In this document: piece after piece, positions 1 through 64,000 of the stretch
Position numbering within the stretch: position 1 is the stretch's first letter
Layout: each line of letters begins with the position of its first letter
Source: Desulfobacteraceae bacterium Eth-SRB1
GTDB lineage: Bacteria > Desulfobacterota > Desulfobacteria > Desulfobacterales > ETH-SRB1
Assembly: GCA_004193555.1 (NCBI GenBank)
Contig: RPGP01000001.1
Coordinates: 192,114 to 256,113 of the forward strand
DNA length: 64,000 bases
Direction: 5' to 3'
The notes under the pieces: model-generated
What the model was told of the DNA's origin: nothing
Database searches by the model: none
What the model saw: the letters and a program-made list of their open reading frames with translations, nothing else
Program-made: the position numbers and the translations under genes

Positions 1-651
1 GTCATCAGGATCGGCAACATTGACCGTCTGCATACCTTTGTGGGTCAAAGATGTGTGGAATTCAAAAGCCTGATAGACGGCGGAATCATAACGCAGTTAT
101 CCTTTGTGCCGGCAGCCCGCTCAAAAGAGAATCTAATCCCGGCTGAATGCGATTACAAAGGGAAAAAATACAAAATCAACAGAGAGCCCACACAGAAAGA
201 ATATGATGATATGCTGTTCGGCTGGCTTGTTGAGTCGGGTGTCACATCAAATTCTGTAATTTATGTAAAGGAGCTTGCCACTGTTGGAATCGGAACAGGA
301 GAACAGGACAGGGTGGGCGTCGCAGAAATCGCAAGAGACAAGGCATATCGGAAGCTTTGCGACCGTTATTGCTTTGAAATGCACGGCATCCCTTATAACG
401 GACTTAAAGACAAGGACGCAAAGGAAGAAATCAACAAGAGGGTGACTGATGAAAAAGGCGGGCTTGCCGGCGCTGCCATGGTAAGCGATGCATTTTTCCC
501 GTTCAGGGACGGCGTGGATGTTGGAATCCGGGAAGGAATTACTTCAGTTATCCAGCCCGGAGGATCTGTCAATGATTATCAGTCTATCGAGGCATGCAAT
601 GAGGCGGGCGTCGCAATGGTATATACGGGGCAGAGAAGCTTTAAGCACTAA
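1..651 (+). CDS. purH: AICAR formyltransferase domain protein (PurH-type), C-terminal part, open at window start
   Basis: Frame 1 has no stop from base 1 to the listed ORF at 40. The C-terminal motifs VSDAFFPFRDG, QPGGSVND and MVYTGQRSFKH are typical of the PurH AICARFT domain end. Confidence 0.7.
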   Translation, partial: VIRIGNIDRLHTFVGQRCVEFKSLIDGGIITQLSFVPAARSKENLIPAECDYKGKKYKINREPTQKEYDDMLFGWLVESGVTSNSVIYVKELATVGIGTGEQDRVGVAEIARDKAYRKLCDRYCFEMHGIPYNGLKDKDAKEEINKRVTDEKGGLAGAAMVSDAFFPFRDGVDVGIREGITSVIQPGGSVNDYQSIEACNEAGVAMVYTGQRSFKH

Positions 652-658
652 GAGATTA

Positions 659-798
659 ATGCCTAAAGTGAGCTAAAGTGTCTAAAGTGAGCTAAAGTTA
701 AGGTATGCGCCTTTGGCGCTGCCAATTTTATATAAAAGATGGAGCAAGGCGACTCATTAACTTTAGGCACTTTAGCTCACTTTAGGCACTCATAACTT
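659..798. repeat. CTAAAGT-type palindromic intergenic element (A-type), copy 1
   Basis: The left arm is gcctaaagtgagctaaagtgtctaaagtgagctaaagttaagg. The core contains the gcgcctttggcgc mini-hairpin and ggagcaaggcgac. The right arm is ttaactttaggcactttagctcactttaggcac. The element is near-identical to 8884-9047. Confidence 0.85.
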
Positions 799-813
799 AT
801 AGGAAAGTAAATC

Positions 814-2769
814 ATGTCCAAGCTATTATGGAAACCTTCGGAAAAAAGAATTAGAAGTTCAAACATGTACAGATTCATGCATGTTATTAATAATAAGTAC
901 GGCCTGGATTTAGCCGGTTATGATTCTCTCTATCAATGGTCGATTAAAAATATCCCTGATTTCTGGGAATCGATGTGGGAATTCGGCGAGATTAAAGCAT
1001 CAAAACCATTTGATCAGGTTGTTGATAATCCTGGCAAAATGCCCGGAGCGAGATGGTTTTCAGGGGCCAGGCTTAATTTTGCCGAAAATCTCCTTCGTTA
1101 CAGAGATGATCAGCCGGCTATAATCTTCAAGGGGGAGCATCAGGATTCCATTAAAATAAGCTATGCAGCGCTTTATGACGAGGTGGCACGCCTGGCCATA
1201 TCTTTAAGAGATGCAGGTGTTCAGCCGGGAGACAGGGTGGCCGGCTTTATGCCGAATCTTCCTGAGACAATCATTGCAATGCTGGCAGCCACAAGCATCG
1301 GCGCAACATGGTCTTCATGTTCTCCTGATTTTGGAATAAAGGGGGTTCTTGACCGGTTTGGCCAGATTAAACCTAAAGTCCTTTTTACGGCAGATGGATA
1401 CTTTTTCAAAGGAAAGCGCTTTGACAGCCTTGAACGTATCTCAAATATCATAAAGGAGCTTCCTTCCATTGAAAAGGTTGTTGTTGTGCCGTATACAAAT
1501 CAAAGTCCAGATATCGATATTGTCCCGAATTCCATCCTTTATAGAAATTTCAGATCTCCGCAAACCGGCCTGGAAATTCAATTTGAGCAGCTTCCTTTTG
1601 ACCATCCTCTTTATATCATGTATTCCTCCGGCACTACCGGCCTGCCGAAATGTATGGTCCAGGGCGCAGGCGGAATCCTTATCCACCACATGAAGGAACT
1701 CATGCTCCATACAGATTTAAAACGTAAAGACAAAATTTTTTACTTTACCACATGCGGCTGGATGATGTGGAACTGGCTGATTAGTTCTCTATCTGTTGGA
1801 GCTGCCATTGTTCTGTTTGAGGGCAACCCATTTTACCCTGTTCCAGGCGCCCTCTGGGAAATAGCGCAAAATGAAAAAATCACCATTTTCGGGACAAGCG
1901 CAGGATACATTGCAGCCCTGAAAAAGGCCGGAGCAAAGCCCGGCAAAGAGTATAACCTGGCGTCACTTAGAACTGTACTTTCCACCGGCTCTCCTCTTTC
2001 CGTGGAAGATTTTGAATATGTTTACAAGGAGATTAAAGAGGATATTCAGTTGTCCTCAATTGCCGGGGGCTCAGATCTCAACGGCTGCTTTGCACTGGGA
2101 AATCCAATGCTGCCGGTTTATGCAGGAGAGTTGCAATGCAGAGGGCTGGCCATGAAAGTTGAAGCTTTTGATGAAAATGGAAAATCAATAGTCAACGGGC
2201 AGGGGGAGCTGGTTTGCACAGCTCCCTTTCCTTCCATGCCGATCTATTTCTGGAACGATCCGAACAGCAAAAAATACCATTCCGCATATTTTGAGGTTTA
2301 TTCGGATATCTGGGCACATGGCGACTATATTGAAATCACGGATAGAGGAGGCGTAATCATGTCCGGACGGTCGGATGCTACCTTGAACCCGGGTGGAGTC
2401 AGGATAGGCACGGCCGAAATCTATCGTCAGATCGAACAGATTGAGGAAATAGAAAACAGTGTTGTCGTTGGCCAAAACTGGAATAACGATGTCCGTGTTA
2501 TTCTGTTTGTAAAGATGGCCACAGGATTTGATTTAACTGATGATCTCAGAAATAAAATAAAAGCAACCATCCGAAACAACGCTTCTCCGAGGCATGTCCC
2601 GGCTAAAATCCTAAGTGTGCCGGATGTGCCATATACACACAACATGAAAAAAGTTGAACTTGCGGTTAAGAAAATTATTCACAACCAGGCTGTGCTCAAC
2701 AAAGACGCTTTAAGAAACCCCGAGGCGCTGGATTACTATACCGGTATAAAGGAACTTCAGAAGGATTAA
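814..2769 (+). CDS. acetoacetyl-CoA synthetase (acetoacetate-CoA ligase)
   Basis: The 651-aa ORF has an N-terminus (LWKPS...FWESMWEF) and an AMP-binding motif (YSSGTTGLPK) characteristic of acetoacetyl-CoA synthetases. Confidence 0.85.
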   Translation: MSKLLWKPSEKRIRSSNMYRFMHVINNKYGLDLAGYDSLYQWSIKNIPDFWESMWEFGEIKASKPFDQVVDNPGKMPGARWFSGARLNFAENLLRYRDDQPAIIFKGEHQDSIKISYAALYDEVARLAISLRDAGVQPGDRVAGFMPNLPETIIAMLAATSIGATWSSCSPDFGIKGVLDRFGQIKPKVLFTADGYFFKGKRFDSLERISNIIKELPSIEKVVVVPYTNQSPDIDIVPNSILYRNFRSPQTGLEIQFEQLPFDHPLYIMYSSGTTGLPKCMVQGAGGILIHHMKELMLHTDLKRKDKIFYFTTCGWMMWNWLISSLSVGAAIVLFEGNPFYPVPGALWEIAQNEKITIFGTSAGYIAALKKAGAKPGKEYNLASLRTVLSTGSPLSVEDFEYVYKEIKEDIQLSSIAGGSDLNGCFALGNPMLPVYAGELQCRGLAMKVEAFDENGKSIVNGQGELVCTAPFPSMPIYFWNDPNSKKYHSAYFEVYSDIWAHGDYIEITDRGGVIMSGRSDATLNPGGVRIGTAEIYRQIEQIEEIENSVVVGQNWNNDVRVILFVKMATGFDLTDDLRNKIKATIRNNASPRHVPAKILSVPDVPYTHNMKKVELAVKKIIHNQAVLNKDALRNPEALDYYTGIKELQKD

Positions 2770-2778
2770 CTACCTAAA

Positions 2779-3741
2779 ATGTTAAAAAAATTCTTATCAA
2801 AATACTGGTTTTTTATCGGCATTGCCATTGTTGCAGTGCTGGCCTTTAATTTCCCTGTTGTTGGTGAAAAAATCAAGCAATGGCATCTTCTTAAAATCGG
2901 TATTTTTATCGCATTCTTAATTACCGGCCTTACACTGGAAACAAAAGCGATTTCCGATGAAATAAGAAATATAAAGGTCTTATCAGCAGCAATTATCTCA
3001 TCTTTGGTATTATTCCCGATAATAACATTTTTTCTCGCTAATATTTTCTATAAAAACACACTCGATTTTGTTGTGGGTGCATGTATTATCGCCACGGCGC
3101 CGGCAACAGTTGCGTCGGGAACCGTTTTAACCGCTATCGCCAGAGGAAATATCCCGCTCAGCCTTTTTATCTGTATTGCCAGTAATTTTGTGGCAATCTT
3201 TACCATCCCGTTTTCTCTGAATCTTCTTTTACAATTTAGCCAGGATATGGATCTGCCTGTGTTTGCCATGATCAAAAGCCTTATTTTAATTGTATTGATT
3301 CCGGTAATAGTGGGGCAACTTTTGCGAATGAAACTCAAACATCTTGTTGCTCCATATAGAAAACTGTTTTCGATTTTTGCTCAGTTAATCGTTCTTGTCA
3401 TAATTTTTAATGCAGTATCCAGTTCAACATCAAAAATATCTCAGATGGGATATGAAATCATCTTTGTTTTTGCCTTCATGATATTGCTTCACACGATTAT
3501 TCTTTTGCTGAATTTCGGACTGTCCAGGCTGATGCGATTAAACATGCCCTCAAGGGCTGCATTTACCATACATACATCACAAAAAACACTGACGGTTTCA
3601 TATATAGTATGGGCCGGATATTTCGCCTCTGATTTGCCCCTGGCATTGATTCCGCCAATCGCGTATCATCTGACACAGATGATAATGGACACATTTCTGG
3701 CGCATCGCTTTAACGAGCTGGCTCAGCAGGAAATCGCTTGA
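2779..3741 (+). CDS. bile acid:sodium symporter (BASS) family transporter
   Basis: The 320-aa polytopic membrane ORF has the hydrophobic profile and length typical of the BASS/SBF-like family. Confidence 0.65.
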   Translation: MLKKFLSKYWFFIGIAIVAVLAFNFPVVGEKIKQWHLLKIGIFIAFLITGLTLETKAISDEIRNIKVLSAAIISSLVLFPIITFFLANIFYKNTLDFVVGACIIATAPATVASGTVLTAIARGNIPLSLFICIASNFVAIFTIPFSLNLLLQFSQDMDLPVFAMIKSLILIVLIPVIVGQLLRMKLKHLVAPYRKLFSIFAQLIVLVIIFNAVSSSTSKISQMGYEIIFVFAFMILLHTIILLLNFGLSRLMRLNMPSRAAFTIHTSQKTLTVSYIVWAGYFASDLPLALIPPIAYHLTQMIMDTFLAHRFNELAQQEIA

Positions 3742-3784
3742 TTTCCACTCGCAAAGTAAACCTTTGTCTTTTAGTCTTGCATGG

Positions 3785-3966
3785 AAAAGATGAACGTCCA
3801 ACATCGAACAATGAACGTCCAACATCGAATAATGAAACAAAACACCCAATGAGAAACAAATGTTCAGGGATATTTGGTTGCTGTTTTTCTGACCTCCGAC
3901 CTCTGTTTCTTTGTTTTTCCCATTCGATGTTCAATGTTGGACGTTCGATGTTCGATGTTCATTGTT
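3785..3966. repeat. GAACATC-heptamer palindromic intergenic element (B-type), copy 1
   Basis: The left arm is aaaagatgaacgtccaacatcgaacaatgaacgtccaacatcgaataatg. The right arm is cattcgatgttcaatgttggacgttcgatgttcgatgttcatt. The loop includes a short CCGACCT-type run. Confidence 0.85.
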
Positions 3967-3980
3967 TCAGTTTAGCGTTT

Positions 3981-4394
3981 TTATTCCCACCTGTCTCCGC
4001 CTCTACGCTTGAGGTCAATATAGGTCACTTTTCCCTGTTCATTAATAAATGAATTCAGAAGCCAGCTTACAAGGCTGATAAGAAGCGAACCGAATACAGC
4101 CGACCAGAATCCGTAAACATTAAAGCCGGGAATCACGCCGGAAGCCATTTTAAGCATAAATGCGTTTATCAAGAAGGTAAATAAACCAAGGCTCATAATG
4201 TTTATGGGAAGGGTTAAAAGTAGCGCTATGGGGCGAAAAAAAGCATTCAGTATGCCAAGCATGGCTGCGGCAGACAATGCGGAAAAGAAACCGCTGACCT
4301 GTATTCCATCAAGCAGGTAGGATGTAACTATGATAGCCCCTGTTAAAGTTAGCCATCTTACAATAATTCCATTCATTTTTATAAAAAACTCCAC
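3981..4394 (-). CDS. phage holin family / DUF360-like small membrane protein
   Basis: The 137-aa ORF has 4 predicted TM segments and resembles YvlD/DUF360 proteins. Confidence 0.55.
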   Translation of the reverse strand: MEFFIKMNGIIVRWLTLTGAIIVTSYLLDGIQVSGFFSALSAAAMLGILNAFFRPIALLLTLPINIMSLGLFTFLINAFMLKMASGVIPGFNVYGFWSAVFGSLLISLVSWLLNSFINEQGKVTYIDLKRRGGDRWE

Positions 4395-4538
4395 TATGCG
4401 CGCTTCGCGGCGCTACAAACGAAAATAATTTGTCGATTATATCCAACGGTTACAATCGTCTTGTTTGGAATGGGATAAAAGTTAGAGTGTTAAGAGATTA
4501 GAAATTCAGGAGTTTTCTTAACACTTAACACTTAACAC

Positions 4539-5405
4539 CTAATCCTTAAACACTATCCCTGTATATCCAACAAAGCTGTCGCCGGGACTCTTATCATAGC
4601 TGGTAGCATAGGCGATAGACTCTGCGTGTTTTGCTCCAAGCTGTTTTGAGGCCGCTATAGCTGCCGCTGCAGCGCCTGGGCAACAGGCATTCTGGTGGCT
4701 CAGGGCTTCAGTTATAACGCCTTCAGTATCCATTTTGAGCATAATCTCAATAATCCTGCGATCATTTTCATTACGCACCCAATCAATTGATCCAGGACCG
4801 GTTCCCTCGGGCATAAACCCGTAGTTTGTGCCATAATGTGTAAGGTCTGTGGAGCCGATAACCTTTACCCTGAGGCCGAGCTTTGTTGCGATCTCTGCTG
4901 CTGCTTTTCCTATTTCAAGAGAGCTTTTATCAGGAGGAACTCCCATTGGAACGATTTTCACATCTTCAAAAAAATATTTTATAAAAGGAAGTTGAAGTTC
5001 TATTGTGTTGTCCTGCATAAAGCGCTCAGGAGTTTCAATATTAAATGTAAATTTCCGGGCAAGCTCCTCTGCGAGCTCATTTTCGATTGGAATTTCACCA
5101 AACGGGGTTTCCCACAATCCCTCTTTCATAATATAGCAGGCAGAACCCGGATGAAGGTGCATTCCAAAGATAATTATTACATCCGTATGTTTTTCATCCT
5201 TTAGGCAGCTGATTACGTTACAGGCAATACTGCCTGAGAAGTACCACCCCGCATGGGGCACAATTCCTCCGATCGTTTTTCCCTTTAAAGAATCCTTAGC
5301 CTTTATTTCTTCAAGAAAATGGCTGATTTCTTTTTCACATTCACCCGCGCTGTCAGGATACCAGCTTCCCGCAAAAACCGATCTTCTAACATTCATTGTC
5401 ATCAC
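4539..5405 (-). CDS. AmmeMemoRadiSam system protein B (MEMO1 family)
   Basis: The N-terminal R.SVFAGSWYP motif and the HAGW and HLH..G histidine motifs are typical of the Memo/AmmeMemoRadiSam B family. Confidence 0.8.
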   Translation of the reverse strand: MMTMNVRRSVFAGSWYPDSAGECEKEISHFLEEIKAKDSLKGKTIGGIVPHAGWYFSGSIACNVISCLKDEKHTDVIIIFGMHLHPGSACYIMKEGLWETPFGEIPIENELAEELARKFTFNIETPERFMQDNTIELQLPFIKYFFEDVKIVPMGVPPDKSSLEIGKAAAEIATKLGLRVKVIGSTDLTHYGTNYGFMPEGTGPGSIDWVRNENDRRIIEIMLKMDTEGVITEALSHQNACCPGAAAAAIAASKQLGAKHAESIAYATSYDKSPGDSFVGYTGIVFKD

Positions 5406-5411
5406 CCCCTT

Positions 5412-5470
5412 TGGATTGATGATTGATGGAATCGCTTCGCTCTATCTTTTCAATCGACAATCATCAATCC
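5412..5470. repeat. GATTGATGA-type small hairpin with GCTTCGCT core
   Basis: The sequence is ggattgatgattgatgg-aatcgcttcgctc-...-tcgacaatcatcaatcc. The right arm overlaps the hypB stop codon. Confidence 0.7.
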
Positions 5471-6135
5471 TTACCCTGTTTACCACGCACTTTACCCTTA
5501 AGCCACTCGATCCAGGGTTCAATGCCCTTATCCTTTGTCGCAGAAATTTCAAAGACAGGCATGTCAGGATGTACCTGCTTAATGTTATGAATTGTTTCCT
5601 TGATGTCATAATCCAGATACGGAAGTAAATCTATTTTATTTAATATCGCTGCGTCACATTCACGAAACATCAGAGGATACTTTACAGGCTTATCTTCCCC
5701 TTCTGTGACGCTAAGAACAACCACGCGAGCGTCTTCTCCAATGTCAAATTCTGCGGGGCAAACCAGGTTCCCGATATTTTCCACAATTAAAAGCTCAATG
5801 TCATTTAGATCAATGTTGTCTGCCGCCTTTTCAATGACATGGGCGGCAAGATGGCAGTCGCCGCCAAACTCATCTGTATTAACCTGGACAACAGGGGCGC
5901 CTGTCCCGGCAAGCCTGTCAGCGTCGTTTGAAGTGCAAATATCTCCCACAATAACGGCGCTTTTAATCTCGGGCATAATATAAGACAGGGTTTTTTCAAG
6001 AGTTGCTGTCTTGCCTGATCCAGGAGAACTCATGACATTAAGCACAAAAACTCCCTTTTCCGCAAAAAGCTTTCTGTTTTGCTCCGCCATTTTTTCGTTA
6101 ACATCCAAAACTTTACGAACTACTTTTATTTCCAT
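5464..6135 (-). CDS. hypB: hydrogenase nickel incorporation GTPase HypB
   Basis: The P-loop SSPGSGKT, the CH motif and the ENVGNLVCPA-like motif (ENIGNLVCPAEFD) are present. Confidence 0.9.
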   Translation of the reverse strand: MEIKVVRKVLDVNEKMAEQNRKLFAEKGVFVLNVMSSPGSGKTATLEKTLSYIMPEIKSAVIVGDICTSNDADRLAGTGAPVVQVNTDEFGGDCHLAAHVIEKAADNIDLNDIELLIVENIGNLVCPAEFDIGEDARVVVLSVTEGEDKPVKYPLMFRECDAAILNKIDLLPYLDYDIKETIHNIKQVHPDMPVFEISATKDKGIEPWIEWLKGKVRGKQGKD

Positions 6136-6159
6136 GTTGATATCCTTTACCTTAAAAAC

Positions 6160-6258
6160 GTGTTAGGTGTTAAGTACATGATTAAACAGCAAATTGCTTT
6201 CACCTAACACTTAACACATAGTGTCTTTTACCACAGAGATCACAGAGCTCACAGAGAA
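6160..6258. repeat. TAACACY-heptamer hairpin followed by 3 x CACAGAGNN 9-mers
   Basis: gtgttaggtgttaagt pairs with cacctaacacttaacac. This is followed by cacagagat cacagagct cacagagaa. Confidence 0.75.
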
Positions 6259-6266
6259 TTTTCTTT

Positions 6267-6617
6267 TTATTCTTCAACGACCTCAATCGATGTTATATCG
6301 AGTTCCCTTCCGGAAACAATATCAATCAATCCGCTTTTACACTCCCTGCATGTAAAAACAGGCTTGTTTACGGTCCATTCAAAATTACATTCCCTGCATC
6401 TTGCAACGACAGGGATCTCTTCGACATTGAGCTTTGCTCCTGAAAGAAGTGTGTCCTTAGCCACAATTTCAAAACAAAAACGAAGACTTTCAACTACGAT
6501 GGCAGACATCTTGCCTACCTTCAAATTAACCCTTTCAACCCTTGCATTTTTAATATCATCGGGTATTGAAGCTATTGCGATCTCGACTATCTCAGTTGCT
6601 ATGCCCATCTCATGCAT
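6267..6617 (-). CDS. hypA: hydrogenase maturation nickel metallochaperone HypA
   Basis: The MHEMGIA N-terminus and two CxxC pairs (CRECN, CRECK) are present. Confidence 0.9.
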   Translation of the reverse strand: MHEMGIATEIVEIAIASIPDDIKNARVERVNLKVGKMSAIVVESLRFCFEIVAKDTLLSGAKLNVEEIPVVARCRECNFEWTVNKPVFTCRECKSGLIDIVSGRELDITSIEVVEE

Positions 6618-6790
6618 TATAAGTACCTGTATTTACAAAATTAGTTCTGGACCAACCTTCTATATTTTTGGGGAAAATCGCAACCAATCGGGTTGTCGGT
6701 TCTCGGTTCACAGTTACTCAATTTCGCAGTGTTTTTTTCAACCGTGAACTGATAACTGTAAACCGTAAACGGTTACTTTTGTTTTAGCCA

Positions 6791-7666
6791 CTACTGCTTA
6801 AACACCTCAGCACAAAATTCCCCCAGGGTGCATAGATCTTCGCACATATAAACCCCGCCTTCCTTCAATGCAGCAATTTTTTCCTGTGCCGTGCCTCTGC
6901 CGCCGCTCACAATTGCGCCGGCATGCCCCATCCGCCGTCCCGGGGGCGCTGTTAAACCTGCAATAAATCCAACAACCTTTTTTTTCATATTGTTATAAAT
7001 AAACTCGGCCGCCGCCTCTTCAGCGCTGCCACCAATCTCTCCAACCATAACAATCCCTTTGGTATCCGGATCCCTTTCAAAGGCATCCAGGCAATCTATA
7101 AAGCTTGTTCCAATTACCGGATCGCCTCCAATCCCTATACAGGTAGTCTGTCCTATTCCCTGCAGGGTTAGCTGATTTACAACTTCATATGTCAGGGTGC
7201 CGGAACGGGACACAACACCTATGGGGCCACCGGGTTTGTGTATAAACCCCGGCATAATGCCGACCTTGCACTGTCCCGGTGTAATGATGCCGGGACAATT
7301 TGGGCCGACAAGACGCGACCGGGCATTCCCCAGATAACTTCTGACTTTCATCATATCCAGAACCGGAATGCCTTCAGTAATTGCAACTATAATTTCAATG
7401 CCGTTATCTGCCGCTTCCACAATTGCATCTGTTGCATATTGCGGAGGAGCGAAAACCATACTGCAGTTTGCGCCGGTCTTATCAACAGCCTCGCCAACTG
7501 TATTAAACACAGGGATATCATCAATTCTTACCCTTCCCTTGCCAGGGGTTACCCCTGCAACAATATTTGTGCCGTACGCGATACATTGGTGAGTATGAAA
7601 CCGCCCCTCTTTCCCGGTTATGCCCTGAACTAACAGGCGTGTATTTTTATCAACAAATATGCTCAC
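6791..7666 (-). CDS. sucD: succinyl-CoA synthetase alpha subunit
   Basis: The ORF has [17 protein letters not shown] and MGHAGAI motifs. It overlaps sucC by 4 nt. Confidence 0.9.
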
Positions 7667-8859
7667 ACTTTATGCCTTTCCCCGCCCAGCATAGCTCCTG
7701 CCCCTGCAAACTCTGAAATTTTTTGCGCAGCATCCTTAAGATTCTCAGTATAAATCGGCTTAAAGCTGGATTCAAAAAGAATTCTGCGGCCTTCTTCAAT
7801 GTTGGTTCCATCCATGCGAACTATTACAGGTATATTTACATCTATCTTTTCAGCAGCCTGAACAACCCCTTTTGCCAGCACGTCGCAACGAAGTATCCCG
7901 CCAAAAATATTTATGAAAACCAGCTTCACATCCTTATCGCTGAGAATAATCCCGAAACCTTTTTCAACCATTTCAATGGTAGTGCCGCCGCCCACATCAA
8001 GAAAGTTGGCCGGCGCTGCGCCGGCAAGCTTTATTATATCCATGGTTGCCATTGCCAGGCCGGCTCCGTTTACCATATTGCCGACATTTCCATTCATTTT
8101 AATATAGTTGAGATTAAATCGTGAAGCTTCGACCTCAAGAGGATCCTCCTCCTCAATATCCCGATATTCAAGGATATTCCTGTGGCGGAACATGGAATTG
8201 TCATCAATGTCTATCTTTGCATCCAGAGCAACAATAGATTCTTTGGATGTAACCACAAGCGGATTTATCTCCGCCAGGGAGCAGTCGTAATCAACAAAAA
8301 GCCTGTACAGGCTCTGAAGCATTCCAACAAACTGCTTCCAGACAGAAGATGTAAGTTTCAGGTCAAAAGCGATTTCCCGGCAGTGAAAGGGCTGAATCCC
8401 CAGATTAGGATCAATAAAAACCCTGATTATTTTATCAGGGTCTGCTGCAGCCGCATCTTCAATATCGATCCCGCCTGCCTCGCTTGCCATAATAAGGATT
8501 TTTGAAGTTTTCCTGTCAATGATAATGCCGAGATAGAGTTCTTTATCTATTTCCAGCTTCTCTTCCACAAGTACCTTCCTGACAAGCTTTCCTTCCCGCC
8601 CTGTCTGGCTGGTAACAATTTTCGTTCCGATGATGCGGTGTGTCAGGCTGTAAACCTCATCAGTCGATCCCGCAAGTTTGATGCCTCCGCCTTTCCCCCG
8701 CCCACCGGCATGGATCTGGGCTTTTATAACGACCGGAAATCTTCCGATTCTACGAGCTGTTGCCCTGGCTTCGTCAGGGTCAAAAGCGATTCCTCCATCC
8801 GGCACACTAATGTTGTATTTTTTAAATAATTCTTTTGCCTGATATTCGTGAAGCCTCAT
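7663..8859 (-). CDS. sucC: succinyl-CoA synthetase beta subunit
   Basis: The ORF starts [12 protein letters not shown] and has an ATP-grasp and CoA-ligase domain pattern. Confidence 0.9.
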
Positions 8860-8883
8860 TATCTATATTTCCTAAAAATTTTA

Positions 8884-9047
8884 CCACGGAGCTAAAGTAA
8901 CAAAGAAAGTTATAAGTGAGCTAAAGTGCCTAAAGTGAGCTAAAGTTAAGGTATGCGCCTTTGGCGCTGCCAATTCTATATAAAAAATGGAGCAAAGCGA
9001 CTCATTAACTTTAGGCACTTTAGCTCACTTTAGGCACTCGTAACTTT
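8884..9047. repeat. CTAAAGT-type palindromic element (A-type), copy 2
   Basis: The element is near-identical to 659-798 and is the reverse complement of 13461-13640. Confidence 0.85.
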
Positions 9048-9055
9048 TTTACTGT

Positions 9056-11107
9056 TTACCCAATAACACAAAGCACATCGCCCTTTGCAACCGAATCGCC
9101 GGTGCTGAAATTGATCGTCTTGATTGTTCCGGCTACCGGAGACGGAAGGGCATTCTCCATCTTCATGGCCTCCAGAATCACAACAGACTCTCCCTTTTTG
9201 ACTGAATCGCCTATATGTTTTTGATAACTTATAATCATGCCGGGCATGGGCGACGTCAGCGGAGCGCCGTCAGCATCACTTTTTTCCCTAACTGCAGGCG
9301 CAGATTCCTTAACCGGTGGAGTAACGGAAGCGGCTGCCGGTCTGGGCGGCGCAAGAGCTGCAGGCGGCGCAGTAGAGGGAGAAAGTACAGGCGTCAGGGC
9401 TGCGGTCGGTACAGCCGGAACAGATGCTGATGCAGGTCTCTGCCGGACATAGCTCACAACCGGCGATCCTCCAGGCTCTTCCACGCCAACTTCAAAGTAT
9501 TCATCATCTACAAACACGTTAAATGTACGCAGGTTTTCCCCTTTGGGAGGAGCCTCTTTTTCCGCCTTTTCAACAAGCCTGCCGGCAAGAGCCTTTGCAA
9601 TCAGCTCCTGCTCAGCCTTAACATCTTCCAGGCTCTTTGGTTTTACTTCCGGAGGAGGCTCCTCCTTGCCGTATTTCCATTTCAAAAATCTTTTTCCCGT
9701 AACAGGATAAAGAGCGTATATAAGGACATCGTCCAGATCCACCGCAAGGCCCTTCACATCCTCTCTGGCCTTTTCCAGCTCAGGCTCCAGGACTTCGGCA
9801 GGCCTGCATGTAATCGGGTTCTCCCCCCTTGAATAACTTTTCAGGACTTTTCCCCTGACCTTTGGATTAATGGGAACAGGGGTTTTTCCATACAGTCCGT
9901 AGCACAGATCTTTTACCTGGTCCGTAATCATCCTGTATTGCTCATTTTCATCATCAAAAAGAACATTGTTAACTGTCTGAACCCCGACGATCTGGCTTGT
10001 GGGCGTTACGAGAGGAACCTGTCCAAGATCTTTTCTTACTTTCGGCAGCTCTGCATATACATCATTTAGCCTGTCCAGGGCATCCATTTCACGCAACTGG
10101 TTAACCAGATTTGAAAGCATTCCCCCGGGAGTCTGGTGGAGAAGCACATTGATATCGATTATTGACATTTTTTTGTCGTCCAGCAGATGCCGGTATTTGG
10201 GAAGCACATCCCTTTCAAGAATCTCGCTTATGGCTCCCAGGAGCTTGATGTCAAATCCGGTATCCCTGTTTGTTCCAAGAAGCGCCATAACAAACGGTTC
10301 AACCGCGGGATGTGACGTGCGGTATGCATAAGGGGACAGACAGGTGTCAATAATGTCAACGCCCGCTTCTATAGCCTTTAAATGAGCCATACAGGCCATG
10401 CCTGATGTAAAATGACTGTGAAGATGCACAGGAACCGAGACAATATCTTTTAACGCCCTGACAATGGCATATGCATCATAAGGGGCAATAAGACCGGCCA
10501 TATCCTTTATGCAGATGCTGTCCGCTCCCATCTTTTTTAGTTCTTTTGCCTTATTTATATAATAGTCAAGGTTGTAAACATCTCCGCCCATCCGGGGCTC
10601 GGTCATTGAATAACAGATACATCCCTGAAAATGTTTTCCGCATTCTTTTATAACAGGCACAACCGTTTCAAAGTTACGAAAGTCATTCAGCGCATCAAAT
10701 GTCCTGAATACATCGATACCGTTTGCGGCCGCTCGATCGACAAAGGCACGGGCAACGTCATCAGCATAATTCCTGTAGCCAACAAGATTTTGCGCTCTTA
10801 GAAGCATGGCAAAAGGGGTCTTCTTTAAATATCTTTTTAAAGTCCTTATCCTTTGCCAGGGGTCTTCATTCAAAAAACGGTGCATTGTATCAAATGTTGC
10901 GCCTCCCCATGTTTCCACAGCCCAGAATCCGACCTCGTCCATCATCTCTGCAACAGAAATCATGTCTTCAGTACGCCCCCTTGTGGCAAACAAAGACTGA
11001 TGACCGTCACGCAAGGACAAATCCATTACCCTAAGAGGGTTTTTTGCCTTAGGCCTGTCTTTGCTGTAATCCATTTTTGTGATCTCTACCTTATTATGGT
11101 CGCTCAT
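9056..11107 (-). CDS. methylmalonyl-CoA:pyruvate transcarboxylase 5S-type subunit (oxaloacetate decarboxylase alpha-like) fused to a biotin carboxyl carrier domain
   Basis: An HMGL-like/PYC_OADA N-terminus (RDGHQS) is followed by a Pro/Ala-rich linker. The C-terminal biotinyl domain carries EAMKMEN. Confidence 0.8.
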   Translation of the reverse strand: MSDHNKVEITKMDYSKDRPKAKNPLRVMDLSLRDGHQSLFATRGRTEDMISVAEMMDEVGFWAVETWGGATFDTMHRFLNEDPWQRIRTLKRYLKKTPFAMLLRAQNLVGYRNYADDVARAFVDRAAANGIDVFRTFDALNDFRNFETVVPVIKECGKHFQGCICYSMTEPRMGGDVYNLDYYINKAKELKKMGADSICIKDMAGLIAPYDAYAIVRALKDIVSVPVHLHSHFTSGMACMAHLKAIEAGVDIIDTCLSPYAYRTSHPAVEPFVMALLGTNRDTGFDIKLLGAISEILERDVLPKYRHLLDDKKMSIIDINVLLHQTPGGMLSNLVNQLREMDALDRLNDVYAELPKVRKDLGQVPLVTPTSQIVGVQTVNNVLFDDENEQYRMITDQVKDLCYGLYGKTPVPINPKVRGKVLKSYSRGENPITCRPAEVLEPELEKAREDVKGLAVDLDDVLIYALYPVTGKRFLKWKYGKEEPPPEVKPKSLEDVKAEQELIAKALAGRLVEKAEKEAPPKGENLRTFNVFVDDEYFEVGVEEPGGSPVVSYVRQRPASASVPAVPTAALTPVLSPSTAPPAALAPPRPAAASVTPPVKESAPAVREKSDADGAPLTSPMPGMIISYQKHIGDSVKKGESVVILEAMKMENALPSPVAGTIKTINFSTGDSVAKGDVLCVIG

Positions 11108-11130
11108 CTTATATTTCTCCTTTTAAATAG

Positions 11131-11262
11131 TGCCTAAAGCGCCTAAAATATGTTAAAGTGCCTAAAGTTAAGGTATCGCTTCGCTCTGTTTTTTATATAA
11201 AATTAGCAAAATTCCATAACTTTAGGCACTTTAGCTCACTTTAGGCACTTGTAACTTTGCTT
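11131..11262. repeat. CTAAAGT-type palindromic element (A-type), copy 3
   Basis: The arms are gtgcctaaagcgcctaaaatatgttaaagtgcctaaagttaagg and taactttaggcactttagctcactttaggcac. The core is tcgcttcgctc. Confidence 0.8.
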
Positions 11263-11469
11263 TTGAAAGGTCTTCATCTGCATCAGATTGCGCATCTGCA
11301 TCTGCGCCTGCCTGCCGCTTATACCCCACAGCTTCAACTGAACCTGAGTTGATAAATACGGAGTCTGATTAAAAGCATCGGCAGGCTGATTACATATAAT
11401 CTCTTCCCCTGCCCCGATATAATTTATAACCGCAGATATTGCGGCTGCCATTTTCTTTTTGTTTTCCAT
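11236..11469 (-). CDS. small hypothetical protein between transcarboxylase 5S and 12S genes
   Basis: This is a 77-aa ORF in operon position. Its last 6 codons and stop lie inside the A-type repeat arm. No family was recognised with confidence. Confidence 0.35.
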   Translation of the reverse strand: MENKKKMAAAISAVINYIGAGEEIICNQPADAFNQTPYLSTQVQLKLWGISGRQAQMQMRNLMQMKTFQKQSYKCLK

Positions 11470-11485
11470 CTTGAGTGCTCTTTTA

Positions 11486-11883
11486 AGTTACAAATGACTA
11501 AAGTGACTACTGTAAGTGCCTAAAGTGAGCTAAAGTATATTAAAGTGCCTAAAGTTGTGGTACGCCTTCGGCGTGTTAATTTTAAAGTTATAAGCGCCTA
11601 AGGTAATGTAGTGAACTACTGGCTATCTTTACTTCGATTTCTACAAAACTTTGACAGTCTCGTAAAAAGTCGAAAAATACCGTTTTTCGTCATTCCGGTA
11701 AAAACCGGAATCCAGTCTTTTCAAGTAGTTACAGAACATCTGGACTCCGGTTTTCACCGGAGTGACGACTTTTTACGAGTTCATCAACTTTAGCTCACTT
11801 GCAGTTTTCAAATAAGCAGCGCCGAAGGCGCATTCCTTAACTTTAGGCACTTTAATATACTTTAGGCACTTTAGCTCACTAAA
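11486..11883. repeat. composite A-type element: 4HB-gene deletion derivative with a nested TIR element
   Basis: The left arm and 5' region match 24696-24770. Bases 11607-11655 match the last ~50 nt of the 4HB gene at 25085-25134. The right arm matches 25176-25222. Confidence 0.8.
11659..11779. repeat. nested small element with 14-bp terminal inverted repeats CTCGTAAAAAGTCG / CGACTTTTTACGAG
   Basis: The 14-bp TIRs are perfect. Internal hairpins are attccggtaaaaaccggaat and ctccggttttcaccggag. Related ends occur at 22755-22880, 55026-55158 and 55925-55950. Confidence 0.7.
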
Positions 11884-13437
11884 TTACACCGGTATATTTC
11901 CATGTTTTTTAGGAGGTCTGGTCTCCCGCTTGCCGCACATTATTTCGAGGGCATCGATTAAACGGGATCTCGTTTCTGCCGGCACAATCACGGCATCAAT
12001 ATAGCCCCTGCTTGCCGCGCAATAGGGGTTTGAAAAAAGATCCTCATACTCTTTGATTTTTTCTTTGCGCATAGCGTCAGAATTTTCGGCCGCCTTAATC
12101 ACTCTACGATGGATGATATTAGCCGCGCCGCCGGCTCCCATTACCGCGATCTGAGCGCTTGGCCACGCAAATGCCATATCAGCGCCGAGATGCTTTGAAG
12201 ACATTGCAATATAAGCGCCTCCGTAATCCTTGCGGGTAATAAGAAGCATTTTCGGAACCGTAGCTTCTGAATAACACCAGAGAAGTTTTGCGCCGTGCCG
12301 TATAATCCCTCCCCATTCCTGATGGCTCCCTGGAAGATAACCCGGGACATCGGCTATAGTCAGTATCGGGATGTTAAAGGAATCGCAAAAACGTATAAAC
12401 CGGGTAGCTTTGTCCGAAGCATCAATATCAAGACATCCCGCAAGAAACATGGGCTGGTTTGCGATAATGCCGATGGTTCTCCCGTTCAGCCTGGCAAAAC
12501 AAACAATTATATTCCTGGCATAATGCTCATGCGGCTCAAAAAATTCTCCATTGTCAACTATCGATCTTATCACATCAGTCATGTCATATGGCTGGTTCGG
12601 ATTGTCAGGAATAATTGAATTAAGAGCGAAATCTGTCCGCCCGCTAACATCACCTGTATCCTCAACAGGCGGATCCTCCATGTTGTTTGACGGCAGATAT
12701 GAAAGCAGTTTTTTTATTTTATTTATAGCATCTTCATCGTTTTCACCCGCAAAATGGGCAACCCCGCTTTTTTCGTTGTGCGCCATGGCTCCGCCGAGAT
12801 CCTCAAATGTAATTTCCTCTCCTGTAACAGACTTTATAACCTCAGGGCCGGTAATAAACATATAACTGCTGTTTTTTACCATAAAAACAAAATCCGTCAT
12901 GGCCGGTGAATAAACTGCTCCGCCGGCTGTGGGCCCCATTATCGCCGATATCTGGGGAATAACGCCCGAACAGGCTGAATTACGAAAAAAAATCTCCCCG
13001 TATCCGGAAAGGGAATCAATCCCTTCCTGTATTCTGGCTCCTCCGGAATCATTAATCCCGACAAAAGGCACGCCTGCCTTTAGGGCTAAATCCATAACCT
13101 TACAGATCTTTTTAGCCTGCATTTCACCAAGGCTGCCCGCCCTGGATGTAAAATCCTGTGAAAAGGCAAAAACAGGCCTTCCGTCAACAAGACCATGGCC
13201 TGTTATCACGCCGTCGGATGGAATCTCAACCTTTTCCATACCGAAATTTACGCATCTGTGCGCAACAAACATATCGATTTCCCGGAATGTATCAGAATCG
13301 AATAAATGATTTAATCTTTCCCTTGCGGTCAATTTTCCTTTTTCATGCTGCTTTGCAACCAGCTTTTCGCCGCCCATCTGCATGATTTTCTTTTCCCGCT
13401 TTTTCAAATCCTTTATTCCATCTTCCACAATACCCAT
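11884..13437 (-). CDS. methylmalonyl-CoA carboxyltransferase 12S subunit / propionyl-CoA carboxylase beta-type
   Basis: The 517-aa ORF belongs to the carboxyl transferase family, with motifs GGARIQEG and ITRKDYGGAY. Confidence 0.85.
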   Translation of the reverse strand: MGIVEDGIKDLKKREKKIMQMGGEKLVAKQHEKGKLTARERLNHLFDSDTFREIDMFVAHRCVNFGMEKVEIPSDGVITGHGLVDGRPVFAFSQDFTSRAGSLGEMQAKKICKVMDLALKAGVPFVGINDSGGARIQEGIDSLSGYGEIFFRNSACSGVIPQISAIMGPTAGGAVYSPAMTDFVFMVKNSSYMFITGPEVIKSVTGEEITFEDLGGAMAHNEKSGVAHFAGENDEDAINKIKKLLSYLPSNNMEDPPVEDTGDVSGRTDFALNSIIPDNPNQPYDMTDVIRSIVDNGEFFEPHEHYARNIIVCFARLNGRTIGIIANQPMFLAGCLDIDASDKATRFIRFCDSFNIPILTIADVPGYLPGSHQEWGGIIRHGAKLLWCYSEATVPKMLLITRKDYGGAYIAMSSKHLGADMAFAWPSAQIAVMGAGGAANIIHRRVIKAAENSDAMRKEKIKEYEDLFSNPYCAASRGYIDAVIVPAETRSRLIDALEIMCGKRETRPPKKHGNIPV

Positions 13438-13460
13438 TGTTATTTCCTTTCGTTAAGCAA

Positions 13461-13640
13461 GTTACGAGTGCCTAAAGTGAGCTAAAGTGCCTAAAGTTAA
13501 TGAGTCGCTTTGCTCCATCTTTTATATAGAATTGGCAGCGCCAAAGGCGCATACCTTAACTTTAGCTCACTTTAGGCACTTTAGCTCACTTGTAACTTTT
13601 TTTGTTACTTTAGCTTACTTTAAATCTCTGTGTTCTCCGT
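13461..13640. repeat. CTAAAGT-type palindromic element (A-type), copy in inverse orientation
   Basis: The element is the reverse complement of the 8884-9047 element, including the outer ccacgg...gttac flank. Confidence 0.85.
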
Positions 13641-13642
13641 GG

Positions 13643-14617
13643 TTAATAAAGTTCAAGCAGCCTACATGCCGCATTTATGGGCGCAATCAACCCTTTTTCA
13701 ACAGCCCTTTTCATTTCCGGCAACTCTCTTTTAACATCAGTGTTGTTATAAAACCGTTGTTTAAGCCCTTCTTCAAGCAGAGACCACATCCAGTCAACAG
13801 CCTGTCTCTTCCTCTTTGCCTCTAACTCTCCCGTAGCGGCGAGCTTTTCCATGTGAAGTAATATGGTCTTCCATATCTCATCTATGCCTCTCATTTCAAG
13901 TGCGCTGCAGGTTAAAACAGGAGGCGTCCATGTCGGAGATGAAGGTATCAAAAAATGCAGGGCAGATTCAACCTCTTTTCTCGCTTTTTCAGCCTTTTCA
14001 ATATTGTCGCCGTCAGCCTTGTTTATGGCAACAGCATCGGCCAGCTCTGAAATCCCCTTTTTCATTCCCTGGATTTCATCACCGGCTCCGGCCAGCATAA
14101 GAACCAAAAAAAAATCGACCATGGAGGCCACGGCGGTCTCAGACTGGCCTACCCCGACTGTCTCAACAATAATTACATCAAAACCGGAGGCTTCGCACAC
14201 AAGTATTGTTTCCCTGGTTTTTCCTGCAACCCCTCCCAGGGTGCCGCCCGAAGGAGAAGGCCGTATAAACGCCCTTTCCTCAACAGAAAGCTTTTCCATG
14301 CGGGTTTTGTCTGCCAGGATACTCCCCCCGCTCCTCTGGCTGCTTGGATCAACTGCAAGAACCGCCACACGATGCTCCCTGTTCACAAGCGTCATGCCAA
14401 GGTTCTCAATAAATGTACTCTTACCAGCGCCCGGAACCCCTGTAATGCCAAGCCGAACACCTTTTCCCGTGTATGAAAGCAGCTCATCAACAATTATCCG
14501 CGCCAGATCCTGATGGGCCGGAAGGGAGCTTTCAATCAGCGTAATGGTCTTTGCAAGCGCCAGCCTGTCATGCTCCAGCACACCCTGGATATAATATTGA
14601 TAATTATCCGCAATCAT
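13643..14617 (-). CDS. meaB: methylmalonyl-CoA mutase-associated GTPase MeaB (ArgK family)
   Basis: The P-loop GVPGAGKST and motifs ETVGVGQSE and NKAD are present. The gene is adjacent to the mutase. Confidence 0.85.
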   Translation of the reverse strand: MIADNYQYYIQGVLEHDRLALAKTITLIESSLPAHQDLARIIVDELLSYTGKGVRLGITGVPGAGKSTFIENLGMTLVNREHRVAVLAVDPSSQRSGGSILADKTRMEKLSVEERAFIRPSPSGGTLGGVAGKTRETILVCEASGFDVIIVETVGVGQSETAVASMVDFFLVLMLAGAGDEIQGMKKGISELADAVAINKADGDNIEKAEKARKEVESALHFLIPSSPTWTPPVLTCSALEMRGIDEIWKTILLHMEKLAATGELEAKRKRQAVDWMWSLLEEGLKQRFYNNTDVKRELPEMKRAVEKGLIAPINAACRLLELY

Positions 14618-14656
14618 TTTTTAGTATTTAGATTTAATCCTTACAAAGTTGTTTTG

Positions 14657-14795
14657 AAAGATGAACGTCCAACATCGAACATTGAACGTCGAACATCGAA
14701 TAATGATGTCGCTCCGCTCCGCCAGTTTATAAATTAGCAGAATACCTTATTCAACATTCGATGTTGGACGTTCGATGTTCGACGTTCATCTTTTT
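14657..14795. repeat. GAACATC-heptamer palindromic element (B-type), copy 2
   Basis: Arms built of gaacgtc/caacatc/gaacatt units flank the core aataatgatgtcgctccgctccgccagtttataaatt. The right end supplies the mutase stop codon. Confidence 0.85.
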
Positions 14796-16906
14796 TCTAA
14801 AGCCTTCAGTGTCTTATTCGCCGATTCGGTAATAACCGTGCCGGGCCCAAATATGCCTGCCACGCCTGCTTTATAGAGAAAATCATAATCCGCGGGCGGT
14901 ATTACTCCTCCAACAAACACAATAATATCCCCGCCGCCTTTCTTTCTTAACGCGTCTATAAGCTGCGGAACAAGAATCTTGTGCCCCGCGGCAAGACTCG
15001 ACACACCAACGGCATGCACATCGTTTTCAACAGCCATATTGGCGGCTTCCTCCGGAGTCTGAAACATGGGGCTGATATCTACATCAAATCCAAAGTCAGC
15101 ATACGCTGTGGCGACAACTTTAATACCACGATCATGACCGTCCTGCCCCATCTTTGTCATAAGTATCCTCGGCCTTCTCCCCTCCTTTTCCATAAAGGCC
15201 TCAGTCCTCTTCCTGAGGGAAGCGATTATCTCGCTGTCTCCATATTCAGCAGAATAAACACCGGATATACACCGGCTTACAGCCACATACCTTCCAAAAA
15301 CCTTTTCCATGGCATCTGTGATTTCTCCAACGGTTGCCCTTGCTCTAACTGCAGGGATGCATACTTCGAGAAGATTTCCTCCTGATTCAGCACATTTCGT
15401 AACGGCCTCAAGAACCTTTTTCACAGCAGCGGAACCACGTTTTGCCCTGATCTCTTTTAATCTTACAATCTGCTCATCACGGACAGAATCTGAAACCTCT
15501 AAAACATCAAGCCGGGCTTCTTCTTCTATACGGTATTTATTTACACCAACAATAACATCCCTGCCCTGGTCTATCCTTGCCTGCTTTATGGCTGCGGACT
15601 CTTCAATTCTCAGCTTCGGCATGCCGGATTCAATAGCCCTGGCCATGCCGCCAAGCTCTTCAACCTCTTTCATGATCTTTTTCGACTCCCTGATTATTCC
15701 ATTGGTCAGGGCTTCAATATAATATGAGCCTCCAAGAGGATCCACAACATGACATATCTGGGATTCGTCCTGAACTATTAACTGTGTATTCCTGGCGATC
15801 CTCGCTGACAATTCGGTTGGAAGCCCAACAGCTTCGTCAAAAGAGTTTGTATGAAGAGACTGGGTTCCTCCAAGGGTAGCGGACAGGCATTCAAGGGTGG
15901 TTCGTATTATATTATTATAAGGGTCCTGCTGGGCGAGACTCCAGCCGGATGTCTGGCAGTGGGTTCTTAACATGAGCGATTTGGGATTTTTAGGTTCAAA
16001 CCTGCTTATTATCTCAGACCACAAAAAACGGGCTGCCCTTAACATGGCTATTTCCATGAAAAAATTCATTCCTATCCCGAAGAAAAAGGAAAGGCGCGGA
16101 GCAAAAGTGTCGATATCAAGCCCTGCATCAAGCGCTGCTCTGACATATTCCAGCCCGTCGGCAAGAGTAAATGCTGTCTGAAGAACAGAATTTGCTCCTG
16201 CCTCCATCATATGATAACCGCTTATACTTACGGTGTTGTATTTAGGCATATTTTTTGAGCAAAAACCTATGATATCGGAGACTATCCTCATGGACGGTTT
16301 TGGAGGATAAATATAGGTATTTCTTGTAAGATATTCCTTTAATATATCGTTCTGTATCGTGCCCATGAGCTTATCCTGGGGCACACCCTGCTCCTCGGCC
16401 GCGACTATATATCCGGCAAGCACAGGCAAAACAGCGCCGTTCATGGTCATGGAAACAGACATCTTGTCCAGCGGTATTCTGTCAAAAAGGATCTTCATAT
16501 CCTCCACAGAGTCAATTGCCACTCCTGCCTTGCCGATATCGCCAACAACCCTTGGATGATCCGAATCATAACCCCTGTGAGTAGCCAGATCAAAGGCCAC
16601 TGAAAGTCCTTTCTGACCTGCGGCAAGGTTCTTTCTATAAAATTCGTTAGACTCCTTTGCCGTGGAAAAACCTGCATACTGACGAATAGTCCATGGACGG
16701 CCGGCATACATAGTGGCTTTCACCCCGCGAACATACGGAGCAAACCCGGGAAATGTATTCACGCATTCAAGCCCTTCCAGATCTTCGGCAGTATAAAGCG
16801 GCTTTACATTTATCCCTTCCGGAGTCATCCAGTTCAGTGAGTCAAGAGGTTTCCCCCTCAACTCCTTTTCCGCTAATTCAATCCATTTATTTTTATCAGG
16901 ATGCAT
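14786..16906 (-). CDS. methylmalonyl-CoA mutase, catalytic domain fused to B12-binding domain
   Basis: Mutase large-subunit motifs and a C-terminal GQDGHDRG cobalamin-binding motif are present. The start is moved to MHPDKNKW at 16906 because the upstream 18 codons are repeat-arm sequence. Confidence 0.9.
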
Positions 16907-16938
16907 AGCTATAATATATTTCCTTTTACAAGGTCGTT

Positions 16939-17080
16939 TAAAAAGATGAACGTCCAACATTGAACATCGAACATCGAACGTCGAATAATGATGTCGCTCC
17001 GCTCCGCCAGTTTATAAATTGGCAAAATACCTTATTCAACATTCGATGTTGGACGTTCGATGTTCGATGTTCATTTTTTT
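16939..17080. repeat. GAACATC-heptamer palindromic element (B-type), copy 3
   Basis: The element is about 90 percent identical by eye to 14657-14795, including the core. Confidence 0.85.
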
Positions 17081-17123
17081 CTGTCCCTCAATCCCTTAAC
17101 ACTTAGCACCTAACACCTAATCC

Positions 17124-17525
17124 CTATCTTTCACACAATTCAACCAGAACCCCGTTTGTCGATTTAGGGTGCAGAAAAGCTATTTTTGCGCCCCCCGCGC
17201 CCTTCCTCGGCTTTTCATCAACAAGCCTTATCCCTTTCTCCTTTAATTCCGCCAGCGCCTCTTCGATATTTTCCACAAGAAAGGCAACGTGATGTATCCC
17301 CTCCCCCCTCTTTTCCAGATATTTTCCGATAGGCCCATCAGGGTCGGTAGATTCAAGCAGCTCGATCTCACTTTCTCCAATCGGGAAAAAAGCTGTAATA
17401 AGCTTTTCATCCGCCATTACTTCACTGTCTTCAAGCCAGAGCCCTAAACGGTCTCCCCAGAATTTTTTTCCTTTATTGATGCTATTTACTGCAATCCCTA
17501 AATGATCAATTTTTATTACCTTCAT
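17124..17525 (-). CDS. mce: methylmalonyl-CoA epimerase (VOC/glyoxalase family)
   Basis: The ORF has IDHLGIAV and GIHHVAF motifs. The start is set at MKVIKIDH because upstream codons are repeat sequence. Confidence 0.8.
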   Translation of the reverse strand: MKVIKIDHLGIAVNSINKGKKFWGDRLGLWLEDSEVMADEKLITAFFPIGESEIELLESTDPDGPIGKYLEKRGEGIHHVAFLVENIEEALAELKEKGIRLVDEKPRKGAGGAKIAFLHPKSTNGVLVELCER

Positions 17526-17548
17526 GAAATCTCCTTTTAAAAGGTTCA

Positions 17549-17689
17549 AACTAAAGTGCCTAAAGTGAGCTAAAGTGCCTAAAATGCCTAAAGTTAAGGA
17601 GTCGCTCCGCTCCGGTTGTTTCCAAATTGAGGAGCGAAGCGACAACAACATTCATCATTCGATGTTGGACGTTCGATGTTCATCTTTTT
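17549..17689. repeat. chimeric element: CTAAAGT arm + GCTYCGCT core hairpin + GAACATC arm
   Basis: The left arm is A-type and the right arm is B-type. The central 13-bp stem is gtcgctccgctcc/ggagcgaagcgac. The element is the reverse complement of 23045-23178. Confidence 0.85.
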
Positions 17690-17719
17690 CAATCCCCTAA
17701 TCCTCTAATCCTCTAATCC

Positions 17720-17761
17720 AACACCTAACACTTAACACCTAACACTTAACACCTAACACTT
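17720..17761. repeat. 6 x heptamer array AACACCT/AACACTT
   Basis: Two heptamers alternate perfectly. The array is preceded by TAATCCTC octamers and abuts the aminotransferase stop codon. Confidence 0.85.
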
Positions 17762-18945
17762 CATCCCCTATACTTATCCATTGCCTTTTTAAACCCCGGC
17801 ATAGAATTAATTATAGTTTCATCATCCACGCAGAAAGCGATCCTAAAGTGTCCGGGCGCGCCAAAACCGCTTCCCGGCACAACAAGTATCAATTCTTCCT
17901 GAAGCGTCTTTACAAATTCAACATCATCAGGAATCGGAGTCCTGGGAAAAAGATAGAAAGCTCCCGGAGGCCTGAGAAACTCATATCCGCTGTCTGCAAG
18001 GCCATTGCATAAAAGATCCCTTTTCCTTGCATATTCGGAAACATCCACGCTCATCCCCTGTATGGATGCCACAACCCGCTGCATAAGGGCAGGGGCGTTT
18101 ACAAACCCTAAAATCCTGTTGGCAAGGGCCATGCCCCCTAAAAGATTCTCCTTAAAGGAAGCGTCCGGGTTAACCGCAATAAATCCTATGCGCTCTCCTG
18201 GAATCGAAATATCCTTGGAATATGAAGTGGCGATTATGCTTTCATTATAGCAGGAAAATATACTTGGCACTTTAAGCCCGTCATATACTATCTTCCGGTA
18301 CGGCTCATCTGAAATCATATAGATTGTCCTGCCGGAACTGTTGCTCCTGTCTTTTAAAAGAGCGCCAAGTTCATTGAGGCTCTCTTTTGAATATACCTGG
18401 CCTGTGGGATTGTTCGGCGAATTTATCAGGACAGCCTTGGTTTTTTCAGTAATTGCGGATGAAATAGCGTCAATATTCAGGGAAAAATCGGGTTTTGTCG
18501 AAACAGTCTTTAATACACCGCCATGATTGTCTGCATAAAAACTGTATTCTACAAAATAGGGAGCAGGAGTTATAACCTCATCTCCAGGATCAAGTATAGC
18601 CTTCAGTATAACATTAAGGCCTCCTGCCGCTCCGCATGTCATGATAATCTCATTTTCAGAAATTCGCGCCTGCTGCTCCGCGGAAAGATAATCCGCCACA
18701 GATTTGCGTACATGCGGATAACCGGTATTCGGCATATAAGCATGGTTTCTGTCTCCGGATGCGGATGCAGCCTCTATAAGAGCTTTCCTGAACTCTTCCG
18801 GAGGCTTCAAGTTCGGATTGCCCAGGCTGAAGTCAAAAACATTATCCGCCCCATGCTCTGCCTTAAGCCGCGCCCCATCTTCAAACATCTTCCGGATCCA
18901 GGATGCCCTTGACATCATTGTTTCAATCTTTTTCGCTATTGTCAT
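17761..18945 (-). CDS. pyridoxal phosphate-dependent aminotransferase (class I/II, aspartate/alanine type)
   Basis: The ORF has NPNNPTG and SYSKD motifs. The start is at MTIAKK, preceded by GGAGG; upstream codons are repeat-derived. Confidence 0.8.
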   Translation of the reverse strand: MTIAKKIETMMSRASWIRKMFEDGARLKAEHGADNVFDFSLGNPNLKPPEEFRKALIEAASASGDRNHAYMPNTGYPHVRKSVADYLSAEQQARISENEIIMTCGAAGGLNVILKAILDPGDEVITPAPYFVEYSFYADNHGGVLKTVSTKPDFSLNIDAISSAITEKTKAVLINSPNNPTGQVYSKESLNELGALLKDRSNSSGRTIYMISDEPYRKIVYDGLKVPSIFSCYNESIIATSYSKDISIPGERIGFIAVNPDASFKENLLGGMALANRILGFVNAPALMQRVVASIQGMSVDVSEYARKRDLLCNGLADSGYEFLRPPGAFYLFPRTPIPDDVEFVKTLQEELILVVPGSGFGAPGHFRIAFCVDDETIINSMPGFKKAMDKYRG

Positions 18946-19004
18946 ATTTAACAAACCTCCATGTTCACGGTTTTCCGACTTCCGACCTCCGACCTCTAAT
19001 CCCT

Positions 19005-19229
19005 TCACGCCTGTTCCACAGATTTTACCTCCGGTATCTCCTGTTTCAGCAATCTTTCTATTCCGTTTTTAAGGGTCATCTGCGACATGGGGCATCCGGC
19101 GCATGCGCCCTGCAGGCGCACAGTAACCACTCCGTCTTTATAATCGATCAGCTCCACATCGCCTCCGTCTGCCTGGAGCATCGGCCTGATTTTGTTGATT
19201 ATTTCCTGAATTTTTTCCTTCACAATCAA
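19005..19229 (-). CDS. NifU-like Fe-S cluster assembly domain protein
   Basis: The 74-aa ORF has the GGDVEL and CxGCP (ACAGCPMS) motifs of the NifU C-terminal domain. Confidence 0.8.
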   Translation of the reverse strand: MIVKEKIQEIINKIRPMLQADGGDVELIDYKDGVVTVRLQGACAGCPMSQMTLKNGIERLLKQEIPEVKSVEQA

Positions 19230-19247
19230 ATTCCTCCTTATTTTTTT

Positions 19248-19333
19248 ACCACTGAGATCACAGAGAACACAGAGAATTTTCTTTTTGTTTTTTTATATAT
19301 TATCCCTCTGTGGTCTCTGTGGGCTCTGTGGTT
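19248..19333. repeat. CACAGAG 9-mer hairpin
   Basis: accactgagatcacagagaacacagagaa pairs with ccctctgtggtctctgtgggctctgtggt. The hairpin ends on the tgt stop codon. Confidence 0.8.
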
Positions 19334-20453
19334 AATCCTTCTTTTTAGCGGCTAAACTGTTATAAAATTTCTCTCTGAACACCTCAAACTTATCATCAAT
19401 TATTGCCTTTCGCATATTCTTCATCAAGCCGACATAATAGTTTATATTATGAATTGTATTTAAACGATAGGCAAGCAGTTCTTTTGACATATAAAGGTGG
19501 CGCAGATAAGCCTTGGAATAATTTCTGCACGTATAACATGTACACCCCTGCTCCACAGGCTCTTTATCATACTTGAACCGTGAATTAGATATGTTTATCG
19601 TGCCGCAGCTTGTAAACAACTGCCCGTTCCTGGCATTTCTGGTGGGCATAACACAATCAAACATGTCTGCGCCAAGGGCAACAAGCTCGACAATATCCTC
19701 AGGAGTTCCCACGCCCATGATGTATTTGGGCTTATTATCAGGCAGCTCAGGCAGCGTAAAATCCGCAATATCAAGCATTATATCTTTTGGTTCGCCCACG
19801 CTCAACCCGCCGATTGCATAGCCGCTGAAACCGATGTCAACGAGAGCTTCAACAGACATCTCCCTTAGATCCTTGAACATCCCACCCTGAACAATACCGA
19901 AAAGAGCGGATTTTGAACCATTATCCCATGCTGTTTTACATTTTTCAGCCCAGCTTGTGGTAAGTTTAAGGGCGTACATTGCTTCATCTCTGCTTGACGG
20001 ATATGCAATGCAATTATCGAGGCACATCATTATATCAGAACCGAGACAGTTTTGTATTTCAACCGCCTTTTCAGGTGTCAGCAAATGGCTCGATCCATCG
20101 ATATGAGATTGAAATGAAACCCCCTCGGGAGATATTTTCGCAAGCTTTGCAAGGGAAAATATCTGAAATCCGCCGCTATCCGTCAGAATTGGCCTGTTCC
20201 AGTTCATAAATCTGTGCAAGCCGGAAAAGAGGCTTATCACATCGCAACCCGGCCTTAAGTACAAATGGTATGTATTCCCCAAAATTATACTGGCTCCGGC
20301 GCCCGCAAGCTCTTCCGGAGACACCGATTTCACGCTTGCAAGAGTGCCCACAGGCATAAACACAGGTGTTTCAATCACACCGTGAGAAGTCTGCAACAGC
20401 CCCGCCCGGGCTCTTGTCTTTTTAGATTTTGCTGTTATCTTAAAATTGAACAT
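19332..20453 (-). CDS. tgt: tRNA-guanine transglycosylase
   Basis: The ORF has TPVFMPVGT and DSGGFQ motifs and the zinc site CxCxxC...H. The start is set at MFNFKI. Confidence 0.9.
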   Translation of the reverse strand: MFNFKITAKSKKTRARAGLLQTSHGVIETPVFMPVGTLASVKSVSPEELAGAGASIILGNTYHLYLRPGCDVISLFSGLHRFMNWNRPILTDSGGFQIFSLAKLAKISPEGVSFQSHIDGSSHLLTPEKAVEIQNCLGSDIMMCLDNCIAYPSSRDEAMYALKLTTSWAEKCKTAWDNGSKSALFGIVQGGMFKDLREMSVEALVDIGFSGYAIGGLSVGEPKDIMLDIADFTLPELPDNKPKYIMGVGTPEDIVELVALGADMFDCVMPTRNARNGQLFTSCGTINISNSRFKYDKEPVEQGCTCYTCRNYSKAYLRHLYMSKELLAYRLNTIHNINYYVGLMKNMRKAIIDDKFEVFREKFYNSLAAKKKD

Positions 20454-20557
20454 GTTTAAATAATTTGGTTCACGGTTCAAGGTTCACGGTTCTCCAACTT
20501 CTAAACCCTGAACCCACAGTTACATAAACTTGACCATTATCTGAATAACGAAGATAT

Positions 20558-20685
20558 TAAAAGATGAACGTCCAACATCGAACATCGAATAATGAAATCG
20601 CTTCGCTCCGCCGGTTTATAAATTGGCAGAATACCTTATTCAAAATTCGACGTTGGACGTTCGATGTTCGATGTTTATTTTTTTC
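20558..20685. repeat. GAACATC-heptamer palindromic element (B-type), copy 4
   Basis: The core is aataatgaaatcgcttcgctccgccggtttataaatt. The element is followed by the shared module cagcgctactgctggg...gctacgatcc, also present at 22441-22490. Confidence 0.85.
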
Positions 20686-20776
20686 AGCGCTACTGCTGGG
20701 AACAGAGCCCCCACGCTACGATCCCTAATCCTCAAATCCCTTAATCCCCTAACACCTGACACTTAACACCTAACAC

Positions 20777-21838
20777 TTATATTATAACCATCGCATCCCC
20801 ATAACTGTAAAACCTGTACCTTTCCTTTATCGCCTCTTTGTATGCATTCAGAATACTTTCCCGTCCGGCAAAAGCCGATACAAGCATCAGCAGGGTTGAT
20901 TCAGGTAAATGAAAATTTGTAACCATTGCGTCTATAACTTTAAACCTGTAGCCGGGATATATAAAAAGATCGCAGTGTCCACCACCGGAAGCAATATGTC
21001 CGTTTTTATCCGATGCATACTCCAGAGTTCGCACACATGTTGTCCCTACAGCCACTATTCGGCTTCCCCGCTCTTTTGCAGTGTTGATTAACTCTGCGCT
21101 TTTCTTAGAAATATGAAACTGCTCGGAATGAATCATGTGATCCCTGATATCGCTCTCCCTTACAGGCAAAAAGGTGCCATATCCTACATGGAGGGTAATT
21201 TCTGCTGTCTTGACTCCAACACCCTTTATTTTTTCAATAAGACTTTCAGAAAAATGGAGACCTGCCGTAGGCGCCGCAATCGCCCCTTTTTCACTGGCAT
21301 ATACTGTCTGGTAAGACCTCTTGTCATCGCAGGCAGAGCCTTTGCCGTTTCTTTTAATATAAGGCGGAAGCGGCACATTCCCTATCCTGTAAAGCAGGGT
21401 TTCAAAATCTCCATCATATAAAAACCTTACATTAAAATATCCATTTCTAACTTCGAGCACTTCGGCTTTTAATCCCTGATCAAAAAAAAGCAGCGCTCCT
21501 GGTTTCGGACGTTTTGAAGCCTTTATAAGACATTCACATATAAATTCGCCGTTAGCCTCCCTTTTTACAGCGCCTCCGGCATAGTCAAGAATAAGGAGTT
21601 CCACCTTTCCGCCGGTTTCCTTGTTTCCAAAAAGACGTCCGGGGATAACCTCCGTATTGTTTATAACCAGTATGTCCGACGGCCGCAAAAGGTCGGAAAT
21701 TTCATAAAATAAATGATGGGACACTTCTCCTGTCCTGCGGCGCAAAAACAACAGCCTCGACCGGTCTCTCTGGTCTGCCGGCTTTTGAGCAATAAACTCT
21801 TCAGGAAAATCGTAGTTATAGTCAATAAGTGAGTACAT
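20777..21838 (-). CDS. queA: S-adenosylmethionine:tRNA ribosyltransferase-isomerase
   Basis: The ORF has DYNYDFPEEFIAQKP, PLPPYI and GTT.VRTLE motifs. The start is set at MYSLIDY; upstream codons are repeat arm. Confidence 0.9.
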   Translation of the reverse strand: MYSLIDYNYDFPEEFIAQKPADQRDRSRLLFLRRRTGEVSHHLFYEISDLLRPSDILVINNTEVIPGRLFGNKETGGKVELLILDYAGGAVKREANGEFICECLIKASKRPKPGALLFFDQGLKAEVLEVRNGYFNVRFLYDGDFETLLYRIGNVPLPPYIKRNGKGSACDDKRSYQTVYASEKGAIAAPTAGLHFSESLIEKIKGVGVKTAEITLHVGYGTFLPVRESDIRDHMIHSEQFHISKKSAELINTAKERGSRIVAVGTTCVRTLEYASDKNGHIASGGGHCDLFIYPGYRFKVIDAMVTNFHLPESTLLMLVSAFAGRESILNAYKEAIKERYRFYSYGDAMVII

Positions 21839-21845
21839 AATATTT

Positions 21846-22437
21846 AAAAGATGAACGTCCAACATCGAACATTGAACATCCAACATCGAATAATGCTATC
21901 GCTTCGCTCCTCAATTTATTTCTGTTTCTTTTCAGCCGTTCTGATACTCGTAACGAAAATCTTAATTAATTCCTCTGTTTCCTGTAAAATATCATCTAAT
22001 AGTTCAGGTTTTTTAATTAAAGGCACACGCTGAATAAGTTTTAACCATCGCTGGCTCTCCCTGAGTTCCTTTAATGAGATACGAAGCTTATGGATAAAGT
22101 CCTTTGGGGACTCCGCTGCCTGAGCTTCACCATGGTTTGGATAAGGTGAAGTTCCCGATCTTAACAATTGGCCAGCAACATGGTTGCCTGTTCTGGTATT
22201 TGGCATCTGTTCAACGATCTTTATTATTCGCACCGAATACTCGAGCAGCCTTTCTTCCAGATCATATGTTTGTTTCTTCATCTTTTCCCATTCAACGTTC
22301 GATGCTCATCCATTTGGATTGTTGATTGATGATTTTCTCGTTCCCACGCTCTTGCGTGTGAATTCATATTTGAAGGAGCGAAGCGACATCATCATTCAAA
22401 ATTCGATGTTGGACGTTCGATGTTCGATGTTCATTTT
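21846..22437. mobile_element. B-type hairpin element carrying a four-helix-bundle gene in its loop
   Basis: The left arm is 21846-21894 plus core tcgcttcgctcctc. The right arm is 22371-22437 (gaaggagcgaagcgac plus cgatgttggacgttcgatgttcgatgttcat). ORF 21916-22281 lies between them. Confidence 0.7.
21916..22281 (-). CDS. four helix bundle protein (23S rRNA intervening sequence protein family)
   Basis: The 121-aa ORF has motifs LLRSGTS, KDFIHKLRISLKELRE and W characteristic of the TIGR02436/PF05635 family. Confidence 0.85.
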   Translation of the reverse strand: MKKQTYDLEERLLEYSVRIIKIVEQMPNTRTGNHVAGQLLRSGTSPYPNHGEAQAAESPKDFIHKLRISLKELRESQRWLKLIQRVPLIKKPELLDDILQETEELIKIFVTSIRTAEKKQK

Positions 22438-22496
22438 TTTCAGCGCTACTGCTGGGGACAGAGCCCCCGTGCTACGATCCTTAATTCCCTAATCCC

Positions 22497-22682
22497 TCAA
22501 TCCCTTCCCAAATATATCAGCGCTAAGCCTGTAAGCATAAGCACAAAACCGAACCAGCGGAGAGAGCTGTCCGGTATTTCAAGAACCTTTTGCACCCAGA
22601 ATTTCATCTTTTCCGGAAATGCAAAATACGGCAGCCCCTCAACTATCATCACCATTCCAAGTACACACAAGAAAAATTCCAT
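22497..22682 (-). CDS. DUF2065-like small membrane protein
   Basis: The 61-aa ORF has two TM segments and an EGLPYFAFP motif. Confidence 0.6.
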   Translation of the reverse strand: MEFFLCVLGMVMIVEGLPYFAFPEKMKFWVQKVLEIPDSSLRWFGFVLMLTGLALIYLGRD

Positions 22683-22960
22683 TTAATTCCTCTTTTTTAT
22701 CACGAAAACACGAAAGTACGAAAACACGAAGAAAAGCATAAAAAAGTATGATGAACCCGTAAAAAGTCATTCCAGAACCGCATCAAGCCCCACCCCTTCC
22801 CTTTCCTCTTCGTGGCCTTCGTGTTCTTCGTGGTACAACACACTCTGTGGTAAAAAATCGACTTTATACGAAACCGTCAAAATTTTATTTTATAAACTTA
22901 TGCACCCTGTTTTGTCAAAACAAAATGGCTTGACTATGCGCCGCATTAAGATATAAATTG

Positions 22961-23040
22961 TTCAGGAGTTCAGGAGTTCAGGAGTTCAGGAGTTCAGGAG
23001 TTCAGGAGTTCAGGGGTTCAGGGGTTCAGGGGTTCAGGGG
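22961..23040. repeat. 10-unit octamer tandem array (6 x TTCAGGAG then 4 x TTCAGGGG)
   Basis: A direct count gives 80 nt with period 8. Confidence 0.9.
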
Positions 23041-23044
23041 ACTG

Positions 23045-23178
23045 AAAAAGATGAACATCGAACGTCCAACATCGAATGATGAATGTTGTTGTCGCTTCGC
23101 TCCTCAATTTGGAAACAAACTGAGCGAAGCGACTCATTAACTTTAGGCACTTTAGCTCACTTTAGGCACTTTTTAACT
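23045..23178. repeat. chimeric element: GAACATC arm + GCTTCGCT core hairpin + CTAAAGT arm
   Basis: The first ~78 nt are identical to the reverse complement of 17549-17689. The core stem is gtcgcttcgctc/gagcgaagcgac. Confidence 0.85.
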
Positions 23179-23264
23179 TTTTCTGTTTCGTGTTTTCGTA
23201 ATATTTTTTTATTTATACTTTTCTCTGTGATCTCTGTGATCTCCGTGGTTAACAAAATATAATT

Positions 23265-24695
23265 ATGGAATTTGAATCTGTTATAGGGCTTGAAATACAT
23301 GCCCAGCTAAAGACAAAAACAAAAATCTTCTGCGGCTGTTCAACAAAATTCGGAGCCCCTCCCAATACCCATACCTGTCCGGTATGTCTTGGCATGCCCG
23401 GGGTGCTCCCTGTGCTCAACAAAAAGGTTGTTGAATACAGTTTGCGCATGGCGCTTGCCACAAATTGCAAAATCAACAGGCAAAGCAGATTTGCCAGGAA
23501 AAACTACTTTTATCCTGACCTTCCAAAAGGGTACCAGATCTCCCAGTATGAACTGCCGATTGCGGAAAACGGGCATGTCGATATTGAAATCAACAGCCAT
23601 AAAAAAAGGATCGGAATCACAAGAATTCACATGGAAGAGGATGCAGGCAAACTGACTCACAATCCTGACAGGCCGCTTAGTATGGTCGATTTCAACAGGA
23701 CAGGGGTTCCTCTTATTGAGATAGTCAGCGAGCCGGATCTAAGATCCCCTGAAGAAGCCGGGGCATACTTAAGGCAGCTCAGGTCGATTGTTCGTTATCT
23801 CAGTATATGCGACGGCAACATGGAGGAGGGAAGCTTCAGGTGCGATGCAAACGTATCGATCAGGCCGATTGGCTCTGAAACTTTCGGCACGCGCGCAGAG
23901 CTTAAAAATTTAAATTCCTTTAAACATGTTGAAAAGGCGCTGCAATACGAAATAACAAGGCAAAAAGAAATTTTATCTGACGGCGGTGAGGTAATCCAGG
24001 AAACAAGGCTATGGAGCCCTGATAAAAACAGGACGACTTCAATGCGATCAAAGGAGGAGGCGCACGATTACAGGTATTTTCCAGACCCTGATCTTTTGCC
24101 TCTTGTAATTGACGATACATGGATTAATAATGTAAAAAAAAGCCTGCCCGAACTGCCGGATGAAAGAAAAATCCGTTTTATAAACAAATTTTTCCTTTCT
24201 TCAAACGACGCCGAAGCATTGACATCCAGCCGGGAGCTTGCAGAATATTTTGAGGAATGTGTAAAACAATTTCCGAATCCAAAACAGGTTTGCAACTGGG
24301 TCATGGGGGAGCTGCTCGGACTATTGAATGCAGAAGAAAAAACCATAAATGAATCCCCGGTTTCAACCGGCGATCTTGCCGGGCTGCTCAAATTAATCGA
24401 CAAAGGGGTCATAAGCGGCAAAATCGCAAAAACGGTATTTGAAGAAATGGCAAAAACAGGCCGTGCCCCTGAAAAGATTGTAAAGGAAAAACAGCTTGTA
24501 CAGGTCACGGACGTATCTGCCATTGAAGAGGTGGTATCAAAGATACTTTCAAACAACCCCAAAGAGGTGGAGGCTTACAAAAACGGCAAAACCAAACTTA
24601 TGGGTTTCTTCGTCGGCCAGGTTATGAAAGAAACAAGGGGCAAGGCCAATCCGAAGATCGTGAATGAAGTCCTGAAAAAGAGGCTGATAAATTAA
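23265..24695 (+). CDS. gatB: Asp-tRNA(Asn)/Glu-tRNA(Gln) amidotransferase subunit B
   Basis: The N-terminus is [15 protein letters not shown] and the [10 protein letters not shown] motif is present. The ORF is full length at 476 aa. Confidence 0.95.
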
Positions 24696-25222
24696 GTGCC
24701 TAAAATGCCTAAAGTATGTTAAAGTGCCTAAAGTTGTGGTACGCCTTCGGCGTGCTAATTTTAAAATTATAGGATGAAAGGTGGATAACAAAAAATTTGC
24801 TGCAGCGCTTGAAAAACGAACTCGTGAATTTGCGGTGCGGATTATTCACTTATCTTCGAAATTGCCGAATACACATGAAGGCAGAGTAATACGGAATCAG
24901 ATTACTAAATCCGGTACATCTATAGGCGCTAATTATCGTGAGGCAAATCATTCCAGAAGCAAAGCAGATTTTAAAAATAAAATCAAGATTTCTGAAAGTG
25001 AAGCAAGCGAAACTCAATATTGGATTGAAGTTGTTGTAGAGGCAAAAATGTTGCCATGGAAACAGGTAAAAGCAGAACACAAAGAATGTGGCGAACTATT
25101 GGCCATCTTTACTTCGATTTCTGCAAAACTTTAACTCATTTACAACTTATAACTTTAAAATAGACAGAATACATTAACTTTAGGCATTTTAGGCACTTTA
25201 ATATACTTTAGGCACTTTAGTT
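24696..25222. mobile_element. A-type hairpin element carrying a four-helix-bundle gene in its loop
   Basis: The element starts on the base after the gatB stop. The left arm is 24696-24745 and the right arm is 25176-25222; they are complementary over ~30 bp in best register. ORF 24781-25134 lies inside. Confidence 0.7.
24781..25134 (+). CDS. four helix bundle protein (23S rRNA intervening sequence protein family)
   Basis: The 117-aa ORF has a GTG start and motifs QITKSGTSIGANYREA, DFKNKIKISESEASET and YW. Confidence 0.85.
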   Translation: MDNKKFAAALEKRTREFAVRIIHLSSKLPNTHEGRVIRNQITKSGTSIGANYREANHSRSKADFKNKIKISESEASETQYWIEVVVEAKMLPWKQVKAEHKECGELLAIFTSISAKL

Positions 25223-25237
25223 TAGAAGGAGGAATTT

Positions 25238-26929
25238 TTGAAAAATTTATTTAATAAACTCATCAGGCTGGCTTTCGTTAGCCTTGCCTTTATAATAATT
25301 ATAGATTCACCAGCTCTTGCGTCCGCAAAACAAAGCACGATCGCAATCGTGCCGTTTACCATGAATGCGGAAAAGGATCTTACCTATCTGCAGGAAGGCA
25401 TCCTTTCAATGCTTACATCCCGCCTTTCATGGGAAAACAAGGTCTCTGTTATTGCCAGGCAGGAAACAGCCGCGGCTGTTAAAACTGTTGCTCCCCCTTT
25501 AAATGAGGCAAAGGCGCGTAAAATCGGCGAAATGCTCAAGGCCGATTACGTGCTTTTCGGCTCTCTTACCATATTCGGAAACAGCGTGAGCCTGGATGCA
25601 AAAATAGTGGATATTCCCAATACCAGACCACCTGTTTCAGTTTTTAACCAGAGCCAGGGCATGGAAGAGGTGATCCCCAGGATAAACTTGTTTGCCGAAG
25701 AGATAAATGAAAAGGTGTTTAACAGAAAAACCGCTGTCAGGCAGCTTCCGCAGCAAAGAGTTCCTACGCAAATGCCGTCCCAGTATATGCATCCTGAGCG
25801 CCTGCTTTCAGGAGAATTTGTCGGGCCGGAAGCTGGAATTGGAGGAGGGCAGGGAGCAGGACAAGGAGGCTCTTCCTTTATAATGACCGGGCGCAGCGAC
25901 AGGGCGCCGGGATTCTGGAAAAGCAAAAATTTCAGATTTCAGATAAGGGGTGTGGCGCTTGGAGATGTGGACGGGGACGGCAAAACAGAGACCGTAATCA
26001 TATCAAACCATGAAATCCATATTTACAGGTCTGAAGCAGGCCGTTTTTTAAAAATAAAAGAGATTGTCGGCGCAAAACATCATAAATATATCGCTGTTGA
26101 CATTGCCGATATACAAAAAAACGGGATTGCGGAGATCTTTATCACATGTTTAAACACAACCAGAAAAAGCCTTCAATCGTTTGTCCTGGAATGGGACGGA
26201 AGCGGGTTTGCCCCTGTTGCAAAGGATAAAAACTGGTATTTCAGGGTTCTTCACCGTCCTGAACTGGGCCATATGCTTACAGGCCAGAAAAAGGGGGTTT
26301 CAGACCTTTTTCTTGGCGGCGTTTACGAACTGACATGGACAGGCAGCGGATATGAAGCGCAAAACAGGATCAGCCTGCCAAAAGAGACCACGGTTTTCGG
26401 CTTTGCCATGGGTGACATATTAAATGACGGCGGCGAATCATTTGTCACACTGGATGATCACGACCGGCTCCGGCTCTTTAGTGTGGCGGGAGAGCGGGAA
26501 TGGAAAAGCGAAGACAGGTTCGGCGGCAGTGAAAATTATATTGATCTAGATTCCGCTGAAAAAAAGAGCGAATTTGAAGACCGCATCTACCTGCCCCACA
26601 GGATCTTTGTAACAGACTTAAACCAGGACGGCAAAACCGAGGTAGTTGTCATAAAACACAGCTCTATTTCAGGCCGGCTCTTCAGGCGGTTTCGCCAGTA
26701 CGGCAGCGCTCAGTTTGAATCCCTGTCCTGGAACGGTCTGGGACTTTCTGAAAACTGGCATACCCGCAAGGTGTCCGGCTATATCTGCGACTATGCCATA
26801 GGAGATATAAATAATGACGGGGGGCTCGACCTTGTGGCCGCAATTGTGAGCAAACGTGATGTAATCGGGCAAAAAGCAAAAAGCTCGATTATAACCTATG
26901 ACCTCAGCCCGCTTATCGGGAAAAAATAA
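25238..26929 (+). CDS. FG-GAP/VCBS repeat lipoprotein-like protein with LpoB/CsgG-like N-terminal domain
   Basis: The ORF has a signal peptide and repeated DxDGDGKTE / DxNxDG calcium-binding propeller motifs. It has a TTG start after AAGGAGG. Confidence 0.7.
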   Translation: MKNLFNKLIRLAFVSLAFIIIIDSPALASAKQSTIAIVPFTMNAEKDLTYLQEGILSMLTSRLSWENKVSVIARQETAAAVKTVAPPLNEAKARKIGEMLKADYVLFGSLTIFGNSVSLDAKIVDIPNTRPPVSVFNQSQGMEEVIPRINLFAEEINEKVFNRKTAVRQLPQQRVPTQMPSQYMHPERLLSGEFVGPEAGIGGGQGAGQGGSSFIMTGRSDRAPGFWKSKNFRFQIRGVALGDVDGDGKTETVIISNHEIHIYRSEAGRFLKIKEIVGAKHHKYIAVDIADIQKNGIAEIFITCLNTTRKSLQSFVLEWDGSGFAPVAKDKNWYFRVLHRPELGHMLTGQKKGVSDLFLGGVYELTWTGSGYEAQNRISLPKETTVFGFAMGDILNDGGESFVTLDDHDRLRLFSVAGEREWKSEDRFGGSENYIDLDSAEKKSEFEDRIYLPHRIFVTDLNQDGKTEVVVIKHSSISGRLFRRFRQYGSAQFESLSWNGLGLSENWHTRKVSGYICDYAIGDINNDGGLDLVAAIVSKRDVIGQKAKSSIITYDLSPLIGKK

Positions 26930-27025
26930 AAAATTATCACAAAGCACGAAGGTACGAAAACACGAAAAAATGACTGAAAAAAGAAAGATAACTCCAAAAA
27001 TCATGAATGAAGTGAGGACATAAAC

Positions 27026-27259
27026 ATGGGACAGATAGTAATTCAGGTGTCAGATAAAGAAAAAGCCGATATGTTGTTTAAGTTGCTCAACTCATTGGAT
27101 TTTGTCGATTTTGTCAGTCCACATATGGAAGAAAACAAGCAAACAACTACAACGGCAGGTGGTAAAAATCGTCTTGATTTTTTTTCTTTAGCAGGCTTGT
27201 GGAAGAACAGAAAAGTAGATCTGGAATTGATTCGCAAGAAAGCATGGCCGAGAGCGTAG
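27026..27259 (+). CDS. putative VapB-like antitoxin (orphan)
   Basis: The 77-aa ORF has the C-terminal motif AGLWKNRKVDLELIRKKAW, seen in small partners of PIN toxins. A PIN C-terminal remnant lies downstream. Confidence 0.4.
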   Translation: MGQIVIQVSDKEKADMLFKLLNSLDFVDFVSPHMEENKQTTTTAGGKNRLDFFSLAGLWKNRKVDLELIRKKAWPRA

Positions 27260-27390
27260 GTTGGGTTGAGGAACGAAACCCAACAATAATGATTGCGCAG
27301 AAGTGTATATTAATTGTGTAAAAGTAAAGTGGTTCATCGAAAGAAGATATGATGTTGGGTTGCTTCGCTTAACCCAACCTACGAACTACG
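27256..27390. repeat. small palindromic element with GTAGGTTGGGTT / AACCCAACCTAC termini
   Basis: The terminal inverted repeat is 12 bp. Each end is itself a mini-hairpin (gttgggtt-N9-aacccaac), and the right one carries the gcttcgct core. Confidence 0.7.
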
Positions 27391-27394
27391 AACT

Positions 27395-27487
27395 GCCCTG
27401 GAATATATGCTGGAACTTTATACGCTGAATACAAAGGACTTTCAGTTCATTCCAGGCTTGATACTGTACCATCCGCAAAGCTATTGA
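27395..27487 (+). pseudogene. PIN-domain toxin (VapC-like) C-terminal remnant
   Basis: The translation ALEYMLELYTLNTKDFQFIPGLILYHPQSY* matches the conserved VapC C-terminus (T.N.KDF..IPGL). The N-terminal ~100 codons are absent. Confidence 0.5.
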
Positions 27488-27538
27488 CATCGGGATTCAT
27501 TTGGCGTTTTTTATTAGCACACTTATAACTTTTTTTGC

Positions 27539-27566
27539 TTGACAATCCAGGCTGATACATATAAAT
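27539..27566 (+). promoter_or_regulatory. candidate sigma70-type promoter upstream of porin gene
   Basis: TTGACA at 27539-27544 is followed 16 nt later by ATAAAT at 27561-27566. Confidence 0.3.
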
Positions 27567-27758
27567 GTGTTAAAATTGATATAAGGATTAGGAATCAAAG
27601 GTTTTTTTCTTAACACTTAACAGCTAACACTTTCTTTAAAGGGGGTGATATCCGTTCAATTTGGCTAAAGGGTTGACATCCCATGATTAAATTCAAGAAA
27701 ATATAATATTTGGGTAAAAATTATTTGGATTAAACAATTTTTTAAGGAGAAAAAACAG

Positions 27759-29054
27759 ATGAAAAAATTTACTATAATGGCCTTGGCCGTGTGTTTGACG
27801 GTTGTTATGGCCGCGCCTGTTATGGCGGTTGACGTTGATTTCAGCGGCGCCTACAGGGTAAGAGGGGCTTATGTCTCTCACTGGGATCTGACCGACAAAT
27901 CGTCTTCAGTTGACTTTATGGACATGCGTTTCAGACTCCAGACCGTTTTCAAGGTCACAGACAACCTGTCTGTGACCACAAGGTTTGACGCTCTGGAGAA
28001 AGTATGGGGCGATGGAGACCTTCCTGCTGCTCCCGGCGATGATAACATCGACTTTGACCGTGCCTACATGACCATCAAGACCGACTTCGGCAAGTTTGAT
28101 GTCGGACGTATGAAAGGCGGAGCATGGGGAACAAGCTTTGTAGACAACGAGGGTGACTTTGACCGTATCAAGTTCACCAAGGTCATGGACAACCTGACGA
28201 CTATTGCTCTTTACCAGAAAAACGCAGAAAATGACGACCTTCGTGGCCTTGCAGATACTTATAGCCAGAGCACCTCAGACGAGGATTCCGAAAACTACTA
28301 CCTGCTCAACATATACAAGATGGAAAACATTACGGCCGGCTTGCTGTTAGCATTCAACAATAACAAGACCGTTGCAACCCAGACTACACACAAGTACATC
28401 GCAATCCCCTATTTTGTAAGCAAGTTCGGCCCCCTGGCCATTCAGGGCGAACTGGCATACAACTGGGGTCAAACAGACTATGATGCAGTCGGAACGGTTG
28501 ACCGCGACATCAAAGAGCTTGCCTACAACATCGAGGCATCTTATGACTTTGGTTTTCTCTCAGCGCTGGCCGGTTATGCGTATGTCAGCGGTGATGAAAA
28601 TGTTGCGGCAGACAATGAAGATTCTGCATACGGCGGTGTCGGAGATGACTGGGAAAAGCTGTTTATCCTTACAACAGATGAAGTTCCCGGACTTGTTAAT
28701 CTTGGCGGAGCCGGAAACCTTTCAAGAGATGGTGTTGCTGCTGCCGGCGCTGACTACGGCGCAAAGATCATTTACGCCGGCGCAAGCGTAAAGCCTGTCG
28801 AAAATGTGACACTGGGTTTCGTAATCGGCAAAGCTGACGCTGATGAAATCCCGGCTGCTAACACAAAAGACGACTACGGCGTAGAGTATGATTTTACGCT
28901 GAACTGGAAAATTTATGACAACCTGTCATACACAGCCATTGCAGCGTTTCTCTCAGCCGGAGATATCTGGTGGGAACAGGCTGGCTATGCTACAGAACCA
29001 AATGCTTTCGAAGACACCTATGCTCTGTTCCATCAGCTCCAACTGTCCTTTTAG
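27759..29054 (+). CDS. outer-membrane beta-barrel porin-like protein
   Basis: The ORF has a signal peptide ending VMA and an alternating beta-strand pattern. It is rich in D/G/Y and has a C-terminal LSF. Confidence 0.6.
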   Translation: MKKFTIMALAVCLTVVMAAPVMAVDVDFSGAYRVRGAYVSHWDLTDKSSSVDFMDMRFRLQTVFKVTDNLSVTTRFDALEKVWGDGDLPAAPGDDNIDFDRAYMTIKTDFGKFDVGRMKGGAWGTSFVDNEGDFDRIKFTKVMDNLTTIALYQKNAENDDLRGLADTYSQSTSDEDSENYYLLNIYKMENITAGLLLAFNNNKTVATQTTHKYIAIPYFVSKFGPLAIQGELAYNWGQTDYDAVGTVDRDIKELAYNIEASYDFGFLSALAGYAYVSGDENVAADNEDSAYGGVGDDWEKLFILTTDEVPGLVNLGGAGNLSRDGVAAAGADYGAKIIYAGASVKPVENVTLGFVIGKADADEIPAANTKDDYGVEYDFTLNWKIYDNLSYTAIAAFLSAGDIWWEQAGYATEPNAFEDTYALFHQLQLSF

Positions 29055-29092
29055 GTTAAGCTGATAGAAAACAGGTTTCTTAGCAGTTAAAC

Positions 29093-29130
29093 AAAAAAAC
29101 CCCTGACCGGAAACGGTCGGGGGTTTTTTG
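29093..29130 (+). terminator. intrinsic terminator after porin gene
   Basis: The 10-bp stem cccctgaccg/cggtcggggg has a GAAA loop and is followed by TTTTTTG. An A-run upstream makes it potentially bidirectional. Confidence 0.8.
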
Positions 29131-29262
29131 TTTAAACAGGTGTTAAGGGTTAGGTGTTAAGTGTTAAGAAAGGCAAGGAGAGTTTTCGGTCCGGCCGTGC
29201 GGGCAATGGGAGGGATTTTCGCATCTGTCTAATTGTCCAAGGCAACTACTTTATAATTTTGT

Positions 29263-29291
29263 TTGACAATATGGGATAAATACAATACATT
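29263..29291 (+). promoter_or_regulatory. candidate promoter with overlapping palindromes (possible antitoxin operator)
   Basis: The promoter is TTGACA-N17-TACATT. The palindromes ACAAT-AC-ATTGT and CATTG-N5-CAATG overlap the -10 region. Confidence 0.4.
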
Positions 29292-29325
29292 GTAATTCAA
29301 TGGGATGCAATAATCAGGAGGTTAT

Positions 29326-29760
29326 ATGAGCAGAGTTCAAACCGTGCAAAAAAGCTTGAGAATACCGAGGGAAACTTTTGATGATATTGAAAAAATTGCC
29401 GGCGAGACCGGACGTGAATTTTCAGCCATAGCCAAGGATCTCCTTGCAGAAGCCGTAAAAATGCGCCGATGTCCAGGCATTGTGTTCGTAGATGGTGTGA
29501 GAGGAAGAAAAGCCAAAATAGCAGGAACCGGGCTTGATGTCTGGGAAATCATTGCAACATATAAAAGCATTAATAATAAGTTCCCTCGCCTTCGCAAAGC
29601 ATATCACTGGCTTTCCGATCAGCAATTAAAAGCTGCAATCGGCTATTATACCGCTTATCGCGATGAGATTGATTATCTGATTAAACAAAATGAATCATGG
29701 AACAGCAAAACCGTTATTGATCGTTACCCTTTCCTTGATAAGGAGACTGTCCGAGAATGA
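29326..29760 (+). CDS. DUF433 domain protein with N-terminal ribbon-helix-helix-like region (putative antitoxin)
   Basis: The CopG-like N-terminus is SLRIPRETFDDIEKIA. The DUF433 core is PGIVFVDGVRGRKAKIAGTGLDVWEI. Confidence 0.7.
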   Translation: MSRVQTVQKSLRIPRETFDDIEKIAGETGREFSAIAKDLLAEAVKMRRCPGIVFVDGVRGRKAKIAGTGLDVWEIIATYKSINNKFPRLRKAYHWLSDQQLKAAIGYYTAYRDEIDYLIKQNESWNSKTVIDRYPFLDKETVRE

Positions 29761-29895
29761 GAGATTTTTTGCAAGGTCAAGGAAGGCGAAGATTTTAACC
29801 GCAGGAATACATTGAGTATTTTGAGGATTAAAATCTGAACCTGACGCAGAGATTGCGCAAAATAGCCATTCTCGGATAGCCTCCAAGGGCGATGC

Positions 29896-30243
29896 ATGAA
29901 ATATTACATAGATGAAGATCTAAGCCCAAAGATAGCTGAAATACTGCGAAAACAGAATGTCGACTGTATCAGTGTGCATGAAGTCAGTATGGTTCAGGCA
30001 TCTGATTTGGAGCAGCTAATGATGGCTGCCAAAAAAAAGCGATGTTTTGTCACAAAAAACAGAGATGATTTTATTCGTTTGACTGTACAGTTTTTTAATG
30101 ACCACATATCTCATTATGGCGTGCTGATTATTCCTTATACAATTCCCGGGGATCAATTTGCCCGTATCGCTGACAAACTTGTGAACTATGCTCTTAAACA
30201 CCCCGACGGAATGATGCCTTATACTGTTGATTTTTTGTCTTAA
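29896..30243 (+). CDS. DUF5615 (PIN-like) family putative toxin
   Basis: The N-terminus is MKYYIDEDLSPKIAEILR and the ORF is 115 aa. It has the usual partnership with a DUF433 gene. Confidence 0.7.
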   Translation: MKYYIDEDLSPKIAEILRKQNVDCISVHEVSMVQASDLEQLMMAAKKKRCFVTKNRDDFIRLTVQFFNDHISHYGVLIIPYTIPGDQFARIADKLVNYALKHPDGMMPYTVDFLS

Positions 30244-30271
30244 TCCAGTAATTACAATTTGATTTTCTTTT

Positions 30272-30351
30272 TTCGTGTTTTCGTGTTTTCGTGTTTTCGT
30301 GTTTTCGTGTTTTCGTGTTTTCGTGTTTTCGTACTTTCGTGCTTTCGTGAT
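30272..30351. repeat. 10-unit octamer tandem array (7 x TTCGTGTT + 3 variants)
   Basis: A direct count gives period 8. The array lies between the convergent DUF5615 and mutL genes. Confidence 0.9.
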
Positions 30352-30452
30352 TAAAACTGCTTTTCTCTGTGTACTCTGTGATCTCTGTGGTAAATACTTT
30401 TCTTCTTCGTGCTTCGTGGTAAATATTTTCTGTCATAGAAACACTTTAGCTA

Positions 30453-32330
30453 CTAAACTACTCTCCCAAACAATTTCTCAATTTCTCCTTTGCTCCACCT
30501 TATCCATGTAGGCCGGCCATGCGGACAGTGGGAAGAATTTTTGCATTTATCAAGCTGGTCGAGAAGACCTTTCATCTCTTTATCGGAAAGCGGATGGTTT
30601 GCCCTGATTGCCCCGTGGCAGGCCATGAGTATCAGGCATTTATCAATGGCTTTTTCAATGCCGGGCCCGAAACCTGTTTCTGCAATTTTTTCCGTAATCT
30701 CGATAACGAGCGGCCTGATCTCCCTGCCGGCAAGAACCGCCGGCACAGACTTTACCACAAAGGTATCTGATCCAAAGGGCTCTATTTCAAGACCGGTCTC
30801 CTTTAAATCAGGGATCAGCTTTTCAAGTATGCCTGCCTCTTTATAGCCCAGGTCAACTGTTTCAGGAACAAGCAGTCTCTGGGATTCTGTTTTCCCTGCC
30901 ATGGATCTGTTTTTCAGATGCTCATAAACAATTCTCTCATGTGCTGCATGCTGATCAATAATCAGAAGCTCCTTGTCCGACTCGCAGAGTATATATGTGT
31001 CATGAAACTGGCCGATTACCCGCAAATCGCCAACACCTTTTTTATCCCAGATTTGCGCCTGTTCGGAGGCTGGAGGTCGGAGGTCAGAGGCCAGAGGTCG
31101 GATGCCAGAGGTCGGAGATCGGAGATCGGAGGTCAGGGGTCGGCGGTCGGCGGTCGGCGGTCGGAAGTCGGAGATCAGAGGTCGGAGGTCAGAGGTCAGG
31201 GGTCGGAGGCCAGAGGTCGGAGGTCGGAAGTCGGAAGTCGGATCGGAAAAGGGTGTTGGAAAGCCGCTGTAACGGGAAGCAGGCTCGGAAACGGAAAGCC
31301 TGTCCTGCACGGACAATGGACCGGCGCTCCATCCTGCCCTTTCAGCGATTTCCAGTCCCCTTTTTACAGCTTGTTTTACAGCATAATGAACCATGTTCTG
31401 CTGCGCAAACCTGACTTCCTGCTTTGCCGGATGAACATTTACATCCACGCTGTCAAATGGCAGGTCAATAAAAAGAACCGCCACGGGGAACCGCCCTTTC
31501 ATCAATCTTTGTTCATATCCTTCAAACAGGGCATGCGAAATAATCCTGTCCCGCACAAACCTTCCGTTTACATACACATAGATTCCCCGGGATGTAGTCC
31601 GGTCAACTCCGGGAGATGATATCCAGCCGGCCACAGAAATATTATCGTCATCAAATTTTATCCTGTGCAACCCCCTTTTTAAACCGCTGCCGAGGACATC
31701 CACGACCCTGTCAAAAGGATCTGTTGCAACAGGCCGGCCTTTGACAAGCCTTCCGTTGTGATTCAGCAAAAATTTCACATCAGGCCTGCCCAGACCGATG
31801 CTCGAAATAATATCTGCGATATGCCCGAACTCTGTATTGACGCTCTTTAAAAACTTTCGTCTTGCAGGCACATTAAAGAAAAGCTGCTTTACTGTAACCA
31901 TGCTGCCTGTGGGCGCGCCGATTTGAGAAACCTTTTTAATCTTTCCTCCATGGATTAGTATCTCGGCGCCTGCATCAGAGGCCTTATCCCTCGTAACAAG
32001 GGAAAATTTTGATACCGAAGCAATGCTCGGCAGCGCCTCGCCCCTGAAGCCGAGACTCTTTATGGAAAACAGATCGTCGTTTTTGTAAATCTTACTGGTC
32101 GCATACCTCTCCAGGGAAAGAAGCGCATCGTCTTTGTTCATGCCGCAGCCGTTGTCTGAAACACGAATTAATGACCTGCCGCCGTTTTCAATCTCGATTG
32201 CTATCCGGCTGCTGCCCGCATCCAGCGCATTTTCGACAAGCTCCTTTACAACAGAAGCCGGCCTCTCCACGACTTCGCCCGCAGCTATCCTGTTTGAAAG
32301 GTTTTCGGGAAGTATTCTTATTTTCGACAT
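30453..32330 (-). CDS. mutL: DNA mismatch repair endonuclease MutL
   Basis: The N-terminal GHKL ATPase (IAAGEVVERPASVVKELVENALDAG) and the C-terminal endonuclease motif DQHAAHERIVYE are present. The linker carries a 7-aa periodic insert. Confidence 0.9.
   Translation of the reverse strand: MSKIRILPENLSNRIAAGEVVERPASVVKELVENALDAGSSRIAIEIENGGRSLIRVSDNGCGMNKDDALLSLERYATSKIYKNDDLFSIKSLGFRGEALPSIASVSKFSLVTRDKASDAGAEILIHGGKIKKVSQIGAPTGSMVTVKQLFFNVPARRKFLKSVNTEFGHIADIISSIGLGRPDVKFLLNHNGRLVKGRPVATDPFDRVVDVLGSGLKRGLHRIKFDDDNISVAGWISSPGVDRTTSRGIYVYVNGRFVRDRIISHALFEGYEQRLMKGRFPVAVLFIDLPFDSVDVNVHPAKQEVRFAQQNMVHYAVKQAVKRGLEIAERAGWSAGPLSVQDRLSVSEPASRYSGFPTPFSDPTSDFRPPTSGLRPLTSDLRPLISDFRPPTADRRPLTSDLRSPTSGIRPLASDLRPPASEQAQIWDKKGVGDLRVIGQFHDTYILCESDKELLIIDQHAAHERIVYEHLKNRSMAGKTESQRLLVPETVDLGYKEAGILEKLIPDLKETGLEIEPFGSDTFVVKSVPAVLAGREIRPLVIEITEKIAETGFGPGIEKAIDKCLILMACHGAIRANHPLSDKEMKGLLDQLDKCKNSSHCPHGRPTWIRWSKGEIEKLFGRVV
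31064..31245. repeat. ~26 tandem heptamers (plus strand YRGAGGT; coding strand ACCTCYG) inside the mutL linker
   Basis: A direct count was made. The array is translated as eight SDLRPPT-like 7-aa units. The same unit type occurs intergenically at 3889-3905 and 18975-19000. Confidence 0.9.
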
Positions 32331-32342
32331 GATATTTTTGTC

Positions 32343-33035
32343 TTAGCTGCCGGCTGCTCTTTCACTTACGAGCCTGATATAGATTGAATCCGTATAATCG
32401 GAAATAATCTTCTTGAAAGCTGTCAGGCTTTTCTCGTTTTCACCCATTGCCGCATAAATTCGGCCCAGATTGAAAAAAGCCTCATCTTTCATAATGGAAT
32501 CAGATCCTGAAGCAATCATTTCAAAATATTTTATTGCTGAATTGTAATCTTTATTTCCTTCATAAGAGTAACCAAGGCTGCTCAGAATAATATTTTCATA
32601 TGAACGATTATTCTTAAAGTCATGAAGCGCTTTATTATATAAGGCAATAGCCCTGTCAAAATTACCTGAATTATAACATATGTTGGCATAAACAACTTTT
32701 GTGAATTTTCCGGCATCCTTTTTTGAATATTTATCCAGAATTGTCTGGAAATCCTTTTCCACGGCAAGGTAAGCTTTGTCGTGCCCGTCTTTTTTCATAA
32801 TGGTTGCATATTTTTGCATTCCCTGTTCCAGCATGTCAAAGGCCCTGGTTTCGGCCTTATTTGAAAAATAACTAAAGCCTGCAACAGCAATCACAAGTAC
32901 AATCAATACGCTCAGCCCATATGATAACCGGGTTTTATATTTTATGGCCAGCGCAAACAGCCTGGATGTAAGCGTTATGAATTCATCGGGTTTATTAAGA
33001 AGCATTTTCCGCGCAATCTTTTTTTTCTTTGCCAT
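32343..33035 (-). CDS. tetratricopeptide repeat membrane-anchored protein (YfgM-like)
   Basis: A single TM segment is followed by TPR-like repeats. The start is MAKKKK after GGAGG. Confidence 0.6.
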   Translation of the reverse strand: MAKKKKIARKMLLNKPDEFITLTSRLFALAIKYKTRLSYGLSVLIVLVIAVAGFSYFSNKAETRAFDMLEQGMQKYATIMKKDGHDKAYLAVEKDFQTILDKYSKKDAGKFTKVVYANICYNSGNFDRAIALYNKALHDFKNNRSYENIILSSLGYSYEGNKDYNSAIKYFEMIASGSDSIMKDEAFFNLGRIYAAMGENEKSLTAFKKIISDYTDSIYIRLVSERAAGS

Positions 33036-33045
33036 TATTCCTCCG

Positions 33046-33558
33046 TTACCAGACCAGAGATTTATGAATCCAGCCTCTGTCTCCATCAGCATGCTGGATG
33101 TAAATCCAGTTGCCTTTAGATTTTATCACCTTAAACGGTATTCCATCTTCGACTGTAAATAATATATCATAGTTTGTGCCCGGGCCTGATCGAATATTGC
33201 ATTTAACCTTATTTGTAATAACAGATGAAATTTTACCGACAAGAGATTTGTGAATCCATCCTTTATCACCTTCAAAGTCGCGAAAACGATACCATGGGCC
33301 GGACTTCTCCAAAACAACAACAGGATGGTATTTCTCCACGTTCCATATGATATCGTACTTTGTTCCCGGCCCGGAACGGATATTTGCCAGAGAGACCTTT
33401 GTTGAGAGGCGCTCGGCCAGAGCATCAGCGCTGCAAATAATGAGCAGAACTGCAATGATAATGGGATATAGTATATTAAAATGCTTTTCAGGCCTTTTCC
33501 CAATAAACTTAATTCTAACTATGCTCAAATTTATTCCTTTGGTTGATTTGCGAAGCAA
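33046..33558 (-). CDS. SH3 domain (bacterial SH3_3) x2 protein
   Basis: There are two repeats of the N/CNIRSGPGT.YD...GWIHKSLV motif after a signal anchor. Confidence 0.65.
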   Translation of the reverse strand: MLRKSTKGINLSIVRIKFIGKRPEKHFNILYPIIIAVLLIICSADALAERLSTKVSLANIRSGPGTKYDIIWNVEKYHPVVVLEKSGPWYRFRDFEGDKGWIHKSLVGKISSVITNKVKCNIRSGPGTNYDILFTVEDGIPFKVIKSKGNWIYIQHADGDRGWIHKSLVW

Positions 33559-33570
33559 TGTAATAGGCTC

Positions 33571-35763
33571 CTAATTAAGTCCAATCAGCCTTCCTCCCTG
33601 ATAAACGCAAAAAGCTGCAACCCATGCAAGGGATGTGGTGTAAGCAATACTGAAAAACATCCACTTAAGGGAACCTGTCTCATGTTTAATTGCTGCTATT
33701 GTTGCAATACACGGCAGATACAAAAGAACAAAGATCATCATTGAAAGCGCTGAAAGAGGGGTCATGCCGGATGATATAATGGTTTTTTGAAGTGCGTCCT
33801 CCTCCTCTTCTTCGGCAGCATAAAGAATTCCCATTGTGCTGACAACTATTTCCTTGGCAACGAAGCCTGTAAGAAGGGCAACCCCGCCGCGCCAGTCTAT
33901 ACCAAGAGGAGCAAACAGCGGAGCAAATTTTTTCCCGATACGGCCCATAAACGATTTTTCCATTTTTTCCGCATCTTGAGCCAGTTTAATTTTACTTATA
34001 GCGGCCTCACGCTCTTCTTCAATAGATTTCATGCCGAAGCTATCAGCAGTTCTGGCGGCAGTTTTGATTTCTGCTTCATACAATGCATTGACTCCGGCAA
34101 TTTCCGCAGAATAATCGACAGAATACTGTATGTTCCTGGGAAATGCTGAAAGAGCCCATATAACAACAGAACCGATGAGTATAATACCACCCATCTTTTT
34201 TAAAAACATCTTGCCCCTGTCCCACATATGAATCAACACGCTCTTTAACATAGGGGCTCTGTACGGAGGCAGTTCCATTACAAACGGAGCATCAGCCCCT
34301 TTTAAGAGGGTGAACCGGAACAGGCGGCCTGAGATAAATGCAGCGATAATCCCGAAAATATAAATGGCAAATATTACGGTTCCGGCCTTAGCGCTGAAAA
34401 ATGTGCCTGCAAGAATTATATAAACAGGCAGTTTGGCAGAGCAGGACATAAAGGGGGTTATAAGTATGGTAAGTATGCGGTCCTTTTCACTTTCAAGGGT
34501 GCGGGTAGCTATGACGGCAGGGACACTGCAACCAAAACCCATTAGCATGGGAATAAATGATTTGCCGTGAAGCCCGATAAGATGCATTATCTTATCCATA
34601 AGAAAAGCTGCTCTTGCCATATATCCCGTATCTTCAAAGAGCGCTATGCAGAAAAACAGAATCAATATGTTCGGCAGAAAAATTATTACACTTCCCACTC
34701 CTGCAATTATTCCGTTTATAAGAAGATCCTTTAAAAGGCTGTCCGGAAGAAAGCTTTCAAATAATGCTGAAATACCGCCAACGCCCATGTCTATCCAGTC
34801 CATGGGATAAGCCCCTAATGAAAAGGTCAACTGGAACATGGCCCAGATAAAAAATATAAAAATAGGAAACCCGATAAACCGGTGCGTCAGCACAAGATCA
34901 ATATTCCGGGATATATCGATACGATTTTTTTGGGAAGTTGTAAGCACCTCCTTTATTATTCCGGCAATAAATCCGTACCTCTCATCTGTCATTACCATTT
35001 CAGGCTCTTCATGAAAACGATCTATAAGCTTCTTTCGAAGCTCTTGTATTTCCTGAATAATATCCTGACCGTTATCCCCGGCTTTTTGGACAACGCGTTC
35101 TTTGACAATCCTGTCATCTTCTAGCAGCTTAATTGCCGTCCACCTGCTATTATAAGGAAGTTTTCCGGCAATCTTTTTTTCAATTGAGCGTTGCAGTTTT
35201 GTGATTGAGTTCTCGATATCCTTGCTGTATTTAACTCTGCGCTTCTGCGAGATTTCGGATTCTGACTCCGCCAGTTCAATAGCTTTTTGCAAAAGTGTAT
35301 CAATACCCTCGTTTTTATTTCCAATCGTAAATACTACCGGCAGATCAAGGAGTTCGGACAGTTTTTCAGCATCAATCTTCAATCCGCGTGTGCGCGCAAC
35401 ATCAGCCATATTAAGGGCGAATATAACCTTGCAGTCGGTTTCTCTTAACTGGGTTGCAAGATAAAGGCTGCGTTCAAGGTTGGAAGCGTCGATTATATCG
35501 ATTAGAACATCCGGGCATTCTTCAAGGACATAATCCCGGGCAATGATCTCTTCAACAGAAAAAGGGGTTAAACTGTATGTCCCCGGCAGATCGACTATTT
35601 TAAGATCATAGCCGTGCTTACTGACAATTCCCTCTTTTTTTTCAACTGTTACACCGGGCCAGTTTCCGACTTTCTGCCTGGTTCCGGTGATATTGTTAAA
35701 CAGAGTCGTCTTTCCTGAATTTGGATTGCCTGCAAGAGCTATGGTAATATTTTTATTATGCAT
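33571..35763 (-). CDS. feoB: ferrous iron transporter FeoB
   Basis: The N-terminal G-domain carries GNPNSGKTTLFN, followed by a polytopic C-terminus. The ORF is 730 aa. Confidence 0.95.
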   Translation of the reverse strand: MHNKNITIALAGNPNSGKTTLFNNITGTRQKVGNWPGVTVEKKEGIVSKHGYDLKIVDLPGTYSLTPFSVEEIIARDYVLEECPDVLIDIIDASNLERSLYLATQLRETDCKVIFALNMADVARTRGLKIDAEKLSELLDLPVVFTIGNKNEGIDTLLQKAIELAESESEISQKRRVKYSKDIENSITKLQRSIEKKIAGKLPYNSRWTAIKLLEDDRIVKERVVQKAGDNGQDIIQEIQELRKKLIDRFHEEPEMVMTDERYGFIAGIIKEVLTTSQKNRIDISRNIDLVLTHRFIGFPIFIFFIWAMFQLTFSLGAYPMDWIDMGVGGISALFESFLPDSLLKDLLINGIIAGVGSVIIFLPNILILFFCIALFEDTGYMARAAFLMDKIMHLIGLHGKSFIPMLMGFGCSVPAVIATRTLESEKDRILTILITPFMSCSAKLPVYIILAGTFFSAKAGTVIFAIYIFGIIAAFISGRLFRFTLLKGADAPFVMELPPYRAPMLKSVLIHMWDRGKMFLKKMGGIILIGSVVIWALSAFPRNIQYSVDYSAEIAGVNALYEAEIKTAARTADSFGMKSIEEEREAAISKIKLAQDAEKMEKSFMGRIGKKFAPLFAPLGIDWRGGVALLTGFVAKEIVVSTMGILYAAEEEEEDALQKTIISSGMTPLSALSMMIFVLLYLPCIATIAAIKHETGSLKWMFFSIAYTTSLAWVAAFCVYQGGRLIGLN

Positions 35764-36014
35764 TACCTTAAATTCTCTTTTAAACTATTGACCACATTAT
35801 CAACGGTTATTTGCGCTGCTTCTTCGACACGAAGGGATATATGATAGCCCTTTAAAATCAATTCAAGAGGATCTTTCAGGGGGGCATATTTTTCCACGTA
35901 TATCTCAGTGCCGTTAATTAAACCCATTTCAAGTATCCTTCTTCGCAGGGCGCCATTTCCTCCAACGTGAACTATAATACCGGTTTGTCCTTCTTTCATT
36001 TCACTAAGCAGCAT
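35763..36014 (-). CDS. feoA: ferrous iron transport protein FeoA
   Basis: The 83-aa SH3-like ORF has a LRRRILEMGL motif. It overlaps feoB by 1 nt. Confidence 0.85.
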   Translation of the reverse strand: MLLSEMKEGQTGIIVHVGGNGALRRRILEMGLINGTEIYVEKYAPLKDPLELILKGYHISLRVEEAAQITVDNVVNSLKENLR

Positions 36015-36046
36015 AAATAAATCTCCGGTCAGGTTAAAAGTTTTTA

Positions 36047-36067
36047 CGGGCGGGTTTATCCCGCCCG
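36047..36067. other. GC-rich hairpin between FmdB-like gene and feoA
   Basis: The 8-bp stem cgggcggg/cccgcccg has loop tttat. There is only a weak U-run on the minus strand. Confidence 0.35.
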
Positions 36068-36117
36068 CACTTAGGTCTCGGCAAAAAAATACGCAAAAGT
36101 TATCTCGTCCCCGTTCC

Positions 36118-36363
36118 TTACCTCGTTGGCCCGGGAACAGTATAAGTAGTGCATGTGCCGGTTGAACATGTTCTGGTTTTCACATCTGCCTTCTTGCTTC
36201 CGGCAGAGCTGTCTGACATTGCATAGTTGGTTGTACTTACAATGCGTTCAAATACCGTAGAATTACATTTAGGACATTTTAATTCTAATTCATCATTTTT
36301 GTTCATTACAAGCAACTCGAAATACTCCTGGCATTTTAAACATTTATATTCATATATAGGCAT
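36118..36363 (-). CDS. FmdB family zinc ribbon protein
   Basis: The N-terminus is MPIYEYKCLKC with a second CPKC pair. Confidence 0.7.
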   Translation of the reverse strand: MPIYEYKCLKCQEYFELLVMNKNDELELKCPKCNSTVFERIVSTTNYAMSDSSAGSKKADVKTRTCSTGTCTTYTVPGPTR

Positions 36364-36410
36364 GGTCAAACTCCTTCATATTGATGAACTTAGCGCCCTT
36401 TAAGCGGGCT

Positions 36411-36547
36411 TAAAAGATGAACGTCGAACATCGAACGTTCAACATCGAATTTTGAATAAGGAATTCTACCAATTTATAAACTGGCGGAGCGAAGCGATTT
36501 CATCATTCGATGTTCAATGTTCGACGTTCGATATTCGATGTTCAAAA
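36411..36547. repeat. GAACATC-heptamer palindromic element (B-type) with core in inverse orientation
   Basis: The core aatttataaactggcggagcgaagcgatttc is the reverse complement of the B2/B3 core. Confidence 0.8.
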
Positions 36548-36625
36548 GAATTTTCACTCTACCGCTCCCACTTGGCAACCTATTGATAAAATTAATCATA
36601 AAATGGAAATTTCTATACTATCAAG

Positions 36626-36660
36626 TTAGCACGCCGAAGGCGTACCACAACTTTAGGCAC
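36626..36660. repeat. solo fragment identical to the inner left arm of the 4HB-carrying A element
   Basis: The reverse complement gtgcctaaagttgtggtacgccttcggcgtgctaa is identical to 24722-24756. Confidence 0.85.
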
Positions 36661-36671
36661 TTTTTACTCAT

Positions 36672-37262
36672 CTATACTATATATTCATCAAGGGCTTCCC
36701 TGACAATTTGAGCATTTTCAAACGATGAACCTTTGCTGTTGTCGATAATTATTTCAGCATCCGGGTTTTCCTCGTAGGGCACATCAACGCCGATTACTTT
36801 GCCAAGATCTTTAAACCGGGTTCCTTTTTCCTTTCGTTCCAGTGCGCGCACATACATTTGCGCTACGACCTTTCCCTTTTTGCGTTTTGATTCTCTTTCA
36901 ATGCAGGTTGAAAGGGGGCATTTTACCATTACTTCAACAAACCGCTTGATTTTTTTTCTCGCTCTTTCCCTGTATAAAAGTTTGTGAGCTGTTGCGTCTA
37001 TGATTAAATTCATTTTGTTCCGGACGCGTTCAAAGGCAAAATCAGCCAGTTTTTCGTAAACAAAATCACGTTCTTTGACTGTATATTGCGGATTTGCAAC
37101 ATACTGTTTTCGAATATAGTCCAGCTCAACCCTTTCGCATTTGACTCCGTTTTTGCTCAGCATCTGATAAACTAATTTTGAGATCTCGCTTTTACCGGAC
37201 CCTGGCAGACCTGTGAACCAGACAGCCCATCCGTTATTCGAGGTATCGGTTGATTTCATCAA
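36672..37262 (-). CDS. P-loop kinase, adenylylsulfate kinase-like (AAA_33/APS kinase family)
   Basis: The Walker A motif is GLPGSGKS. The ORF is 196 aa and overlaps the upstream kinase gene by 29 nt. Confidence 0.6.
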   Translation of the reverse strand: MMKSTDTSNNGWAVWFTGLPGSGKSEISKLVYQMLSKNGVKCERVELDYIRKQYVANPQYTVKERDFVYEKLADFAFERVRNKMNLIIDATAHKLLYRERARKKIKRFVEVMVKCPLSTCIERESKRKKGKVVAQMYVRALERKEKGTRFKDLGKVIGVDVPYEENPDAEIIIDNSKGSSFENAQIVREALDEYIV

Positions 37263-38331
37263 TATTTATCCTGTCTGTTGAAAGCACGTTCCTGATAAAG
37301 TTAAAAAGCTTTCTTCGTACTTCTTCCGGGTGATCGGGATACCATTCAGGAGAAGCGATTACCAAGCCTCGAAACGCGTAAAATGGCTGGATAACCTTAA
37401 AGATATCGTAATCATTTGTTCTGTCTAAATAGGTTTCCATATACATATCATGCAGCTTTTTGTATGGACCATCCAATTTGCCGTATTTTAAAATGGAATA
37501 AAGGAGATAGTTTATGCTCAATGTCGCAACATCATCGGCTGCTTCCCCGTATTCTCCGCGGCTGCGATCAAAGGTGGAAAAGTCGGTTCCTTCCCGAAAT
37601 TTTATATTCCATGGATGGAAATCGCCATGTTCCCGGCACAGGCGAGAGGTATGCTGCTTGAGCTTCCAGCGCCACTCAACACAGAGCTTTTCGATTTCAC
37701 AAAAAGTATCGTCACCACAGAATTTGTAATGTCGCGGATATCCGTCAACAATTCCCATTATGCATTCGCCATGACCTAAAAGATCTCTGACTTTTCTGAT
37801 ATAAAGATCCGGTTCATCCTTTTTTTCCTTATGCACATCCGCCAGATATTCGCCAAGGGTCTTTGCTCTCTCAAGATCTCTATTTGTAAGCGGCTCCTTA
37901 CTTAAACGCGCCAGGTCTAAATAGTAATCGGTTCCCTCCACCTTTTCGGTCAGTAAAAAATATGCTGAAGCATCACGAACAGAACAGGCGCCGCCATGCT
38001 CCGCAAAATAACCTATGTCAAGAGGTTTTGCATGCCTGGGAAGCTTCTGACCGGCATAATACTGAAACATTAATACATGTACTCTGTCCCACATATACTG
38101 GTGGCCGTACTTATCATTGCGCATGGTAGAAAAGACAACCGACCTGTCGATGCCGTCTTTGCGAAATGTAATTAAAAATGTATCTCCATAGCCCAATTTT
38201 TTTATTGTATCGTCAAATCCACCCAGTTTGTCGCTTCCTATCAGCTCCACAGGCCCGCCAAAACGTTCTTCAAGGTATTTTTTTAGCGCTTCGAGTCTTA
38301 TAGGTATGTTTTCTGTTGTTTCGTCTTTCAT
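37234..38331 (-). CDS. aminoglycoside phosphotransferase (APH)/protein-kinase-like family enzyme
   Basis: The catalytic loop is HGDFHPWN and a downstream D-containing motif (FDRSRGEYG) is present. Confidence 0.6.
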   Translation of the reverse strand: MKDETTENIPIRLEALKKYLEERFGGPVELIGSDKLGGFDDTIKKLGYGDTFLITFRKDGIDRSVVFSTMRNDKYGHQYMWDRVHVLMFQYYAGQKLPRHAKPLDIGYFAEHGGACSVRDASAYFLLTEKVEGTDYYLDLARLSKEPLTNRDLERAKTLGEYLADVHKEKKDEPDLYIRKVRDLLGHGECIMGIVDGYPRHYKFCGDDTFCEIEKLCVEWRWKLKQHTSRLCREHGDFHPWNIKFREGTDFSTFDRSRGEYGEAADDVATLSINYLLYSILKYGKLDGPYKKLHDMYMETYLDRTNDYDIFKVIQPFYAFRGLVIASPEWYPDHPEEVRRKLFNFIRNVLSTDRINIDEINRYLE

Positions 38332-38350
38332 GCTCTACTCCTTACAAAAA

Positions 38351-38421
38351 ATTGTCGATTGAAAATTGTCGATTGAAGATTGAAGGTCGTCTCTAAATCG
38401 ACAATCATCAATCATCAATCC
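38351..38421. repeat. GATTGA/TCGACAAT-type hairpin
   Basis: attgtcgattgaaaattgtcgattgaagattga pairs with tcgacaatcatcaatcatcaatcc. The hairpin overlaps the histidine kinase stop codon. Confidence 0.7.
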
Positions 38422-40601
38422 ATAACGGGCAATCTTACAACAAACCTGGCGCCATGTCCATCGGTGTTTTCAAGTGTTATGGCGCCTCCATGTTTCCGAA
38501 CAATTTCATGGCAGATATATAACCCAAGCCCTGTGCCTCTGCCGACCTCTTTTGTAGTAAAAAAAGGCTTGAAAATATTCTGTCTTATAGATTCCGGAAC
38601 ACCGTCCCCGGTATCCCTGCATTCAAAAAAAATCTGGTTCATATTATTATCATAACCGGTTGTAAGATAGATGCTTCCCTGTCTGTCGTCAACCGCCTGG
38701 ATGGCATTTTTTATTATATTCAGCGCAACCTGGCCTAAATTGGCAAAATTCCCCTGAATATCAGACAGATTCTCCGCATAGTTTTTAATTATATTAAGAT
38801 CGCTGTGCTTGTACTGGTTATATAGAATTCTTAATGCATCTTCTATAACAAGGTTTAAATTTACTGCTTCTGTATATGTTTGAGTCTGTCTGGAGAGCCC
38901 GAGAAGGCTCGCGACTATCAGCCTTGCTCTGTCAAGCTCTTTATCTGCAAACTTAAGATCATTTATTATATCTTGATCCAAAGGCATTTTGTTATCCCAT
39001 TGAGATAAATCTTCTATTGTTGATTGTATAAGGCTTGTAACACTTGTAAGCGGGTTATTCAGCTCATGGGCGGTTCCCGCAACTAATTGGCCGATTGCAG
39101 CAAGGCTCTCCGAACGTATTAACTGTTCCTGTGTCCGTTCTTTTTCAGATAAAGCCTCTTGAAGAGCAAAAGTCCTTTCTTCCACCTTTTTTTCAAGGTT
39201 TTTGTTTAGGTCATCAATCAGTTTGTAGGATCGCGCATTTTCAACAGCCACCGCGCATTGACTGGATAATGTTTCAAGAAGGTCCATATCCTCTGGTGTA
39301 AAAAGATCTCCGGAAAGCTTTTCACCAAGGACAATGAAACCGTTTAATCTTTTATCGAAAATCATTGGGAAAACTGTTTCTGCATATAGCCTGTTCATAT
39401 CTGAAAGCACGTCCGGGATATCAGGGTCGCCTGATCGCTCCATAAGTTTTTTCTTTATTGCCGGCAGCCCTTGCCTTTTAATATGTTGAATAATGGAATC
39501 ACTACCGGTCATTGATATAGAACTTACGAAATTACAATATTTCCCCTGAGCCGCAAAATATTTACACCCAAAATCCGACAAATCGCATAAAAACAGGGCG
39601 CAGTAATCAACCTTCATTACATTTACAACCGTATCCATAAGATGTTTGGCTATTTCATCAAGATCAAGAACAGAGGCTATCATCCGGCTTACATTTTTGA
39701 TTGTTTTTTTGTAGTCATACTTTCCTTTTGAGAAGATACTATCTATCAGCCCCTGTATTTTTGCTTTTAGAGGCCCAATTGCAAAAGCAATCAAAAGGAA
39801 AAAGAGCAGATGGAAAAACATTGAATCGGAAAAGTCAAAACCGGTAAAAAGCCTGTTTGTAAAAGTAATAATCAGAGCATACAAACAGGTAAGCAGCGCT
39901 GTTATCAACGAATAAACCAGGCTTTTTTTGATAAGCACTCCCATATCGAGCAGATCGTGCTTAAAAAGACCAACCGCAAAAATCACCAAAGGAATAAAGC
40001 TGAAGTTACCCGGAGGATATACTGAATATCCTAAAATCGGAAGAACGTTCAGCCCGTTCATAACCCCCATGACTCCAAATCCTGCAAAAACATATTTCAG
40101 CCTGTTTTTCTGGACGCTGCTTTTTTCATTGCGGATTGCTTGGTAGATAAGTGTAAGGACAATTATGGTTACGCACAAACCTCCGATTCCGAAAAGAGGA
40201 TAAAGTGCTCCGCCCTTTGCAAAAAAACCAAATGTATATTTTTGCATCGACTCGATATAAAGCGGCGTGGGAATAAACCACATAAGGATAAAAGCAAAAG
40301 CATATGCAAGCCGGACAAGCCATTTTTTGCCGGGAATGTTAAGGTATGAATGAAAAAAGTGGATATATACCGGGAAAAGATAAATTATAAAAAAATGATC
40401 TATACGGCTGATCATTAAAGCTGTTTCAGATGATGTTGCATTAAAGGCAAAAAGAATATCAAAGTAAAGAAAGGAGCCGAACATACAGATTATTATAAAA
40501 AGGAAGTTGACCTTTGTTTTGCGACCACGCAAAACAGTCAGGACGGCAAGCCCTAAGAAACAGCACAATGTCAAAAATGGCGGAAGGCTATATAGATTCA
40601 T
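38415..40601 (-). CDS. sensor histidine kinase with N-terminal 7TM receptor region and GAF domain
   Basis: Multiple TM helices are followed by a GAF-like region. The HisKA H-box is AHELNNPL and HATPase_c carries GTGLGL. Confidence 0.8.
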   Translation of the reverse strand: MNLYSLPPFLTLCCFLGLAVLTVLRGRKTKVNFLFIIICMFGSFLYFDILFAFNATSSETALMISRIDHFFIIYLFPVYIHFFHSYLNIPGKKWLVRLAYAFAFILMWFIPTPLYIESMQKYTFGFFAKGGALYPLFGIGGLCVTIIVLTLIYQAIRNEKSSVQKNRLKYVFAGFGVMGVMNGLNVLPILGYSVYPPGNFSFIPLVIFAVGLFKHDLLDMGVLIKKSLVYSLITALLTCLYALIITFTNRLFTGFDFSDSMFFHLLFFLLIAFAIGPLKAKIQGLIDSIFSKGKYDYKKTIKNVSRMIASVLDLDEIAKHLMDTVVNVMKVDYCALFLCDLSDFGCKYFAAQGKYCNFVSSISMTGSDSIIQHIKRQGLPAIKKKLMERSGDPDIPDVLSDMNRLYAETVFPMIFDKRLNGFIVLGEKLSGDLFTPEDMDLLETLSSQCAVAVENARSYKLIDDLNKNLEKKVEERTFALQEALSEKERTQEQLIRSESLAAIGQLVAGTAHELNNPLTSVTSLIQSTIEDLSQWDNKMPLDQDIINDLKFADKELDRARLIVASLLGLSRQTQTYTEAVNLNLVIEDALRILYNQYKHSDLNIIKNYAENLSDIQGNFANLGQVALNIIKNAIQAVDDRQGSIYLTTGYDNNMNQIFFECRDTGDGVPESIRQNIFKPFFTTKEVGRGTGLGLYICHEIVRKHGGAITLENTDGHGARFVVRLPVMD

Positions 40602-42313
40602 TATTCAGTTGTTTTTACACACGCCAGCAGCTCACGCGCATGATCCAGTGTTGTCTTTGTAATTTTTATACCACCTAACATTCTGGCTAATTCTTTTATA
40701 CGTTCTTCTTTGTTTAGCGGGTTTATATCGGTTTTAGTTCTGCCGCGTGAAACAGTTTTCGATATTCTGAAATGATGATCGCCGAATTTTGCAATCTGCG
40801 GCAGATGAGTTATGCATATAATCTGGTGATAACCGGCAAGAGCAGACAGCTTCTTTCCGACAACTTCAGCCACCTTGCCGCCGATCCCTGCGTCAACCTC
40901 GTCAAAAACAAGGGTTTCAACCGATTCTGTTTTAGCGAGAATTGCCTTTAGAGCAAGCACTACCCTTGAAAGTTCACCTCCTGAAACAATGCCGGATAGC
41001 GGTTTTAACGCCTCTCCTACATTCGGAGCTATTATAAATACAGCGCGATCCATTCCTGTTTCATTTATTACATTTCCATCGGTTGTAAGGTGAGGATCTG
41101 CATTACTGTCTGCCGGCATTGTTTGAAGAGATATTTGAAATTTCGCCTTGGGCATTTCAAGTGTAGTTAGCTCCTTTTCCAGTTTTTCTGCAAGGGTTTT
41201 TGCCGTCTGTTTTCTTTTCGCAGAAAGGTGTGTTGACGCCTTGGTTAGCCTGTTATGCAGATTAAATATCATTGCTTCGGTTTCATCTATCTTTACAGAA
41301 ATATTTTCAATGCCTGAAATTTCGTGATCAATTGATTCAAGATAAGTTAGCGCCGCCTCAAGAGATCCCCCGTATTTGCGCTTTAGCTTATTTAGCGTAT
41401 CAAGGCGTTCTTCAACCTCTTCGAGCCTTTTTTCATCAATCTGTATGCTGTCCATGTAAGTTCTAAGTTCTTCGGCAATATCCTCAATATTAAAAGTCGC
41501 TTCAGAGATCCTTCCTGCTTTGGATAAGAGTTCCGTGTCAATCCGGCACGCCTTTTCAAGACTTTTCTTTACCTCAACAAGCCTTTCAATAATTGCGCCC
41601 TGGGCGCTGTAAAGTTCATCAACTGAAGCGCGGACAGACCGGTAAAGCTCTTCTCCGTTTTTAAGACGCAATTTTTCCTGCTCAAGCATTGTATCCTCGT
41701 CAAGGCTGATCGAAGCTTCTACAATCTCTTTTTTCTGAAACTCAAGCAGTTTAATGTGTTCGCCCTGTTTATCTTTTAGGGCGTTAAGCTCTCTTAATTC
41801 CCGGATCAAAGGAACTATTTCGTGATAATACCTGTAAATTTCGTGACGCAAAGGCATTAAACCGCCGAACTGATCAAGCACAATCAGGTGCTGATCTTCC
41901 TTTAAAAGCCCCTGGTGTGCGTGCTGGCCGGATATGCTGGCCATATTTTCAGTTATTGAATTCAGCATCTGTATGGTGGCAAGGTGTCCGTTGATATAAA
42001 TCCTGTGTCTGTCTTTGCGGGAAATAATTCTTCTTATTAACAGCCCTTCTGATGTATTAAAGCCATGGTCCTTCAAAACTTCGGCAATCCTGCTTTTTTT
42101 TGAAATTTGAAATAAAGCTTCAAGCTCGGCAGTATCGGAACCGGTTCGAATAAGCCTGGATGTCGCTCTGCTGCCAAGCAGCAAATTTACCGCATTTATT
42201 ATAATAGACTTGCCGGCGCCTGTTTCACCGCTTAATATCGTCAGCCCCTCTGAAAAACATATATGCAGGTTGTCGATTATTGCAAAATTTTTAATGGAAA
42301 GCTCTCTAAGCAT
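40601..42313 (-). CDS. recN: DNA repair protein RecN
   Basis: The N-terminus is MLRELSIKNFAIID. Walker A GETGAGKS, a coiled-coil middle and the C-terminal signature SGGELSR are present. Confidence 0.95.
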   Translation of the reverse strand: MLRELSIKNFAIIDNLHICFSEGLTILSGETGAGKSIIINAVNLLLGSRATSRLIRTGSDTAELEALFQISKKSRIAEVLKDHGFNTSEGLLIRRIISRKDRHRIYINGHLATIQMLNSITENMASISGQHAHQGLLKEDQHLIVLDQFGGLMPLRHEIYRYYHEIVPLIRELRELNALKDKQGEHIKLLEFQKKEIVEASISLDEDTMLEQEKLRLKNGEELYRSVRASVDELYSAQGAIIERLVEVKKSLEKACRIDTELLSKAGRISEATFNIEDIAEELRTYMDSIQIDEKRLEEVEERLDTLNKLKRKYGGSLEAALTYLESIDHEISGIENISVKIDETEAMIFNLHNRLTKASTHLSAKRKQTAKTLAEKLEKELTTLEMPKAKFQISLQTMPADSNADPHLTTDGNVINETGMDRAVFIIAPNVGEALKPLSGIVSGGELSRVVLALKAILAKTESVETLVFDEVDAGIGGKVAEVVGKKLSALAGYHQIICITHLPQIAKFGDHHFRISKTVSRGRTKTDINPLNKEERIKELARMLGGIKITKTTLDHARELLACVKTTE

Positions 42314-42487
42314 AAAAGAAATATTGCATAACCTTCTTTATTTGTAAAGTTACTTATACTGGTTTTAACCTCCTTCTGAACCTGTGAACGGTTACGAAAA
42401 TCCTTTACACAAGAAACAATGCTGGTATATATCTAATAATCGTTCACGGTTGAAAAAAACAAGCCGAACTAAAATTTATTATCTCGT

Positions 42488-42626
42488 GTCCATCCACAAG
42501 TGGTAGATTTTGGTTCCCGGCAAGGCTCGAGCGTTTTTGCAACCGCAGGCATAGTGCGCCTATTCCGAGGATTGCAAAAAAGCGAGAACGCCGCCAGGGG
42601 CCGAAAGAGGCCATTTGTGGATGGAC
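42488..42626 (+). other. 139-nt candidate structured element in the iorA leader
   Basis: A 16-bp closing stem pairs gtccatccacaagtgg (42488-42503) with ccatttgtggatggac (42611-42626), with one G-U pair. It encloses the nested helices gcgtttttgcaa/ttgcaaaaaagcg and aggc/gcct. Confidence 0.4.
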
Positions 42627-42652
42627 GCTATCTAAAATTCAGAGGAAATACA

Positions 42653-44503
42653 ATGCACAAACTATTAACCGAAAACCCTGGCAAAAAAATGCTGCTTCTT
42701 GGCAATGAAGCTATCGCCCGCGGGGCAATTGAGGCTGGAGTAGCTGTTGCAACCACATATCCCGGCACACCTTCTTCAGAAATTTCTTTGAACCTTTTCC
42801 AAATGTCCCTGGAAAGCGATCTTTATTTCGAATACAGCACTAATGAAAAAGTGGCTCTTGAAGTAGCGGCTGCCACTGCGAATTCAGGAATTCGCAGTCT
42901 GTGCATAATGAAGCATGTAGGAATGAATGTTGCCTCTGATGCCCTGATGACCCTTGCTTATGTTGGAGTGAAGGGAGGCCTGGTAATCATAACGGCAGAC
43001 GACCCTTTCATGTTCTCCAGCCAGAACGAACAGGATAACCGTTATTATGCCGTTCTTTCAGGCCTTCCCATGCTTGAACCATCTTCGATTGAAGAAGCAA
43101 AAGATATGCTCGGCTATGCATTTGATCTTTCTGAAGAGCTGCAGGAGCCGGTTATATTCAGAACCACAACCAGAATCAACCATTCCAACGCTGTTGTTGT
43201 TTTTGGAGAGATAAAGAAACGCATAACTACAGGTGATTTCCAAAAGGACCCCTTCAACTATGTGACAGTGCCCGCTGTTTCCAGAAAGCTGCATGCAAAA
43301 CTGCTGAAGAACCTTGAAAAAGCTGAGACAATATCCGAAAAGAGCAAATATAATTTCATTACAGGAGACGGTAATCTGGGCATTATATGCAATGGAGTCA
43401 GTTATAACTATGTATATGACGCATTAAACGACCTGAATTTGAAAGACAGGGTTAAAATACTTCGCATAGGGTTTTCGCATCCCATGCCTGGAGCTATGAT
43501 AAAAGATTTCTTAAAAGGGTGTGAAAAGGTTCTTGTTGTCGAGGAAGGAGAGCCTTACATGGAAGAAAGCGTAAAGGCGCTTGCCCAGGAAGAGGGGCTA
43601 ACCCTGTCGATAAGAGGAAAAGGAAAAGATCTCTTTTCGCATCTTTACGAATTTAACCCGGGCCTTGTCAGGAAATGTCTATCAAAATACTTTGGCGTTG
43701 AATTTACGCCGCCCGCAGTCCCCGATCTTTCCGATATCCCCGAAATTCCGATGCGTCCGCCCAACCTGTGTGCCGGCTGCTCCCACAGGGCCACATATTA
43801 TGAGGTTAAAAAAGCGGCTGAAGGTATGGATACAATTTGTCCAATAGATATAGGCTGCTATACCCTTGGGTTTCTGCCGCCCCTGTCTATGGGAGATTTC
43901 CTGATATGTATGGGTTCTTCTGTAGGCACGTCATGCGGGTTTTCAAAGGTTACGCAGAAAAAAGTCATTGGATTTATAGGTGACTCCACCTTTTTCCATT
44001 CAGGGATGCCAGGGCTGGCAAATGCCGTTTTCAATAACCATAATTTTACGCTAATAATTTTAGACAATGGAACTACCGCAATGACCGGGCATCAACCAAA
44101 CCCGGGCGTTGACATGAAAAAGTTAAACCTTGACGGGTATAATCAGATTTCTATTGAAAAGGTTGTGAGGTCTTTGGGCGTATCCCATGTTTCCGTTATC
44201 AGGCCGTACAAGGTGCAAAAAAGCATAGAAGCCATAAAAGAGGCTCTGAATGTAAAAGGTGTTTCAGTTATTATATCAAGGCAGATGTGCTCTCTGTATG
44301 CAAAAAGCTTGAAAAAGCTTAAGGCTCTGCCTTTTTATATCAGTGATAAATGCAAAAATCACAGAACCTGCGTCAATGAATTAGCATGTCCGGCCTTTTA
44401 TATTCAGGATGAAAAGGTTGAAATAGATCCTGTAATGTGTGTGGGATGCGCTGTTTGCGCTCAGTTATGCCCGGAAAAGGCGATTTTGCCGCTAAAAAAG
44501 TAA
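42653..44503 (+). CDS. iorA: indolepyruvate:ferredoxin oxidoreductase alpha subunit
   Basis: The N-terminus is LLLGNEAIARGAIEAG and a TPP-binding GDSTFFHSG motif is present. The C-terminus has 2x CxxCxxC ferredoxin motifs. The start is at MHKLL after AGAGGA. Confidence 0.9.
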   Translation: MHKLLTENPGKKMLLLGNEAIARGAIEAGVAVATTYPGTPSSEISLNLFQMSLESDLYFEYSTNEKVALEVAAATANSGIRSLCIMKHVGMNVASDALMTLAYVGVKGGLVIITADDPFMFSSQNEQDNRYYAVLSGLPMLEPSSIEEAKDMLGYAFDLSEELQEPVIFRTTTRINHSNAVVVFGEIKKRITTGDFQKDPFNYVTVPAVSRKLHAKLLKNLEKAETISEKSKYNFITGDGNLGIICNGVSYNYVYDALNDLNLKDRVKILRIGFSHPMPGAMIKDFLKGCEKVLVVEEGEPYMEESVKALAQEEGLTLSIRGKGKDLFSHLYEFNPGLVRKCLSKYFGVEFTPPAVPDLSDIPEIPMRPPNLCAGCSHRATYYEVKKAAEGMDTICPIDIGCYTLGFLPPLSMGDFLICMGSSVGTSCGFSKVTQKKVIGFIGDSTFFHSGMPGLANAVFNNHNFTLIILDNGTTAMTGHQPNPGVDMKKLNLDGYNQISIEKVVRSLGVSHVSVIRPYKVQKSIEAIKEALNVKGVSVIISRQMCSLYAKSLKKLKALPFYISDKCKNHRTCVNELACPAFYIQDEKVEIDPVMCVGCAVCAQLCPEKAILPLKK

Positions 44504-44569
44504 AAACACAGAACATCACGGGCAGGAGGCAAAAAGGGGCGTTTTCAAAGGTCCCTTAAAGGTTTCATA

Positions 44570-45328
44570 TTAATAAGCAGGTTGCAGAATCTTTGTGTCT
44601 ACCTCTTCCCTCAGTGGTTGGAATTCAATTCCAAGGTATGTTGCAAACGCAATTCTAAAAAACTCTGTTGCCCTGCGTCTGAGTTTTAGAAAATCATCGG
44701 TATCAATCGCATGTGTTTTTCTGATTTGTTCAAGCTTTTCTATATGCCTGACCTCCTCCATTTCCCTGCCGTCAAGACTATATTGGACAACGTCTAAGGC
44801 AAGGGCAAAGAGCTCCTTAACTGTTTCAAAATAGCTTTTTTTGTGGTCTTTATAGTGCATTAGACTGTCCCCCCAAAAGTCAGGATTTTCGATCTGGTTT
44901 TCCGTGGTTTCCCGAAAATTATCGGAAGGAATGAGGGAGACAAGGAGTGTGTAAATTTTTTTTAAAACCGGTTTAACAAGCGCTGTATTGCCTGCCATTG
45001 GAAATATCAGCTCGTTCATGATTTCCTGGAATTCAACATTGAGTTCTTCACATTCATAAGACAGTGCCTGGCCCAACTTTTCCATTCGCTTTTCATCAGC
45101 CTTATCCTCTTCCGGCCGAATATTCGGAAGATCGGAGTGCTCTTTGATTGAGCGAAAAATTAAAAAGTTAGCCATTATAGATACAACATATAACAGCCCG
45201 GAGGCGTTATCTATGTCAACATCCCGTTTCAGCAAAAACTGCTGTATTTCTGTTTTCATGGGATGTTCTTTTGCTGTTTCAGATTGCTTTTTTGCTTTTT
45301 CTCGCTTTAGTCTGCTTTTTTTCCCCAT
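44570..45328 (-). CDS. hypothetical protein (lysine-rich N-terminus), inserted between iorA and iorB
   Basis: The 252-aa ORF is on the opposite strand to the flanking genes. No family was recognised. Confidence 0.5.
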   Translation of the reverse strand: MGKKSRLKREKAKKQSETAKEHPMKTEIQQFLLKRDVDIDNASGLLYVVSIMANFLIFRSIKEHSDLPNIRPEEDKADEKRMEKLGQALSYECEELNVEFQEIMNELIFPMAGNTALVKPVLKKIYTLLVSLIPSDNFRETTENQIENPDFWGDSLMHYKDHKKSYFETVKELFALALDVVQYSLDGREMEEVRHIEKLEQIRKTHAIDTDDFLKLRRRATEFFRIAFATYLGIEFQPLREEVDTKILQPAY

Positions 45329-45622
45329 AACTTCTCCTGAATTTGGATTAATGGTTCGCCCTAAGCTGATTTATCGTAATTTGTTATTTGCAGCTATCAA
45401 AAAAGACTGTTACTGTCAATCAGAGTATAAACTTTGCTGACAAAATTCTTGATTTGAAGGTTTGACTTAAATATTTTCCGGCAGGCGGGTGAATCGTGGT
45501 GACAAAGAGGAGAAGTAAAGGAAAAACTTGCAATAAGGGGCGTGACACAGTATGGTTATTACAAAATAAATACAGGCGTAATCAAAATTTTAGTGAATAA
45601 ACCGAAAAACAGGACTAACACA

Positions 45623-46219
45623 ATGGATACAACAAGATTGATTATCGTGGCAGTCGGGGGACAGGGAAATCTGCTTACTACCCGGGTTATAGGAGAAGCA
45701 GCGCTCCTGTCCGGCACACCTGTCCGGATGAGTGAAATACACGGCATGGCACAGAGGGGCGGCGTTGTCGAATCTGCCGTTGTGTTTGGAGATGCGCAAA
45801 GCACTACCATTGCAGATGGCGAAGCAGACGCGCTTGTCGGCTTTGAGCCGTCTGAAACTCTCCGGGCAATAAATAAATGCAATTTAAACACTGTTGTTAT
45901 CACAAATCTTGCTACGCTCCCCCCTTTTACAGTAACCCTTGGGAAGAGTGTTTATCCTGATCTGAACGAACTGCAGGACCAGATCCGTGCAAAGACAGGT
46001 AATTTAATCGCTTTTGATGCCGCTGCCCTCGCAAAGGAAGCAGGAAATATCATGTCGGTGAACATGGTACTGTTAGGCTCTCTTATTCAGACAGATATTC
46101 TTCCCCTGTCTGCAAATAATGTAAAAGAGGCGATAAAGACAACAACAAAGAAAGCATTTGTGGGATCAAATTTAAAGGCTTTTGAGCTTGGTTTTACCGC
46201 CGCAAAAGAACTTGGTTAA
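45623..46219 (+). CDS. iorB: indolepyruvate:ferredoxin oxidoreductase beta subunit
   Basis: The ORF has VGGQGNLL and EIHGMAQRGG motifs. The start is set at MDTTRLII. Confidence 0.85.
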   Translation: MDTTRLIIVAVGGQGNLLTTRVIGEAALLSGTPVRMSEIHGMAQRGGVVESAVVFGDAQSTTIADGEADALVGFEPSETLRAINKCNLNTVVITNLATLPPFTVTLGKSVYPDLNELQDQIRAKTGNLIAFDAAALAKEAGNIMSVNMVLLGSLIQTDILPLSANNVKEAIKTTTKKAFVGSNLKAFELGFTAAKELG

Positions 46220-46230
46220 GAAGTTTTTCG

Positions 46231-47238
46231 ATGAATATTAAAAAAAGATTATATTTTGTGTTGCTTGCTATTTTTGTAGTAATATCGGCAGGAAGCATAG
46301 GCTATTATATTCTGTTTGGCGGAAAACCAAAGTTTATAGATTGCATATTCATGACGGTAATTTCATTGACCAGCGTTGGTTACGGTGAGATTCTTCAGGT
46401 TACAGGCAATGCTACTGCACAGATATTTACCATGATTCTCATCACCTTTGGGATGGGAATCTTACTCTATGGCATAAGTACCATGACGGCACTGTTGGTT
46501 GAGGGAGATCTCTCCGGAATATTGAGGAAAAAACAGATGGATAAACAGATAAAGAAGTTAAATAACCATTATATCGTCTGCGGCGGCGGCGAAACAGGAT
46601 GCCCCCTTATTGCCGAACTTATCAAAAATCGTGAACAGGTGGTTCTGATAGAGCTTGATGAAAAAAATATTGAGCGGTGCAGCCAGACGGAAAACCTGCT
46701 CTACGTCAAAGGGGATGCCACAGATGATCAGAATCTTTTGGACGCAGGGATTGAAAGAGCAGCTGGGATTATCATCGCCCTTCCTTCTGATAAGGACAAC
46801 CTTTATATTACAATGACCGCGAGAATGCTCAACAAAAAGATACGGATAATAAGCAAAATGATAAATCAGGAGCTGAAACCAAAACTCAAAAAGGCCGGAG
46901 CAAACAGTGTTGTATCACCGAATTTCATCGGTGCGCTTCGCATGGCTTCTGAAATGATCCGTCCCGCGGCCGTTGATTTTCTTGACAGCATGCTGCGCAG
47001 GAAGGGGTCTCATTTAAGAATTCATCAAATAGCTGTTTCAGAAAAAACCGGCGCTGTGGGGAAAAAAATTAGTGAGTCAGGAATAAAAGACAAGTTCGAT
47101 CTACTTGTTCTTGGAGCAAGGCAATATGGGGAAGAAATCGAATTTAACCCTCCTCCTTCAATGATCCTTAAAGAGGGAATTACTCTGATAGTGATGGGAG
47201 AAGTTGATAATATCGCCAGGGCAAAAAAGGCATTATAA
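46231..47238 (+). CDS. potassium channel protein with TrkA-N/TrkA-C (RCK) domains
   Basis: The selectivity filter is TSVGYGE. A Rossmann GGGETG motif and a C-terminal TrkA-C-like region are present. Confidence 0.8.
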   Translation: MNIKKRLYFVLLAIFVVISAGSIGYYILFGGKPKFIDCIFMTVISLTSVGYGEILQVTGNATAQIFTMILITFGMGILLYGISTMTALLVEGDLSGILRKKQMDKQIKKLNNHYIVCGGGETGCPLIAELIKNREQVVLIELDEKNIERCSQTENLLYVKGDATDDQNLLDAGIERAAGIIIALPSDKDNLYITMTARMLNKKIRIISKMINQELKPKLKKAGANSVVSPNFIGALRMASEMIRPAAVDFLDSMLRRKGSHLRIHQIAVSEKTGAVGKKISESGIKDKFDLLVLGARQYGEEIEFNPPPSMILKEGITLIVMGEVDNIARAKKAL

Positions 47239-47353
47239 CAGGTGTCGGGCTTAAATTTTTAGCTTTTACCATCTATACCTCGAAATGCCACGACTCCCGA
47301 GGTATAACGCTCAACATTCAACGTGTTTCATAATTTCATAGAGAAATATCTCC

Positions 47354-49555
47354 ATGCTTACCGATCTTGAAGGTCAAATCGAGGGAATTACATATACCAG
47401 CGAGGAAAGCGGCTTTACCATTGTCAGGGTAAGGGTGCATGGGCAGCGCGGCACAGTAACCGTGGTCGGAAACCTGATGTCTCCATGCACCGGAGAAGTA
47501 CTCAGAATGAAAGGGGAATGGATAAACCATCCCAGGTATGGAAGGCAGTTTAAGGTGATGCATTATAAAACAGAGGTTCCGGCCTCTATTGATGGCATCA
47601 GAAAATATTTGGGCTCCGGACTCATAAAAGGCATAGGCCCTGTCATAGCAAAACGTATTGTAAAAAAATTCGGCAAAATGACCCTTGCCATCATAGAGGA
47701 TGAAATCGAGAGGTTAGCGAAAGTTGATGGCATAGGAAAAAACCGTCTGTCAATGATTAAAACAGCCTGGGAGGAGCAGAAAGATATACGGGATGTAATG
47801 CTGTTTTTGCAAACACACGGAGTAGGTTCAGGGTATGCGGTCAAAATATTCAAAAAGTATGGAAACAGGTCAATACAGGCTGTAAAAGAAAATCCGTATC
47901 GTCTTGCAACCGATATTTTTGGGATCGGGTTTATAACGGCAGACAGCATTGCAGACAAACTCGGTTTTTCCAGAAATTCCGAATTAAGGGCTAAGGCAGG
48001 CATACTCTATGTTATGCGTCAGCTCGCAGATGACGGACATGTTTACTACCCTTATGAACCGCTTGTAGCAAAGTGCATGGAAACACTTCAGGTTGACAGG
48101 GAGATTATTATCAGGGCTATTGGATCAATTGCCATTGAAGGAATGATAATTATTGATGATCTGAATGATAATATTGAAGAATTCAGGAAAAACAATAAGG
48201 CTGTTTATCTGCCTGTTTTTTATTTCAGCGAAGTCAAAACAGCCGCTATATTAAAAAAACTGGTGAACACTCCCAAAATGATCCGCGATGTCAATGTGGC
48301 AAAGGCAATAGAGTGGGTGCAAAACAGACTTGTTGTTAACCTGGCGGAAAATCAGATTGCGGCGATAAAAGGTTCCCTTGAAAATAAAGTCATGGTCATT
48401 ACCGGTGGCCCCGGTACAGGCAAAACAACTATTATCAATGCTGTGTTAAAGATAATTTCCAGGCTTAAAGTAAAAACATTGCTTGCTGCGCCTACAGGAA
48501 GGGCTGCAAAACAAATGAGTGAAACCACAGGTCACAAAGCTGTGACTATTCACCGTTTGTTAGAATTCAGCTTTCAAAAAGGAGGTTTCCAGAAAAATGA
48601 GAAAAATCTTCTGAATTGCGGACTGTTGATTATTGATGAAGCTTCGATGATCGACCAAGTCCTGATGCATCACCTTTTAAAGGCTATTCCTTACAGCGCC
48701 GCTCTTATTGTTGTCGGTGATGTGAATCAGCTTCCCTCTGTAGGAGCCGGAAATGTCCTCAATGATATTATCGCATCCGGTATAGCGCCTGTAATAGAGC
48801 TTACAGATATTTTCCGTCAGGCCAGGGAAAGCCGGATTATTGTAAATGCCCATAAGATAAACAGCGGTATTATCCCTGACCTTGAACCACAAGACGCTTC
48901 CGGCTTAAAGAATGACTTCTACTTTATCCGGCAGGAAGATCCTGAGAAGGCGCTCAAGATTATTATAGAGCTTGTTAAGGAACGTATTCCGCTACGCTTC
49001 GGTTTTGACCCTTTCGATGATATTCAGGTGTTGACCCCCATGCACAGGGGTATTGTCGGGGCTGAAAATCTCAATGCAAAATTACAAAAAGCGTTAAATC
49101 CCGGCAAAGATCAAATAATGCGTGGGAATAGAAACTACAGGGTCAACGACAAGGTAATGCAGATAAAAAATAATTATGAAAAGGATATTTTTAATGGCGA
49201 TATCGGCAGAATTGTCGGGATTTCTCATGAAGATCAGGAAGTAATTATCTCTTTTGATGGTCGAAATATTTTATACAAACTATCAGACCTGGATGAAATT
49301 ATTCTTGCCTATGCTGTTTCCGTTCATAAGTCACAGGGTTCTGAATATCCTGCCGTGATAATACCTGTCCTTACTCAGCATTATATACTATTGCAGCGTA
49401 ATCTAATTTATACGGCAGTTACAAGAGGCCGGAAGTTGGTGGTAATGGTAGGCACAGGGAAGGCTCTGGCAATTGGGGTGAATAACAACAAAACGCAAAG
49501 GCGTTATACATATTTAAAGCATAGACTGAACGTGAACAGTTACCAGAAATTGTAA
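47354..49555 (+). CDS. recD2: RecD2-like SF1B ATP-dependent DNA helicase
   Basis: Walker A is GGPGTGKTT. The IIDEASM, VGDVNQLPSV and SVHKSQGSEY motifs are present. The ORF is 733 aa. Confidence 0.9.
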   Translation: MLTDLEGQIEGITYTSEESGFTIVRVRVHGQRGTVTVVGNLMSPCTGEVLRMKGEWINHPRYGRQFKVMHYKTEVPASIDGIRKYLGSGLIKGIGPVIAKRIVKKFGKMTLAIIEDEIERLAKVDGIGKNRLSMIKTAWEEQKDIRDVMLFLQTHGVGSGYAVKIFKKYGNRSIQAVKENPYRLATDIFGIGFITADSIADKLGFSRNSELRAKAGILYVMRQLADDGHVYYPYEPLVAKCMETLQVDREIIIRAIGSIAIEGMIIIDDLNDNIEEFRKNNKAVYLPVFYFSEVKTAAILKKLVNTPKMIRDVNVAKAIEWVQNRLVVNLAENQIAAIKGSLENKVMVITGGPGTGKTTIINAVLKIISRLKVKTLLAAPTGRAAKQMSETTGHKAVTIHRLLEFSFQKGGFQKNEKNLLNCGLLIIDEASMIDQVLMHHLLKAIPYSAALIVVGDVNQLPSVGAGNVLNDIIASGIAPVIELTDIFRQARESRIIVNAHKINSGIIPDLEPQDASGLKNDFYFIRQEDPEKALKIIIELVKERIPLRFGFDPFDDIQVLTPMHRGIVGAENLNAKLQKALNPGKDQIMRGNRNYRVNDKVMQIKNNYEKDIFNGDIGRIVGISHEDQEVIISFDGRNILYKLSDLDEIILAYAVSVHKSQGSEYPAVIIPVLTQHYILLQRNLIYTAVTRGRKLVVMVGTGKALAIGVNNNKTQRRYTYLKHRLNVNSYQKL

Positions 49556-49566
49556 CTGTTCACGTT
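49529..49566. repeat. 15-bp perfect hairpin of the GTGAACAGTTAC family spanning the recD2 stop codon
   Basis: aacgtgaacagttac pairs with gtaactgttcacgtt around an 8-nt loop. Related units occur at 6700-6780, 20466-20495 and 42380-42460. Confidence 0.8.
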
Positions 49567-49600
49567 GTTAGATTGAAAGCTGCAGGCTGATGAATATTAA

Positions 49601-50881
49601 TTATCCCTTTTTCCCCAACTTGATCGCACAGAACTCCCCGCACATGGTACATCCCTCTTTGCTTGCGCTTTCACTGGTTTCCAGAAGCGCCCCGGCCTTA
49701 TCAGGATCAATGGACATATTTACCTGTTCTTCCCAGTTAAATTCATTTCTGTACTTTGCCATCAGCAGATCTTTTTCAAGCGCTCCATGAACCCCCTTGG
49801 CAATGTCTGCAATATGAGCGGCAATCCTTGATGCTATGATGCCTTCCTTGACATCTTCTATGGTCGGAAGTCTCAGATGCTCTGACGGGGTGACATAACA
49901 AAGAAAGTCTGCGCCTGCTGATGCGGCAATGGCTCCTCCCACAGCCGCAGTAATGTGATCATAGCCGGGAGCTATGTCTGTTGGAAGAGGGCCAAGCACA
50001 TAAAATGGAGCTCCATGGCAGATACTTTTTTCCAGCTCAACATTAGCCTGTATCTCTTTTATTGGAACATGCCCAGGTCCTTCTATCATAACCTGAACCC
50101 CCTTATCTCTTGCTCTCTTTGTGAGTTCACCTAAAATAAGGAGTTCTTCAACCTGTCCTCTATCAGTCGCATCAGCAATGCAGCCTGGTCTCAAGCCATC
50201 GCCAAGGCTGAGAACCATGTCATAGGAAGCAGCTATTTTAAGCAGCCTGTCGTATTGTTCATACAGAGGGTTTTCACATTTGTTATATTCCATCCATTTT
50301 GATAAAAAGGTTCCTCCCCTGCTGACAATACCGAGACGACGCCCCTCTTTCTCAATGCAACTTACGCTTCTTTTTGTCACGCCGCAATGGACGGTAATAA
50401 AATCTACGCCGTCTTCCCCATTTTCTTCAATGACCTCAAACATGTCATCAGCGCTCATCTCCACAATAGCTTTTTTTGAATTAAGCATCTCAACAGCCGC
50501 CTGGTATATGGGAACGGTTCCGATAGTTAGCAACGACTCTTTTAAGATGGCTTTTCTTATCTTTCCTATATCACCGCCCGTTGAAAGATCCATTATAGTA
50601 TCGGCTCCTGCGGCAATAGATATCCTTACCTTTTCAAGCTCCAGATCCACATCAATACGGTCTTTTGATGTGCCGATATTAGAGTTGACCTTTGTTCTGA
50701 GTCCCCTGCCGATGGCAATAGGCAAAACAGAGGTATGTTTTATGTTTCTTATTACTACAATATTGCCATCTTCAACGCCTTTGCGGATAAATTCCGGCTC
50801 AACACCTTCGCGCCCGGCGCATATCTCCATTTCTTCAGAAATTTTATTTTTACGCGCTATTTCTAATTGAGTCATACTCAA
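49601..50881 (-). CDS. thiC: phosphomethylpyrimidine synthase ThiC
   Basis: The 426-aa ORF has a conserved ThiC core and the C-terminal CTMCGEFCA cluster motif. Confidence 0.95.
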   Translation of the reverse strand: MSMTQLEIARKNKISEEMEICAGREGVEPEFIRKGVEDGNIVVIRNIKHTSVLPIAIGRGLRTKVNSNIGTSKDRIDVDLELEKVRISIAAGADTIMDLSTGGDIGKIRKAILKESLLTIGTVPIYQAAVEMLNSKKAIVEMSADDMFEVIEENGEDGVDFITVHCGVTKRSVSCIEKEGRRLGIVSRGGTFLSKWMEYNKCENPLYEQYDRLLKIAASYDMVLSLGDGLRPGCIADATDRGQVEELLILGELTKRARDKGVQVMIEGPGHVPIKEIQANVELEKSICHGAPFYVLGPLPTDIAPGYDHITAAVGGAIAASAGADFLCYVTPSEHLRLPTIEDVKEGIIASRIAAHIADIAKGVHGALEKDLLMAKYRNEFNWEEQVNMSIDPDKAGALLETSESASKEGCTMCGEFCAIKLGKKG

Positions 50882-50900
50882 CCCCCTTGATTATTATCAA

Positions 50901-51000
50901 TGAACTTAGCGCCTTTCGGGCGCACGTTAGCGCCTGAAGTGAGCTAACGTATATTAAAGTGCCTAAAGTTAAGGAATTCTGCCATTTTTAGCTCACTTTT
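50901..51000. repeat. degenerate CTAAAGT-type element between thi4 and thiC
   Basis: The element reads gcgcctttcgggcgc hairpin, gtgagctaacgtatattaaagtgcctaaagttaagg, then agctcac. Confidence 0.65.
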
Positions 51001-51007
51001 TGCCCAT

Positions 51008-51796
51008 CTATTCGGATTTATTCTGATCTTCTGCAACAATAAGTTCCGCCACCTTTTTCCCGGAAAGAAGCATTCCGCCGAACACAGGTCCCATTCTGGG
51101 GCCGCCAAAAGCAGCATTAGCGGACATTCCGGCCACAAAAACTCCTGGGCAGATTTTTTTTGTATTTTCAATCGTGAGCCTTTCCGCCTTATCAGCCCAG
51201 AGAGAACGTTCGCCCATTACTTTTCCGGTTTTTGTGTTTAATTTCATATCTGCTTTTCGTTCAATCACACGAAGCACCTCATTAGCATGTCCGGTTGTAT
51301 CAACAATATTTTCTGCTTTGATAGTAAGAGGATCCACATGAAGACCGGCTGCTTCAACCGGCGACCAGGTAATAACAAGACCGGCGACACGATTCTCGCG
51401 GATCATGACATCTTCAACGCTCATGCAATTAAAAACCTTTGCTCCAGCCCTGGTCGCATATGAAGCGATGGTTGTGATCGATTCAACGGCATCTGCCGTA
51501 TAATAGCCGGGTTGATACTCTTTGGTCCTTATTTTAAATATATCAAGTATCTCTTTGCCCTCTTTTTGCACAACTATCTCGTTAAACATCATTCCGCCGC
51601 CCCACATTCCACCGCCTACGCTTAATTTGCGCTCAAATATCGCCACTTTTTTGCCGGCCTTTGCAAGAAAGTATGCAGCTACAAGGCCTGAAGGGCCTGC
51701 GCCCACTATAGCCGTATCAACCTCCGTATATTCCAGAAATTTTTGCGAAAAGCGTTCAACTATTGCCCTGGTTATTGTAATTTCGTTTAACTCCAT
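51008..51796 (-). CDS. thi4: sulfide-dependent ADP-thiazole synthase (Thi4 family)
   Basis: The FAD/NAD motif is VGAGPSGL. The 262-aa ORF has Thi4/THI1 family architecture. Confidence 0.85.
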
Positions 51797-52130
51797 AATT
51801 TTTTCCTCCAGTTTGATAAAAAGACTTTTTTGATAGGATTAACAGGATATTCAGGATTAAAACATCAAAACTCATCCAGTCAATCCTCATTAAAATCCCT
51901 TACTTTGTTTTTGATTTTAGCTTTCCGTTCACCAAAACAAACAATTAAACCTTGTTTGTTCACTTGCAATCAAACCTTGTTTATCCCTGGCCCAGACCTT
52001 GTTTTGTAGAGCAGGCGTAAACAGCTCCAGTCAGGATACTTTACGGTTGCCCAGGTAGCTTGCAAGAAAGTCGCTCCAGGGCAGGCCTGTTATCCTGTCT
52101 GATTTTTTTCAAATGGCTAAAGTATTACGC

Positions 52131-53474
52131 TTATTTAAGTTTTTTTGATATATTCAGAACCTTATCAACAACAACATCAGGATGCTTTCCAAGGATTCTT
52201 ATCATCGGCTCCTTTCCCACATCACCCCGGTCAAAGATAATATCCGGGATTGTATCCCTGTTTGAAAGGATGGAATCTGTTCCCCATTCGAGCGAAGAGC
52301 CCTCTTTTGCCTTTATCTCTTTTGGTTCATCCGACCGGTCAAAGCTATCAATCTCATATCCCGATTCACTGCATATATTGAGAATATCTTTGGAAAACCT
52401 GATATTCATTGCGCAGCGAAAGTCGGGGTTATACTTCATTGTTGTCAGGATTATGTCGGCAATATGTCGTGATGCGCCAAAAGCAGGGTCTTTGAAAGTG
52501 CAGACATTTTCCTCGACTTTGATAATTCTTCCGGGAATAGCGGCCACATCATCTTCCGTCAACGCATATGGCAGAGCATAACCGAAGTTTGATTGCACCT
52601 CAGGGATTATATTTCCACATTTTTCAGCCTTTATTTTTTCAACAGCTTTTTTAAGATCTGTAATGCATGCATAGCGCTGGCTGTCTCGTAAAATTGGGGC
52701 AAAATGGTTTGTCGGGCCATGTCCTTTGCCAAGGCAAAGGGAAAACCGTAAGGCATCAGTGATATATTCCTTGGCCATTCTTACCGATTCAAGAACTGAT
52801 TTCTCCTTTGCAAGGAATGTGGCAATTGCCGCTGAATATGTACAACCTGTACCATGAGTATTTTTAGTGTCTATCCTTTCTGAAACAAACTCATGAAACT
52901 TTTTACCGTCATAGAGAATATCGACTGCATCTCCCCTGAGGTGGCCGCCCTTGACAACGACGTTTTTTGCTCCCAGACTGTGTATAATCTTCGCCGATTT
53001 TTTCATGTCATCAACAGAAGATATTTTGATTTTTGACAGAACTTCGGCTTCAGGAATGTTGGGAGTAACAACAAAGGCTAACGGCAAAAGTTCTTCCATC
53101 AGGGATTCTTTGGCCTCATCTTCTATCAGAAGAGCTCCTCCCTTGGCTACCATAACCGGATCTACAACAAGGATATCTATTTTGTATTCTCTTATCTTTT
53201 CAGCTATTACTTTAATTATTCGTGAGTTGGCAAGCATTCCGGTCTTGGCTGCATCGATTCCTATATCGGTTGCTACGGAATCAAACTGTTTCTCTACAAA
53301 ATTTTCCGGGATATCATAAATTCCCTGGACACCAAGGGTGTTTTGAGCGGTTAAGGCGGTTATCACACTCATTCCAAATCCGCCCAAAACGGTAATTGTC
53401 TTTAAATCCGCCTGAATTCCGGCTCCACCTCCGGAATCGGAACCGGCTATGGTCAAGACTCTTGCTATATTCAT
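52131..53474 (-). CDS. thiDN: bifunctional HMP/HMP-P kinase ThiD fused to ThiN-type thiamine-phosphate synthase (ThiDN)
   Basis: The N-terminal ThiD carries AGSDSGGGAGIQADL. The C-terminal ~170-aa ThiN-like domain carries IPEVQSNFGYA. Confidence 0.8.
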   Translation of the reverse strand: MNIARVLTIAGSDSGGGAGIQADLKTITVLGGFGMSVITALTAQNTLGVQGIYDIPENFVEKQFDSVATDIGIDAAKTGMLANSRIIKVIAEKIREYKIDILVVDPVMVAKGGALLIEDEAKESLMEELLPLAFVVTPNIPEAEVLSKIKISSVDDMKKSAKIIHSLGAKNVVVKGGHLRGDAVDILYDGKKFHEFVSERIDTKNTHGTGCTYSAAIATFLAKEKSVLESVRMAKEYITDALRFSLCLGKGHGPTNHFAPILRDSQRYACITDLKKAVEKIKAEKCGNIIPEVQSNFGYALPYALTEDDVAAIPGRIIKVEENVCTFKDPAFGASRHIADIILTTMKYNPDFRCAMNIRFSKDILNICSESGYEIDSFDRSDEPKEIKAKEGSSLEWGTDSILSNRDTIPDIIFDRGDVGKEPMIRILGKHPDVVVDKVLNISKKLK

Positions 53475-53502
53475 GACTGAACTCCTTTAAACAAAATAAA
53501 AA

Positions 53503-53580
53503 TATGAACGTCCAACACGTGTCTTGGCATAGCATTTGCGAAGCCGGATCGAACATTGAACGTCGAATAATGATGTCGCT
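53503..53580. repeat. partial/degenerate B-type element between the riboswitch terminator and thiDN start
   Basis: The sequence is atgaacgtccaacac...cgaacattgaacgtcgaataatgatgtcgct. No right arm is present. Confidence 0.6.
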
Positions 53581-53631
53581 GAGTTTATGCTGAGTAACCG
53601 AAGTGTTCTTCAAATTATTTTAAAATCGAAT

Positions 53632-53670
53632 AAAAAAAAGGCCACTACCCTCTGTGTCAGGAAATGGCCT
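53632..53670 (-). terminator. riboswitch expression-platform terminator
   Basis: On the minus strand the stem-loop ggccatttcctgacacagagggtagtggcc is followed by TTTTTTTT. Confidence 0.55.
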
Positions 53671-53697
53671 TTTTGAAAATAAATTGCTTGATTATTC

Positions 53698-53778
53698 AAC
53701 TGCCGCTCCCTACGCTGGTATAATCCAGGTCAGGTTCAAAGGGTATTTTCTCAGCCCTGTCAGGCACCCCCGCATATT
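53698..53778 (-). ncRNA. TPP (THI-box) riboswitch
   Basis: The minus-strand sequence is gggggtgcctgacagggctgagaaaataccctttgaacctgacctggattataccagcgtagggagcgg. It contains the conserved GGGGUGC, CUGAGA, ACCCUUUGAACCUGA and UACCAGCGUAGGGA elements. Confidence 0.9.
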
Positions 53779-53849
53779 TTTAATAATCTATCCGGCTTTA
53801 TCTATATAATCAAGCAATAATTTTACAACAGCTCTTTCTGTTTTCCGGG

Positions 53850-55010
53850 CTATCGCAAATAAATTCTTGGCACACGATCTGTTATTGTGGATACAATTTC
53901 ATAATTGATTGTCTTTAAAGTTGAGGCGATCTCATCGACTGTTATCAACTCATCACCCTGTTTGCCGAAAATTATCACTTCATCTCCAGGTGAAACCTCC
54001 GGGATATCCCCAACATCAAGCACGGTCATGTCCATACATACACGACCCACAACCGGCGCTCTGCGGCCGCATACCAGCATATGGCCACGGGAAGACAGCA
54101 GCCTGTTATATCCATCTGCATACCCGACAGGCACTGTTGCAATTGTTGTTGATTTTTTAGTCTCATAAGTTGCGCCGTAACTGACCTTGAAACCAGCAGG
54201 AACCCTTTTTAAGCTGATTATCTTAGCCTTAAGCTCCATCGCCGGTTTTAGCTCAACCCGGCTTTTATCCACTTCATCAGAGGTAAACAAGCCATAGATT
54301 GAAATGCCGGCGCGTACCATATCAAGATGTGTTTCCGGCATGTTTATTATTGCCGCGCTATTAGCAGCATGTTTCACCGGAATCTCAACTCCTGCAAGAT
54401 TAAGCCGGCTTAAAAAATCCATAAACATCTCAAACTGATATTCGGCATATGATCTATCAGTAATGTCTGCGGCAGCAAAGTGAGTAAATATGCCTTTCAG
54501 TTCCAGGTGTTGTAAACCCGCTATTGCCTCGACTTCACTTACCGCACTGCCGTCAACACCATGGTCCGGCGCTAAGGACCGGAATCTGTCCGGCAGCAGC
54601 CCTAATCTTCCCATCCCGGTATCTACTTTAATGTGAACTTTGATTTTTTTGCCTGTCGTTCCTGCCGCAACAGAAAGGGCTTCGGCGTTCCGGTAGGAAT
54701 AAACTGTTTGTGTGAGATCAAACTCAACAAGCTTTTTGGCCATATCCGGTGGTGTATAACTGAAAACAAGAACCGGCGCATCAAGTCCGGCCTTTCTGAT
54801 CTGAATCCCCTCGCTTGCCCTTGCCACGCCTAAGGCTTCCGCTCCATGTTGCAGCGCCTGGTCGGCCACTTCTATGATGCCGTGCCCATAGGCATTGGCC
54901 TTTACAACAGCCATCAGGCGAGCTTCCGGCGCAATAATACGTCTCAGCTCACGCACATTGTGAGCAATAGCCTTCAGGTCAATTTCCGCCCATATAATTG
55001 GAGAATCCAA
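53850..55010 (-). CDS. alr: alanine racemase
   Basis: The PLP site is AVVKANAYGHG. The ORF has the C-terminal beta domain and is 386 aa. Confidence 0.9.
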   Translation of the reverse strand: MDSPIIWAEIDLKAIAHNVRELRRIIAPEARLMAVVKANAYGHGIIEVADQALQHGAEALGVARASEGIQIRKAGLDAPVLVFSYTPPDMAKKLVEFDLTQTVYSYRNAEALSVAAGTTGKKIKVHIKVDTGMGRLGLLPDRFRSLAPDHGVDGSAVSEVEAIAGLQHLELKGIFTHFAAADITDRSYAEYQFEMFMDFLSRLNLAGVEIPVKHAANSAAIINMPETHLDMVRAGISIYGLFTSDEVDKSRVELKPAMELKAKIISLKRVPAGFKVSYGATYETKKSTTIATVPVGYADGYNRLLSSRGHMLVCGRRAPVVGRVCMDMTVLDVGDIPEVSPGDEVIIFGKQGDELITVDEIASTLKTINYEIVSTITDRVPRIYLR

Positions 55011-55025
55011 CAGATCACCTCAATA

Positions 55026-55158
55026 TTGATGGCTTCGTAAAAAGTGGTTTTTCGACTTTTTACGAACAGTGTTAAGTGTTAAGATCTTGATATGACAGTT
55101 AAATGTTTAATCTTAACACCTGACACCTGATGAATTCGACTTTTTACGAATTCATCAA
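55026..55158. repeat. composite of three consecutive module hairpins filling the alr-truA gap
   Basis: The first hairpin is cttcgtaaaaagt/actttttacgaa. The second is gtgttaagtgttaag/cttaacacctgacac. The third is tgatgaattcg/cgaattcatca, which overlaps the truA stop. Confidence 0.75.
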
Positions 55159-55895
55159 TATTTTACATGCATCAGAAACAGCCCCTGTGGAGGGGCGGTT
55201 ATGCCCGCAAGGCTGCGATCCTTTAGATTAAGTATGTTTCTAACATCATCCGGCGTTATTTTACAATGCCCCACATCAACAAGTGTGCCTACAATATTGC
55301 GGACCATATATCTTAAAAATCCGTTAGCCTCGATTTCAAAAATCAGATATCCTTGATCCTTTTGTATGAAATCAGCATTAATAACGCATCTTGTCGCATG
55401 GGATCTGGGACTGCCCGTACCTTCAAATGTCGTAAAATCATGCGTGCCGACAATATAATTTATAGCCGCGTTCATTGCATCAAGATTGAGCGCTTTACGA
55501 ATGAACCACGCATACTGCCTGCCAATGGCGGCAGGTGTTGGTGTATTTAAAATTCTGTAATTATATGTTTTGCTTCTTGCATTATACCTTGCATGAAAAC
55601 TGTCGTCAGCATGGATGCACTCTTTTATCACAATATCATCCGGCAAGAGGCTGTTAAGCCCTTTCCGGAAATCGTCCGGGATAATCCTGGTATCAGAGTG
55701 AAAGTTTGCCACCTGCCCCAGGGCATGCACACCTGCATCTGTTCTTCCTGAAGCTGTAAGAATAACCTTTTCCCCTGTCATTGTCGATAATGCTTTTTCT
55801 ATTGTCTCCTGAATTGTCGGCTCATTTGCCTGCCTTTGCCACCCATGATATAAGGTGCCGTCATATTCTATTGTGAGTTTAAAATTCTTCAGCAT
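55155..55895 (-). CDS. truA: tRNA pseudouridine(38-40) synthase TruA
   Basis: The ORF has YDGT.YHGWQRQ and GRTDAGVHA motifs. Confidence 0.9.
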   Translation of the reverse strand: MLKNFKLTIEYDGTLYHGWQRQANEPTIQETIEKALSTMTGEKVILTASGRTDAGVHALGQVANFHSDTRIIPDDFRKGLNSLLPDDIVIKECIHADDSFHARYNARSKTYNYRILNTPTPAAIGRQYAWFIRKALNLDAMNAAINYIVGTHDFTTFEGTGSPRSHATRCVINADFIQKDQGYLIFEIEANGFLRYMVRNIVGTLVDVGHCKITPDDVRNILNLKDRSLAGITAPPQGLFLMHVKY

Positions 55896-55953
55896 AGTTC
55901 TGTAATATGGTCATGAAGTGAACAAAATCGACTTTTTACGAGTGCATCAAGTG

Positions 55954-57378
55954 TTACAAAAGGTCTTGTTTTGAACCATTGTCTCTATTAAATACCAGGC
56001 TCCTGCGTTTCAGAATATCGTAATAAATCATTATCTGCTTAACATAGTTAATCGGTTCTTTTCCCCTGCAGTATCCATACCTGGCATTTTTATAATATTT
56101 TTGATAAGCTAAAAGAGGCATGGTTATTACAAGAGAGGACCATTTGTCCGGGTCCATCTGCATTTTTTTTGCAAGATTCCGTGCGTCAAATATATGCCCT
56201 TGTCCAACATTATAGGCGGCAAGAGCTATAAACAACCTGTCCAGGCCGTCAGCCTTATTAAAATGATCATACAAATCCCTTAGATGCTGTACTCCGGCAT
56301 TAATGTTTTGTTTTGGATCAAATATATCATCCACGCCAAGGCTTTCAGCGGTTGACTGGGCTAACTGCATAAGACCATAAGCTCCTGCATAACTTGTTGC
56401 CTCAGGATCGAAATGGGACTCCTGATATATTTGAGAAGCTATCAGCCTCCAGTCAAAATCGTGCTTTTCGGCTGCCTTCTGAATAATTGAGTTATATAGC
56501 GGCAGTTTGGTGATGAGTCTCCTGTGATATGTTCTGAGATCAACATAGTCAAAATGGTCAATATCAGCGTAATATTTATTGTAAATTCTGGAAAACTCGC
56601 CGTTTTTTTTGATGGTATTCAAAAAGGTGTTAACATGTTTAAGAAGTTTGTGCTCATTTACATTCAGCGCCCATCCAAGCTCTTCCCTGTCGCTTATTGG
56701 GCATGCAAGAACGGCCCTGGGATAATATCTACGGTTTAGCAAGGCAATATTTTTGTCTGCAACCGTAAAAGCAATACTCTTTTCCGCCACCTGTTGAATC
56801 AGTTCCTCGGTAGGCGTATTATCCTGCAGCTCAATTGTGAGATCTATTCCCTCTCTTTTGAGCGCTTCAAGCCTTTCCTGATATGATGTTCCCTTTCTTA
56901 CATGAACGGTTTTACCAGCAAGATCTTCTGCTTTTTTAATATCCCTGTTGTCGCGATGAGCAATAATATATTGCTGTGTTGCCATGTATCCATTGGAAAA
57001 AGCGACCCGTTTTTTCCTTTTTGGCGTGATGGTCATGCTGGCAGCAATTAATTCTCCCCTGCCATCCATTAAAGCCGGAATCATCTCATCCCATTGCTCG
57101 GATATTATTATTTCCAGTTTCACTCCGAGATAATCTGCAAAAGCATTTACAAGGTCATATTCAAAGCCCATGGGCTGATCTCGATATATATAATAGCAGT
57201 GCGAATTATTACGGGTAATAACCCTGATTTTGCCGGTTTTCAGGATATTATCAAAAACTATGTCTCTGGAAGTAAACTGATAGACAAATAGAACGCATAT
57301 GGAAATATATGCTATGATGATAAGTAGATAAACCGGTTGGTTCCGGATTTTATTTAAGCTGTTTCCGGCCATTGTCAA
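55954..57378 (-). CDS. mltF: membrane-bound lytic murein transglycosylase F-like (SBP_bac_3 + SLT domains)
   Basis: An N-terminal anchor is followed by a periplasmic binding domain. The C-terminal SLT catalytic region carries ESHF and AYNVG. Confidence 0.8.
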   Translation of the reverse strand: MTMAGNSLNKIRNQPVYLLIIIAYISICVLFVYQFTSRDIVFDNILKTGKIRVITRNNSHCYYIYRDQPMGFEYDLVNAFADYLGVKLEIIISEQWDEMIPALMDGRGELIAASMTITPKRKKRVAFSNGYMATQQYIIAHRDNRDIKKAEDLAGKTVHVRKGTSYQERLEALKREGIDLTIELQDNTPTEELIQQVAEKSIAFTVADKNIALLNRRYYPRAVLACPISDREELGWALNVNEHKLLKHVNTFLNTIKKNGEFSRIYNKYYADIDHFDYVDLRTYHRRLITKLPLYNSIIQKAAEKHDFDWRLIASQIYQESHFDPEATSYAGAYGLMQLAQSTAESLGVDDIFDPKQNINAGVQHLRDLYDHFNKADGLDRLFIALAAYNVGQGHIFDARNLAKKMQMDPDKWSSLVITMPLLAYQKYYKNARYGYCRGKEPINYVKQIMIYYDILKRRSLVFNRDNGSKQDLL

Positions 57379-57813
57379 TTAGAATGCCCCCAATTGACAA
57401 TTTATTATTCTGATATTCATGGCTTCGCATGCACAACTCACCCTCATTTTATGAACATTATACAAGGCTGCTATATCCCAAACCTTACTGCACGGCAGTT
57501 TCCCAGCAACCACAGCATCAGTGATTGCATCTTTTAAATTCTGATCCGACGGCATTTTAGGTTTTACTTTCCTTTTTTTTGGTTGATATCCATATAAGCC
57601 AAGCTGGCATTTTGCCAGTCTGAAATTAAGCAGATCAACCGTCTTCCCAACATCGGCTGGTGAAACCTGCAACTCCTTTGCAATTTTAAAGGCAATAAAA
57701 CATGGGAGTTTGCCGTTTTTACTCTGTTTTAAAATTTCATTTTTAATAACACTGTTTATTTGTGCTCCGCCTTGATGTTTTGCCGCAAACTTATTGTCTT
57801 TCTGGTCAATCAT
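57379..57813 (-). CDS. hypothetical Cys-containing protein with internal duplication
   Basis: Two ~55-aa repeats each read GKLPC...(I/V)A...CQLG(L/A)(Y/F). The stop abuts the mltF start. Confidence 0.5.
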   Translation of the reverse strand: MIDQKDNKFAAKHQGGAQINSVIKNEILKQSKNGKLPCFIAFKIAKELQVSPADVGKTVDLLNFRLAKCQLGLYGYQPKKRKVKPKMPSDQNLKDAITDAVVAGKLPCSKVWDIAALYNVHKMRVSCACEAMNIRIINCQLGAF

Positions 57814-58098
57814 TATTTTATTCCTTTTGTTAATATGGCTTGATGTTTGGCAGTTTTATACAGCAATTAAATTAAAAACACAATTATAAAGCATAGAGAT
57901 TATATTTGCTTGAACAAAGTTAAAGCCTTTGTTAATACCTAAATTGAGTTTTTAGTAATTAGCTTTTAGCAGTTAGCACAATAATTTCAATATATTGTTA
58001 GAGGTCAATCCGCCAGAGCCTGTTGGCGGAGCTGAAAATCGAATCGCTGGTAACCATCCGAAATAATAAGAGCTAATCGCTCATCTTAGGTTCTAATT

Positions 58099-59190
58099 AT
58101 GACTATAAAACGTAAAAAAACGCGCCGGATCATGGTCGGAAAAGTAAAGGTGGGCGGAACGGCTCCTGTTGCCGTACAGTCCATGACCAATACATTTACT
58201 CAGGATATTCCGGCTACGGTTGCACAAATAAAACAGCTGGAAAAAGCAGGGTGTGAAATAATCAGGGTGGCTGTTCCTGACGAAGAGGCGGCCAGAGCAA
58301 TCTCTTTAATAAAAAAGCGGATTTCCATTCCAATTATAGCGGATATTCATTTTGATTACCGGCTGGCTATTGCCGCTGCAAAAGCCGGCGCAGACGGTTT
58401 GAGGCTAAATCCGGGAAATATCGGAAGCGCAGATAAAGTGAAGATTGTTGTTGGCTGCGCAAAAGATTGTAATATTCCGATTAGGATCGGGGTAAACGCA
58501 GGCTCTCTTGAGAAAGATATTTTAAAAAAATATAATGGCGCTTGCGCTGAAGGCATGGTGGAAAGCGCCATCCGAAATATCGAGATTTTAACGTCACATG
58601 ATTTTTTTAACATAAAGATTTCTTTAAAAGCATCCGATGTGCCCCGTACAATTGCGGCATACAGACTCCTTTCTTCAAAAACAGATTTTCCTCTTCATGT
58701 CGGAGTTACAGAGGCAGGGCCTCTCTATCCGGGCATTGTCAAGTCATCTATCGGTATAGGGATGCTTCTTGCAGAAGGAATAGGCGATACTATTCGTGTT
58801 TCTCTGACCAGAGATCCTGTTGAAGAGGTGCGTGTAGGATACGAAATTTTGAAAGCCTTACAGATTCGCCGGCATGGCCCTGAAATAATCTCCTGTCCTA
58901 CCTGCGGCCGTTGCAATATTAACCTCTTTGACATTGTTGAGCGTGTTGACAGGGCTCTGTCAGCAAGCACCTTGCCTATCAAGATTGCAATCATGGGTTG
59001 TCTGGTAAATGGACCCGGAGAGGCAAAGGAGGCGGATATCGGTATTGCAGGCGGTGATGGCGCTGGAATACTGTTCAAAAAGGGAAAGGTGATCAAAAAA
59101 TTTCCCCAGGAACAGCTTGTTGATGTTCTGCTGAAAGAGATTGAGCAGACTATTTTCACCACGGAGCACACAGAGACCACAGAGAAATAG
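58099..59190 (+). CDS. ispG: 4-hydroxy-3-methylbut-2-en-1-yl diphosphate synthase IspG
   Basis: The ORF has VQSMTNT and LRLNPGNIG motifs and a CPTCGRC cluster motif. The last 10 codons (TTEHTETTEK) are CACAGAG-repeat sequence. Confidence 0.95.
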   Translation: MTIKRKKTRRIMVGKVKVGGTAPVAVQSMTNTFTQDIPATVAQIKQLEKAGCEIIRVAVPDEEAARAISLIKKRISIPIIADIHFDYRLAIAAAKAGADGLRLNPGNIGSADKVKIVVGCAKDCNIPIRIGVNAGSLEKDILKKYNGACAEGMVESAIRNIEILTSHDFFNIKISLKASDVPRTIAAYRLLSSKTDFPLHVGVTEAGPLYPGIVKSSIGIGMLLAEGIGDTIRVSLTRDPVEEVRVGYEILKALQIRRHGPEIISCPTCGRCNINLFDIVERVDRALSASTLPIKIAIMGCLVNGPGEAKEADIGIAGGDGAGILFKKGKVIKKFPQEQLVDVLLKEIEQTIFTTEHTETTEK

Positions 59191-59770
59191 AAGGGGCATT
59201 CATGAGTGAAAATGGAGTTGTTCCGGTTTCTAAAATTGAAAACATTATCCTTGTCATAAGAGGATAAAAAGTAATATCGGCCCGTGAACTTGCAGAATTG
59301 TATGGAGTTACTACTGGGAATCTGAATAAAGCCGTGAAACGCAACATTGATCGTTTCCCGAATGATTTTATGTTTCAATTGACAGCGGAAGAATATAAAT
59401 CTCTAAGATTCCATTTTGGAATCTTAGAGAAGGGCCGGCATTCAAAATATTTACCTTACGCTTTTACAGAACAAGGGGTTGCAATGCTTTCAAGTGTTCT
59501 GAAAAGCAAGCGTGCTGTGCAGGTTAATATCGAAATTATGCGCGCCTTTGTTCGCTTACGCCGAATGCTATCTGTACACAAGGACCTCGAACGCAAGCTA
59601 ACTGACTTAGAGCAAAAATACGATGAGCAGTTCAAAATTGTTTTTGAGGTGATCAATCAGCTCATGACGCCGCCTGCGAAACCACGCAAAAAGATTGGGT
59701 TTGTGGTAAAGGAAAAGAAGGCTGCCTATGGCAAAAGGACAAAGGGAAGTAGGAAAAAGAAATGATACCG
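59063..59770 (+). repeat. direct repeat copy 1 (~0.7 kb: ispG 3' end + ORF6N gene)
   Basis: The copy aligns with 60960-61667 at a constant offset of 1897 nt. The first ~370 nt differ at about one position, and the 3' third is more diverged. Confidence 0.9.
59202..59765 (+). pseudogene. ORF6N (KilA-N-related) domain protein with in-frame TAA at codon 22
   Basis: The reading [59 protein letters not shown] has TAA at 59265-59267. The stop sits where family members have Q (IRGQKV). Confidence 0.65.
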
Positions 59771-59944
59771 GTTTTGTGTACGTTCAGCACGAATGTCCCC
59801 TTGGCCTATTGATGATACAAACTTATAAACTGAGGAACGTCCCATAGATTTCCCTTACCATTTTTTATTTCTTCGTGATCTTCGTGGTATTCAATTTCTT
59901 TTGATTCGCAAAAATTATTTCATAATTAGAATTACTGTCTTCAC

Positions 59945-59973
59945 TTGACAATAACGCCAAATGGCATTACAAT
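59945..59973 (+). promoter_or_regulatory. sigma70-type promoter of the Xre/RES operon
   Basis: The promoter is TTGACA (59945-59950), N17, TACAAT (59968-59973). GGGAGA lies 6 nt before the ATG at 60004. Confidence 0.55.
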
Positions 59974-60003
59974 ATATCAAAATGACACTTTAGGGAGATA
60001 ATT

Positions 60004-60429
60004 ATGCCTGCAACCGCTTCAGCTTTACTTGGGAATGAATTAGAAAGCATACACATTAAAAATCCACTTGATATTATTAAAATAAGTCAAAACGGATTAA
60101 CAAAAGGGGCATTAACCCGTATAGGAAAAGTTCTGGCTCTTACCCAAAAAGACCTTGCAGAATTAACGTCAACATCTTTAAGAACATTCCAGAGATATGA
60201 AAACAATAAAAAGTTAAATCCCATTGTATCAGAAAGTATGATTCAACTTACTGAAATAATCCGCCTTGGATTCGATGTGTTTGAAGATCGTGATACTTTC
60301 ATAAAATGGTTAAATACAGTCAATAAAGCGCTGGGACAAAGAAGGCCGATTGAATTGCTGAAATTCAGAACTGGAAGCGATTTGGTTCGTAATCTTTTAG
60401 GCCAGATACAATATGGTATTGTAGCCTGA
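60004..60429 (+). CDS. Xre/MbcA/ParS-type antitoxin (HTH + DUF2384 toxin-binding domain)
   Basis: The C-terminal motif W...N.ALG.RRPIELL...G...V...L....YG is present. The gene overlaps the RES gene by 1 nt. Confidence 0.75.
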   Translation: MPATASALLGNELESIHIKNPLDIIKISQNGLTKGALTRIGKVLALTQKDLAELTSTSLRTFQRYENNKKLNPIVSESMIQLTEIIRLGFDVFEDRDTFIKWLNTVNKALGQRRPIELLKFRTGSDLVRNLLGQIQYGIVA

Positions 60430-60896
60430 TGAACGTATACCGTATCGGAAAGAAGAAATACATAAAGGACTTATCCGGGCAAGGAGCTCGTTTTTATGGC
60501 GGACGATGGAATTACTTTGGATATCGAGTTCTATATGCCTCCGAATCTATACCGCTGGCAATTTTAGAGTATATTACTAAAACAGGAGCTGTTGAAGAAG
60601 AACTTATAAATCTGAGTATAGCTTATATAGAAGTCAAAGATGACGCAAGTTTTTCAACTATAAAGATCGAGGATTTACCTGAGGACTGGAATACATATCC
60701 TGTTCCCGAAGATTTGAAGAAAATTGGGACTGATTGGATAATTTCAGCCCAAAGCCTGATTTTGAAGGTGCCGGCAGTTAGTGCACCTGATTCTTATAAT
60801 ATTCTAATAAATCCAGTTCATCCGGAATTTAAAAAGATAAATTTATTAAAAGTATCAGAATATCAACCCGATCTAAGATTGAGAAAGAAAAAATAA
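60429..60896 (+). CDS. RES domain toxin (NAD+-targeting family)
   Basis: The ORF has GARFYGGRWN, VLYASES and AILEY motifs and is 155 aa. Confidence 0.8.
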   Translation: MNVYRIGKKKYIKDLSGQGARFYGGRWNYFGYRVLYASESIPLAILEYITKTGAVEEELINLSIAYIEVKDDASFSTIKIEDLPEDWNTYPVPEDLKKIGTDWIISAQSLILKVPAVSAPDSYNILINPVHPEFKKINLLKVSEYQPDLRLRKKK

Positions 60897-60937
60897 TCAC
60901 ACAGCACACACCAACAGGACATGAAACGCATATTTTC

Positions 60938-61087
60938 ATGGGCGTCCCTCTGGATGTCCCTGGAATACTGTTCAAAAAGGGAAAGGTGATAAAAAAATTT
61001 CCCCAGGAACAGCTTGTTGATGTTCTGCTGAAAGAGATTGAGCAGACTATTTTCACCACGGAGCACACAGAGACCACAGAGAAATAG
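60938..61087 (+). pseudogene. duplicated ispG 3' fragment (last 42 codons) with a fortuitous upstream ATG
   Basis: Bases 60960-61087 match 59063-59190. The in-frame reading is MGVPLDVPGILFKKGKVIKKFPQEQLVDVLLKEIEQTIFTTEHTETTEK*. Confidence 0.75.
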
Positions 61088-61667
61088 AAGGGGCATTCAT
61101 GAGTGAAAATGGAGTTGTTCCGGTTTCTAAAATTGAAAACATTATCCTTGTCATAAGAGGATAAAAAGTAATATCGGCCCGTGAACTTGCAGAATTGTAT
61201 GGAGTTACTACTGGGAATCTGAATAAAGCCGTGAAACGCAACATTGATCGTTTCCCGAATGATTTTATGTTTCAATTGACAGCGGAAGAATATAAATCTC
61301 TAAGATTCCATTTTGGAATCTTAGAGAAGGGCCGGCATTCAAAATATTTACCTTACGCTTTTACAGAACAAGGGGTTGCAATGCTTTCAAGTGTTCTGAA
61401 AAGCAAGCGTGCTGTGCAGGTTAATATCGAAATTATGCGTGCCTTTGTTCGCTTACGCCGAATGCTATCTGTACACAAGGATCTCGAACGCAAGCTAACC
61501 GACTTAGAGCAAAAACACGATGAGCAGTTCAAAATCGTTTTTGAGGCGATCCGGCAACTCATGGCACCGCCTGCGAAACCACGCAAGAAGATTGGGTTTG
61601 TGGTAAAGGAAAAGCAATCTGCCTATGGCAAAAGGACAAAGGGAAGTAAAAGAAAGAAATGATAACG
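60960..61667 (+). repeat. direct repeat copy 2
   Basis: See copy 1 (59063-59770). Confidence 0.9.
61099..61662 (+). pseudogene. ORF6N domain protein copy 2 with the same in-frame TAA
   Basis: The 5' region is identical, including TAA at 61162-61164. The C-terminal third differs from copy 1 at several residues. Confidence 0.65.
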
Positions 61668-61702
61668 GAAAAGACAACATTCAATCAAGATAATATCATT
61701 AA

Positions 61703-61731
61703 GGGTCAAAGGCGGACCTGACCCCTTTTTT
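61703..61731 (+). terminator. intrinsic terminator after ORF6N copy 2
   Basis: The stem gggtca/tgaccc has a 10-nt loop and is followed by CTTTTTT. Confidence 0.5.
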
Positions 61732-61763
61732 ACAAAAAAATAAGTGTATCGTAGGAATCAAAT

Positions 61764-64000
61764 GTGAGTAACGAAACTGAAAATATGGATACAAAAATAA
61801 CTGATCGCCTATGTGAGCTTCTGGAGTATGTTCATCATGTTGGGAAGCTCAATCAAAAACCTGTTTTTAAAATTGATGACTATAAACAGCTAAATATATG
61901 GGAGCATCAAATTAAAGGGCGAATCGGTATACAGCATAATGTTGCAGATTCAGACGGAATACCTATTTGGTTAAGAATAGAGCGTTTAAAGAGGATATCT
62001 CCACCATCCATACCGGAACAGATACAAGAATGGATTAGCGTTGGCAATGATCCAGAAAGTCATCCACAGATCAAAGATAAATTAATAAAAACATTGCCAG
62101 AAAAAGAAGCTGAAAAACTAATAGAAGAAGGCATTGTTAGTGAGAATGACGTCACTAATCCGCTAAAAGATCAAAATATGGAATTAAAGTTAAAGGATGT
62201 AATCTTTAGATTAAAGAACAATCCAAAAATAAAGAATGAGATTGACAATTACCTCAATGAGCAATGGTTACCTTGGTCTGAAGAAGAAAAGCCACGTAGA
62301 GCAACTATAAAAATATACAATTCTCTGTTTAGCCTTCAGCAAACGATAGAAGCGCAAGGAGATGAACAACCAATAGAGCTTATATGGGGTATAGGAATTG
62401 CGCGCTGGTTGTGTGAGGGACATAAAATCGATCACCCGTTACTTGAAAAACCAATCGAGATTGAGGTCAATCGGAATGATGGCGCTATTCTAATACATCC
62501 AAGGAATACCGAACCAAGCCTTGCTATTGACGCATATTTTGCCTTAGAGAATCCCGGCATTGACGCATTATTGCGTTTTGGGAAGAAACATTTTTCTGAG
62601 TTATCTGAGGATGTGGAATTTTCCCCCTATATTCACGAGAGCTTTGAACCTGTTCTCAGGCAGGCATCAACCCATTTGAGTGAAAAAGGTATATATTGGC
62701 CTGACATCAATCCTGACAAAGAATATCGTGAGCCCAACAATGCAAGTGAAACGCTTGAAATAACCGATAGCTGGGTTATCTATGCAAAACCTAGAAGTGC
62801 AACTGGATTTGTACAGGATATTGAGCGGTTTCAGAAAAAGCTGGAAGAATCAGTAGATAACCTTCCCTATCCCACAAAAAGATTAGTAACAGAGTTGTCG
62901 GACAAAAAACCACTATTTACTGGAAGTGGAATCTTTTCAGGTGGTGAATCTTCGTTGTCACCAATACCCAGGAAAGAAAAATCCGAATTATTTTTTCCAA
63001 AAGCTTTTAATGATGCACAGGTACAAATAATTGATAGGCTTGAAGAGAATGATGGTGTAGTAGTTCAAGGGCCACCTGGCACAGGGAAAACACATACAAT
63101 CGCTAATATCATTTGCCATTACCTTGCAACAGGACGGACTGTTTTAGTTACATCAAAGGGTGAGCCAGCTTTATCTGTCCTTCAAGAACAAATACCCGAA
63201 GAACTGAGAAGCCTAACAATAAGCCTTCTTACAAATGAAAGGCAAGGGATGAAGCAGCTTGAAGCTGCTGTTCAACTGCTGGCGGGCTTGGTGAGTCAAA
63301 CAAGCTTAAGGGCGTTAAATCAAGAAGCGGAATCAAGCGAGTTAAGAGTCAAACAGCTTAAAAAAGAAATTAGAAAAGTTGATAGTGAAGTTAAAGAATG
63401 GGGGTTAAAACAACTGAAACCAGTTGACATGAAACTATCAGGGGCTATCGCTGAAATAACAGCAATGGAATTAGCCCAGCAGGTTATTAATGGTGCTGGA
63501 TGCCATGAATGGCTTCCAGATGAACTGGGATCATCTGAAAGATATAACCCGAAATTTTCTGATTCAGATATTGCCAGGATCAGAGCAGCAAGAAGAAAAT
63601 TAGGTAAAGATATAGCTTATGTTGGTAAGCGCCTGCCCAATCAACAGGATATGTTAGATACTGCAAATATTGTCGCAATCCATGACGATTTAGCAACATC
63701 TGTAAGAATAGCAGAAGATACAAAAAAGAACCATATTCCTCCTTTGGCGGTATCCGTGGAAAAATCGGTTGATCGTGCCAAAAGTTTGATTAAGCCGCTA
63801 AAGGAGCTTTTGGAACTTCTTAGGCAACTTGATGATTCTCAATGGCTTGGGAAAATATTTTATTCACGGATCGATAGCTCATTAGAAAATAGTGAAAACA
63901 TCGATCTCTTTGATGATTTGAAGTGTGACCTTTCCGATCTATCTCAGCAAAGACAAAAATTTGTAAAAATGCTTGTTGAGGTAAACGATCCATCCTCTTG
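61764..64000 (+). CDS. large Upf1/DNA2-like SF1 helicase (AAA_11-type), N-terminal ~745 codons, runs off window end
   Basis: The frame is open from GTG 61764 (or ATG 61785) to base 64000 by manual translation. It is missing from the ORF track because no stop is present. Walker A VVVQGPPGTGKTHTIANII is followed by TVLVTSKGEPAL and a long coiled-coil insert. Confidence 0.75.
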   Translation, partial: MSNETENMDTKITDRLCELLEYVHHVGKLNQKPVFKIDDYKQLNIWEHQIKGRIGIQHNVADSDGIPIWLRIERLKRISPPSIPEQIQEWISVGNDPESHPQIKDKLIKTLPEKEAEKLIEEGIVSENDVTNPLKDQNMELKLKDVIFRLKNNPKIKNEIDNYLNEQWLPWSEEEKPRRATIKIYNSLFSLQQTIEAQGDEQPIELIWGIGIARWLCEGHKIDHPLLEKPIEIEVNRNDGAILIHPRNTEPSLAIDAYFALENPGIDALLRFGKKHFSELSEDVEFSPYIHESFEPVLRQASTHLSEKGIYWPDINPDKEYREPNNASETLEITDSWVIYAKPRSATGFVQDIERFQKKLEESVDNLPYPTKRLVTELSDKKPLFTGSGIFSGGESSLSPIPRKEKSELFFPKAFNDAQVQIIDRLEENDGVVVQGPPGTGKTHTIANIICHYLATGRTVLVTSKGEPALSVLQEQIPEELRSLTISLLTNERQGMKQLEAAVQLLAGLVSQTSLRALNQEAESSELRVKQLKKEIRKVDSEVKEWGLKQLKPVDMKLSGAIAEITAMELAQQVINGAGCHEWLPDELGSSERYNPKFSDSDIARIRAARRKLGKDIAYVGKRLPNQQDMLDTANIVAIHDDLATSVRIAEDTKKNHIPPLAVSVEKSVDRAKSLIKPLKELLELLRQLDDSQWLGKIFYSRIDSSLENSENIDLFDDLKCDLSDLSQQRQKFVKMLVEVNDPSS

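Follow-up and report, generated by a model that had tools for sequence, protein, structure and literature searches.

The question raised by this locus is why every intergenic gap of a propionate pathway operon holds a repeat element, and whether these elements serve the operon. The operon lies within a 64,000-nucleotide stretch of Desulfobacteraceae bacterium Eth-SRB1 (RPGP01000001.1:192114-256113), called the window here, and its whole gene set is on the minus strand. Pfam confirmed the identities of sucC (7663-8859), 5S/BCCP (9056-11107), 12S carboxyltransferase (11884-13437), MeaB (13643-14617), mutase (14786 to ~16930), epimerase (17124 to ~17537), aminotransferase (17761-19008), NifU (19005-19229), and tgt (19332-20480); a conserved small ORF is located at 11236-11469. 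The nearest relatives of the mutase are from Desulfobacterales MAGs. A 4-nt overlap at sucD/sucC and at aminotransferase/NifU leaves these two junctions with neither gap nor element.

The elements are 90-400 nt long, with arms made of 7-10-nt tandem units: CTAAAGTGC/CTAAAGTGAG in type A, TTCGATG/TTGGACG in type B, and CACAGAGAA in type D; the termini are CTAAAGTG for type A and AAAGATGAAC for type B. The A motif has 24 matches in the window against 0.03 expected and the B motif 55 against 0.72, and all eight existing gaps from sucC to tgt are occupied, which bears out the original observation of an element in every gap. The sucC-5S/BCCP gap contains an ORF-less A-type element of 162 nt (8890-9051) with CTAAAGTGAG/CTAAAGTGC arm units around a GCGCC-TTT-GGCGC mini-hairpin, an AT-rich center, and a GGAGCAAAGCGAC core; it is nearly identical to a copy outside the operon (652-813), and on the transcribed strand 8884-9051 folds with an MFE of -56.5 kcal/mol (z -5.1). 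The ORF-less A-type element of the 12S-MeaB gap (13454-13615; MFE -61.5 kcal/mol and z -5.8 for the transcribed strand of 13454-13620) is inverted relative to it, the two being 97% complementary across 162 nt, and the noted occurrence of type A in both orientations is correct. It is followed by a D-type repeat fragment of CTCTGTG units (13620-13642) adjoining the MeaB stop codon. Between 5S/BCCP and the small ORF is a short A-type element (11128-11265; transcribed-strand MFE -52.0 kcal/mol, z -7.9), which covers the last ~9 codons of the small ORF together with its stop.

The largest element of the operon, 398 nt at 11486-11883 (plus strand), is an A-type cassette that has lost most of its IVP gene and keeps both of its ends, the left one being the same as in the ivpA cassette described below. 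Positions 11607-11651 encode the last 15 IVP codons as a remnant (13/15 amino acid match, E 0.002), and another inverted-repeat element of a different family is nested at ~11655-11780. Judged by its sequence, 11486-11883 is a deletion derivative of an ivpA-type cassette; it folds on the transcribed strand with an MFE of -168.6 kcal/mol (z -14.3). Type B occupies the MeaB-mutase gap (14655-14797, minus strand; MFE -64.0 kcal/mol, z -9.9) and the mutase-epimerase gap (16938-17082, minus strand; MFE -57.8 kcal/mol, z -7.4), both copies ORF-less, folded as the transcribed strand, and 92-93% identical to each other. The former consists of 47-nt arms of TTCGATG/TTGGACG units and a GTCGCTCCGCTCC core, and the latter is followed by a C-type direct heptamer repeat (CACCTAA/CACTTAA, 17088-17126), which spans the epimerase stop codon and forms no hairpin. 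The NifU-tgt gap has a D-type hairpin (19245-19335) in which three CACAGAGAA units pair with three CTCTGTGGT units around an AT-rich loop (transcribed-strand MFE -34.5 kcal/mol, z -7.2).

The epimerase-aminotransferase gap is different. At 17549-17692, an A arm and a B arm are joined in a chimera around a 13-bp core stem (GTCGCTCCGCTCC / GGAGCGAAGCGAC); these outer arms lack complementarity, and pairing is limited to the inner 13 bp (z -2.1). It is followed at 17691-17769, across the aminotransferase stop codon, by direct 7-8-nt repeats (AATCCTCT x3.6, then AACACCT/AACACTT x5.7) that do not fold (MFE 0), and 17549-17761 is thus not a long hairpin as proposed. The modules of the chimera recur in reverse-complement orientation at 23047-23175. 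Long, near-perfect stems of ~25-47 bp (z -5 to -14) are present in seven of the eight gaps, so the expectation of a 35-45-bp stem per junction stands approximately for these seven, but not for the eighth. Some gene ends are invaded by the elements: the mutase stop codon is within the edge of a B element (14655-14797), MeaB is without the C-terminal LFFLDN tail found in its relatives, and the small ORF ends in ~6 codons made of element sequence.

The repeat pattern extends beyond the operon (8860-19335), for example, to 652-813 (A-type, ORF-less), 20560-20779, and 21843-22440. Outside the operon there are an ORF-less B element in the tgt-queA gap (20560-20682, minus strand), a B-type element with a different loop (3790-3966), and an ORF-less B element in the opposite orientation (36415-36548, plus strand). 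Among the 40 window gaps of at least 40 nt, TRF arrays with periods of 7, 8, 9, and 10 nt were found in 24, and ~29 are occupied once family-motif matches and inspection are added; the same families occupy 8/8 operon gaps versus ~21/32 other gaps (p ~0.06). Direct, non-folding unit arrays are also present (17691-17769, 22960-23038, 30270-30349), one of them even within mutL (31063-31242). No target-site duplication is visible at the borders of the aligned A and B copies, and no transposase, RAYT, or reverse transcriptase is encoded among the proteins of the window.

Two full-length parents were found in the window. The A-type cassette (24696-25225, plus strand) has A arms around a gene, ivpA (24781-25134; PF05635, E 8e-21; TIGR02436), that matches PDB 2RLD (E 3e-20); its start directly follows the stop codon of gatB, and 8 nt separate its end from the next gene's ribosome-binding site. 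The B-type cassette (21843-22440, minus strand, co-oriented with queA) has B arms and core motifs around ivpB (21916-22281; PF05635, E 1.2e-13; TIGR02436). PF05635/TIGR02436 is the "23S rRNA intervening-sequence protein," a four-helix bundle. The ORF-less B elements have in common with the metagenome B cassettes both arms and a GGAGCGGAGCGAC-ATCATTA subterminal segment. Please note that sequence comparison demonstrates the parent-derivative relation, i.e., a PF05635 ORF carried or ancestral, only for types A and B; types C, D, E, F, and G yielded no parent cassette, and their derivation is therefore assumed by analogy.

The same pairing of arms and protein appears in other genomes, where full-length relatives with the four-helix-bundle gene are present at more than 75 loci. 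A arms surround ivpA relatives in 3/3 other organisms, including a Scalinduaceae MAG. The arms run from the host stop codon on one side to just short of the next ribosome-binding site on the other. Among 59 ivpB-clade metagenome loci, at least three B units were counted on a flank in 52 and on both flanks in 37; the remaining seven fall below that unit count, yet inspection by eye shows B-like arms there too. A units are absent from all 59, and none of 355 control windows scored. Plasmid-borne IVP genes, 15 in number and drawn from five phyla (Cyanobacteriota, Bacteroidota, Chloroflexota, Spirochaetota, and Bacillota), have inverted tandem-repeat arms, each with its own unit, in 14 cases. Best hits were mutual between proteins with a heptamer in common. 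Arm type does not always track protein similarity: the N. punctiforme protein shares 76% identity with a protein whose heptamer is another. Read from these units, arm type and protein clade go together across many unrelated genomes, and we found no paper that describes such a protein-arm link. The ivpB gene is co-oriented with its upstream neighbor at 44/50 loci and with its downstream neighbor at 32/44. Arm pairing has no cognate-specific covariation (-51.0 versus -49.6 kcal/mol, p 0.2), which leaves selection for an RNA stem, as against conserved arm sequence, not demonstrated.

The comparison with orthologous operons that had been proposed speaks against an operon-specific role. The elements are missing from five relatives that share the gene order (L001, L006, L007, L010, and L013), with some junctions of just 2-60 nt, and in a sixth (L004) the corresponding gaps hold repeat units unrelated to those here; element positions are not conserved in most relatives. 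A syntenic metagenome contig, L086, retains the tgt-queA B element (89% identical) and the ivpB cassette (96%) at the same sites; identity to the window is 77-84% for the flanking genes. Such retention could mean that the elements serve the host and are not purely selfish. Array copy number differs, x10 in the window versus x2 in L086.

Several known systems come close to these elements. Intervening sequences (IVSs) of 23S rRNA end in inverted repeats pairing into a 28-bp stem, are excised by RNase III, and carry an S23p/IVP ORF optionally, those with the ORF being known in Leptospira, Coxiella, Brucella, and Xanthomonas (PMC4990558). The likeness lies in the same protein family (PF05635/TIGR02436), in the ORF-less versions in both, and in terminal inverted repeats that make a long stem around a sense ORF transcribed from the host promoter, the stem here being 25-47 bp and inverted arms flanking the genes at three A-clade, 59 B-clade, and 14/15 plasmid loci. 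The differences are that IVSs reside in rRNA helices 9, 25, or 45, whereas the present elements lie between protein genes of mRNA operons, in many copies per genome, with arms of clade-specific tandem 7-10-nt units and with RNase III cleavage as a prediction. The window contains no rRNA and its sole Rfam match is a TPP riboswitch; every copy is between protein-coding genes, and none is inserted in a 23S/16S rRNA helix. The protein family also takes in Avd of diversity-generating retroelements (PMC10053308). Assignment to an Avd-type retroelement, in which the PF05635 gene neighbors a reverse transcriptase with template and variable repeats, was rejected: there is no reverse transcriptase in the window or, at the A-clade and plasmid loci that this search covered, among called or annotated neighbors of the IVP genes.

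Heptamer repeats are also known. The STRRs of cyanobacteria, including a hairpin between hupS and hupL, have been proposed without proof to act in transcript stabilization, translational coupling, or termination (PMC2670836). They resemble our elements as short, mostly 7-nt tandem intergenic units, many per genome, with hairpins possible inside operons; the host here, however, is Desulfobacterales-like and not a (heterocystous) cyanobacterium. To our knowledge, the units here do not match published STRR units. Inverted short-tandem-repeat arms, mostly heptamers, flank the IVP gene in 9/10 cyanobacterial plasmid cases; a connection between STRRs and a protein gene is absent from PMC2670836, and we found no paper drawing one. 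TAACTGA heptamers occur in Beggiatoaceae, Cyanobacteria, and Bacteroidetes as single-unit direct repeats, for the most part just upstream of start codons; they were proposed as translational regulator sites and are spread over distant phyla without a known mechanism (PMC4679880). Being abundant intergenic heptamer arrays, they are similar to the direct arrays of types C, E, and F in the window, whereas most operon elements form inverted pairs and stop codons are the site of several arrays.

MITEs and modular repeats (Correia/NEMIS, ERIC, BOX, and Nezha) are short, non-coding, dispersed intergenic sequences with terminal inverted repeats; MITEs arise by internal deletion of a longer coding element and are co-transcribed with flanking genes, and BOX modules are reshuffled. 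Terminal inverted repeats, an origin by internal deletion from a coding element, and reshuffled modules are found here as well; the differences are a parent that encodes a four-helix-bundle protein and no recognizable transposase, the lack of target-site duplication, and inverted repeats made of tandem units. REPs are linked to RAYT transposases. A REP is an imperfect palindrome of 20-40 nt headed by GTAG or CGTC, and roles of REP/BIME in mRNA stabilization, termination, and supercoiling are hypothesized (PMC3733652). The original comparison with REP/BIME is a fair analogy in that both are dispersed extragenic palindromes within operons, but REP size, the GTAG/CGTC head, and RAYT (searched among window proteins) were not found, and we rejected assignment to that family for elements of 90-400 nt with 7-10-nt units and an IVS-protein parent instead of RAYT.

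The elements might nevertheless be operon-specific regulatory devices, the hairpins being selected as stabilizers, processing sites, or attenuators that set the amounts of transcarboxylase, mutase, MeaB, and epimerase. Stable transcribed-strand stems at 7/8 junctions, the terminator-like T-run after the stem in B elements, the exact fit between stop and next start with genes unbroken, and one B element plus the ivpB cassette kept in a related genome and more conserved than their flanks would all agree with such devices. We nonetheless regard them as unlikely, and subunit-stoichiometry tuning as design, which had been suggested, finds no support: about two-thirds of unrelated gaps hold the same families, both orientations occur inside the operon, five same-order relatives do without any element at junctions some of which measure 2-60 nt, L004 has different units, one junction carries a non-folding chimera, and the C-terminal clipping that the elements caused in MeaB and in the small subunit looks like insertion damage rather than design.

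Spread of REP/BIME-type palindromes by a RAYT, an IS200/IS605-like tyrosine transposase whose gene would lie in another part of the genome, would account for dispersed, intergenic, palindromic elements in both orientations; it is, however, very improbable given 90-400 nt and tandem-unit arms as against the 20-40-nt REP with its GTAG/CGTC head (PMC3733652), no Y1 transposase within the 64-kb window, and a four-helix-bundle gene instead of a RAYT at >75 loci. A role at the DNA level, in which either the four-helix-bundle protein or some host factor binds the unit arrays (in recombination, replication pausing, or nucleoid organization) and the RNA hairpin is incidental, we hold to be about as doubtful as the operon devices. 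It would fit arm sequences conserved without compensatory covariation across proteins only 71-97% identical, unit type following protein clade, the direct non-folding arrays (17691-17769, 22960-23038, 30270-30349, and mutL 31063-31242), and the differing array copy number between relatives. Inverted arms around the ORF are, however, near-universal (14/15 plasmid genes and essentially all A/B loci) and needless for a binding array, the strong co-orientation of ORF-bearing cassettes with host transcription points to an RNA-level life, and in the rRNA relatives processing takes place at the RNA level (PMC4990558).

We consider it probable that the junction elements are ORF-less, MITE-like, non-autonomous derivatives of a selfish IVS-type cassette family. 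The full cassette is a four-helix-bundle gene (PF05635/TIGR02436) of ~117-121 codons within inverted arms of four to five copies of a 7-10-nt unit, slotted in behind one gene's stop codon and ahead of the ribosome-binding site that serves the following gene; since cassettes are co-oriented with their hosts, they would be transcribed by host read-through. The IVP protein may recognize the repeat units of its own arms. Loss of the ORF would leave hairpin elements of 120-160 nt, whose modules (arms, the GGAGCGAAGCGAC core, and GC mini-hairpins) may recombine, and such derivatives would have colonized tolerant intergenic gaps across the genome, including every gap of this operon. Each 25-47-bp stem in the polycistronic RNA would be an RNase III substrate, as the stems of rRNA IVSs are, and RNase III probably cuts the elements there; kinship with 23S rRNA IVSs, which RNase III cuts (PMC4990558), makes such processing more plausible. 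The transcript would be cut at the junctions and stem halves left at the new ends, and any effect on relative expression of the propionate pathway genes would be a by-product, not design.

Pfam confirmed the gene identities proposed for the methylmalonyl-CoA pathway block from sucC to tgt (about 7663-20480), all of which lie on the minus strand, and the 12S and 5S genes flank a conserved 77-codon ORF. Desulfobacterales MAGs, with mutases up to 83% identical to that of the window, show the order queA-tgt-nifU-(aat)-epi-mcm-meaB-12S-small-5S-sucC-sucD as well. The original prediction placed a hairpin repeat in each gap of this operon. Repeats do occupy every existing gap. When folded as transcribed, seven of the eight elements form stems of about 25-47 bp and are far more stable than dinucleotide shuffles (z -5.1 to -14.3). 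The exception is the epimerase/aminotransferase gap (z -2.1), which holds a chimera: a 13-bp core stem stands between an A arm and a B arm, these outer arms are unable to pair, and non-folding direct repeats follow. The A motif matches the window 24 times against 0.03 expected, and the B motif 55 times against 0.72 expected. The occurrence of the A element in both orientations was likewise borne out, with 97% complementarity across 162 nt.

These elements are not ordinary palindromes, as their arms are arrays of three to five copies of a short unit. According to the tandem unit, we distinguish type A (CTAAAGTGC / CTAAAGTGAG, period 9-10 nt), type B (TTCGATG / TTGGACG, 7 nt), type C (CACCTAA / CACTTAA, 7 nt), type D (CACAGAGAA, 9 nt), type E (CACGAAAA, 8 nt), type F (GTTCAGGA, 8 nt) and type G (GATTGAT, 7 nt). 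Between the arms, the elements have modules in common, i.e., a core GGAGCGAAGCGAC or its complement, a TGCCAATT...TATAAA centre and GC-rich mini-hairpins. The modules recombine, as is evident from A/B chimeras at 17549-17692 and 23047-23175. An Rfam scan of the whole window returned no family for the repeat elements, the single match being a TPP riboswitch (RF00059, 70.2 bits) at 53690-53781 on the minus strand, upstream of the thiamine genes ThiD/ThiN, Thi4 and ThiC; this gap also contains a broken B-type fragment (about 53505-53590), and a tRNA scan of the window found none.

Two cassettes in the window carry an ORF, at 24781-25134 between A arms (ivpA, cassette 24696-25225) and at 21916-22281 between B arms (ivpB, cassette 21843-22440). 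Both match PF05635, the "23S rRNA intervening sequence protein" (IVP), and TIGR02436, the "four helix bundle protein", and the former also matches PDB 2RLD (E 3e-20). At its left end, the 398-nt element 11486-11883 is the same as the ivpA cassette, and it keeps 13 of the 15 final IVP codons at 11607-11651. The short B elements retain the two arms of full B cassettes together with their subterminal GGAGCGGAGCGAC-ATCATTA segment. From these remnants it follows that the A and B junction elements are internal-deletion derivatives of the IVP cassettes. No IVP clade other than A and B was found among the 166 loci searched, so that types C-G are left without an identified parent.

The association of protein and arm extends to other genomes. 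The ivpA family is huge, with at least 7,977 matches among 8,000 candidates, many of them on very short contigs, possibly reflecting repeats that break assemblies. A arms flank all three ivpA relatives examined with DNA (a JGI sediment contig, a Desulfobacterales MAG and a Scalinduaceae MAG). A metagenome scan for ivpB yielded 80 loci with 71-97% identity, 59 of which had both flanks available: at least three B units were present on one flank in 52 of these and on both flanks in 37, and in the seven loci below this count B-like arms are nonetheless visible. A units were found at none of the 59 loci, and none of 355 control windows scored. On PLSDB plasmids, inverted tandem-repeat arms accompany 14 of the 15 genes inspected, each with its own unit: AATTCGT in Nostoc flagelliforme and Dolichospermum, AATTCGC in Nostoc N6, GTCGGAG in N. 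punctiforme, AATTCAA in Aulosira, TTTTAGA in Gloeocapsa and Chlorohelix, AATCGTA in Planktothrix and TTAGTGA in Bernardetia, with further armed examples in Chondrinema, Treponema and Monoglobus. Arm type and protein clade are paired. IVP proteins with a common unit are mutual best matches, although unit switches also occur. Many metagenome B cassettes (L089, L090, L096, L098, L104, L109, L115 and others) are enclosed by an outer second inverted repeat, CCATAAGCGCTAAGTTGTTTTTG ... CAAAATAACTTAGCGCTTATGG, and five loci (L089, L090, L094, L099 and L109) have a duplicated 5' arm and ORF start, as if a cassette had been inserted into a cassette.

The cassettes are co-oriented with their hosts: ivpB is co-oriented with the upstream neighbour in 44 of 50 loci and with the downstream neighbour in 32 of 44, and the cassette arms begin at the upstream stop codon and finish just before the next ribosome-binding site. 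Plasmid IVP genes sit between co-oriented genes for a sensor kinase and a response regulator, hsdS and hsdR, drmD and MmeI, DUF1156 and Swt1 (twice), and an RND adaptor and permease; one lies between cas2 and cas1, with the flanking genes on the opposite strand. Four-helix-bundle genes were observed within defence or transport operons at seven plasmid loci, the hosts being drmD-MmeI, helicase-methylase, hsdS-hsdR, DUF1156-Swt1 HEPN (in two phyla), cas2-cas1 and RND adaptor-permease. In a CRISPR survey (PMC10910872), the legend of a figure devoted to new CRISPR associations names "23S rRNA IVP", an entry that the cas2-IVP-cas1 insertion may explain.

The elements reach into the genes themselves. 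A B element takes in the mutase stop codon at its edge, element sequence makes up the last six or so codons of the small ORF (end at 11236-11262), and MeaB, whose end lies at 13643-13700, terminates in LLELY without the LFFLDN tail conserved in six relatives. Given the missing tail and the element-encoded residues that end the small subunit, insertions have rewritten the C-termini of these two genes. The conserved TTTTTTCTTGACAA in relatives, considered as an internal promoter after meaB, was withdrawn since it encodes the LFFLDN tail; a promoter/terminator scan gave a signal only weakly above shuffles. With GTG 19008 as the called start, the aminotransferase ORF has a (TCCGACC) x3.3 heptamer array (18974-18996) inside its 5' end, and the true start may be downstream of this array, because alignment with relatives begins only at residue 10-22.

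Other repeats of the window deserve mention. E-type sequences comprise a (TTTTCGTG) x10 array and inverted CACGAAAA/CTTCGTGG pairs (30270-30349, 22701-22833, 26940-26970 and 59870-59890). An additional inverted-repeat family, TCGTAAAAAGTCG ... CGACTTTTTACGA, occurs at 11655-11780, 55011-55154, 55930-55950 and 22755-22775, and at 3000-3140 (reverse complement) in L086, a locus syntenic with the window. The elements nest in one another, since this family lies within the A-type remnant 11486-11883 and its copies at 55011-55154 and in L086 themselves contain a C-type hairpin. A (TCGGAGG) x25.7 heptamer array at 31063-31242 is in frame within mutL (ORF 30453-32330, minus strand), between the N-terminal and C-terminal domains, and encodes a linker with a 7-residue period; GTCGGAG, a rotation of this heptamer, is the arm unit of the Nostoc punctiforme pNPUN01 IVP gene. 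An identical 107-nt stretch occurs twice, at 59191-59297 and 61088-61194, with a D-type ACCACAGAG array ahead of each copy and a 155-codon ORF behind it. The first array (59158-59185) falls inside the 3' end of the ispG/GcpE ORF, the second is at 61055-61082, and the first of the two 155-codon ORFs (59298-59765) is ORF6N/Rha-like.

It had been proposed that the hairpins act as an RNA device for this operon, possibly resembling REP/BIME elements and setting subunit stoichiometry. The 40 window gaps of at least 40 nt, counted partly by reading of the sequence, give an occupancy by the repeat families of 8/8 in the operon versus about 21/32 elsewhere (hypergeometric p ~0.06). With so many other gaps occupied and most relatives without the elements, a function specific to this operon lacks support. 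A and B motifs are found at none of 80 mutase loci of relatives, and in five comparison loci the corresponding junctions are ordinary gaps of 2-350 nt. One further locus, L004, has tandem-repeat hairpins in most gaps of the corresponding cluster, but with different units (CTTCGTGCC, CCAAACA, GTTCAGGG, GGAAT-type and GCCCGTTT), and also carries the shared core TCGCTTCGCTCAATTGGCA; since its gaps hold other units, the operon gaps have been colonised repeatedly and independently. Its tgt-nifU gap contains a CACGAAGA/CTTCGTGCC hairpin related to the E-type arrays of the window. Synteny between L086 and the window runs from tgt to gatB, the nucleotide identities being 77% (tgt), 78% (queA) and 84% (gatB). 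At matching positions, L086 carries the ivpB cassette (96%) and, in the tgt-queA gap, the B element; what the other gaps contain differs. We expected this B element to be closest to its positional counterpart, but it is 89% identical to it versus 80-93% to other window B copies, so that vertical descent and homogenisation are not separable here. The (GTTCAGGA) array, immediately after a conserved promoter-like TTGACT-17 nt-TATAAAT upstream of gatB, varies in length among relatives, with 10 copies in the window (22960-23038) and two in L086 (reverse complement, about 3448-3465). Built-in stoichiometry control is thus a tempting story without support, and we have removed it; the operon elements are probably selfish hairpins that segment the transcript.

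As to known systems, for each of REP/BIME, classical MITEs, DGR Avd modules and CRISPR arrays one or more of the defining features do not fit. An analogy with REP elements is acceptable, whereas identity with REP/BIME is not; the window contains no transposase, RAYT or reverse transcriptase, and readings as REP/RAYT, DGR or CRISPR were rejected because their defining parts are absent. Three systems come closest. Cyanobacterial STRR hairpins occur within operons, hupSL among them (PMC2670836). The direct TAACTGA heptamer arrays of Beggiatoaceae, cyanobacteria and Bacteroidetes (PMC4679880) are similar to the direct arrays of the window. ORF-bearing intervening sequences (IVS) of rRNA have the protein family and the layout in common with our cassettes, but differ in host site and arm construction. 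Such IVS are excised by RNase III and may contain an IVP ORF in the sense orientation; their terminal inverted repeats pair into a stem, of 28 bp in Coxiella, and an older proposal regards the ORF as a mobility factor (PMC4990558). The elements are akin to known kinds, i.e., IVS elements, STRR hairpins and MITEs. The interesting part is the link between the protein and tandem-repeat arms, which appears to be general and undescribed: no publication making it was found in the literature searched, with most subscription journals outside its reach.

Mechanistically, the operon elements would be transcribed along with the operon and cut at their stems by RNase III; the cassette would tolerate, and be tolerated at, sites where an RNA break is harmless, such as intercistronic gaps and rRNA helices; and the IVP protein would recognise its own repeat units. 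In the covariation test, cognate and non-cognate 5' and 3' arms pair equally well, so that the stem gains no backing from covariation. Conservation of the arms is at the level of sequence, and every B arm is able to pair with every other; this agrees with recognition of the units, or with register-tolerant pairing, no less than with an RNA stem. We put forward only tentatively, as a possibility somewhat short of probable, that TIGR02436/PF05635 genes are generally the cargo of a distinct class of selfish cassettes, whose inverted arms are clade-specific tandem-repeat arrays, whose excision by RNase III permits residence in gaps and rRNA helices, and which shed ORF-less hairpins.

The cassettes and elements change the ends of adjoining genes, and those inside defence and CRISPR operons (hsdS-hsdR, drmD-MmeI, cas2-cas1) could be mistaken for system components. 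The proposal ties together loose ends, i.e., the role of the IVS/S23p family, the origin of rRNA IVS and that of the short tandem-repeat hairpins in operons, and it predicts that the protein binds the repeat unit, that RNase III cleaves the arms and that expression is by read-through. If it is true, each IVP protein should recognise its own repeat unit, and the 23S rRNA IVS, the cyanobacterial STRR hairpins and the dense intergenic hairpins of this genome would have a common origin.

Follow-up and report, generated by a model that had tools for sequence, protein, structure and literature searches.

Results

Palindromic repeats occupy the spacers of a methylmalonyl-CoA pathway operon

The stretch analyzed here (the window; 64,000 nucleotides) comes from Desulfobacteraceae bacterium Eth-SRB1 and contains a methylmalonyl-CoA pathway operon. 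An ORF scan identified genes for succinyl-CoA ligase, a biotin carboxyl-carrier/5S subunit, a small subunit, a carboxyltransferase, MeaB, a mutase, and an epimerase-like protein. Palindromic repeats occupied all seven consecutive spacers of this operon (8860-17760). Repeats were assigned to family P if their arms consist of xCTAAAGT units and to family F if their arms consist of GAACATCGAAC units, and the inverted-repeat family to which the nested element described below belongs was labeled N. Four of the seven spacers contain a P repeat, two an F repeat, and one a P/F hybrid. Both arm motifs are strongly enriched in the window, with 33 occurrences of the P motif GTGCCTAAAGT (at most one mismatch) versus 0.8 expected and 34 occurrences of the F unit versus 0.7 expected. 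All element copies in the window are located between protein-coding genes, not in helices 9, 25 or 45 of 23S rRNA. Searching the window against Rfam revealed no family fitting the elements and no rRNA, the sole match being a TPP riboswitch located elsewhere, and the approximately 50 window ORFs scanned did not match transposase, integrase, or reverse-transcriptase families.

One of these repeats has a composite structure. It spans about 395 bp (11485-11879) in the spacer that separates the carboxyltransferase gene from a gene encoding a 77-residue protein, SRB1_00195 of Eth-SRB1 (100% identity), and its right arm ends 4 nucleotides from the carboxyltransferase stop codon. The components of this copy and the other elements of the window discussed below are as follows.

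11485-11555: left arm of the composite copy, AAGTTACAA followed by four xCTAAAGT units (sequence, motif enrichment, and blastn matches to other copies)
11494-11504, 11516-11526, 11525-11536, and 11545-11555: the left-arm units ATGACTAAAGT, GTGCCTAAAGT, GTGAGCTAAAGT, and GTGCCTAAAGT, respectively (sequence)
11556-11604: leader module, comprising the GC hairpin GTACGCCTTCGGCGTG, then TTAATTTTAAAGTTATAAG, then the degenerate unit GCGCCTAAGGT
11605-11651, plus strand: ORF stub, the last 15 codons of a PF05635/TIGR02436 ORF (CSELLAIFTSISTKL), stop codon absent
11652-11786: nested N-family element of 135 bp, TGACAGTCTCGTAAAAAGTCG ... CGACTTTTTACGAGTTCATCA, flanked by ACTT at 11648-11651 and 11787-11790
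11787-11798: inner right-arm unit ACTTTAGCTCAC, giving the original ...CTT TAG stop once the nested element is removed
11799-11839: right inner module, with the GC hairpin GCGCCGAAGGCGC at 11819-11831, mirror of the leader hairpin
11840-11879: right arm, with ACTTTAGGCAC at 11840-11850 and 11859-11869 and ACTTTAGCTCAC at 11868-11879 (blastn and motif matches)
24696-25220, plus strand: intact P element, with arms at 24696-24734 and 25177-25220, leader at 24735-24780, ORF of 117 codons at 24781-25134, and trailer at 25135-25176
21850-22434, minus strand: gene-carrying F element, with GAACATCGAAC-unit arms and a PF05635 paralogue ORF at 21916-22281
659-789, 8915-9038, 11130-11250, and 13467-13591: ordinary gene-less P copies (motif matches and blastn)
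22749-22879, approximately 55048-55158, and 55929-55950: other N-family copies (sequence similarity)

PF05635 genes and their cognate arms form units found at many sites

P arms consist of 2 to 4 GTG(N1-2)CTAAAGT units in tandem, after which come inner GC hairpins. In the intact P element, they flank an ORF (24781-25134) encoding a 117-residue four-helix-bundle protein without known catalytic domain, which matched PF05635 (8e-21, 74.7 bits for a cut-off of 33.8) and TIGR02436 (2.6e-25, 88.8 bits for an NCBIfam cut-off of 24). A sequence search of solved structures with this ORF returned only PDB 2RLD (3.4e-20), and not Avd. The ORF of the F element (21916-22281) shares 34% amino acid identity with the latter ORF and scored 51.6 bits against the Pfam model and 86.9 bits against the NCBIfam model.

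The gene is found together with its cognate arms, as a single unit, at numerous unrelated sites. Contexts were drawn from 80 metagenomic loci, encoding proteins 69-81% identical, and from loci L103 to L107 and L035. Among the 75 distinct contexts, 68 displayed forward units within 150 nucleotides upstream from the P-subfamily ORF and reverse units within 150 nucleotides downstream. The mean number of arm units per side was 1.84 and 1.87, versus 0.04-0.05 for units in the wrong orientation (about 40-fold rarer). Neighboring genes vary: the P gene and its arms lie between gatB and an FG-GAP gene in the window and in L106, between a histidine kinase and a response regulator gene in L103, and after a gene other than gatB in L035. 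Two arm families are each associated with a cognate protein subfamily, since F-subfamily genes were flanked by F-type arms at all four loci, including homologues in three other genomes, indicating that each protein subfamily travels with its own arm family. Co-variation between the two arms of one element was weak in comparison to arms of different elements (mean score of 20.3 versus 18.7, p = 0.016) and was not used as evidence.

The copy located after gatB is retained at the orthologous site in L106 and L107. Changes in its ORF are concentrated at the third codon position (4, 3, and 13 changes at positions 1, 2, and 3), indicating purifying selection. Identity of the element across this orthologous site is 94%, versus 76% and 89% for the flanking genes. 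At E ≤ 1e-10, the P gene is represented by no fewer than 7,977 clusters of sequences, and public data contain at least about 7,900 clusters for each of the two protein subfamilies. Many of these lie on contigs shorter than 1 kb, in keeping with the tendency of repeats to interrupt assemblies, and the elements are therefore relevant to the assembly and annotation of metagenomes. Six stretches harboring the arm motif were found in viral contigs, and no close relative of the P gene was found there.

The composite copy retains the 3' end of a PF05635 gene

The preliminary description of the locus, made from the sequence alone, had proposed that the composite copy shares its arms, its leader, and the last ~50 nucleotides of the ORF (11607-11655) with the gene-carrying P element. 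Local alignment bore this out. The left arm and leader (11513-11592) matched 24693-24771 with 92.5% identity over 80 nucleotides (blastn, E 6e-30), an alignment that includes positions 24735-24771 of the intact leader. The right arm, for which a match to 25176-25222 had been described, was identical to the intact element at 33 of 33 positions (11842-11874 versus 25188-25220). Between these modules, 11605-11655 aligned without gap to 25085-25135 (45 of 51 nucleotides, 88.2%), with an E value of 2.7e-15 in the pairwise comparison; when the whole window was searched, the E value was 2.9e-13 and no other match was obtained. The pairwise alignment of the two elements, proposed as a check of the similarity, depended on the method: global MAFFT alignment misplaced the stub behind a large gap, whereas local blastn aligned it.

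Transitions account for all six differences between the stub and the ORF at 24781-25134. In the frame of the ORF, the stub encodes CSELLAIFTSISTKL, which is the most frequent C-terminus in the 120 closest homologues and is identical (100%) to residues 103-117 of homologue P0019; the peptide is too short for scoring by the family models, the stub comprising just 47-51 nucleotides. Most of the ORF is missing, as described previously, since only its last 15 codons are left. At the DNA level, the gene nearest to the stub is not the window copy at 24781 but the copy of L103 to L105 (89.6% over 48 nucleotides), indicating that the stub descends from a different paralogue. The left junction of the stub shows no clear microhomology.

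The remaining modules connect the composite copy to gene-less elements. The continuation of its leader matches the gene-less copies L039 and L094 and is common to the subfamily formed by L094, L039, L030, and L026. The right inner module (11799-11839) matches the right halves of L039, L094, and L030. Judged by eye from the sequences, the composite copy up to AAGGT looks nearer to gene-less copies, such as L039, than to intact leaders, so a recombinant origin is possible.

A nested element lies at the original stop codon

The preliminary description had also recognized a nested element of 121 bp (11659-11779). Its perfect 14-bp inverted termini are present (11659-11672 and 11766-11779), but its extent had to be revised. 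Paired copies elsewhere show that N-family elements end in TGACAG...CATCA, the termini being deduced by comparing 25 copies from the window and from related loci, so the nested element spans 135 bp (11652-11786). Direct repeats of 4 bp flank two of the five paired N-family copies.

Excision of 11652-11786 together with one ACTT restores the sequence ...TCT ACA AAA CTT TAG CTCAC, in which the TAG stop codon falls within the arm unit ACTTTAGCTCAC (11787-11798). The same AAA CTT TAG ending within an arm unit is present in the intact copies of L108, L114, L116, L120, L126, and L164. The apparent TGA stop codon that follows the stub is thus an accident of the insertion, its GA being contributed by the nested element.

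Most gene-less copies contain no trace of the gene

The distribution of related elements was analyzed in the window and 187 related loci (about 1.1 Mb). A 31-mer covering the last left-arm unit and the leader hairpin (11545-11575) was found without mismatch in 102 stretches of about a dozen related assemblies, all of them metagenome-assembled genomes of Desulfobacteraceae/Thermodesulfobacteriota, and nearly all of these stretches are short gene-less elements. The sample comprised 76 gene-carrying and 116 gene-less P elements, the latter being biased toward one leader 31-mer. PF05635 was the only type of gene found between P arms (76 cases). Larger cargo or a transposase was not found between P arms, except for a pair of arms 5.6 kb apart (17556-23169) that encloses housekeeping genes, and no insertion sequence with xCTAAAGT-unit ends was seen in the ~1.1 Mb sampled.

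The preliminary description had generalized from the composite copy, proposing that gene-less hairpins derive from gene-carrying cassettes by internal deletion, and had suggested a search for a graded series of deletion derivatives. The generalization did not hold in this sample. Among the 116 gene-less P copies, the composite copy was the only one with an ORF-derived match, the centers of the 115 others being unrelated to the ORF. Inner lengths were bimodal, 350-500 nucleotides with the gene and mostly 100-150 nucleotides without it; intermediate lengths were few, and the one inspected (L030) resulted from a nested insertion. No graded series was found in ~1.1 Mb, only one P stub (the composite copy) and one F stub (L032), and tblastn searches of the window and related loci did not detect further P-type stubs. 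Short and intact copies nevertheless have leader and trailer modules in common, indicating that the two classes are related.

The F stub, at positions 3901-4154 of L032, is a second, independent deletion derivative that matches the F element at 21850-22434. It retains the first 11 nucleotides and about the last 58 nucleotides of the ORF, codons 5 to ~100 being lost, and the deletion is joined at a GAACA/GAAACA microhomology.

Comparison of orthologous sites revealed both filled and empty states. The spacer occupied by the composite copy is empty in the relative L188, with 5 nucleotides from stop codon to ATG, and in L189 and L190 it contains repeats of other families. Gene-carrying elements in L151 and L160 correspond to empty sites in L068 and L140, respectively. 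At a further orthologous site, a gene-carrying element was present in L171, L136, L143, and L165, and a gene-less element with an unrelated center in L129. Filled-versus-empty comparisons of P elements revealed no consistent target-site duplication; in L151, as compared with L068, about 15 bp including the ribosome-binding site may have been duplicated. No relative with the full gene at the spacer of the composite copy was found. Thus, deletion in situ and arrival of an already deleted copy both fit the data.

Discussion

Origin of the composite copy

The composite copy is probably a three-layer fossil, in which a palindromic P element lost most of its PF05635 gene and later received a nested 135-bp element. 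The first layer would be the palindromic intergenic element itself, with its tandem-unit arms followed by inner GC hairpins. The second would be the remnant of the PF05635/TIGR02436 gene, which stands at the center of intact relatives with its stop codon inside the first right-arm unit. An internal deletion would have removed about 300 bp, from the start-codon region to codon 102, leaving the last 15 codons. The third layer, an unrelated inverted-repeat element, would be a later insertion at the former stop codon, with an apparent duplication of ACTT. That this copy is a deletion derivative, as first described, is supported by the in-frame 3' fragment of a PF05635 gene joined to an arm unit and by the arms and leader shared with the intact element. 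Since it is unable to encode a protein, the composite copy qualifies as a non-autonomous, MITE-like relic.

We infer that this relic may act only as an RNA hairpin in the operon transcript. Transcription of the operon would include the element, whose RNA should form a very long hairpin (predicted folding energy of the operon-strand RNA of -168.6 kcal/mol, z = -13.6); on the same strand, the right inner module gave only a weak match to a terminator-like site. By analogy with the processing of intervening sequences and Correia elements by RNase III (PMC4990558; PMC10969869), the hairpin would be a likely substrate for a double-strand RNase or an mRNA stability element, in the manner of Correia/nemis elements, REP sequences, and the 23S rRNA intervening sequences in which genes of the same family are found. 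Since the seven occupied spacers belong to an operon of central carbon metabolism, the elements could influence how syntrophic sulfate reducers process mRNA.

A broader model would make the gene-carrying elements autonomous parents, with the four-helix protein promoting mobility and all short hairpins being deletion derivatives mobilized in trans, as are MITEs by the transposases of insertion sequences and REPINs by RAYTs. We regard this model as rather doubtful. It would account for the existence of two deletion derivatives in two arm families, for the arms, leader, and trailer modules common to short and gene-carrying copies, for PF05635 being the sole gene type between P arms, and for the specificity of arm type for gene subfamily (68 of 75 contexts for P and four of four for F). 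A role of the ORF of intervening sequences as a mobility component was proposed in 1993 (cited in PMC4990558). Against the model stand the absence of ORF traces from 115 of 116 gene-less copies and a bimodal length distribution instead of a graded series. The putative mobility protein is a 117-residue helical bundle devoid of known catalytic domain, and inheritance of gene and arms as one unit would explain their pairing without any functional link. The autonomous parent expected by analogy with MITEs was likewise not borne out, as the gene between the arms encodes a PF05635 protein and not a transposase, none being found among the ~50 window ORFs.

It is unlikely, although in keeping with several observations, that the short palindromes are primary, that the gene was captured into their center, and that interiors are swapped by recombination between arms, the stub being the scar of an illegitimate exchange between gene-carrying and gene-less copies. 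The occurrence of gene-carrying (L171, L136, L143, and L165) and gene-less (L129) elements at the same orthologous site is readily explained in this manner, as is the shuffling of modules, P and F elements having the hairpin GTCGCTTCGCTCC in common. Judged by eye, the composite copy resembles gene-less copies more closely in its left half, and the lower divergence of the intact element in comparison to its flanks (94% versus 76-89% identity) suggests conversion between copies. Against an exchange, the left junction of the stub lies outside shared homology, implying an illegitimate event in either case, and the L032 derivative is a plain microhomology deletion. The stop codon built into an arm unit in many copies points to long co-evolution of gene and arms rather than recent capture.

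A 5'-truncated insertion, resulting from copying initiated at the right (3') end and aborted, as in target-primed reverse transcription, is very improbable. Both known derivatives retain the 3' 50-60 nucleotides of the ORF, and PF05635 includes Avd, a partner of reverse transcriptase (PMC10053308; PMC6182149), but both also retain the full left arm and leader, and L032 additionally retains the first 11 nucleotides of the ORF, which makes them internal deletions rather than truncations. No reverse transcriptase was detected among the window ORFs scanned. Finally, the suggestion that the match of the stub arose by chance between low-complexity, AT-rich repeats, raised by the abundance of repeats in the region and by the failure of the global alignment, can be given practically no weight in view of the 45 ungapped identities over 51 nucleotides (E 2.9e-13, unique in the window), the conservation in frame of a 15-residue consensus peptide, and the absence of the segment from all other copies of the repeat.

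Comparison with known systems

Among known kinds of element, the 23S rRNA intervening sequence comes closest, with its PF05635 ORF and terminal inverted repeats. Such sequences, found in Leptospira and in Coxiella ('S23p'), are excised by RNase III; their sporadic distribution suggests horizontal spread, and forms with and without the ORF exist (PMC4990558). That they are of mobile origin, their ORF contributing to mobility, was suggested decades ago (cited in PMC4990558). As in P and F elements, a PF05635/TIGR02436 protein is encoded at the center, and the long-stem design of inverted terminal repeats surrounding the ORF was encountered at 24696-25220, at 21850-22434, and in most of the contexts sampled elsewhere. 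In contrast to intervening sequences, which are located in helices 9, 25 or 45 of 23S rRNA, P and F elements are located in operon spacers, their arms are built from short units in tandem whose sequences are specific to each family, and many gene-less P copies coexist with the gene-carrying ones (dozens in the window and related loci). Excision by RNase III, established for intervening sequences, would apply to P and F elements by analogy.

P elements resemble MITEs such as Correia/nemis and ERIC elements (PMC10969869) in being 120-400 bp long, intergenic, multicopy, and located within transcripts, in possessing terminal inverted repeats and strong RNA hairpins, and in hosting nested insertions; Correia elements are cleaved by RNase III within transcripts (PMC10969869). 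The composite copy conforms to this description, with about 395 bp, an ORF stub as its only coding remnant, and 116 gene-less copies of its family in the sampled loci. MITEs differ in deriving from an autonomous transposase element with shared ends, whereas the coding relative of P elements carries a non-enzymatic helical protein, the scanned window ORFs include no transposase, and no consistent target-site duplication was found for P insertions. P and F elements thus depart from MITEs by the absence of a transposase parent from the sequences searched and from intervening sequences by their location outside rRNA.

Other systems share part of the design. Mobile insertion cassettes, like the intact copies, consist of inverted repeats around a single non-transposase gene at many unrelated sites (PMC3129680). 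Their ends match those of a mobilizing insertion sequence family (PMC3129680), whereas no insertion sequence is known for P and F ends, and the association of the same passenger family with cognate arms in two arm families would be unexpected of a random passenger. REP/REPIN sequences and RAYT genes also combine inverted hairpin pairs in intergenic DNA with one type of small gene flanked by the same repeats. The RAYT gene encodes a Y1 (IS200/IS605-like) transposase, unlike the PF05635 gene of P and F elements, no Y1 domain being detected in the window ORFs, and REP sequences are single hairpins whereas P and F arms are tandem-unit arrays. Integron gene cassettes consist of an ORF followed by a single attC site and are arrayed beside an integrase gene. 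The elements described here differ in having repeats on both sides of the ORF and in occurring as single dispersed copies between housekeeping genes, with no integrase among the window ORFs scanned. Avd, the four-helix-bundle accessory protein of diversity-generating retroelements, binds reverse transcriptase and RNA (PMC10053308; PMC6182149) and belongs to the same structural superfamily of small four-helix-bundle proteins as the PF05635 protein; no reverse transcriptase, template repeat, or variable repeat is located near the P element.

Taken together, P and F elements have the appearance of 23S rRNA intervening sequences that have moved to operon spacers. We tentatively raise the possibility that PF05635/TIGR02436 genes and their cognate arms are widespread, undescribed selfish elements in operon spacers of Desulfobacterota and other sediment bacteria. 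The protein might be an Avd-related specificity factor that recognizes its own arms, as DNA or RNA, and recruits host enzymes, the gene-less hairpins being its dependants and 23S rRNA intervening sequences a special case. PF05635 genes within palindromic intergenic repeats were not found described in the literature searched, the coverage of which is incomplete and provides no proof of novelty. The elements bear on two questions that date from the early 1990s, namely how bacterial rRNA intervening sequences arose and move, and what the very abundant 'four helix bundle' (TIGR02436) proteins do. They offer a system comprising two arm families with their own protein subfamilies, intact, deleted, and gene-less copies, and filled and empty orthologous sites. 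In these elements, the design of intervening sequences is present in mRNA spacers, together with abundant gene-less relatives.

Palindromic repeats in operon spacers and at other sites

In the methylmalonyl-CoA operon (window 8860-17760), seven intergenic spacers follow one another, and every one of them contains a palindromic repeat. These repeats belonged to the P family, whose arms are made of tandem xCTAAAGT units, to the F family, which has different arm units, or to a hybrid of the two. In three relatives (L188-L190), the small gene overlaps the next gene, without a spacer. An arm of the repeat at 11130-11250 encodes the C-terminal end of the operon's 77-aa ORF together with its stop codon (...SYKCLK*; window 11236-11250). 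Thus, the insertion of this repeat rewrote the 3' end of the gene.

Repeat elements (window positions except for L030)
8915-9038, P family, operon spacer
11130-11250, P family, operon spacer
11485-11879, P family, operon spacer
13467-13591, P family, operon spacer
14670-14787, F family, gene-less, operon spacer
16962-17072, F family, gene-less, operon spacer
17556-17690, hybrid, operon spacer
3799-3960, F family, gene-less
20573-20676, F family, gene-less
36419-36543, F family, gene-less
36617-36663, minus strand, P-family half element, solitary or degenerate
50926-50977, P-family half element, solitary or degenerate
36105-36117, minus strand, one more inverted-repeat family, with GGAACGGGGACGA termini
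L030:2562-2856, same additional family, in a related locus

The gene-less copies of the F family are inverted arrays of tandem 7-nt GAACATC/GAACGTC units, and the motif was matched 34 times for 0.7 matches expected. The P half element at 36617-36663 retains the exact 31-nt leader but has lost or never had a right arm; an F-family element comes after it. The genes flanking the half element at 50926-50977 are only about 9 nt apart in the relative L009, in which this site is therefore empty. In L030, the element with GGAACGGGGACGA termini lies nested within a P element, and TTA appears to be duplicated there.

Paired composite ends

Two mirror-image composite ends, in each of which a GTCGCTTCGCTCC hairpin is combined with units of the P type and of the F type, were found in inverted orientation 5.4 kb apart (17556-17690 and 23050-23172). 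Between them lie tgt, queA, a gene for an aminotransferase, and the second element that carries a four-helix-bundle gene (PF05635). The two ends look like the halves of a single palindromic element, separated by 5.4 kb of DNA that is mostly housekeeping. Short tandem arrays adjoin them (22961-23040 and 17702-17760), consisting of 8-nt CCCCTGAA/CTCCTGAA units and of CCTCTAAT plus CTAACAC/CTTAACAC units; TAACAC arrays of a similar kind occur at 55065-55130 and in L190.

Other features of the window and of related sequences

A TPP riboswitch (53690-53781, minus strand; Rfam RF00059, 70.2 bits) is located upstream of thiamine-biosynthesis genes. The window also contains an Xre-antitoxin/RES-toxin pair flanked by two near-duplicate ORF6N-domain ORFs (59298-61662) and a DUF433/PIN-like (DUF5615) pair (29326-30243). 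An F-type PF05635 element of Eth-SRB2 has, some 700 nt upstream of it, a reverse transcriptase of the group II intron type (RVT_1 and GIIM; L191:1035-2297), probably by coincidence. The 21-nt arm motif GTGCCTAAAGTGAGCTAAAGT was detected in six stretches on five IMG/VR contigs classed as viral (L195-L200). The IMG/VR viral collection yielded no close relative of the gene.

Insertion and conservation of gene-carrying elements

Comparison of two related loci, L151 (60-680) and L068 (4800-4990), revealed an insertion of a gene-carrying element at the junction of two genes that overlap at end and ribosome-binding site. About 15 bp of the target (CACAATTGGAGGTT) appear at both sides of the insertion, so that the first gene keeps its stop and the second its ribosome-binding site. 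For the intact P-armed element at 24696-25220, comparison with L106:933-1443 indicated 94.4% conservation of the ORF and 94.1% of the arms, whereas conservation was lower in the flanks of the same pair, at 76% for the 3' end of gatB and 89% for the 5' end of the FG-GAP gene. The greater conservation of the element than of its flanking genes suggests conversion between copies or constraint at the nucleotide level.

Follow-up and report, generated by a model that had tools for sequence, protein, structure and literature searches.

The element at 14657..14793 (minus strand) sits between the methylmalonyl-CoA mutase and MeaB genes in the window, i.e. the whole 64-kb stretch of DNA analysed here, which comes from a relative of 'Ca. 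Desulfaltia' within the Desulfobacterales (MeaB 81–85% identical). It is a B-type short element made of a left arm, a P module, a 13-nt box (GGAGCGGAGCGAC, 14708-14720) and a right arm, and belongs to a set of palindromic elements, recognised by inverted-repeat search and direct reading, which occupy intercistronic gaps of a methylmalonyl-CoA/succinyl-CoA housekeeping operon and its neighbours. The arms consist of 3–5 tandem units of 7–10 nt in inverted orientation, and arms are 40–49 nt long; A arms are made of CTAAAGTG(C/AG) units, B arms of the heptamers GAACATC, GAACGTC and CAACATC, and one small hairpin has GATTGAT arms. When the box is read GGAGCG.., the order in short elements is left arm, P module, box, 3–14 nt and right arm. 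The AT-rich P module (GGTATTCTGCYAATTTATAAA) is, beyond the box, common to the elements and is also present in the phage described below; its B-type form is TTGAATAAGGTATTCTGCYAATTTATAAACYGGC and its A-type form is the B version with an inserted GCGCC-TTT-GGCGC hairpin. For the hairpin of the short element, folding gives −64 kcal/mol (z = −9).

A-type short elements are found at 649..799 (plus strand; CTAAAGTG arms, P with the GCGCC hairpin and a degenerate box GGAGCAAGGCGAC at 741-753), 8914..9038 (plus strand; box GGAGCAAAGCGAC at 8989-9001, antisense to the flanking genes, with an ortholog in the genome L161), 11137..11250 (minus strand; box AGAGCGAAGCGAT at 11175-11187, with orthologs in L161 and L163) and 13467..13591 (minus strand, which is the sense strand of its box GGAGCAAAGCGAC at 13504-13516). 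Besides the 14657..14793 copy, B-type short elements lie at 16940..17080 (minus strand; box 16993-17005), 20559..20683 (minus strand; box 20597-20609) and 36418..36544 (plus strand; box GGAGCGAAGCGAT at 36486-36498, antisense to the flanking genes), together with a box-less one at 3784..3968 (minus strand), an internal-deletion derivative left with the first codons of a four-helix-bundle (4HB) gene and with the 3' module, itself without a box, of the 4HB cassette. The GATTGAT-arm hairpin at 5413..5470 (minus strand) has its box (AGAGCGAAGCGAT, 5431-5443) with the minus strand as sense. The full-length B-type element at 21850..22440 (minus strand) has B arms, each with a box at its inner edge (21898-21910 and 22375-22387), and encloses a 121-aa 4HB gene (21916..22281, minus strand), and the full-length A-type element at 24695..25225 (plus strand) has A arms, inverted P modules and a 117-aa 4HB gene (24781-25134), without a box. 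A decayed long A-type element at 11480..11880, with no strand assigned, retains a remnant of the C-terminus of the 117-aa 4HB protein (11607-11651, plus strand), and an unrelated palindrome (11687-11768) is nested in it. Finally, two A/B chimeras with an A arm on one side and a B arm on the other were found at 17555..17690 (minus strand), where box and anti-box (17601-17613 and 17631-17643) form a 13-bp hairpin, and at 23050..23170 (plus strand; boxes 23091-23103 and 23121-23133), the inverse of the former.

The terminal inverted repeats, small size and multiple copies by which MITEs are defined are all present in these elements. A cognate autonomous element encoding a transposase was not found in the window, where the full-length elements encode only the 4HB protein, for which we know of no catalytic activity. 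Transposase, integrase, recombinase and reverse transcriptase (RT) genes are absent from the 64 kb, as is any IS200-like gene, and the element sequences hold no GTAG-hairpin unit. No convincing target-site duplications were seen, and none for B-type elements; TTAA borders the core of A-type elements, this tetranucleotide being palindromic and itself part of the inverted repeat. Rfam searches of the window gave a single match at the gathering threshold, to a TPP riboswitch, with no rRNA and no family matching the elements or the box, and an E-value scan of 13.4–25.3 kb gave only meaningless hairpin matches of miRNA type. Exact-sequence look-ups of the window proteins and of P0020 matched no record.

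The box stands out clearly from the composition of the window. The 13-mer GTCGCTYCGCTCC or its complement is present in 6 exact copies, compared with 0.00 expected from dinucleotide shuffles, and in 16 copies with at most 2 mismatches on both strands, compared with 1.5 expected. With exactly 3 mismatches another 16 copies are found, which is chance level (about 15 expected for at most 3). Intergenic palindromes hold 15 of the 16 copies with at most 2 mismatches, all within the first 37 kb of this housekeeping chromosome (starts at 741, 5431, 8989, 11175, 13504, 14708, 16993, 17601, 17631, 20597, 21898, 22375, 23091, 23121 and 36486), and the sixteenth, at 42162 within a RecN-like ORF, agrees with the chance expectation. 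In the preliminary description the box had been placed at the inner edge of the arms; fifteen copies do lie there, within a few bases of the positions first given, and the copy listed at 27362 was removed. This copy (27359–27371, in a 'AACCCAAC element') was rejected as a member because its 3 mismatches are at chance level and its architecture of two small hairpins is different.

From 45 curated copies, the box consensus is RGAGCGNAGCGAY (R1 G2 A3 G4 C5 G6 N7 A8 G9 C10 G11 A12 Y13), with positions 2–6 and 8–12 conserved in at least 40 of the 45 and unconserved flanks, making the box a discrete conservation island. It is asymmetric, with no dyad symmetry. Read as GGAGCG.., it comes after an AT-rich tract or P module, or after a 4HB stop codon, and the right (3') arm begins 3–14 nt further on, past a spacer which is usually (A)TCATTA; position and polarity relative to the arm are constant, also in other genomes. 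As had been proposed, the box is common to otherwise unrelated families, being found with A (CTAAAGTG), B (GAACATC) and GATTGAT arms in the window and with GGATACT (genome L005) and GGTTTCAG (genome L016) arms elsewhere, for a total of at least five arm types. Eight of ten independent short copies face the downstream gene and two (8989 and 36486) are antisense to their flanking genes. The next start codon is 25–115 nt away from the window boxes, and none of the 24 GAGCGA[ACT] sites in the window is placed as a ribosome-binding site.

Boxes in both orientations had been described as pairing into a stem of 12-13 bp, with one change preserved as G-U. Such box/anti-box pairs do exist (17601/17631, 23091/23121 and 21898/22375), and for 17601/17631 the mismatch is G·U on the minus-strand transcript only, giving 13 contiguous pairs and −26.8 kcal/mol, as compared with C·A and −22.3 kcal/mol on the plus strand. 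The box is single and unpaired in 9 of the 15 copies in the window and in all copies found in other genomes. Box-to-box pairing is the exception. A secondary structure between P and box (UUCUGCUA with UGGCGGAG) was also considered and rejected, being weak (z = −0.1) and not kept in A-type elements, and the likeness between the box flank and helix 45 of 23S rRNA was judged too weak.

The two 4HB ORFs of the window both match PF05635, the Avd-like S23p or '23S rRNA-intervening sequence protein' family (E 1e-13 and 8e-21), with 34% identity between the 121-aa and 117-aa proteins; the nearest solved structure is 2RLD, of five chains as deposited. Homologues of the 121-aa protein at 85–94% identity number in the thousands and come for the most part from very short contigs. 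Since most of these contigs are of about 1 kb, the heptamer arrays break metagenome assemblies; such arrays may also pass for CRISPR arrays. Among complete assemblies, CP070652.1 and NZ_CAXXXH010000001.1 carry B-type elements. In 80 species-representative genomes, homologues of 64–97% identity are flanked by B-type heptamer arms, with a spread over Desulfobacterota, Nitrospirota, Chlamydiota, Lentisphaerota, Verrucomicrobiota (including an Akkermansia MAG), Planctomycetota and Bacteroidota. The ATG of B-lineage genes is usually abutted by the left arm, and a co-oriented ORF lies directly upstream of the 4HB gene in 64 of 65 scorable loci. Purifying selection acts on the gene (median dN/dS 0.085, 27 copies), and the encoded protein is basic (pI 9.5).

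The 117-aa lineage, on the other hand, has A-type arms on its flanks (80 metagenome loci). At least 3 B units are present on both sides of the gene in 54 of 75 B-lineage loci and A units in 0 of 75, while A-lineage loci have A units in 63 of 76 and B units in 0 of 76; two more divergent 4HB genes have arm units of their own, CACAAAT and CGAAATC. Across phyla, arm type and 4HB protein lineage go strictly together, and the arms, initially proposed to be interchangeable, are not freely so. Counts of G·U versus A·C mismatches between arms, in the sense transcript, are 120:123 for B, 6:13 for phage and 66:37 for A arms, and selection on arm pairing at the RNA level was rejected, with no G·U bias in B and phage arms and a modest one in A arms. 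In the absence of a consistent G·U bias, pairing of the arms as RNA is therefore unproven. By analogy with rRNA intervening sequences (IVS), an RNA stem of RNase III type is plausible for the arms, though not supported by these counts, and the basic, pentameric 4HB protein may bind the arrays as DNA or RNA.

Of the 40 closest B-lineage loci, at least 13, all from Desulfobacterota, have the box 3' of the stop codon, and it is never upstream of the gene there; it rarely adjoins A-lineage genes, and most gene-bearing elements, including all those outside Desulfobacterota, lack it. Among gene-less elements, it is present in 8 of 8 A-type copies with loops of 49–61 nt and in most B-type copies with loops of 46–70 nt. 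The box is independent of the 4HB lineage and, in this sample, limited to Desulfobacterota. For turnover, the two syntenic operons of L161 and L163 were compared with the window: orthologous intergenic gaps hold different arm families or no element, and the mutase and MeaB genes, separated by the B element in the window, overlap in L163. Two A-type copies are orthologous across genomes with arms almost unchanged, and in these the box has 3 substitutions in 13 positions, compared with 6 in 125 for the rest of the element. The box is therefore without detectable constraint in resident copies, and since resident chromosomal copies decay, many of them may be relics.

Scanning IMG/VR with a B-arm 24-mer led to the contig IMGVR_UViG_3300033145_001804, a Mu-like transposable phage according to PHROGs matches to a Mu-type transposase, a transposition protein and portal, head and tail genes. 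Nearly all intergenic gaps of this phage contain tandem-heptamer arrays followed by a leader and then a start codon, in the order left array, loop, right array, box and ATG, the arrays often forming an imperfect inverted pair; a P-like GGTATCCTCAATTTAAAAAA is found in the loops of these hairpins, within late structural operons. The leader reads (A)GAGCGAC-CGAAG-GGAGCGAC-A-ATG. All nine full 13-nt boxes of the phage are on the coding strand, 0–23 nt before a start codon, 3 of them overlapping the ATG; GGAGCGA is confined to the coding strand (16 sites, with 0 on the opposite one), and at least 14 sites are 1–5 nt ahead of the ATG of an ORF of at least 50 aa. The half-unit GGAGCGAC is commoner than the full box, and the predominance of this one-unit form favours a description of the box as two tandem 'GAGCG' units. 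Position 13 is mostly A in phage copies, without pairing to position 1. The phage box is 3' of the right arm; in chromosomal elements the box lies in the loop, on the 5' side of that arm. With its GGAG spaced like a Shine-Dalgarno sequence, the phage box or GGAGCGAC appears to serve as a ribosome-binding leader. In the viral stretches fetched by the B-arm scan no 4HB gene was found, and a pattern of box plus TCATTA gave zero matches in IMG/VR.

Taken together, the box is real, modular and strand-specific, and is common to several arm families and to a phage. Its strand specificity and phage context suggest a leader or a protein- or ribosome-binding role at the transcript level, and we tentatively favour, at a little less than even confidence, the reading that the box is a sense-strand leader or expression module travelling with the arms, probably acting in the transcript, and not a recombination site. 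The purine-rich box would then be bound by the 30S subunit or by a protein, marking the start of a downstream expression unit, and the arms would form or bind a 'punctuation' between cistrons, either as an RNase III-type stem or as an array to which the cognate 4HB protein binds. The module may have spread among arm families by recombination between elements, as in the A/B chimeras, and many copies of the window are probably decaying relics of this leader function. Against this leader reading stand the absence of ribosome-binding placement at the window sites and the loss of the box from orthologous resident copies. Likeness to Shine-Dalgarno sequences accounts for GGAG only and not for the invariant G4, C5, G9 and C10 or for the conserved second half, and the AGAG.. 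variants (13/45) would be poor Shine-Dalgarno sequences. The side of the right arm on which the box lies also differs between phage and chromosome, and the 8989 and 36486 copies are antisense. As to the earlier view of the box as the conserved functional part of the elements, the conservation island agrees with it, but the box is dispensable, decays at orthologous sites and shares the core with P; of the roles suggested for it at that time, a processing or protein site comes closer than recombination, given the strand specificity and phage context.

Another explanation, unlikely but with a real chance of being right, is that the box is a neutral relic, the leftover ribosome-binding leader of an ancestral phage or cassette, i.e. 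of whatever came after the 4HB gene, carried passively by gene-less derivatives, homogenised by recent copying or gene conversion and without function in the chromosome. The box substitutions at orthologous copies, at least as fast as in the rest of the element (3/13 vs 6/125), are as expected from such a relic, as are the lack of the box in most full-length elements and the zero window copies in ribosome-binding position; three loci also retain G6→A variants, in which the mini-hairpin considered next would be broken. Against a relic stand the conservation island amid variable flanks in at least five arm families and many genomes, the fixed polarity and distance to the arm, and the near-universal presence of the box in elements with loops of 50–70 nt.

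Somewhat more doubtful is a role of the box as a structure of its own, in which the 13-mer would fold on itself as a mini-hairpin, in single-stranded DNA or less stably in RNA, and act as a structural signal, for example as a cap against nucleases, an obstacle to SSB, or a mark for priming or nicking while the element is copied. In this fold R1-Y13 would be the closing pair, followed by tandem G·A pairs (2·12 and 3·11), a G4-C10/C5-G9 stem and a G6-N7-A8 triloop. Every position of the consensus fits: G4 and G9 are invariant and C10 is found in 44 of 45 copies, C5 changes only to T (3 times), which keeps a G·T pair, N7 is A in 28, G in 13, C in 3 and T in 1, and G6 and A8 occur together in 40 of 45. 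For positions 1 and 13, G-C is seen 23 times, A-T 9 times and G-T 4 times, and changes on both sides were seen in 9 cells as compared with 4.6±1.6 after shuffling, a value reached by 1/500 shuffles; this covariation may on the other hand mark a sub-lineage (AGAG..GAT) and not compensation. Nearest-neighbour folding of the 13-mer (GGAGCGAAGCGAC) gives 0 kcal/mol both as DNA and as RNA, the A at position 13 of most phage copies does not pair with position 1, and the half-unit GGAGCGAC, commoner in the phage, is unable to form the hairpin.

A broader proposal, of about the same low probability as the mini-hairpin, starts from the 4HB genes. The 'IVS proteins', as S23p/Avd-like pentamers, would bind arrays of about 4–5 tandem heptamers sequence-specifically, with one unit per protein lineage, and together with P and box would make up a class of selfish 'operon-punctuation' elements not recognised before, horizontally mobile across transposable phages, chromosomes and phyla, of which the ORF-containing rRNA IVS would be a special case. 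The box would be their common cis signal for coupling to the host, possibly as a loading point for the ribosome or a protein, or as the mini-hairpin.

That the box is a double-stranded DNA site for a recombinase or transposase which moves the elements or swaps their arms, as first suggested, now appears quite improbable. The reciprocal-looking A/B chimeras at 17.6 and 23.1 kb, the presence or absence of elements at orthologous gaps and the modules shared with a transposable Mu-like phage would be consistent with it. In each chimera, however, an A-type and a B-type half, both made up of a box and a right arm, meet head to head, with the A/B junction in the 17-nt loop between the two boxes and outside either of them. 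Since the centres of the two chimeras are mutually reverse-complementary, they are inverted copies of one element, and their interpretation as attL/attR was rejected. The lack of dyad symmetry in the box, of recombinase, transposase, integrase and RT genes in the window and of an identified target-site duplication also stands against a recombination site, and the strict strand polarity in the phage (16:0) would be unexpected for it. Least credible of all, with very little probability, is that P is an internal promoter restarting transcription after the terminator-like arms, with the box as the first transcribed part: B-type short elements do have TTGAAT, 17 nt and TATAAA ending about 6 nt ahead of the box, the arms end in T-runs flagged as terminator-like and 8/10 copies face the downstream gene, but a sigma-70 promoter was rejected, with no call by the promoter scan (the -10 is without T6), no acceptable -35 element in A-type P modules, P inverted at the other end of full-length A elements, where it is therefore an inner inverted repeat, and phage P copies in hairpin loops of late structural operons.

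No prior description of these elements or of the box was found in literature searches, and the nearest precedents are the rRNA IVS, the SAS/ESAS sequences of mycobacteriophages, the Geobacter heptanucleotide repeats and mosaic MITE-like repeats. Mosaic intergenic palindromes are represented by REP/BIME in E. coli, Correia elements in Neisseria and BOX in S. pneumoniae. The elements described here are likewise small, multicopy, intercistronic, hairpin-forming and co-transcribed with their neighbours, and have in common with them exchangeable modules, conserved linkers, nested or chimeric copies and presence or absence at orthologous sites. They differ from them in having arms of tandem short units and full-length members with a 4HB gene, and in lacking a GTAG/RAYT signature, an identified TA duplication and sequence similarity. 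The heptanucleotide repeats of Geobacter metallireducens, found at dozens of intergenic sites, consist of 4–5 tandem heptamers, some as inverted pairs, and were proposed to be IHF/HU protein-binding sites (PMC2700814). The arms here are similar in being tandem heptamers from a related phylum, with different units; a shared box, a P module, a 4HB gene and a phage link are not among the features reported for the Geobacter repeats (PMC2700814).

The central 7 nt of the box match d(GCGNAGC) in sequence in 40/45 copies, with N free and both GAA and GGA loops represented. The d(GCGNAGC) mini-hairpin is described as 'extraordinarily stable' with any N, GAA and GGA loops being documented; its stability depends on non-canonical pairs missing from nearest-neighbour models, and primases and the RNA polymerase of phage N4 make use of such hairpins, in single-stranded DNA origins and N4 promoters (PMC13037366).

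The SAS of Cluster K mycobacteriophages are 13-bp, GGAG-containing repeats found at start codons in one orientation, absent from the host genome and conserved beyond what pairing with 16S rRNA would need; about half of them have imperfect inverted repeats ahead of them, with a consensus that changes from one subcluster to another (Pope et al. 2011, PMC3203893). The box is similarly an asymmetric 13-nt sequence with GGAG, in one orientation and conserved beyond 16S pairing, and it is common to elements whose inverted-repeat consensus is lineage-specific. In the phage contig the likeness extends to a position a few nt from start codons and, in many cases, after imperfect inverted repeats with a variable spacer, and the phage box leader would be a second, independent instance of the SAS/ESAS architecture. 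The sequences are unrelated (SAS GGGATAGGAGCCC vs box RGAGCGNAGCGAY). SAS are phage-restricted whereas the box is abundant in a bacterial chromosome, where, unlike SAS, it lies inside a hairpin loop and not next to a start codon, and SAS have neither the tandem-heptamer arms nor the link to a 4HB gene seen here.

What the 23S-rRNA-IVS/S23p protein family does, and how ORF-containing IVS originated, are questions standing since the early 1990s. In the ORF-containing 23S rRNA IVS of Leptospira, Coxiella and Xanthomonas, an S23p/PF05635 ORF lies in the loop of a long stem, with tandem heptameric repeats adjoining it; the ORF has no promoter of its own and is therefore transcribed with the host gene, and these IVS were proposed to be selfish or mobile (PMC4990558). 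The full-length elements of the window similarly have a PF05635 ORF within terminal inverted repeats forming a long stem, with tandem heptamers adjacent. The dN/dS of 0.085 for the 4HB ORF is in contrast with the decaying IVS ORF of Coxiella (PMC4990558), and gene-less derivatives with P and box, not described for IVS, are present here. The lineage-specific heptamer-arm context in many phyla, the nearly constant read-through from an upstream gene and the strong purifying selection lead to testable hypotheses of binding and processing for IVS proteins. A second handle is offered by the box, as a short strand-specific motif found across arm families and in a Mu-like phage. The elements form a mosaic family which is IVS-like in design but placed between protein-coding genes, as compared with helix 25 or 45 of 23S rRNA for the IVS.

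At three loci elsewhere (L025, L039 and L005), the left arm and the first codons of the four-helix-bundle gene (4HB; PF05635, 23S rRNA IVP family) are partially duplicated in tandem in the flanks of this gene, which suggests that slippage or recombination is frequent at the arms. In the match table of the homologue search, homologues of the 121-aa protein lie mostly on contigs of ~0.5-2 kb and some of their clusters hold hundreds of member sequences, both consistent with a high-copy repeat that breaks assemblies. At window 11607-11651 on the forward strand, within a decayed long A-type element and antisense relative to the operon, 13/15 residues (E = 0.002) match the C-terminus of the 117-aa 4HB type, a remnant of such a gene.

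Pure tandem heptamer arrays adjoin the chimeric elements, which carry one A-type and one B-type arm each, at window 17690-17760 (CTAATCC with TAACACC/TAACACT) and 22965-23040 (GGAGTTC/GGGGTTC), and the matching spacers of related genomes hold comparable arrays (GGGATTA, GTGTTAG). Two further palindromes without the box, at 19265-19345 and 22735-22885, have arms of other units, of the CACAGAG and CACGAAG types, which are also present in orthologous spacers of the syntenic operons L161 and L163. A separate palindromic repeat family, with the motifs TCATTCCGG..CCGGAATGA and CGTAAAAAGTCG, was found at window 11687-11768 and 55022-55162 and also in L163, one copy sitting within a decayed A-type element. 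Further along the window, a TPP riboswitch (53690-53781, reverse strand, 70 bits) precedes a thiD/thiN-type gene (52131-53474), an ordinary arrangement.

The IMG/VR contig IMGVR_UViG_3300033145_001804 (1-31402; stretches L176, L178 and L175) is a Mu-like transposable phage in which nearly all intergenic gaps are taken up by arrays of tandem heptamers together with a recurring leader, AGAGCGACCGAAGGGAGCGACAATG, several genes being preceded by B-type left arms alone. Another stretch, L174, displays an arm-plus-GAGCGAA-ATG layout comparable to that of this phage.

'23S rRNA IVP' is among the genes linked to CRISPR arrays in a large screen (PMC10910872), and the tandem-unit arms around such genes could be mistaken for arrays.

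Follow-up and report, generated by a model that had tools for sequence, protein, structure and literature searches.

Two inverted A/B chimeras flanking a 5.4-kb segment are probably cargo-less, hetero-ended members of a modular hairpin-repeat family of Desulfobacterales

The window analyzed here (the whole stretch of 64,000 nucleotides) was placed in the Desulfobacterales by its GatB, whose best matches were uncultured and up to 94% identical, with Desulfonema magnum at 80%. The minus strand carries the genes for DUF2065, a PF05635 ORF, queA, tgt, nifU, an aminotransferase, methylmalonyl-CoA epimerase, mutase, MeaB and carboxyltransferase, and the plus strand carries gatB and an FG-GAP gene, read from a conserved promoter. 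Two short chimeric elements (copies 1 and 2), each combining halves of two repeat families, enclose a 5.4-kb segment predicted to hold the aminotransferase, a NifU-like gene, tgt, queA and a four-helix-bundle PF05635 cassette. The ORF scan found all of these between the copies, together with the DUF2065 gene and the gatB promoter. Copy 1 occupies the site between the aminotransferase stop codon and the ribosome-binding site of the epimerase; the position of the promoter (22930-22959) puts copy 2 inside the gatB leader. Tandem arrays adjoin both copies. Those next to copy 1 (17691-17761) are absent from the independently assembled metagenome contig L124, where the aminotransferase stop codon abuts the B arm. 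The last four units of the array upstream of copy 2 make up a canonical G-quadruplex motif at 23013-23040 on the plus strand (GGGGTTCA three times, then GGGG), and a weaker C-rich motif lies at 22487-22509.

Several other features of the neighborhood were recorded. Relatives differ in which genes of the methylmalonyl-CoA pathway they have, and repeat elements stand at the junctions (window 6642-9054 and 13454-17125; see Table 1 for the relatives): neither L121 nor L124 has the succinyl-CoA synthetase of the window (6791-8859), L124 also lacks mutase and MeaB, and of the epimerase L121 retains only a 150-nt remnant, adjoining a minimal A element. The nifU-tgt gap (19241-19338) holds an array hairpin of CACAGAGAA / CTCTGTGGT units with an AT-rich loop, which is kept in L121 (6760-6850); a similar hairpin follows gatB in L162 (1905-1990), and arrays of the same units also stand just 5' of gatB (23222-23247). 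Within mutL (30453-32330, minus strand), a TCGGAGG heptamer array of 25.7 units at 31063-31242 is in frame and codes for (P/L)TSDLRP-like repeats of the MutL linker; the alignment with L121 mutL is interrupted there, and the unit resembles the intergenic TTCCGAC/TTCTGAC arrays. A TPP riboswitch (RF00059, 70 bits) at 53690-53781 on the minus strand is unrelated to the chimeras.

The elements of the window belong to a modular family in which arrays of 7-to-9-nt tandem repeats form long hairpins, some of them enclosing a PF05635 ORF. The half-element comprises an arm of tandem repeats and a short linker, to which many copies add a GC-rich core box of 13 nt; the usual long hairpin, either A-A or B-B, is made of two halves of one type in inverted orientation. 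On the A side, the window contains four short A-A hairpins and two larger cassettes, one with a PF05635 ORF; on the B side there are five B-B elements (four core-box hairpins and one shell) and one PF05635 cassette. Heterotypic pairs number only two, namely the chimeras, and other hairpins are built of CACAGAG, CACGAAA and GATTGAT arrays. The core box occurs 12 times in the 64-kb window against 0.12 expected, and therefore not by chance. Only one core box, beside one arm, is present in each short A-A or B-B element; the B cassette 21853-22432 has one at either end, and the chimeras are the only short elements in the window with two.

The PF05635 ORF of this B cassette (21916-22281, minus strand) matched 7,679 protein clusters (90% identity) at an E value of ≤1e-20, and the best 120 of these 7,679 clusters were 85 to 94% identical to the ORF of the window, mostly on short contigs, a cross-species similarity far above that of the housekeeping GatB (about 80%). 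In other organisms (L154 and L159), the canonical PF05635 cassette consists of B arm, ORF and B arm, without core boxes. A direct repeat, AAGAAACAGA, is found at both the start (MKKQ) and the end (KKQK*) of the PF05635 ORF, and in L079 (about 1100-1260) and in the window shell 3790-3966 the ORF was apparently deleted between these repeats. Deletion of this kind is a plausible route from ORF-bearing cassettes to empty elements, judging from the repeats, and the two ORF-deleted B-B shells indicate that cargo can be lost. Small GC-rich hairpins (such as CCTGCCGCGAC...GCGAGCACGGCGGG and GCCGTCGTAGCC...GGCTACTATGGC) are nested in arms or core boxes of A- and B-type elements as a further insertion layer.

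The two chimeras had been described as reverse complements of each other (17549-17689 and 23045-23178), and a repeat search agreed, finding inverted arms of 141 nt (17579-17719 and 23015-23155) with 90% complementarity. The identity of about 78 nt also given for them is real but slightly shorter, the longest exact inverted match being 76 nt (17616-17691 with 23043-23118); a second exact inverted block of 31 nt lies in the A arm (17553-17583 with 23142-23172). What separates the copies is one arm unit of 9 nt and four base substitutions, the latter all in or beside the A-side core box. Each has one CTAAAGT-type (A) arm and one GAACATC-type (B) arm, which are unable to pair, as the original prediction held: the A arm is a CTAAAGTGC-type array, the B arm a GAACATC-type array, and between them two 13-nt core boxes pair across a 17-nt loop. 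On the transcribed (minus) strand, the A arm of copy 1 reads as ACTTTAGGC units and its B arm as GAACATC units. Neither chimera has cargo; the end of a B-type cassette (arm and core box) directly abuts the end of an A-type cassette (core box and arm). Each core box is accompanied by its own family-specific linker, which indicates that two core-bearing half-elements were joined head to head rather than by a crossover inside one core. Both copies show the same order on their transcribed strands (B arm, core, loop, core, A arm, then the gene), a polarity toward the downstream gene that amounts to two independent cases only, with a chance of 50%. The copies are probably mutually inverted because the genes downstream, epimerase and gatB, are divergently transcribed. 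Copy 1 ends 22 to 24 nt ahead of the epimerase ATG (17525), and the A arm of copy 2 ends 93 nt ahead of the gatB ATG (23265).

Table 1. Positions of the chimeras, of related repeat elements and of flanking features (window coordinates unless a related sequence is named)
Feature	Position	Strand	Description
Chimera copy 1	17549-17691	-	B arm, linker, core box, 17-nt loop, core box, TCCTTAA linker, A arm
Copy 1 A arm	17551-17594	read on +	Followed by linker TTAAGGA
Copy 1 A-side core box	17601-17613	read on +	GTCGCTCCGCTCC
Copy 1 B-side core box	17631-17643	read on +	GGAGCGAAGCGAC, after the 17-nt loop
Copy 1 linker and GAYGTTC arm	to 17684	read on +	Followed by a T-run to 17689
Copy 1 double-core hairpin	17601-17643		GTCGCTCCGCTCC, loop GGTTGTTTCCAAATTGA, GGAGCGAAGCGAC; 13-bp stem
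Chimera copy 2	23043-23178	+	B arm, core, loop, core, A arm; in the gatB 5' leader
Copy 2 parts	B arm 23045-23069, core 23091-23103, loop, core 23121-23133, A arm 23140-23172		Mirror image of copy 1
Copy 2 double-core hairpin	23091-23133		GTCGCTTCGCTCC, loop TCAATTTGGAAACAAAC, TGAGCGAAGCGAC
Mosaic switch point in copy 2	23119-23127		Left as copy 1 (76 nt), right as A-A elements (44 nt)
A-A hairpin	8892-9033		Core-side half as copy 2 A half over 44 nt
A-A hairpin	13467-13613		Core-side half as copy 2 A half over 44 nt
A-A element	663-790		Core-side half as copy 2 A half over 42 nt
A-A element	11129-11250		
ORF-less A cassette	11495-11874		
A-type cassette	24694-25220	+	A arm, PF05635 ORF 24781-25134, A arm
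B-B hairpin, single core box	16938-17082		
Further B-B hairpins	14663-14787, 20557-20688, 36419-36543		
B-B shell	3790-3966		ORF remnants only
B-type cassette	21853-22432	-	B arm and core, PF05635 ORF 21916-22281 (-), core and B arm
Tandem 8-mer and 7-mer arrays	17691-17761	-	AATCCTCT x3.6 and AACACCT x5.7; from aminotransferase stop to copy 1
(GTTCAGGA/GTTCAGGG) x10 array	22960-23040	+	Immediately upstream of copy 2
Sigma-70-like gatB promoter	22930-22959	+	TTGACT ... TATAAAT; conserved in L119, L120, L121, L161
gatB slot	Window 22960-23178; L119 640-880; L120 3460-4050; L121 9860-9900; L161 30-185; L162 1-360		
Pathway-gene junctions in relatives	L121 4815-5060; L124 600-640		
Nested GC-rich hairpins	L120 2245-2300; L121 8090-8125, 5085-5125; L138 6330-6500		

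Folding with ViennaRNA agreed with the expectation that only the central core hairpin would be self-complementary. The chimeras fold into the 13-bp core hairpin alone (dG of about -35 to -37 kcal/mol, z of -1.9 to -2.8), for which the predicted 12-N19-12 layout is exact in copy 2, and the homotypic A-A and B-B elements pair end to end (dG of -44 to -58, z of -5.8 to -7.1). At the gathering threshold, the sole Rfam match in the window was the TPP riboswitch located elsewhere; with the cutoff relaxed to an E value of ≤1, the chimeras were still unmatched and the sole extra matches were spurious miRNA-precursor models on hairpin elements. Chimeras and homotypic hairpins did not differ in their distance to start codons, both standing roughly 20 to 90 nt upstream. 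Long-range RNA pairing between the two copies was rejected, as transcription from opposite strands gives the same RNA sequence in both and not complementary ones.

To evaluate the occurrence of these elements elsewhere, genome contigs were scanned with an 18-nt signature of the A half, which gave at least 118 stretches, mostly from several dozen Desulfobacterales MAGs. Among the matches listed, about 117 A-type ends were usable; the partner is an A arm for the great majority and something else for about 20, and for none of the roughly 117 ends in these other genomes is it a core box with a B arm. Likewise, the double-core hairpin was not found in 756 kb of related genomes among the matches listed. 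A scan of 241 million metagenome records for this hairpin returned 30 matches, mostly unrelated repeats; one of the 30, L124, contains the chimera itself. In L138, another of these matches and from another lineage, a double-core element joins a B half to a different arm type, and in L110 a half made of core and A arm directly adjoins a B element without its own left arm. The chimeras are in this sense not unique to the locus, given one ortholog (L124), one analogue (L138) and one A/B juxtaposition (L110), and heterologous joints exist beyond it but are rare. Viral contigs gave no match to the chimera-specific pattern and two chance matches, without arms, to that of the A half. Neither PF05635 cassettes with repeat arms nor such repeats in Desulfonema and relatives turned up in the literature, and we found no published description of the Desulfobacterales A/B repeat family.

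The individual halves are recognizable in ordinary elements. The B-type cassette 21853-22432 is the source type of the B half of the chimeras, its end agreeing with that half as far as the inner flank TCAATTT, and the relative L121 has, in a different slot, a solo B half whose linker is of the same subtype. Ordinary A-A elements carry on their core side a match to the A half (GGAAAC..CC, then the core box, TCCTTAA and the A arm). The inner flank GGAAACC also accompanies solo A halves in L110, and the 3' end of the A-type PF05635 cassette in MAG DS_bin_10 shows the same succession of core box, TCCTTAA and A arm.

Contig L124 reproduces the window junction, with the 3' end of the aminotransferase, the chimera and the epimerase, and this independent assembly bears on whether the chimeras might be assembly artifacts, that is, contigs misjoined through shared repeat cores. 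The repeats of the family do break many metagenome assemblies, many PF05635 contigs are shorter than 2 kb, and L124 itself starts 44 nt before the chimera. However, the same chimera was assembled between the same genes in both cases, the gene order agrees with that of relatives, and a misjoined inversion between A-A and B-B elements would give two direct A+...B- junctions instead of a mirror-image pair, all of which makes an artifact hardly credible. We had also considered that the beginning of L124 might be a gatB promoter, and the contig an inverted isoform, and rejected this since the sequence is the 3' end of the aminotransferase.

The chimera of L124 differs from copy 1 by only 2 mismatches in 135 nt (98.5% identity), compared with 88.3% for the epimerase coding sequence and 86.8% for the carboxyltransferase. 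Copy 1 is old enough that a related species has it too. Near-perfect conservation between species would also fit a selected function. The chimeras might then be cis-acting leader elements, the core hairpin with its single-stranded arrays acting upstream of epimerase and gatB at the RNA or DNA level, for instance as a protein-binding platform or an mRNA-stabilizing hairpin. Besides the excess conservation (98.5% against 88% for the adjacent coding sequence), the placement of both copies in leaders, 22 to 93 nt from start codons and in the same sense, would agree with this, as would the compensated change in the A-side core of copy 2 (GGAG..CTCC to TGAG..CTCA). However, homotypic elements are just as overconserved: the B-B element of the tgt-queA slot is 95.5% identical between the window and L120, against about 80% for queA and tgt, and the PF05635 ORF of cassette 21853-22432 shares 95.9% of its nucleotides with its L120 ortholog, against 85.8% for gatB. 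The conservation is thus a property of the family, pointing to family-wide concerted evolution or constraint, and is no evidence for a function specific to the chimeras. Moreover, close relatives hold quite different inserts in the same slots, no Rfam model matched even at an E value of ≤1, and the K position of the linker showed no covariation, by eye, with the last core base in other genomes. We therefore regard a selected role as unlikely.

The history of copy 2 can be read in more detail. Its B half and loop equal copy 1 over 76 nt, and its A half equals the resident A-A elements 8892-9033 and 13467-13613 over 44 nt, and the change from one to the other takes place within some 8 nt at the A-side core box. 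Copy 1 has, in its A half, a different linker and an extra unit, both in common with L124. The prediction of recombination between element families at the core box holds insofar as copy 2 is a mosaic that switches there, but not as a crossover inside one shared core. The mosaic supports non-reciprocal recombination or gene conversion at or near the core as its likely source, and the intervening block keeps the ancestral orientation, which a reciprocal crossover would have inverted, so that the event behind copy 2 would have been non-reciprocal. Alternatively, copy 2 could have been assembled independently from very conserved modules instead of by conversion from copy 1. An origin of the chimeras in one reciprocal inversion, with an A-A and a B-B element as partners, was rejected, as it predicts two direct A+...B- junctions and not a mirror pair.

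The slot in the gatB leader where copy 2 resides is hypervariable: its right boundary (AACTTTTTCTGTTTCG) is fixed, and the six related genomes show four kinds of filling. Copy 2 was absent from this slot in all five relatives compared (L119, L120, L121, L161 and L162), which, as far as these sequences go, shows it to be specific to the lineage of the window. In its place are a ParE-like toxin-antitoxin pair (L120 and L162, with a remnant in L119), TTCTGAC arrays (L161) or a 26-nt palindrome (L121). On the other side of the gene, 3' of gatB, L161 carries a PDDEXK_3 (PF13366) ORF between direct CACGAAAA arrays (1720-2200), at the place taken in the window by the A-type PF05635 cassette. Arrangements like these suggest that several kinds of small ORF may use slots flanked by repeat arrays.

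That copy 2 is an insertion relative to five relatives, that one genome has two near-identical copies, and that their identity has sharp limits, at TGAAAAAGATGAAC and where the A arm ends, could also mean that the chimera is a mobile, hetero-armed MITE-like unit that transposed from the epimerase slot to the gatB slot. Against this, copy 2 is no simple duplicate, its A half agreeing with that of the resident A-A elements instead of that of copy 1. The unlike arms provide no terminal inverted repeats, no target-site duplication is recognizable, and the double-core pattern yielded only one further copy, the ortholog, in 241 million metagenome records and none in 756 kb of related genomes among the matches listed. 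Transposition of the chimera as a unit appears improbable to us, to the same degree as a selected cis-acting role. The 5.4-kb block was likewise considered as a composite mobile element with A-type ends and rejected, since L121 has the same genes in the same place without the ends.

It had further been proposed that the two inverted copies mediate inversion of the segment between them. The copies would act as recombination sites flipping the 5.4-kb block, thereby swapping epimerase-mutase and gatB between the gatB promoter and the promoter of the DUF2065-queA operon. The 76 bp of perfect inverted identity are enough for RecA, and the equal polarity of both copies would leave intact operons in either orientation. 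However, we found no support for inversion. The orientation is that of the window at the gatB side in L119, L120, L121 and L162 and at the epimerase side in L121 and L124, including relatives without chimeras, so that a single orientation was seen in all assembled sequences (the window and these five relatives) at the readable junctions. Apart from the PF05635 ORF, the segment has only housekeeping genes, and the ORF scan found no invertase, integrase or site-specific recombinase in it or its flanks (epimerase and GatB). Furthermore, the A half of copy 2 has not been homogenized with that of copy 1, as frequent exchange would do, and the event that formed copy 2 left the ancestral orientation intact. 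An invertible segment is in our opinion very improbable. Since inversion would be viable, merely exchanging the downstream partners of two promoters, and 76 bp are identical, rare RecA-mediated flipping is conceivable, with nothing here in its support.

Taken together, the reading we favor, and hold to be somewhat better than an even bet, is that the chimeras are cargo-less, hetero-ended members of a modular hairpin-repeat family that fills intergenic regions of this genome, that copy 2 arose by non-reciprocal recombination, and that both are most likely neutral. The core box or its immediate vicinity would be where a B half and loop of the copy 1 type became attached to an A half like those of the resident A-A elements, probably through gene conversion or other non-reciprocal recombination; the leader slot concerned turns over rapidly among relatives. 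The chimeras would then most likely be neutral products of the turnover of repeats. At the molecular level, they would probably contribute no more than a short, stable mRNA hairpin, in which the two core boxes are predicted to pair while the arms stay single stranded; the 13-bp stem is presumably too short for RNase III, unlike the 40-to-50-bp homotypic stems.

By themselves the chimeras are minor, but they reveal how a repeat family that abounds in the sulfate reducers of seeps and sediments is built from modules, and the mosaic of copy 2 provides sequence evidence that its elements exchange parts non-reciprocally at the core box. These elements either evolve far more slowly than the surrounding genes or are homogenized, and they mark places where the gene content of close relatives differs, with a bearing on the spread of 23S-IVS-type four-helix-bundle cassettes, the poor assembly of MAGs and the processing of operon mRNAs. 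More speculatively, arms and core boxes might be the recombination handles of an undescribed cassette-exchange system of Desulfobacterales, a possibility that we consider doubtful. If it did hold, PF05635 ORFs and perhaps PD-(D/E)XK_3 would be selfish ORFs that, along with empty shells, are copied between slots by homology-driven conversion, and A/B chimeras would be the footprints of exchange between two arm families. A still less likely extension is that the inverted pair permits an occasional swap of operons and promoters by inversion of the 5.4 kb.

The 23S rRNA intervening sequences (IVS) with a PF05635 / S23p four-helix-bundle ORF, known from Coxiella, Leptospira and Salmonella, resemble the full-length relatives of the chimeras, in which complementary termini form a stem with the PF05635 ORF in the loop. 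A stem enclosing this ORF is present in cassettes 21853-22432 and 24694-25220 but not in the chimeras. An IVS is inserted in helix 25 or 45 of 23S rRNA, whereas both chimeras lie between protein-coding genes, no rRNA is found in the window, and the stems of the family are built of tandem 7-to-9-nt repeats. RNase III cuts the 28-bp stem of the Coxiella IVS (PMC4990558) and also acts on the Correia hairpin (PMC10969869), and the long homotypic stems may by analogy resemble these substrates. Correia/nemis and the pneumococcal BOX, RUP and SPRITE elements are MITEs that, like the elements described here, are small, non-coding, intergenic and often located just 5' of genes; they are cotranscribed, and the pneumococcal ones cluster and insert into one another (PMC10969869). 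Terminal inverted repeats are a feature of the homotypic relatives but not of the chimeras, whose arms are of different families; no direct repeat indicating a target-site duplication was evident between the window and L119, L120, L121, L161, L162 or L124, in which all slots are filled, and none of 20 window ORFs scanned is a transposase. Hin- and Fim-type switches have a recombinase gene in or next to the segment and occur in both orientations, unlike the present case.

Arrays on the 7-nt scale that stand in leaders near start codons are shared with the Beggiatoaceae, whose TAACTGA repeats form direct arrays in intergenic leaders just upstream of start codons (PMC4679880). Here, by contrast, the arrays are usually inverted pairs around a core or ORF and form hairpins, and their unit sequences are unrelated to those of the Beggiatoaceae or to the cyanobacterial STRR. 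The latter are likewise short tandem heptamer arrays of filamentous bacteria. REP/BIME sequences are abundant extragenic palindromes arranged in subtype mosaics of alternating orientation (PMC2817692, PMC3116915). The REP/BIME/REPIN elements of gammaproteobacteria are similar to the present family in being more conserved than neutral sequence and in occurring inside operons, and their mosaic of subtypes has a counterpart in the A/B chimeras, L138 and the juxtaposition in L110. They differ in that the core box GTCGCTYCGCTCC and its flanks lack a GTAG or CGTC tag, that the arms are tandem arrays and not a single 20-to-40-nt palindrome, and that the host belongs to another phylum; no RAYT gene was seen among the selected ORFs scanned of the 64-kb window. 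The repeat and cassette family as a whole is large and apparently undescribed, and the chimeras, being devoid of terminal inverted repeats, GTAG tag, rRNA site, ORF and recombinase, are best regarded as a variant of mosaic extragenic repeats rather than as members of any single known family.
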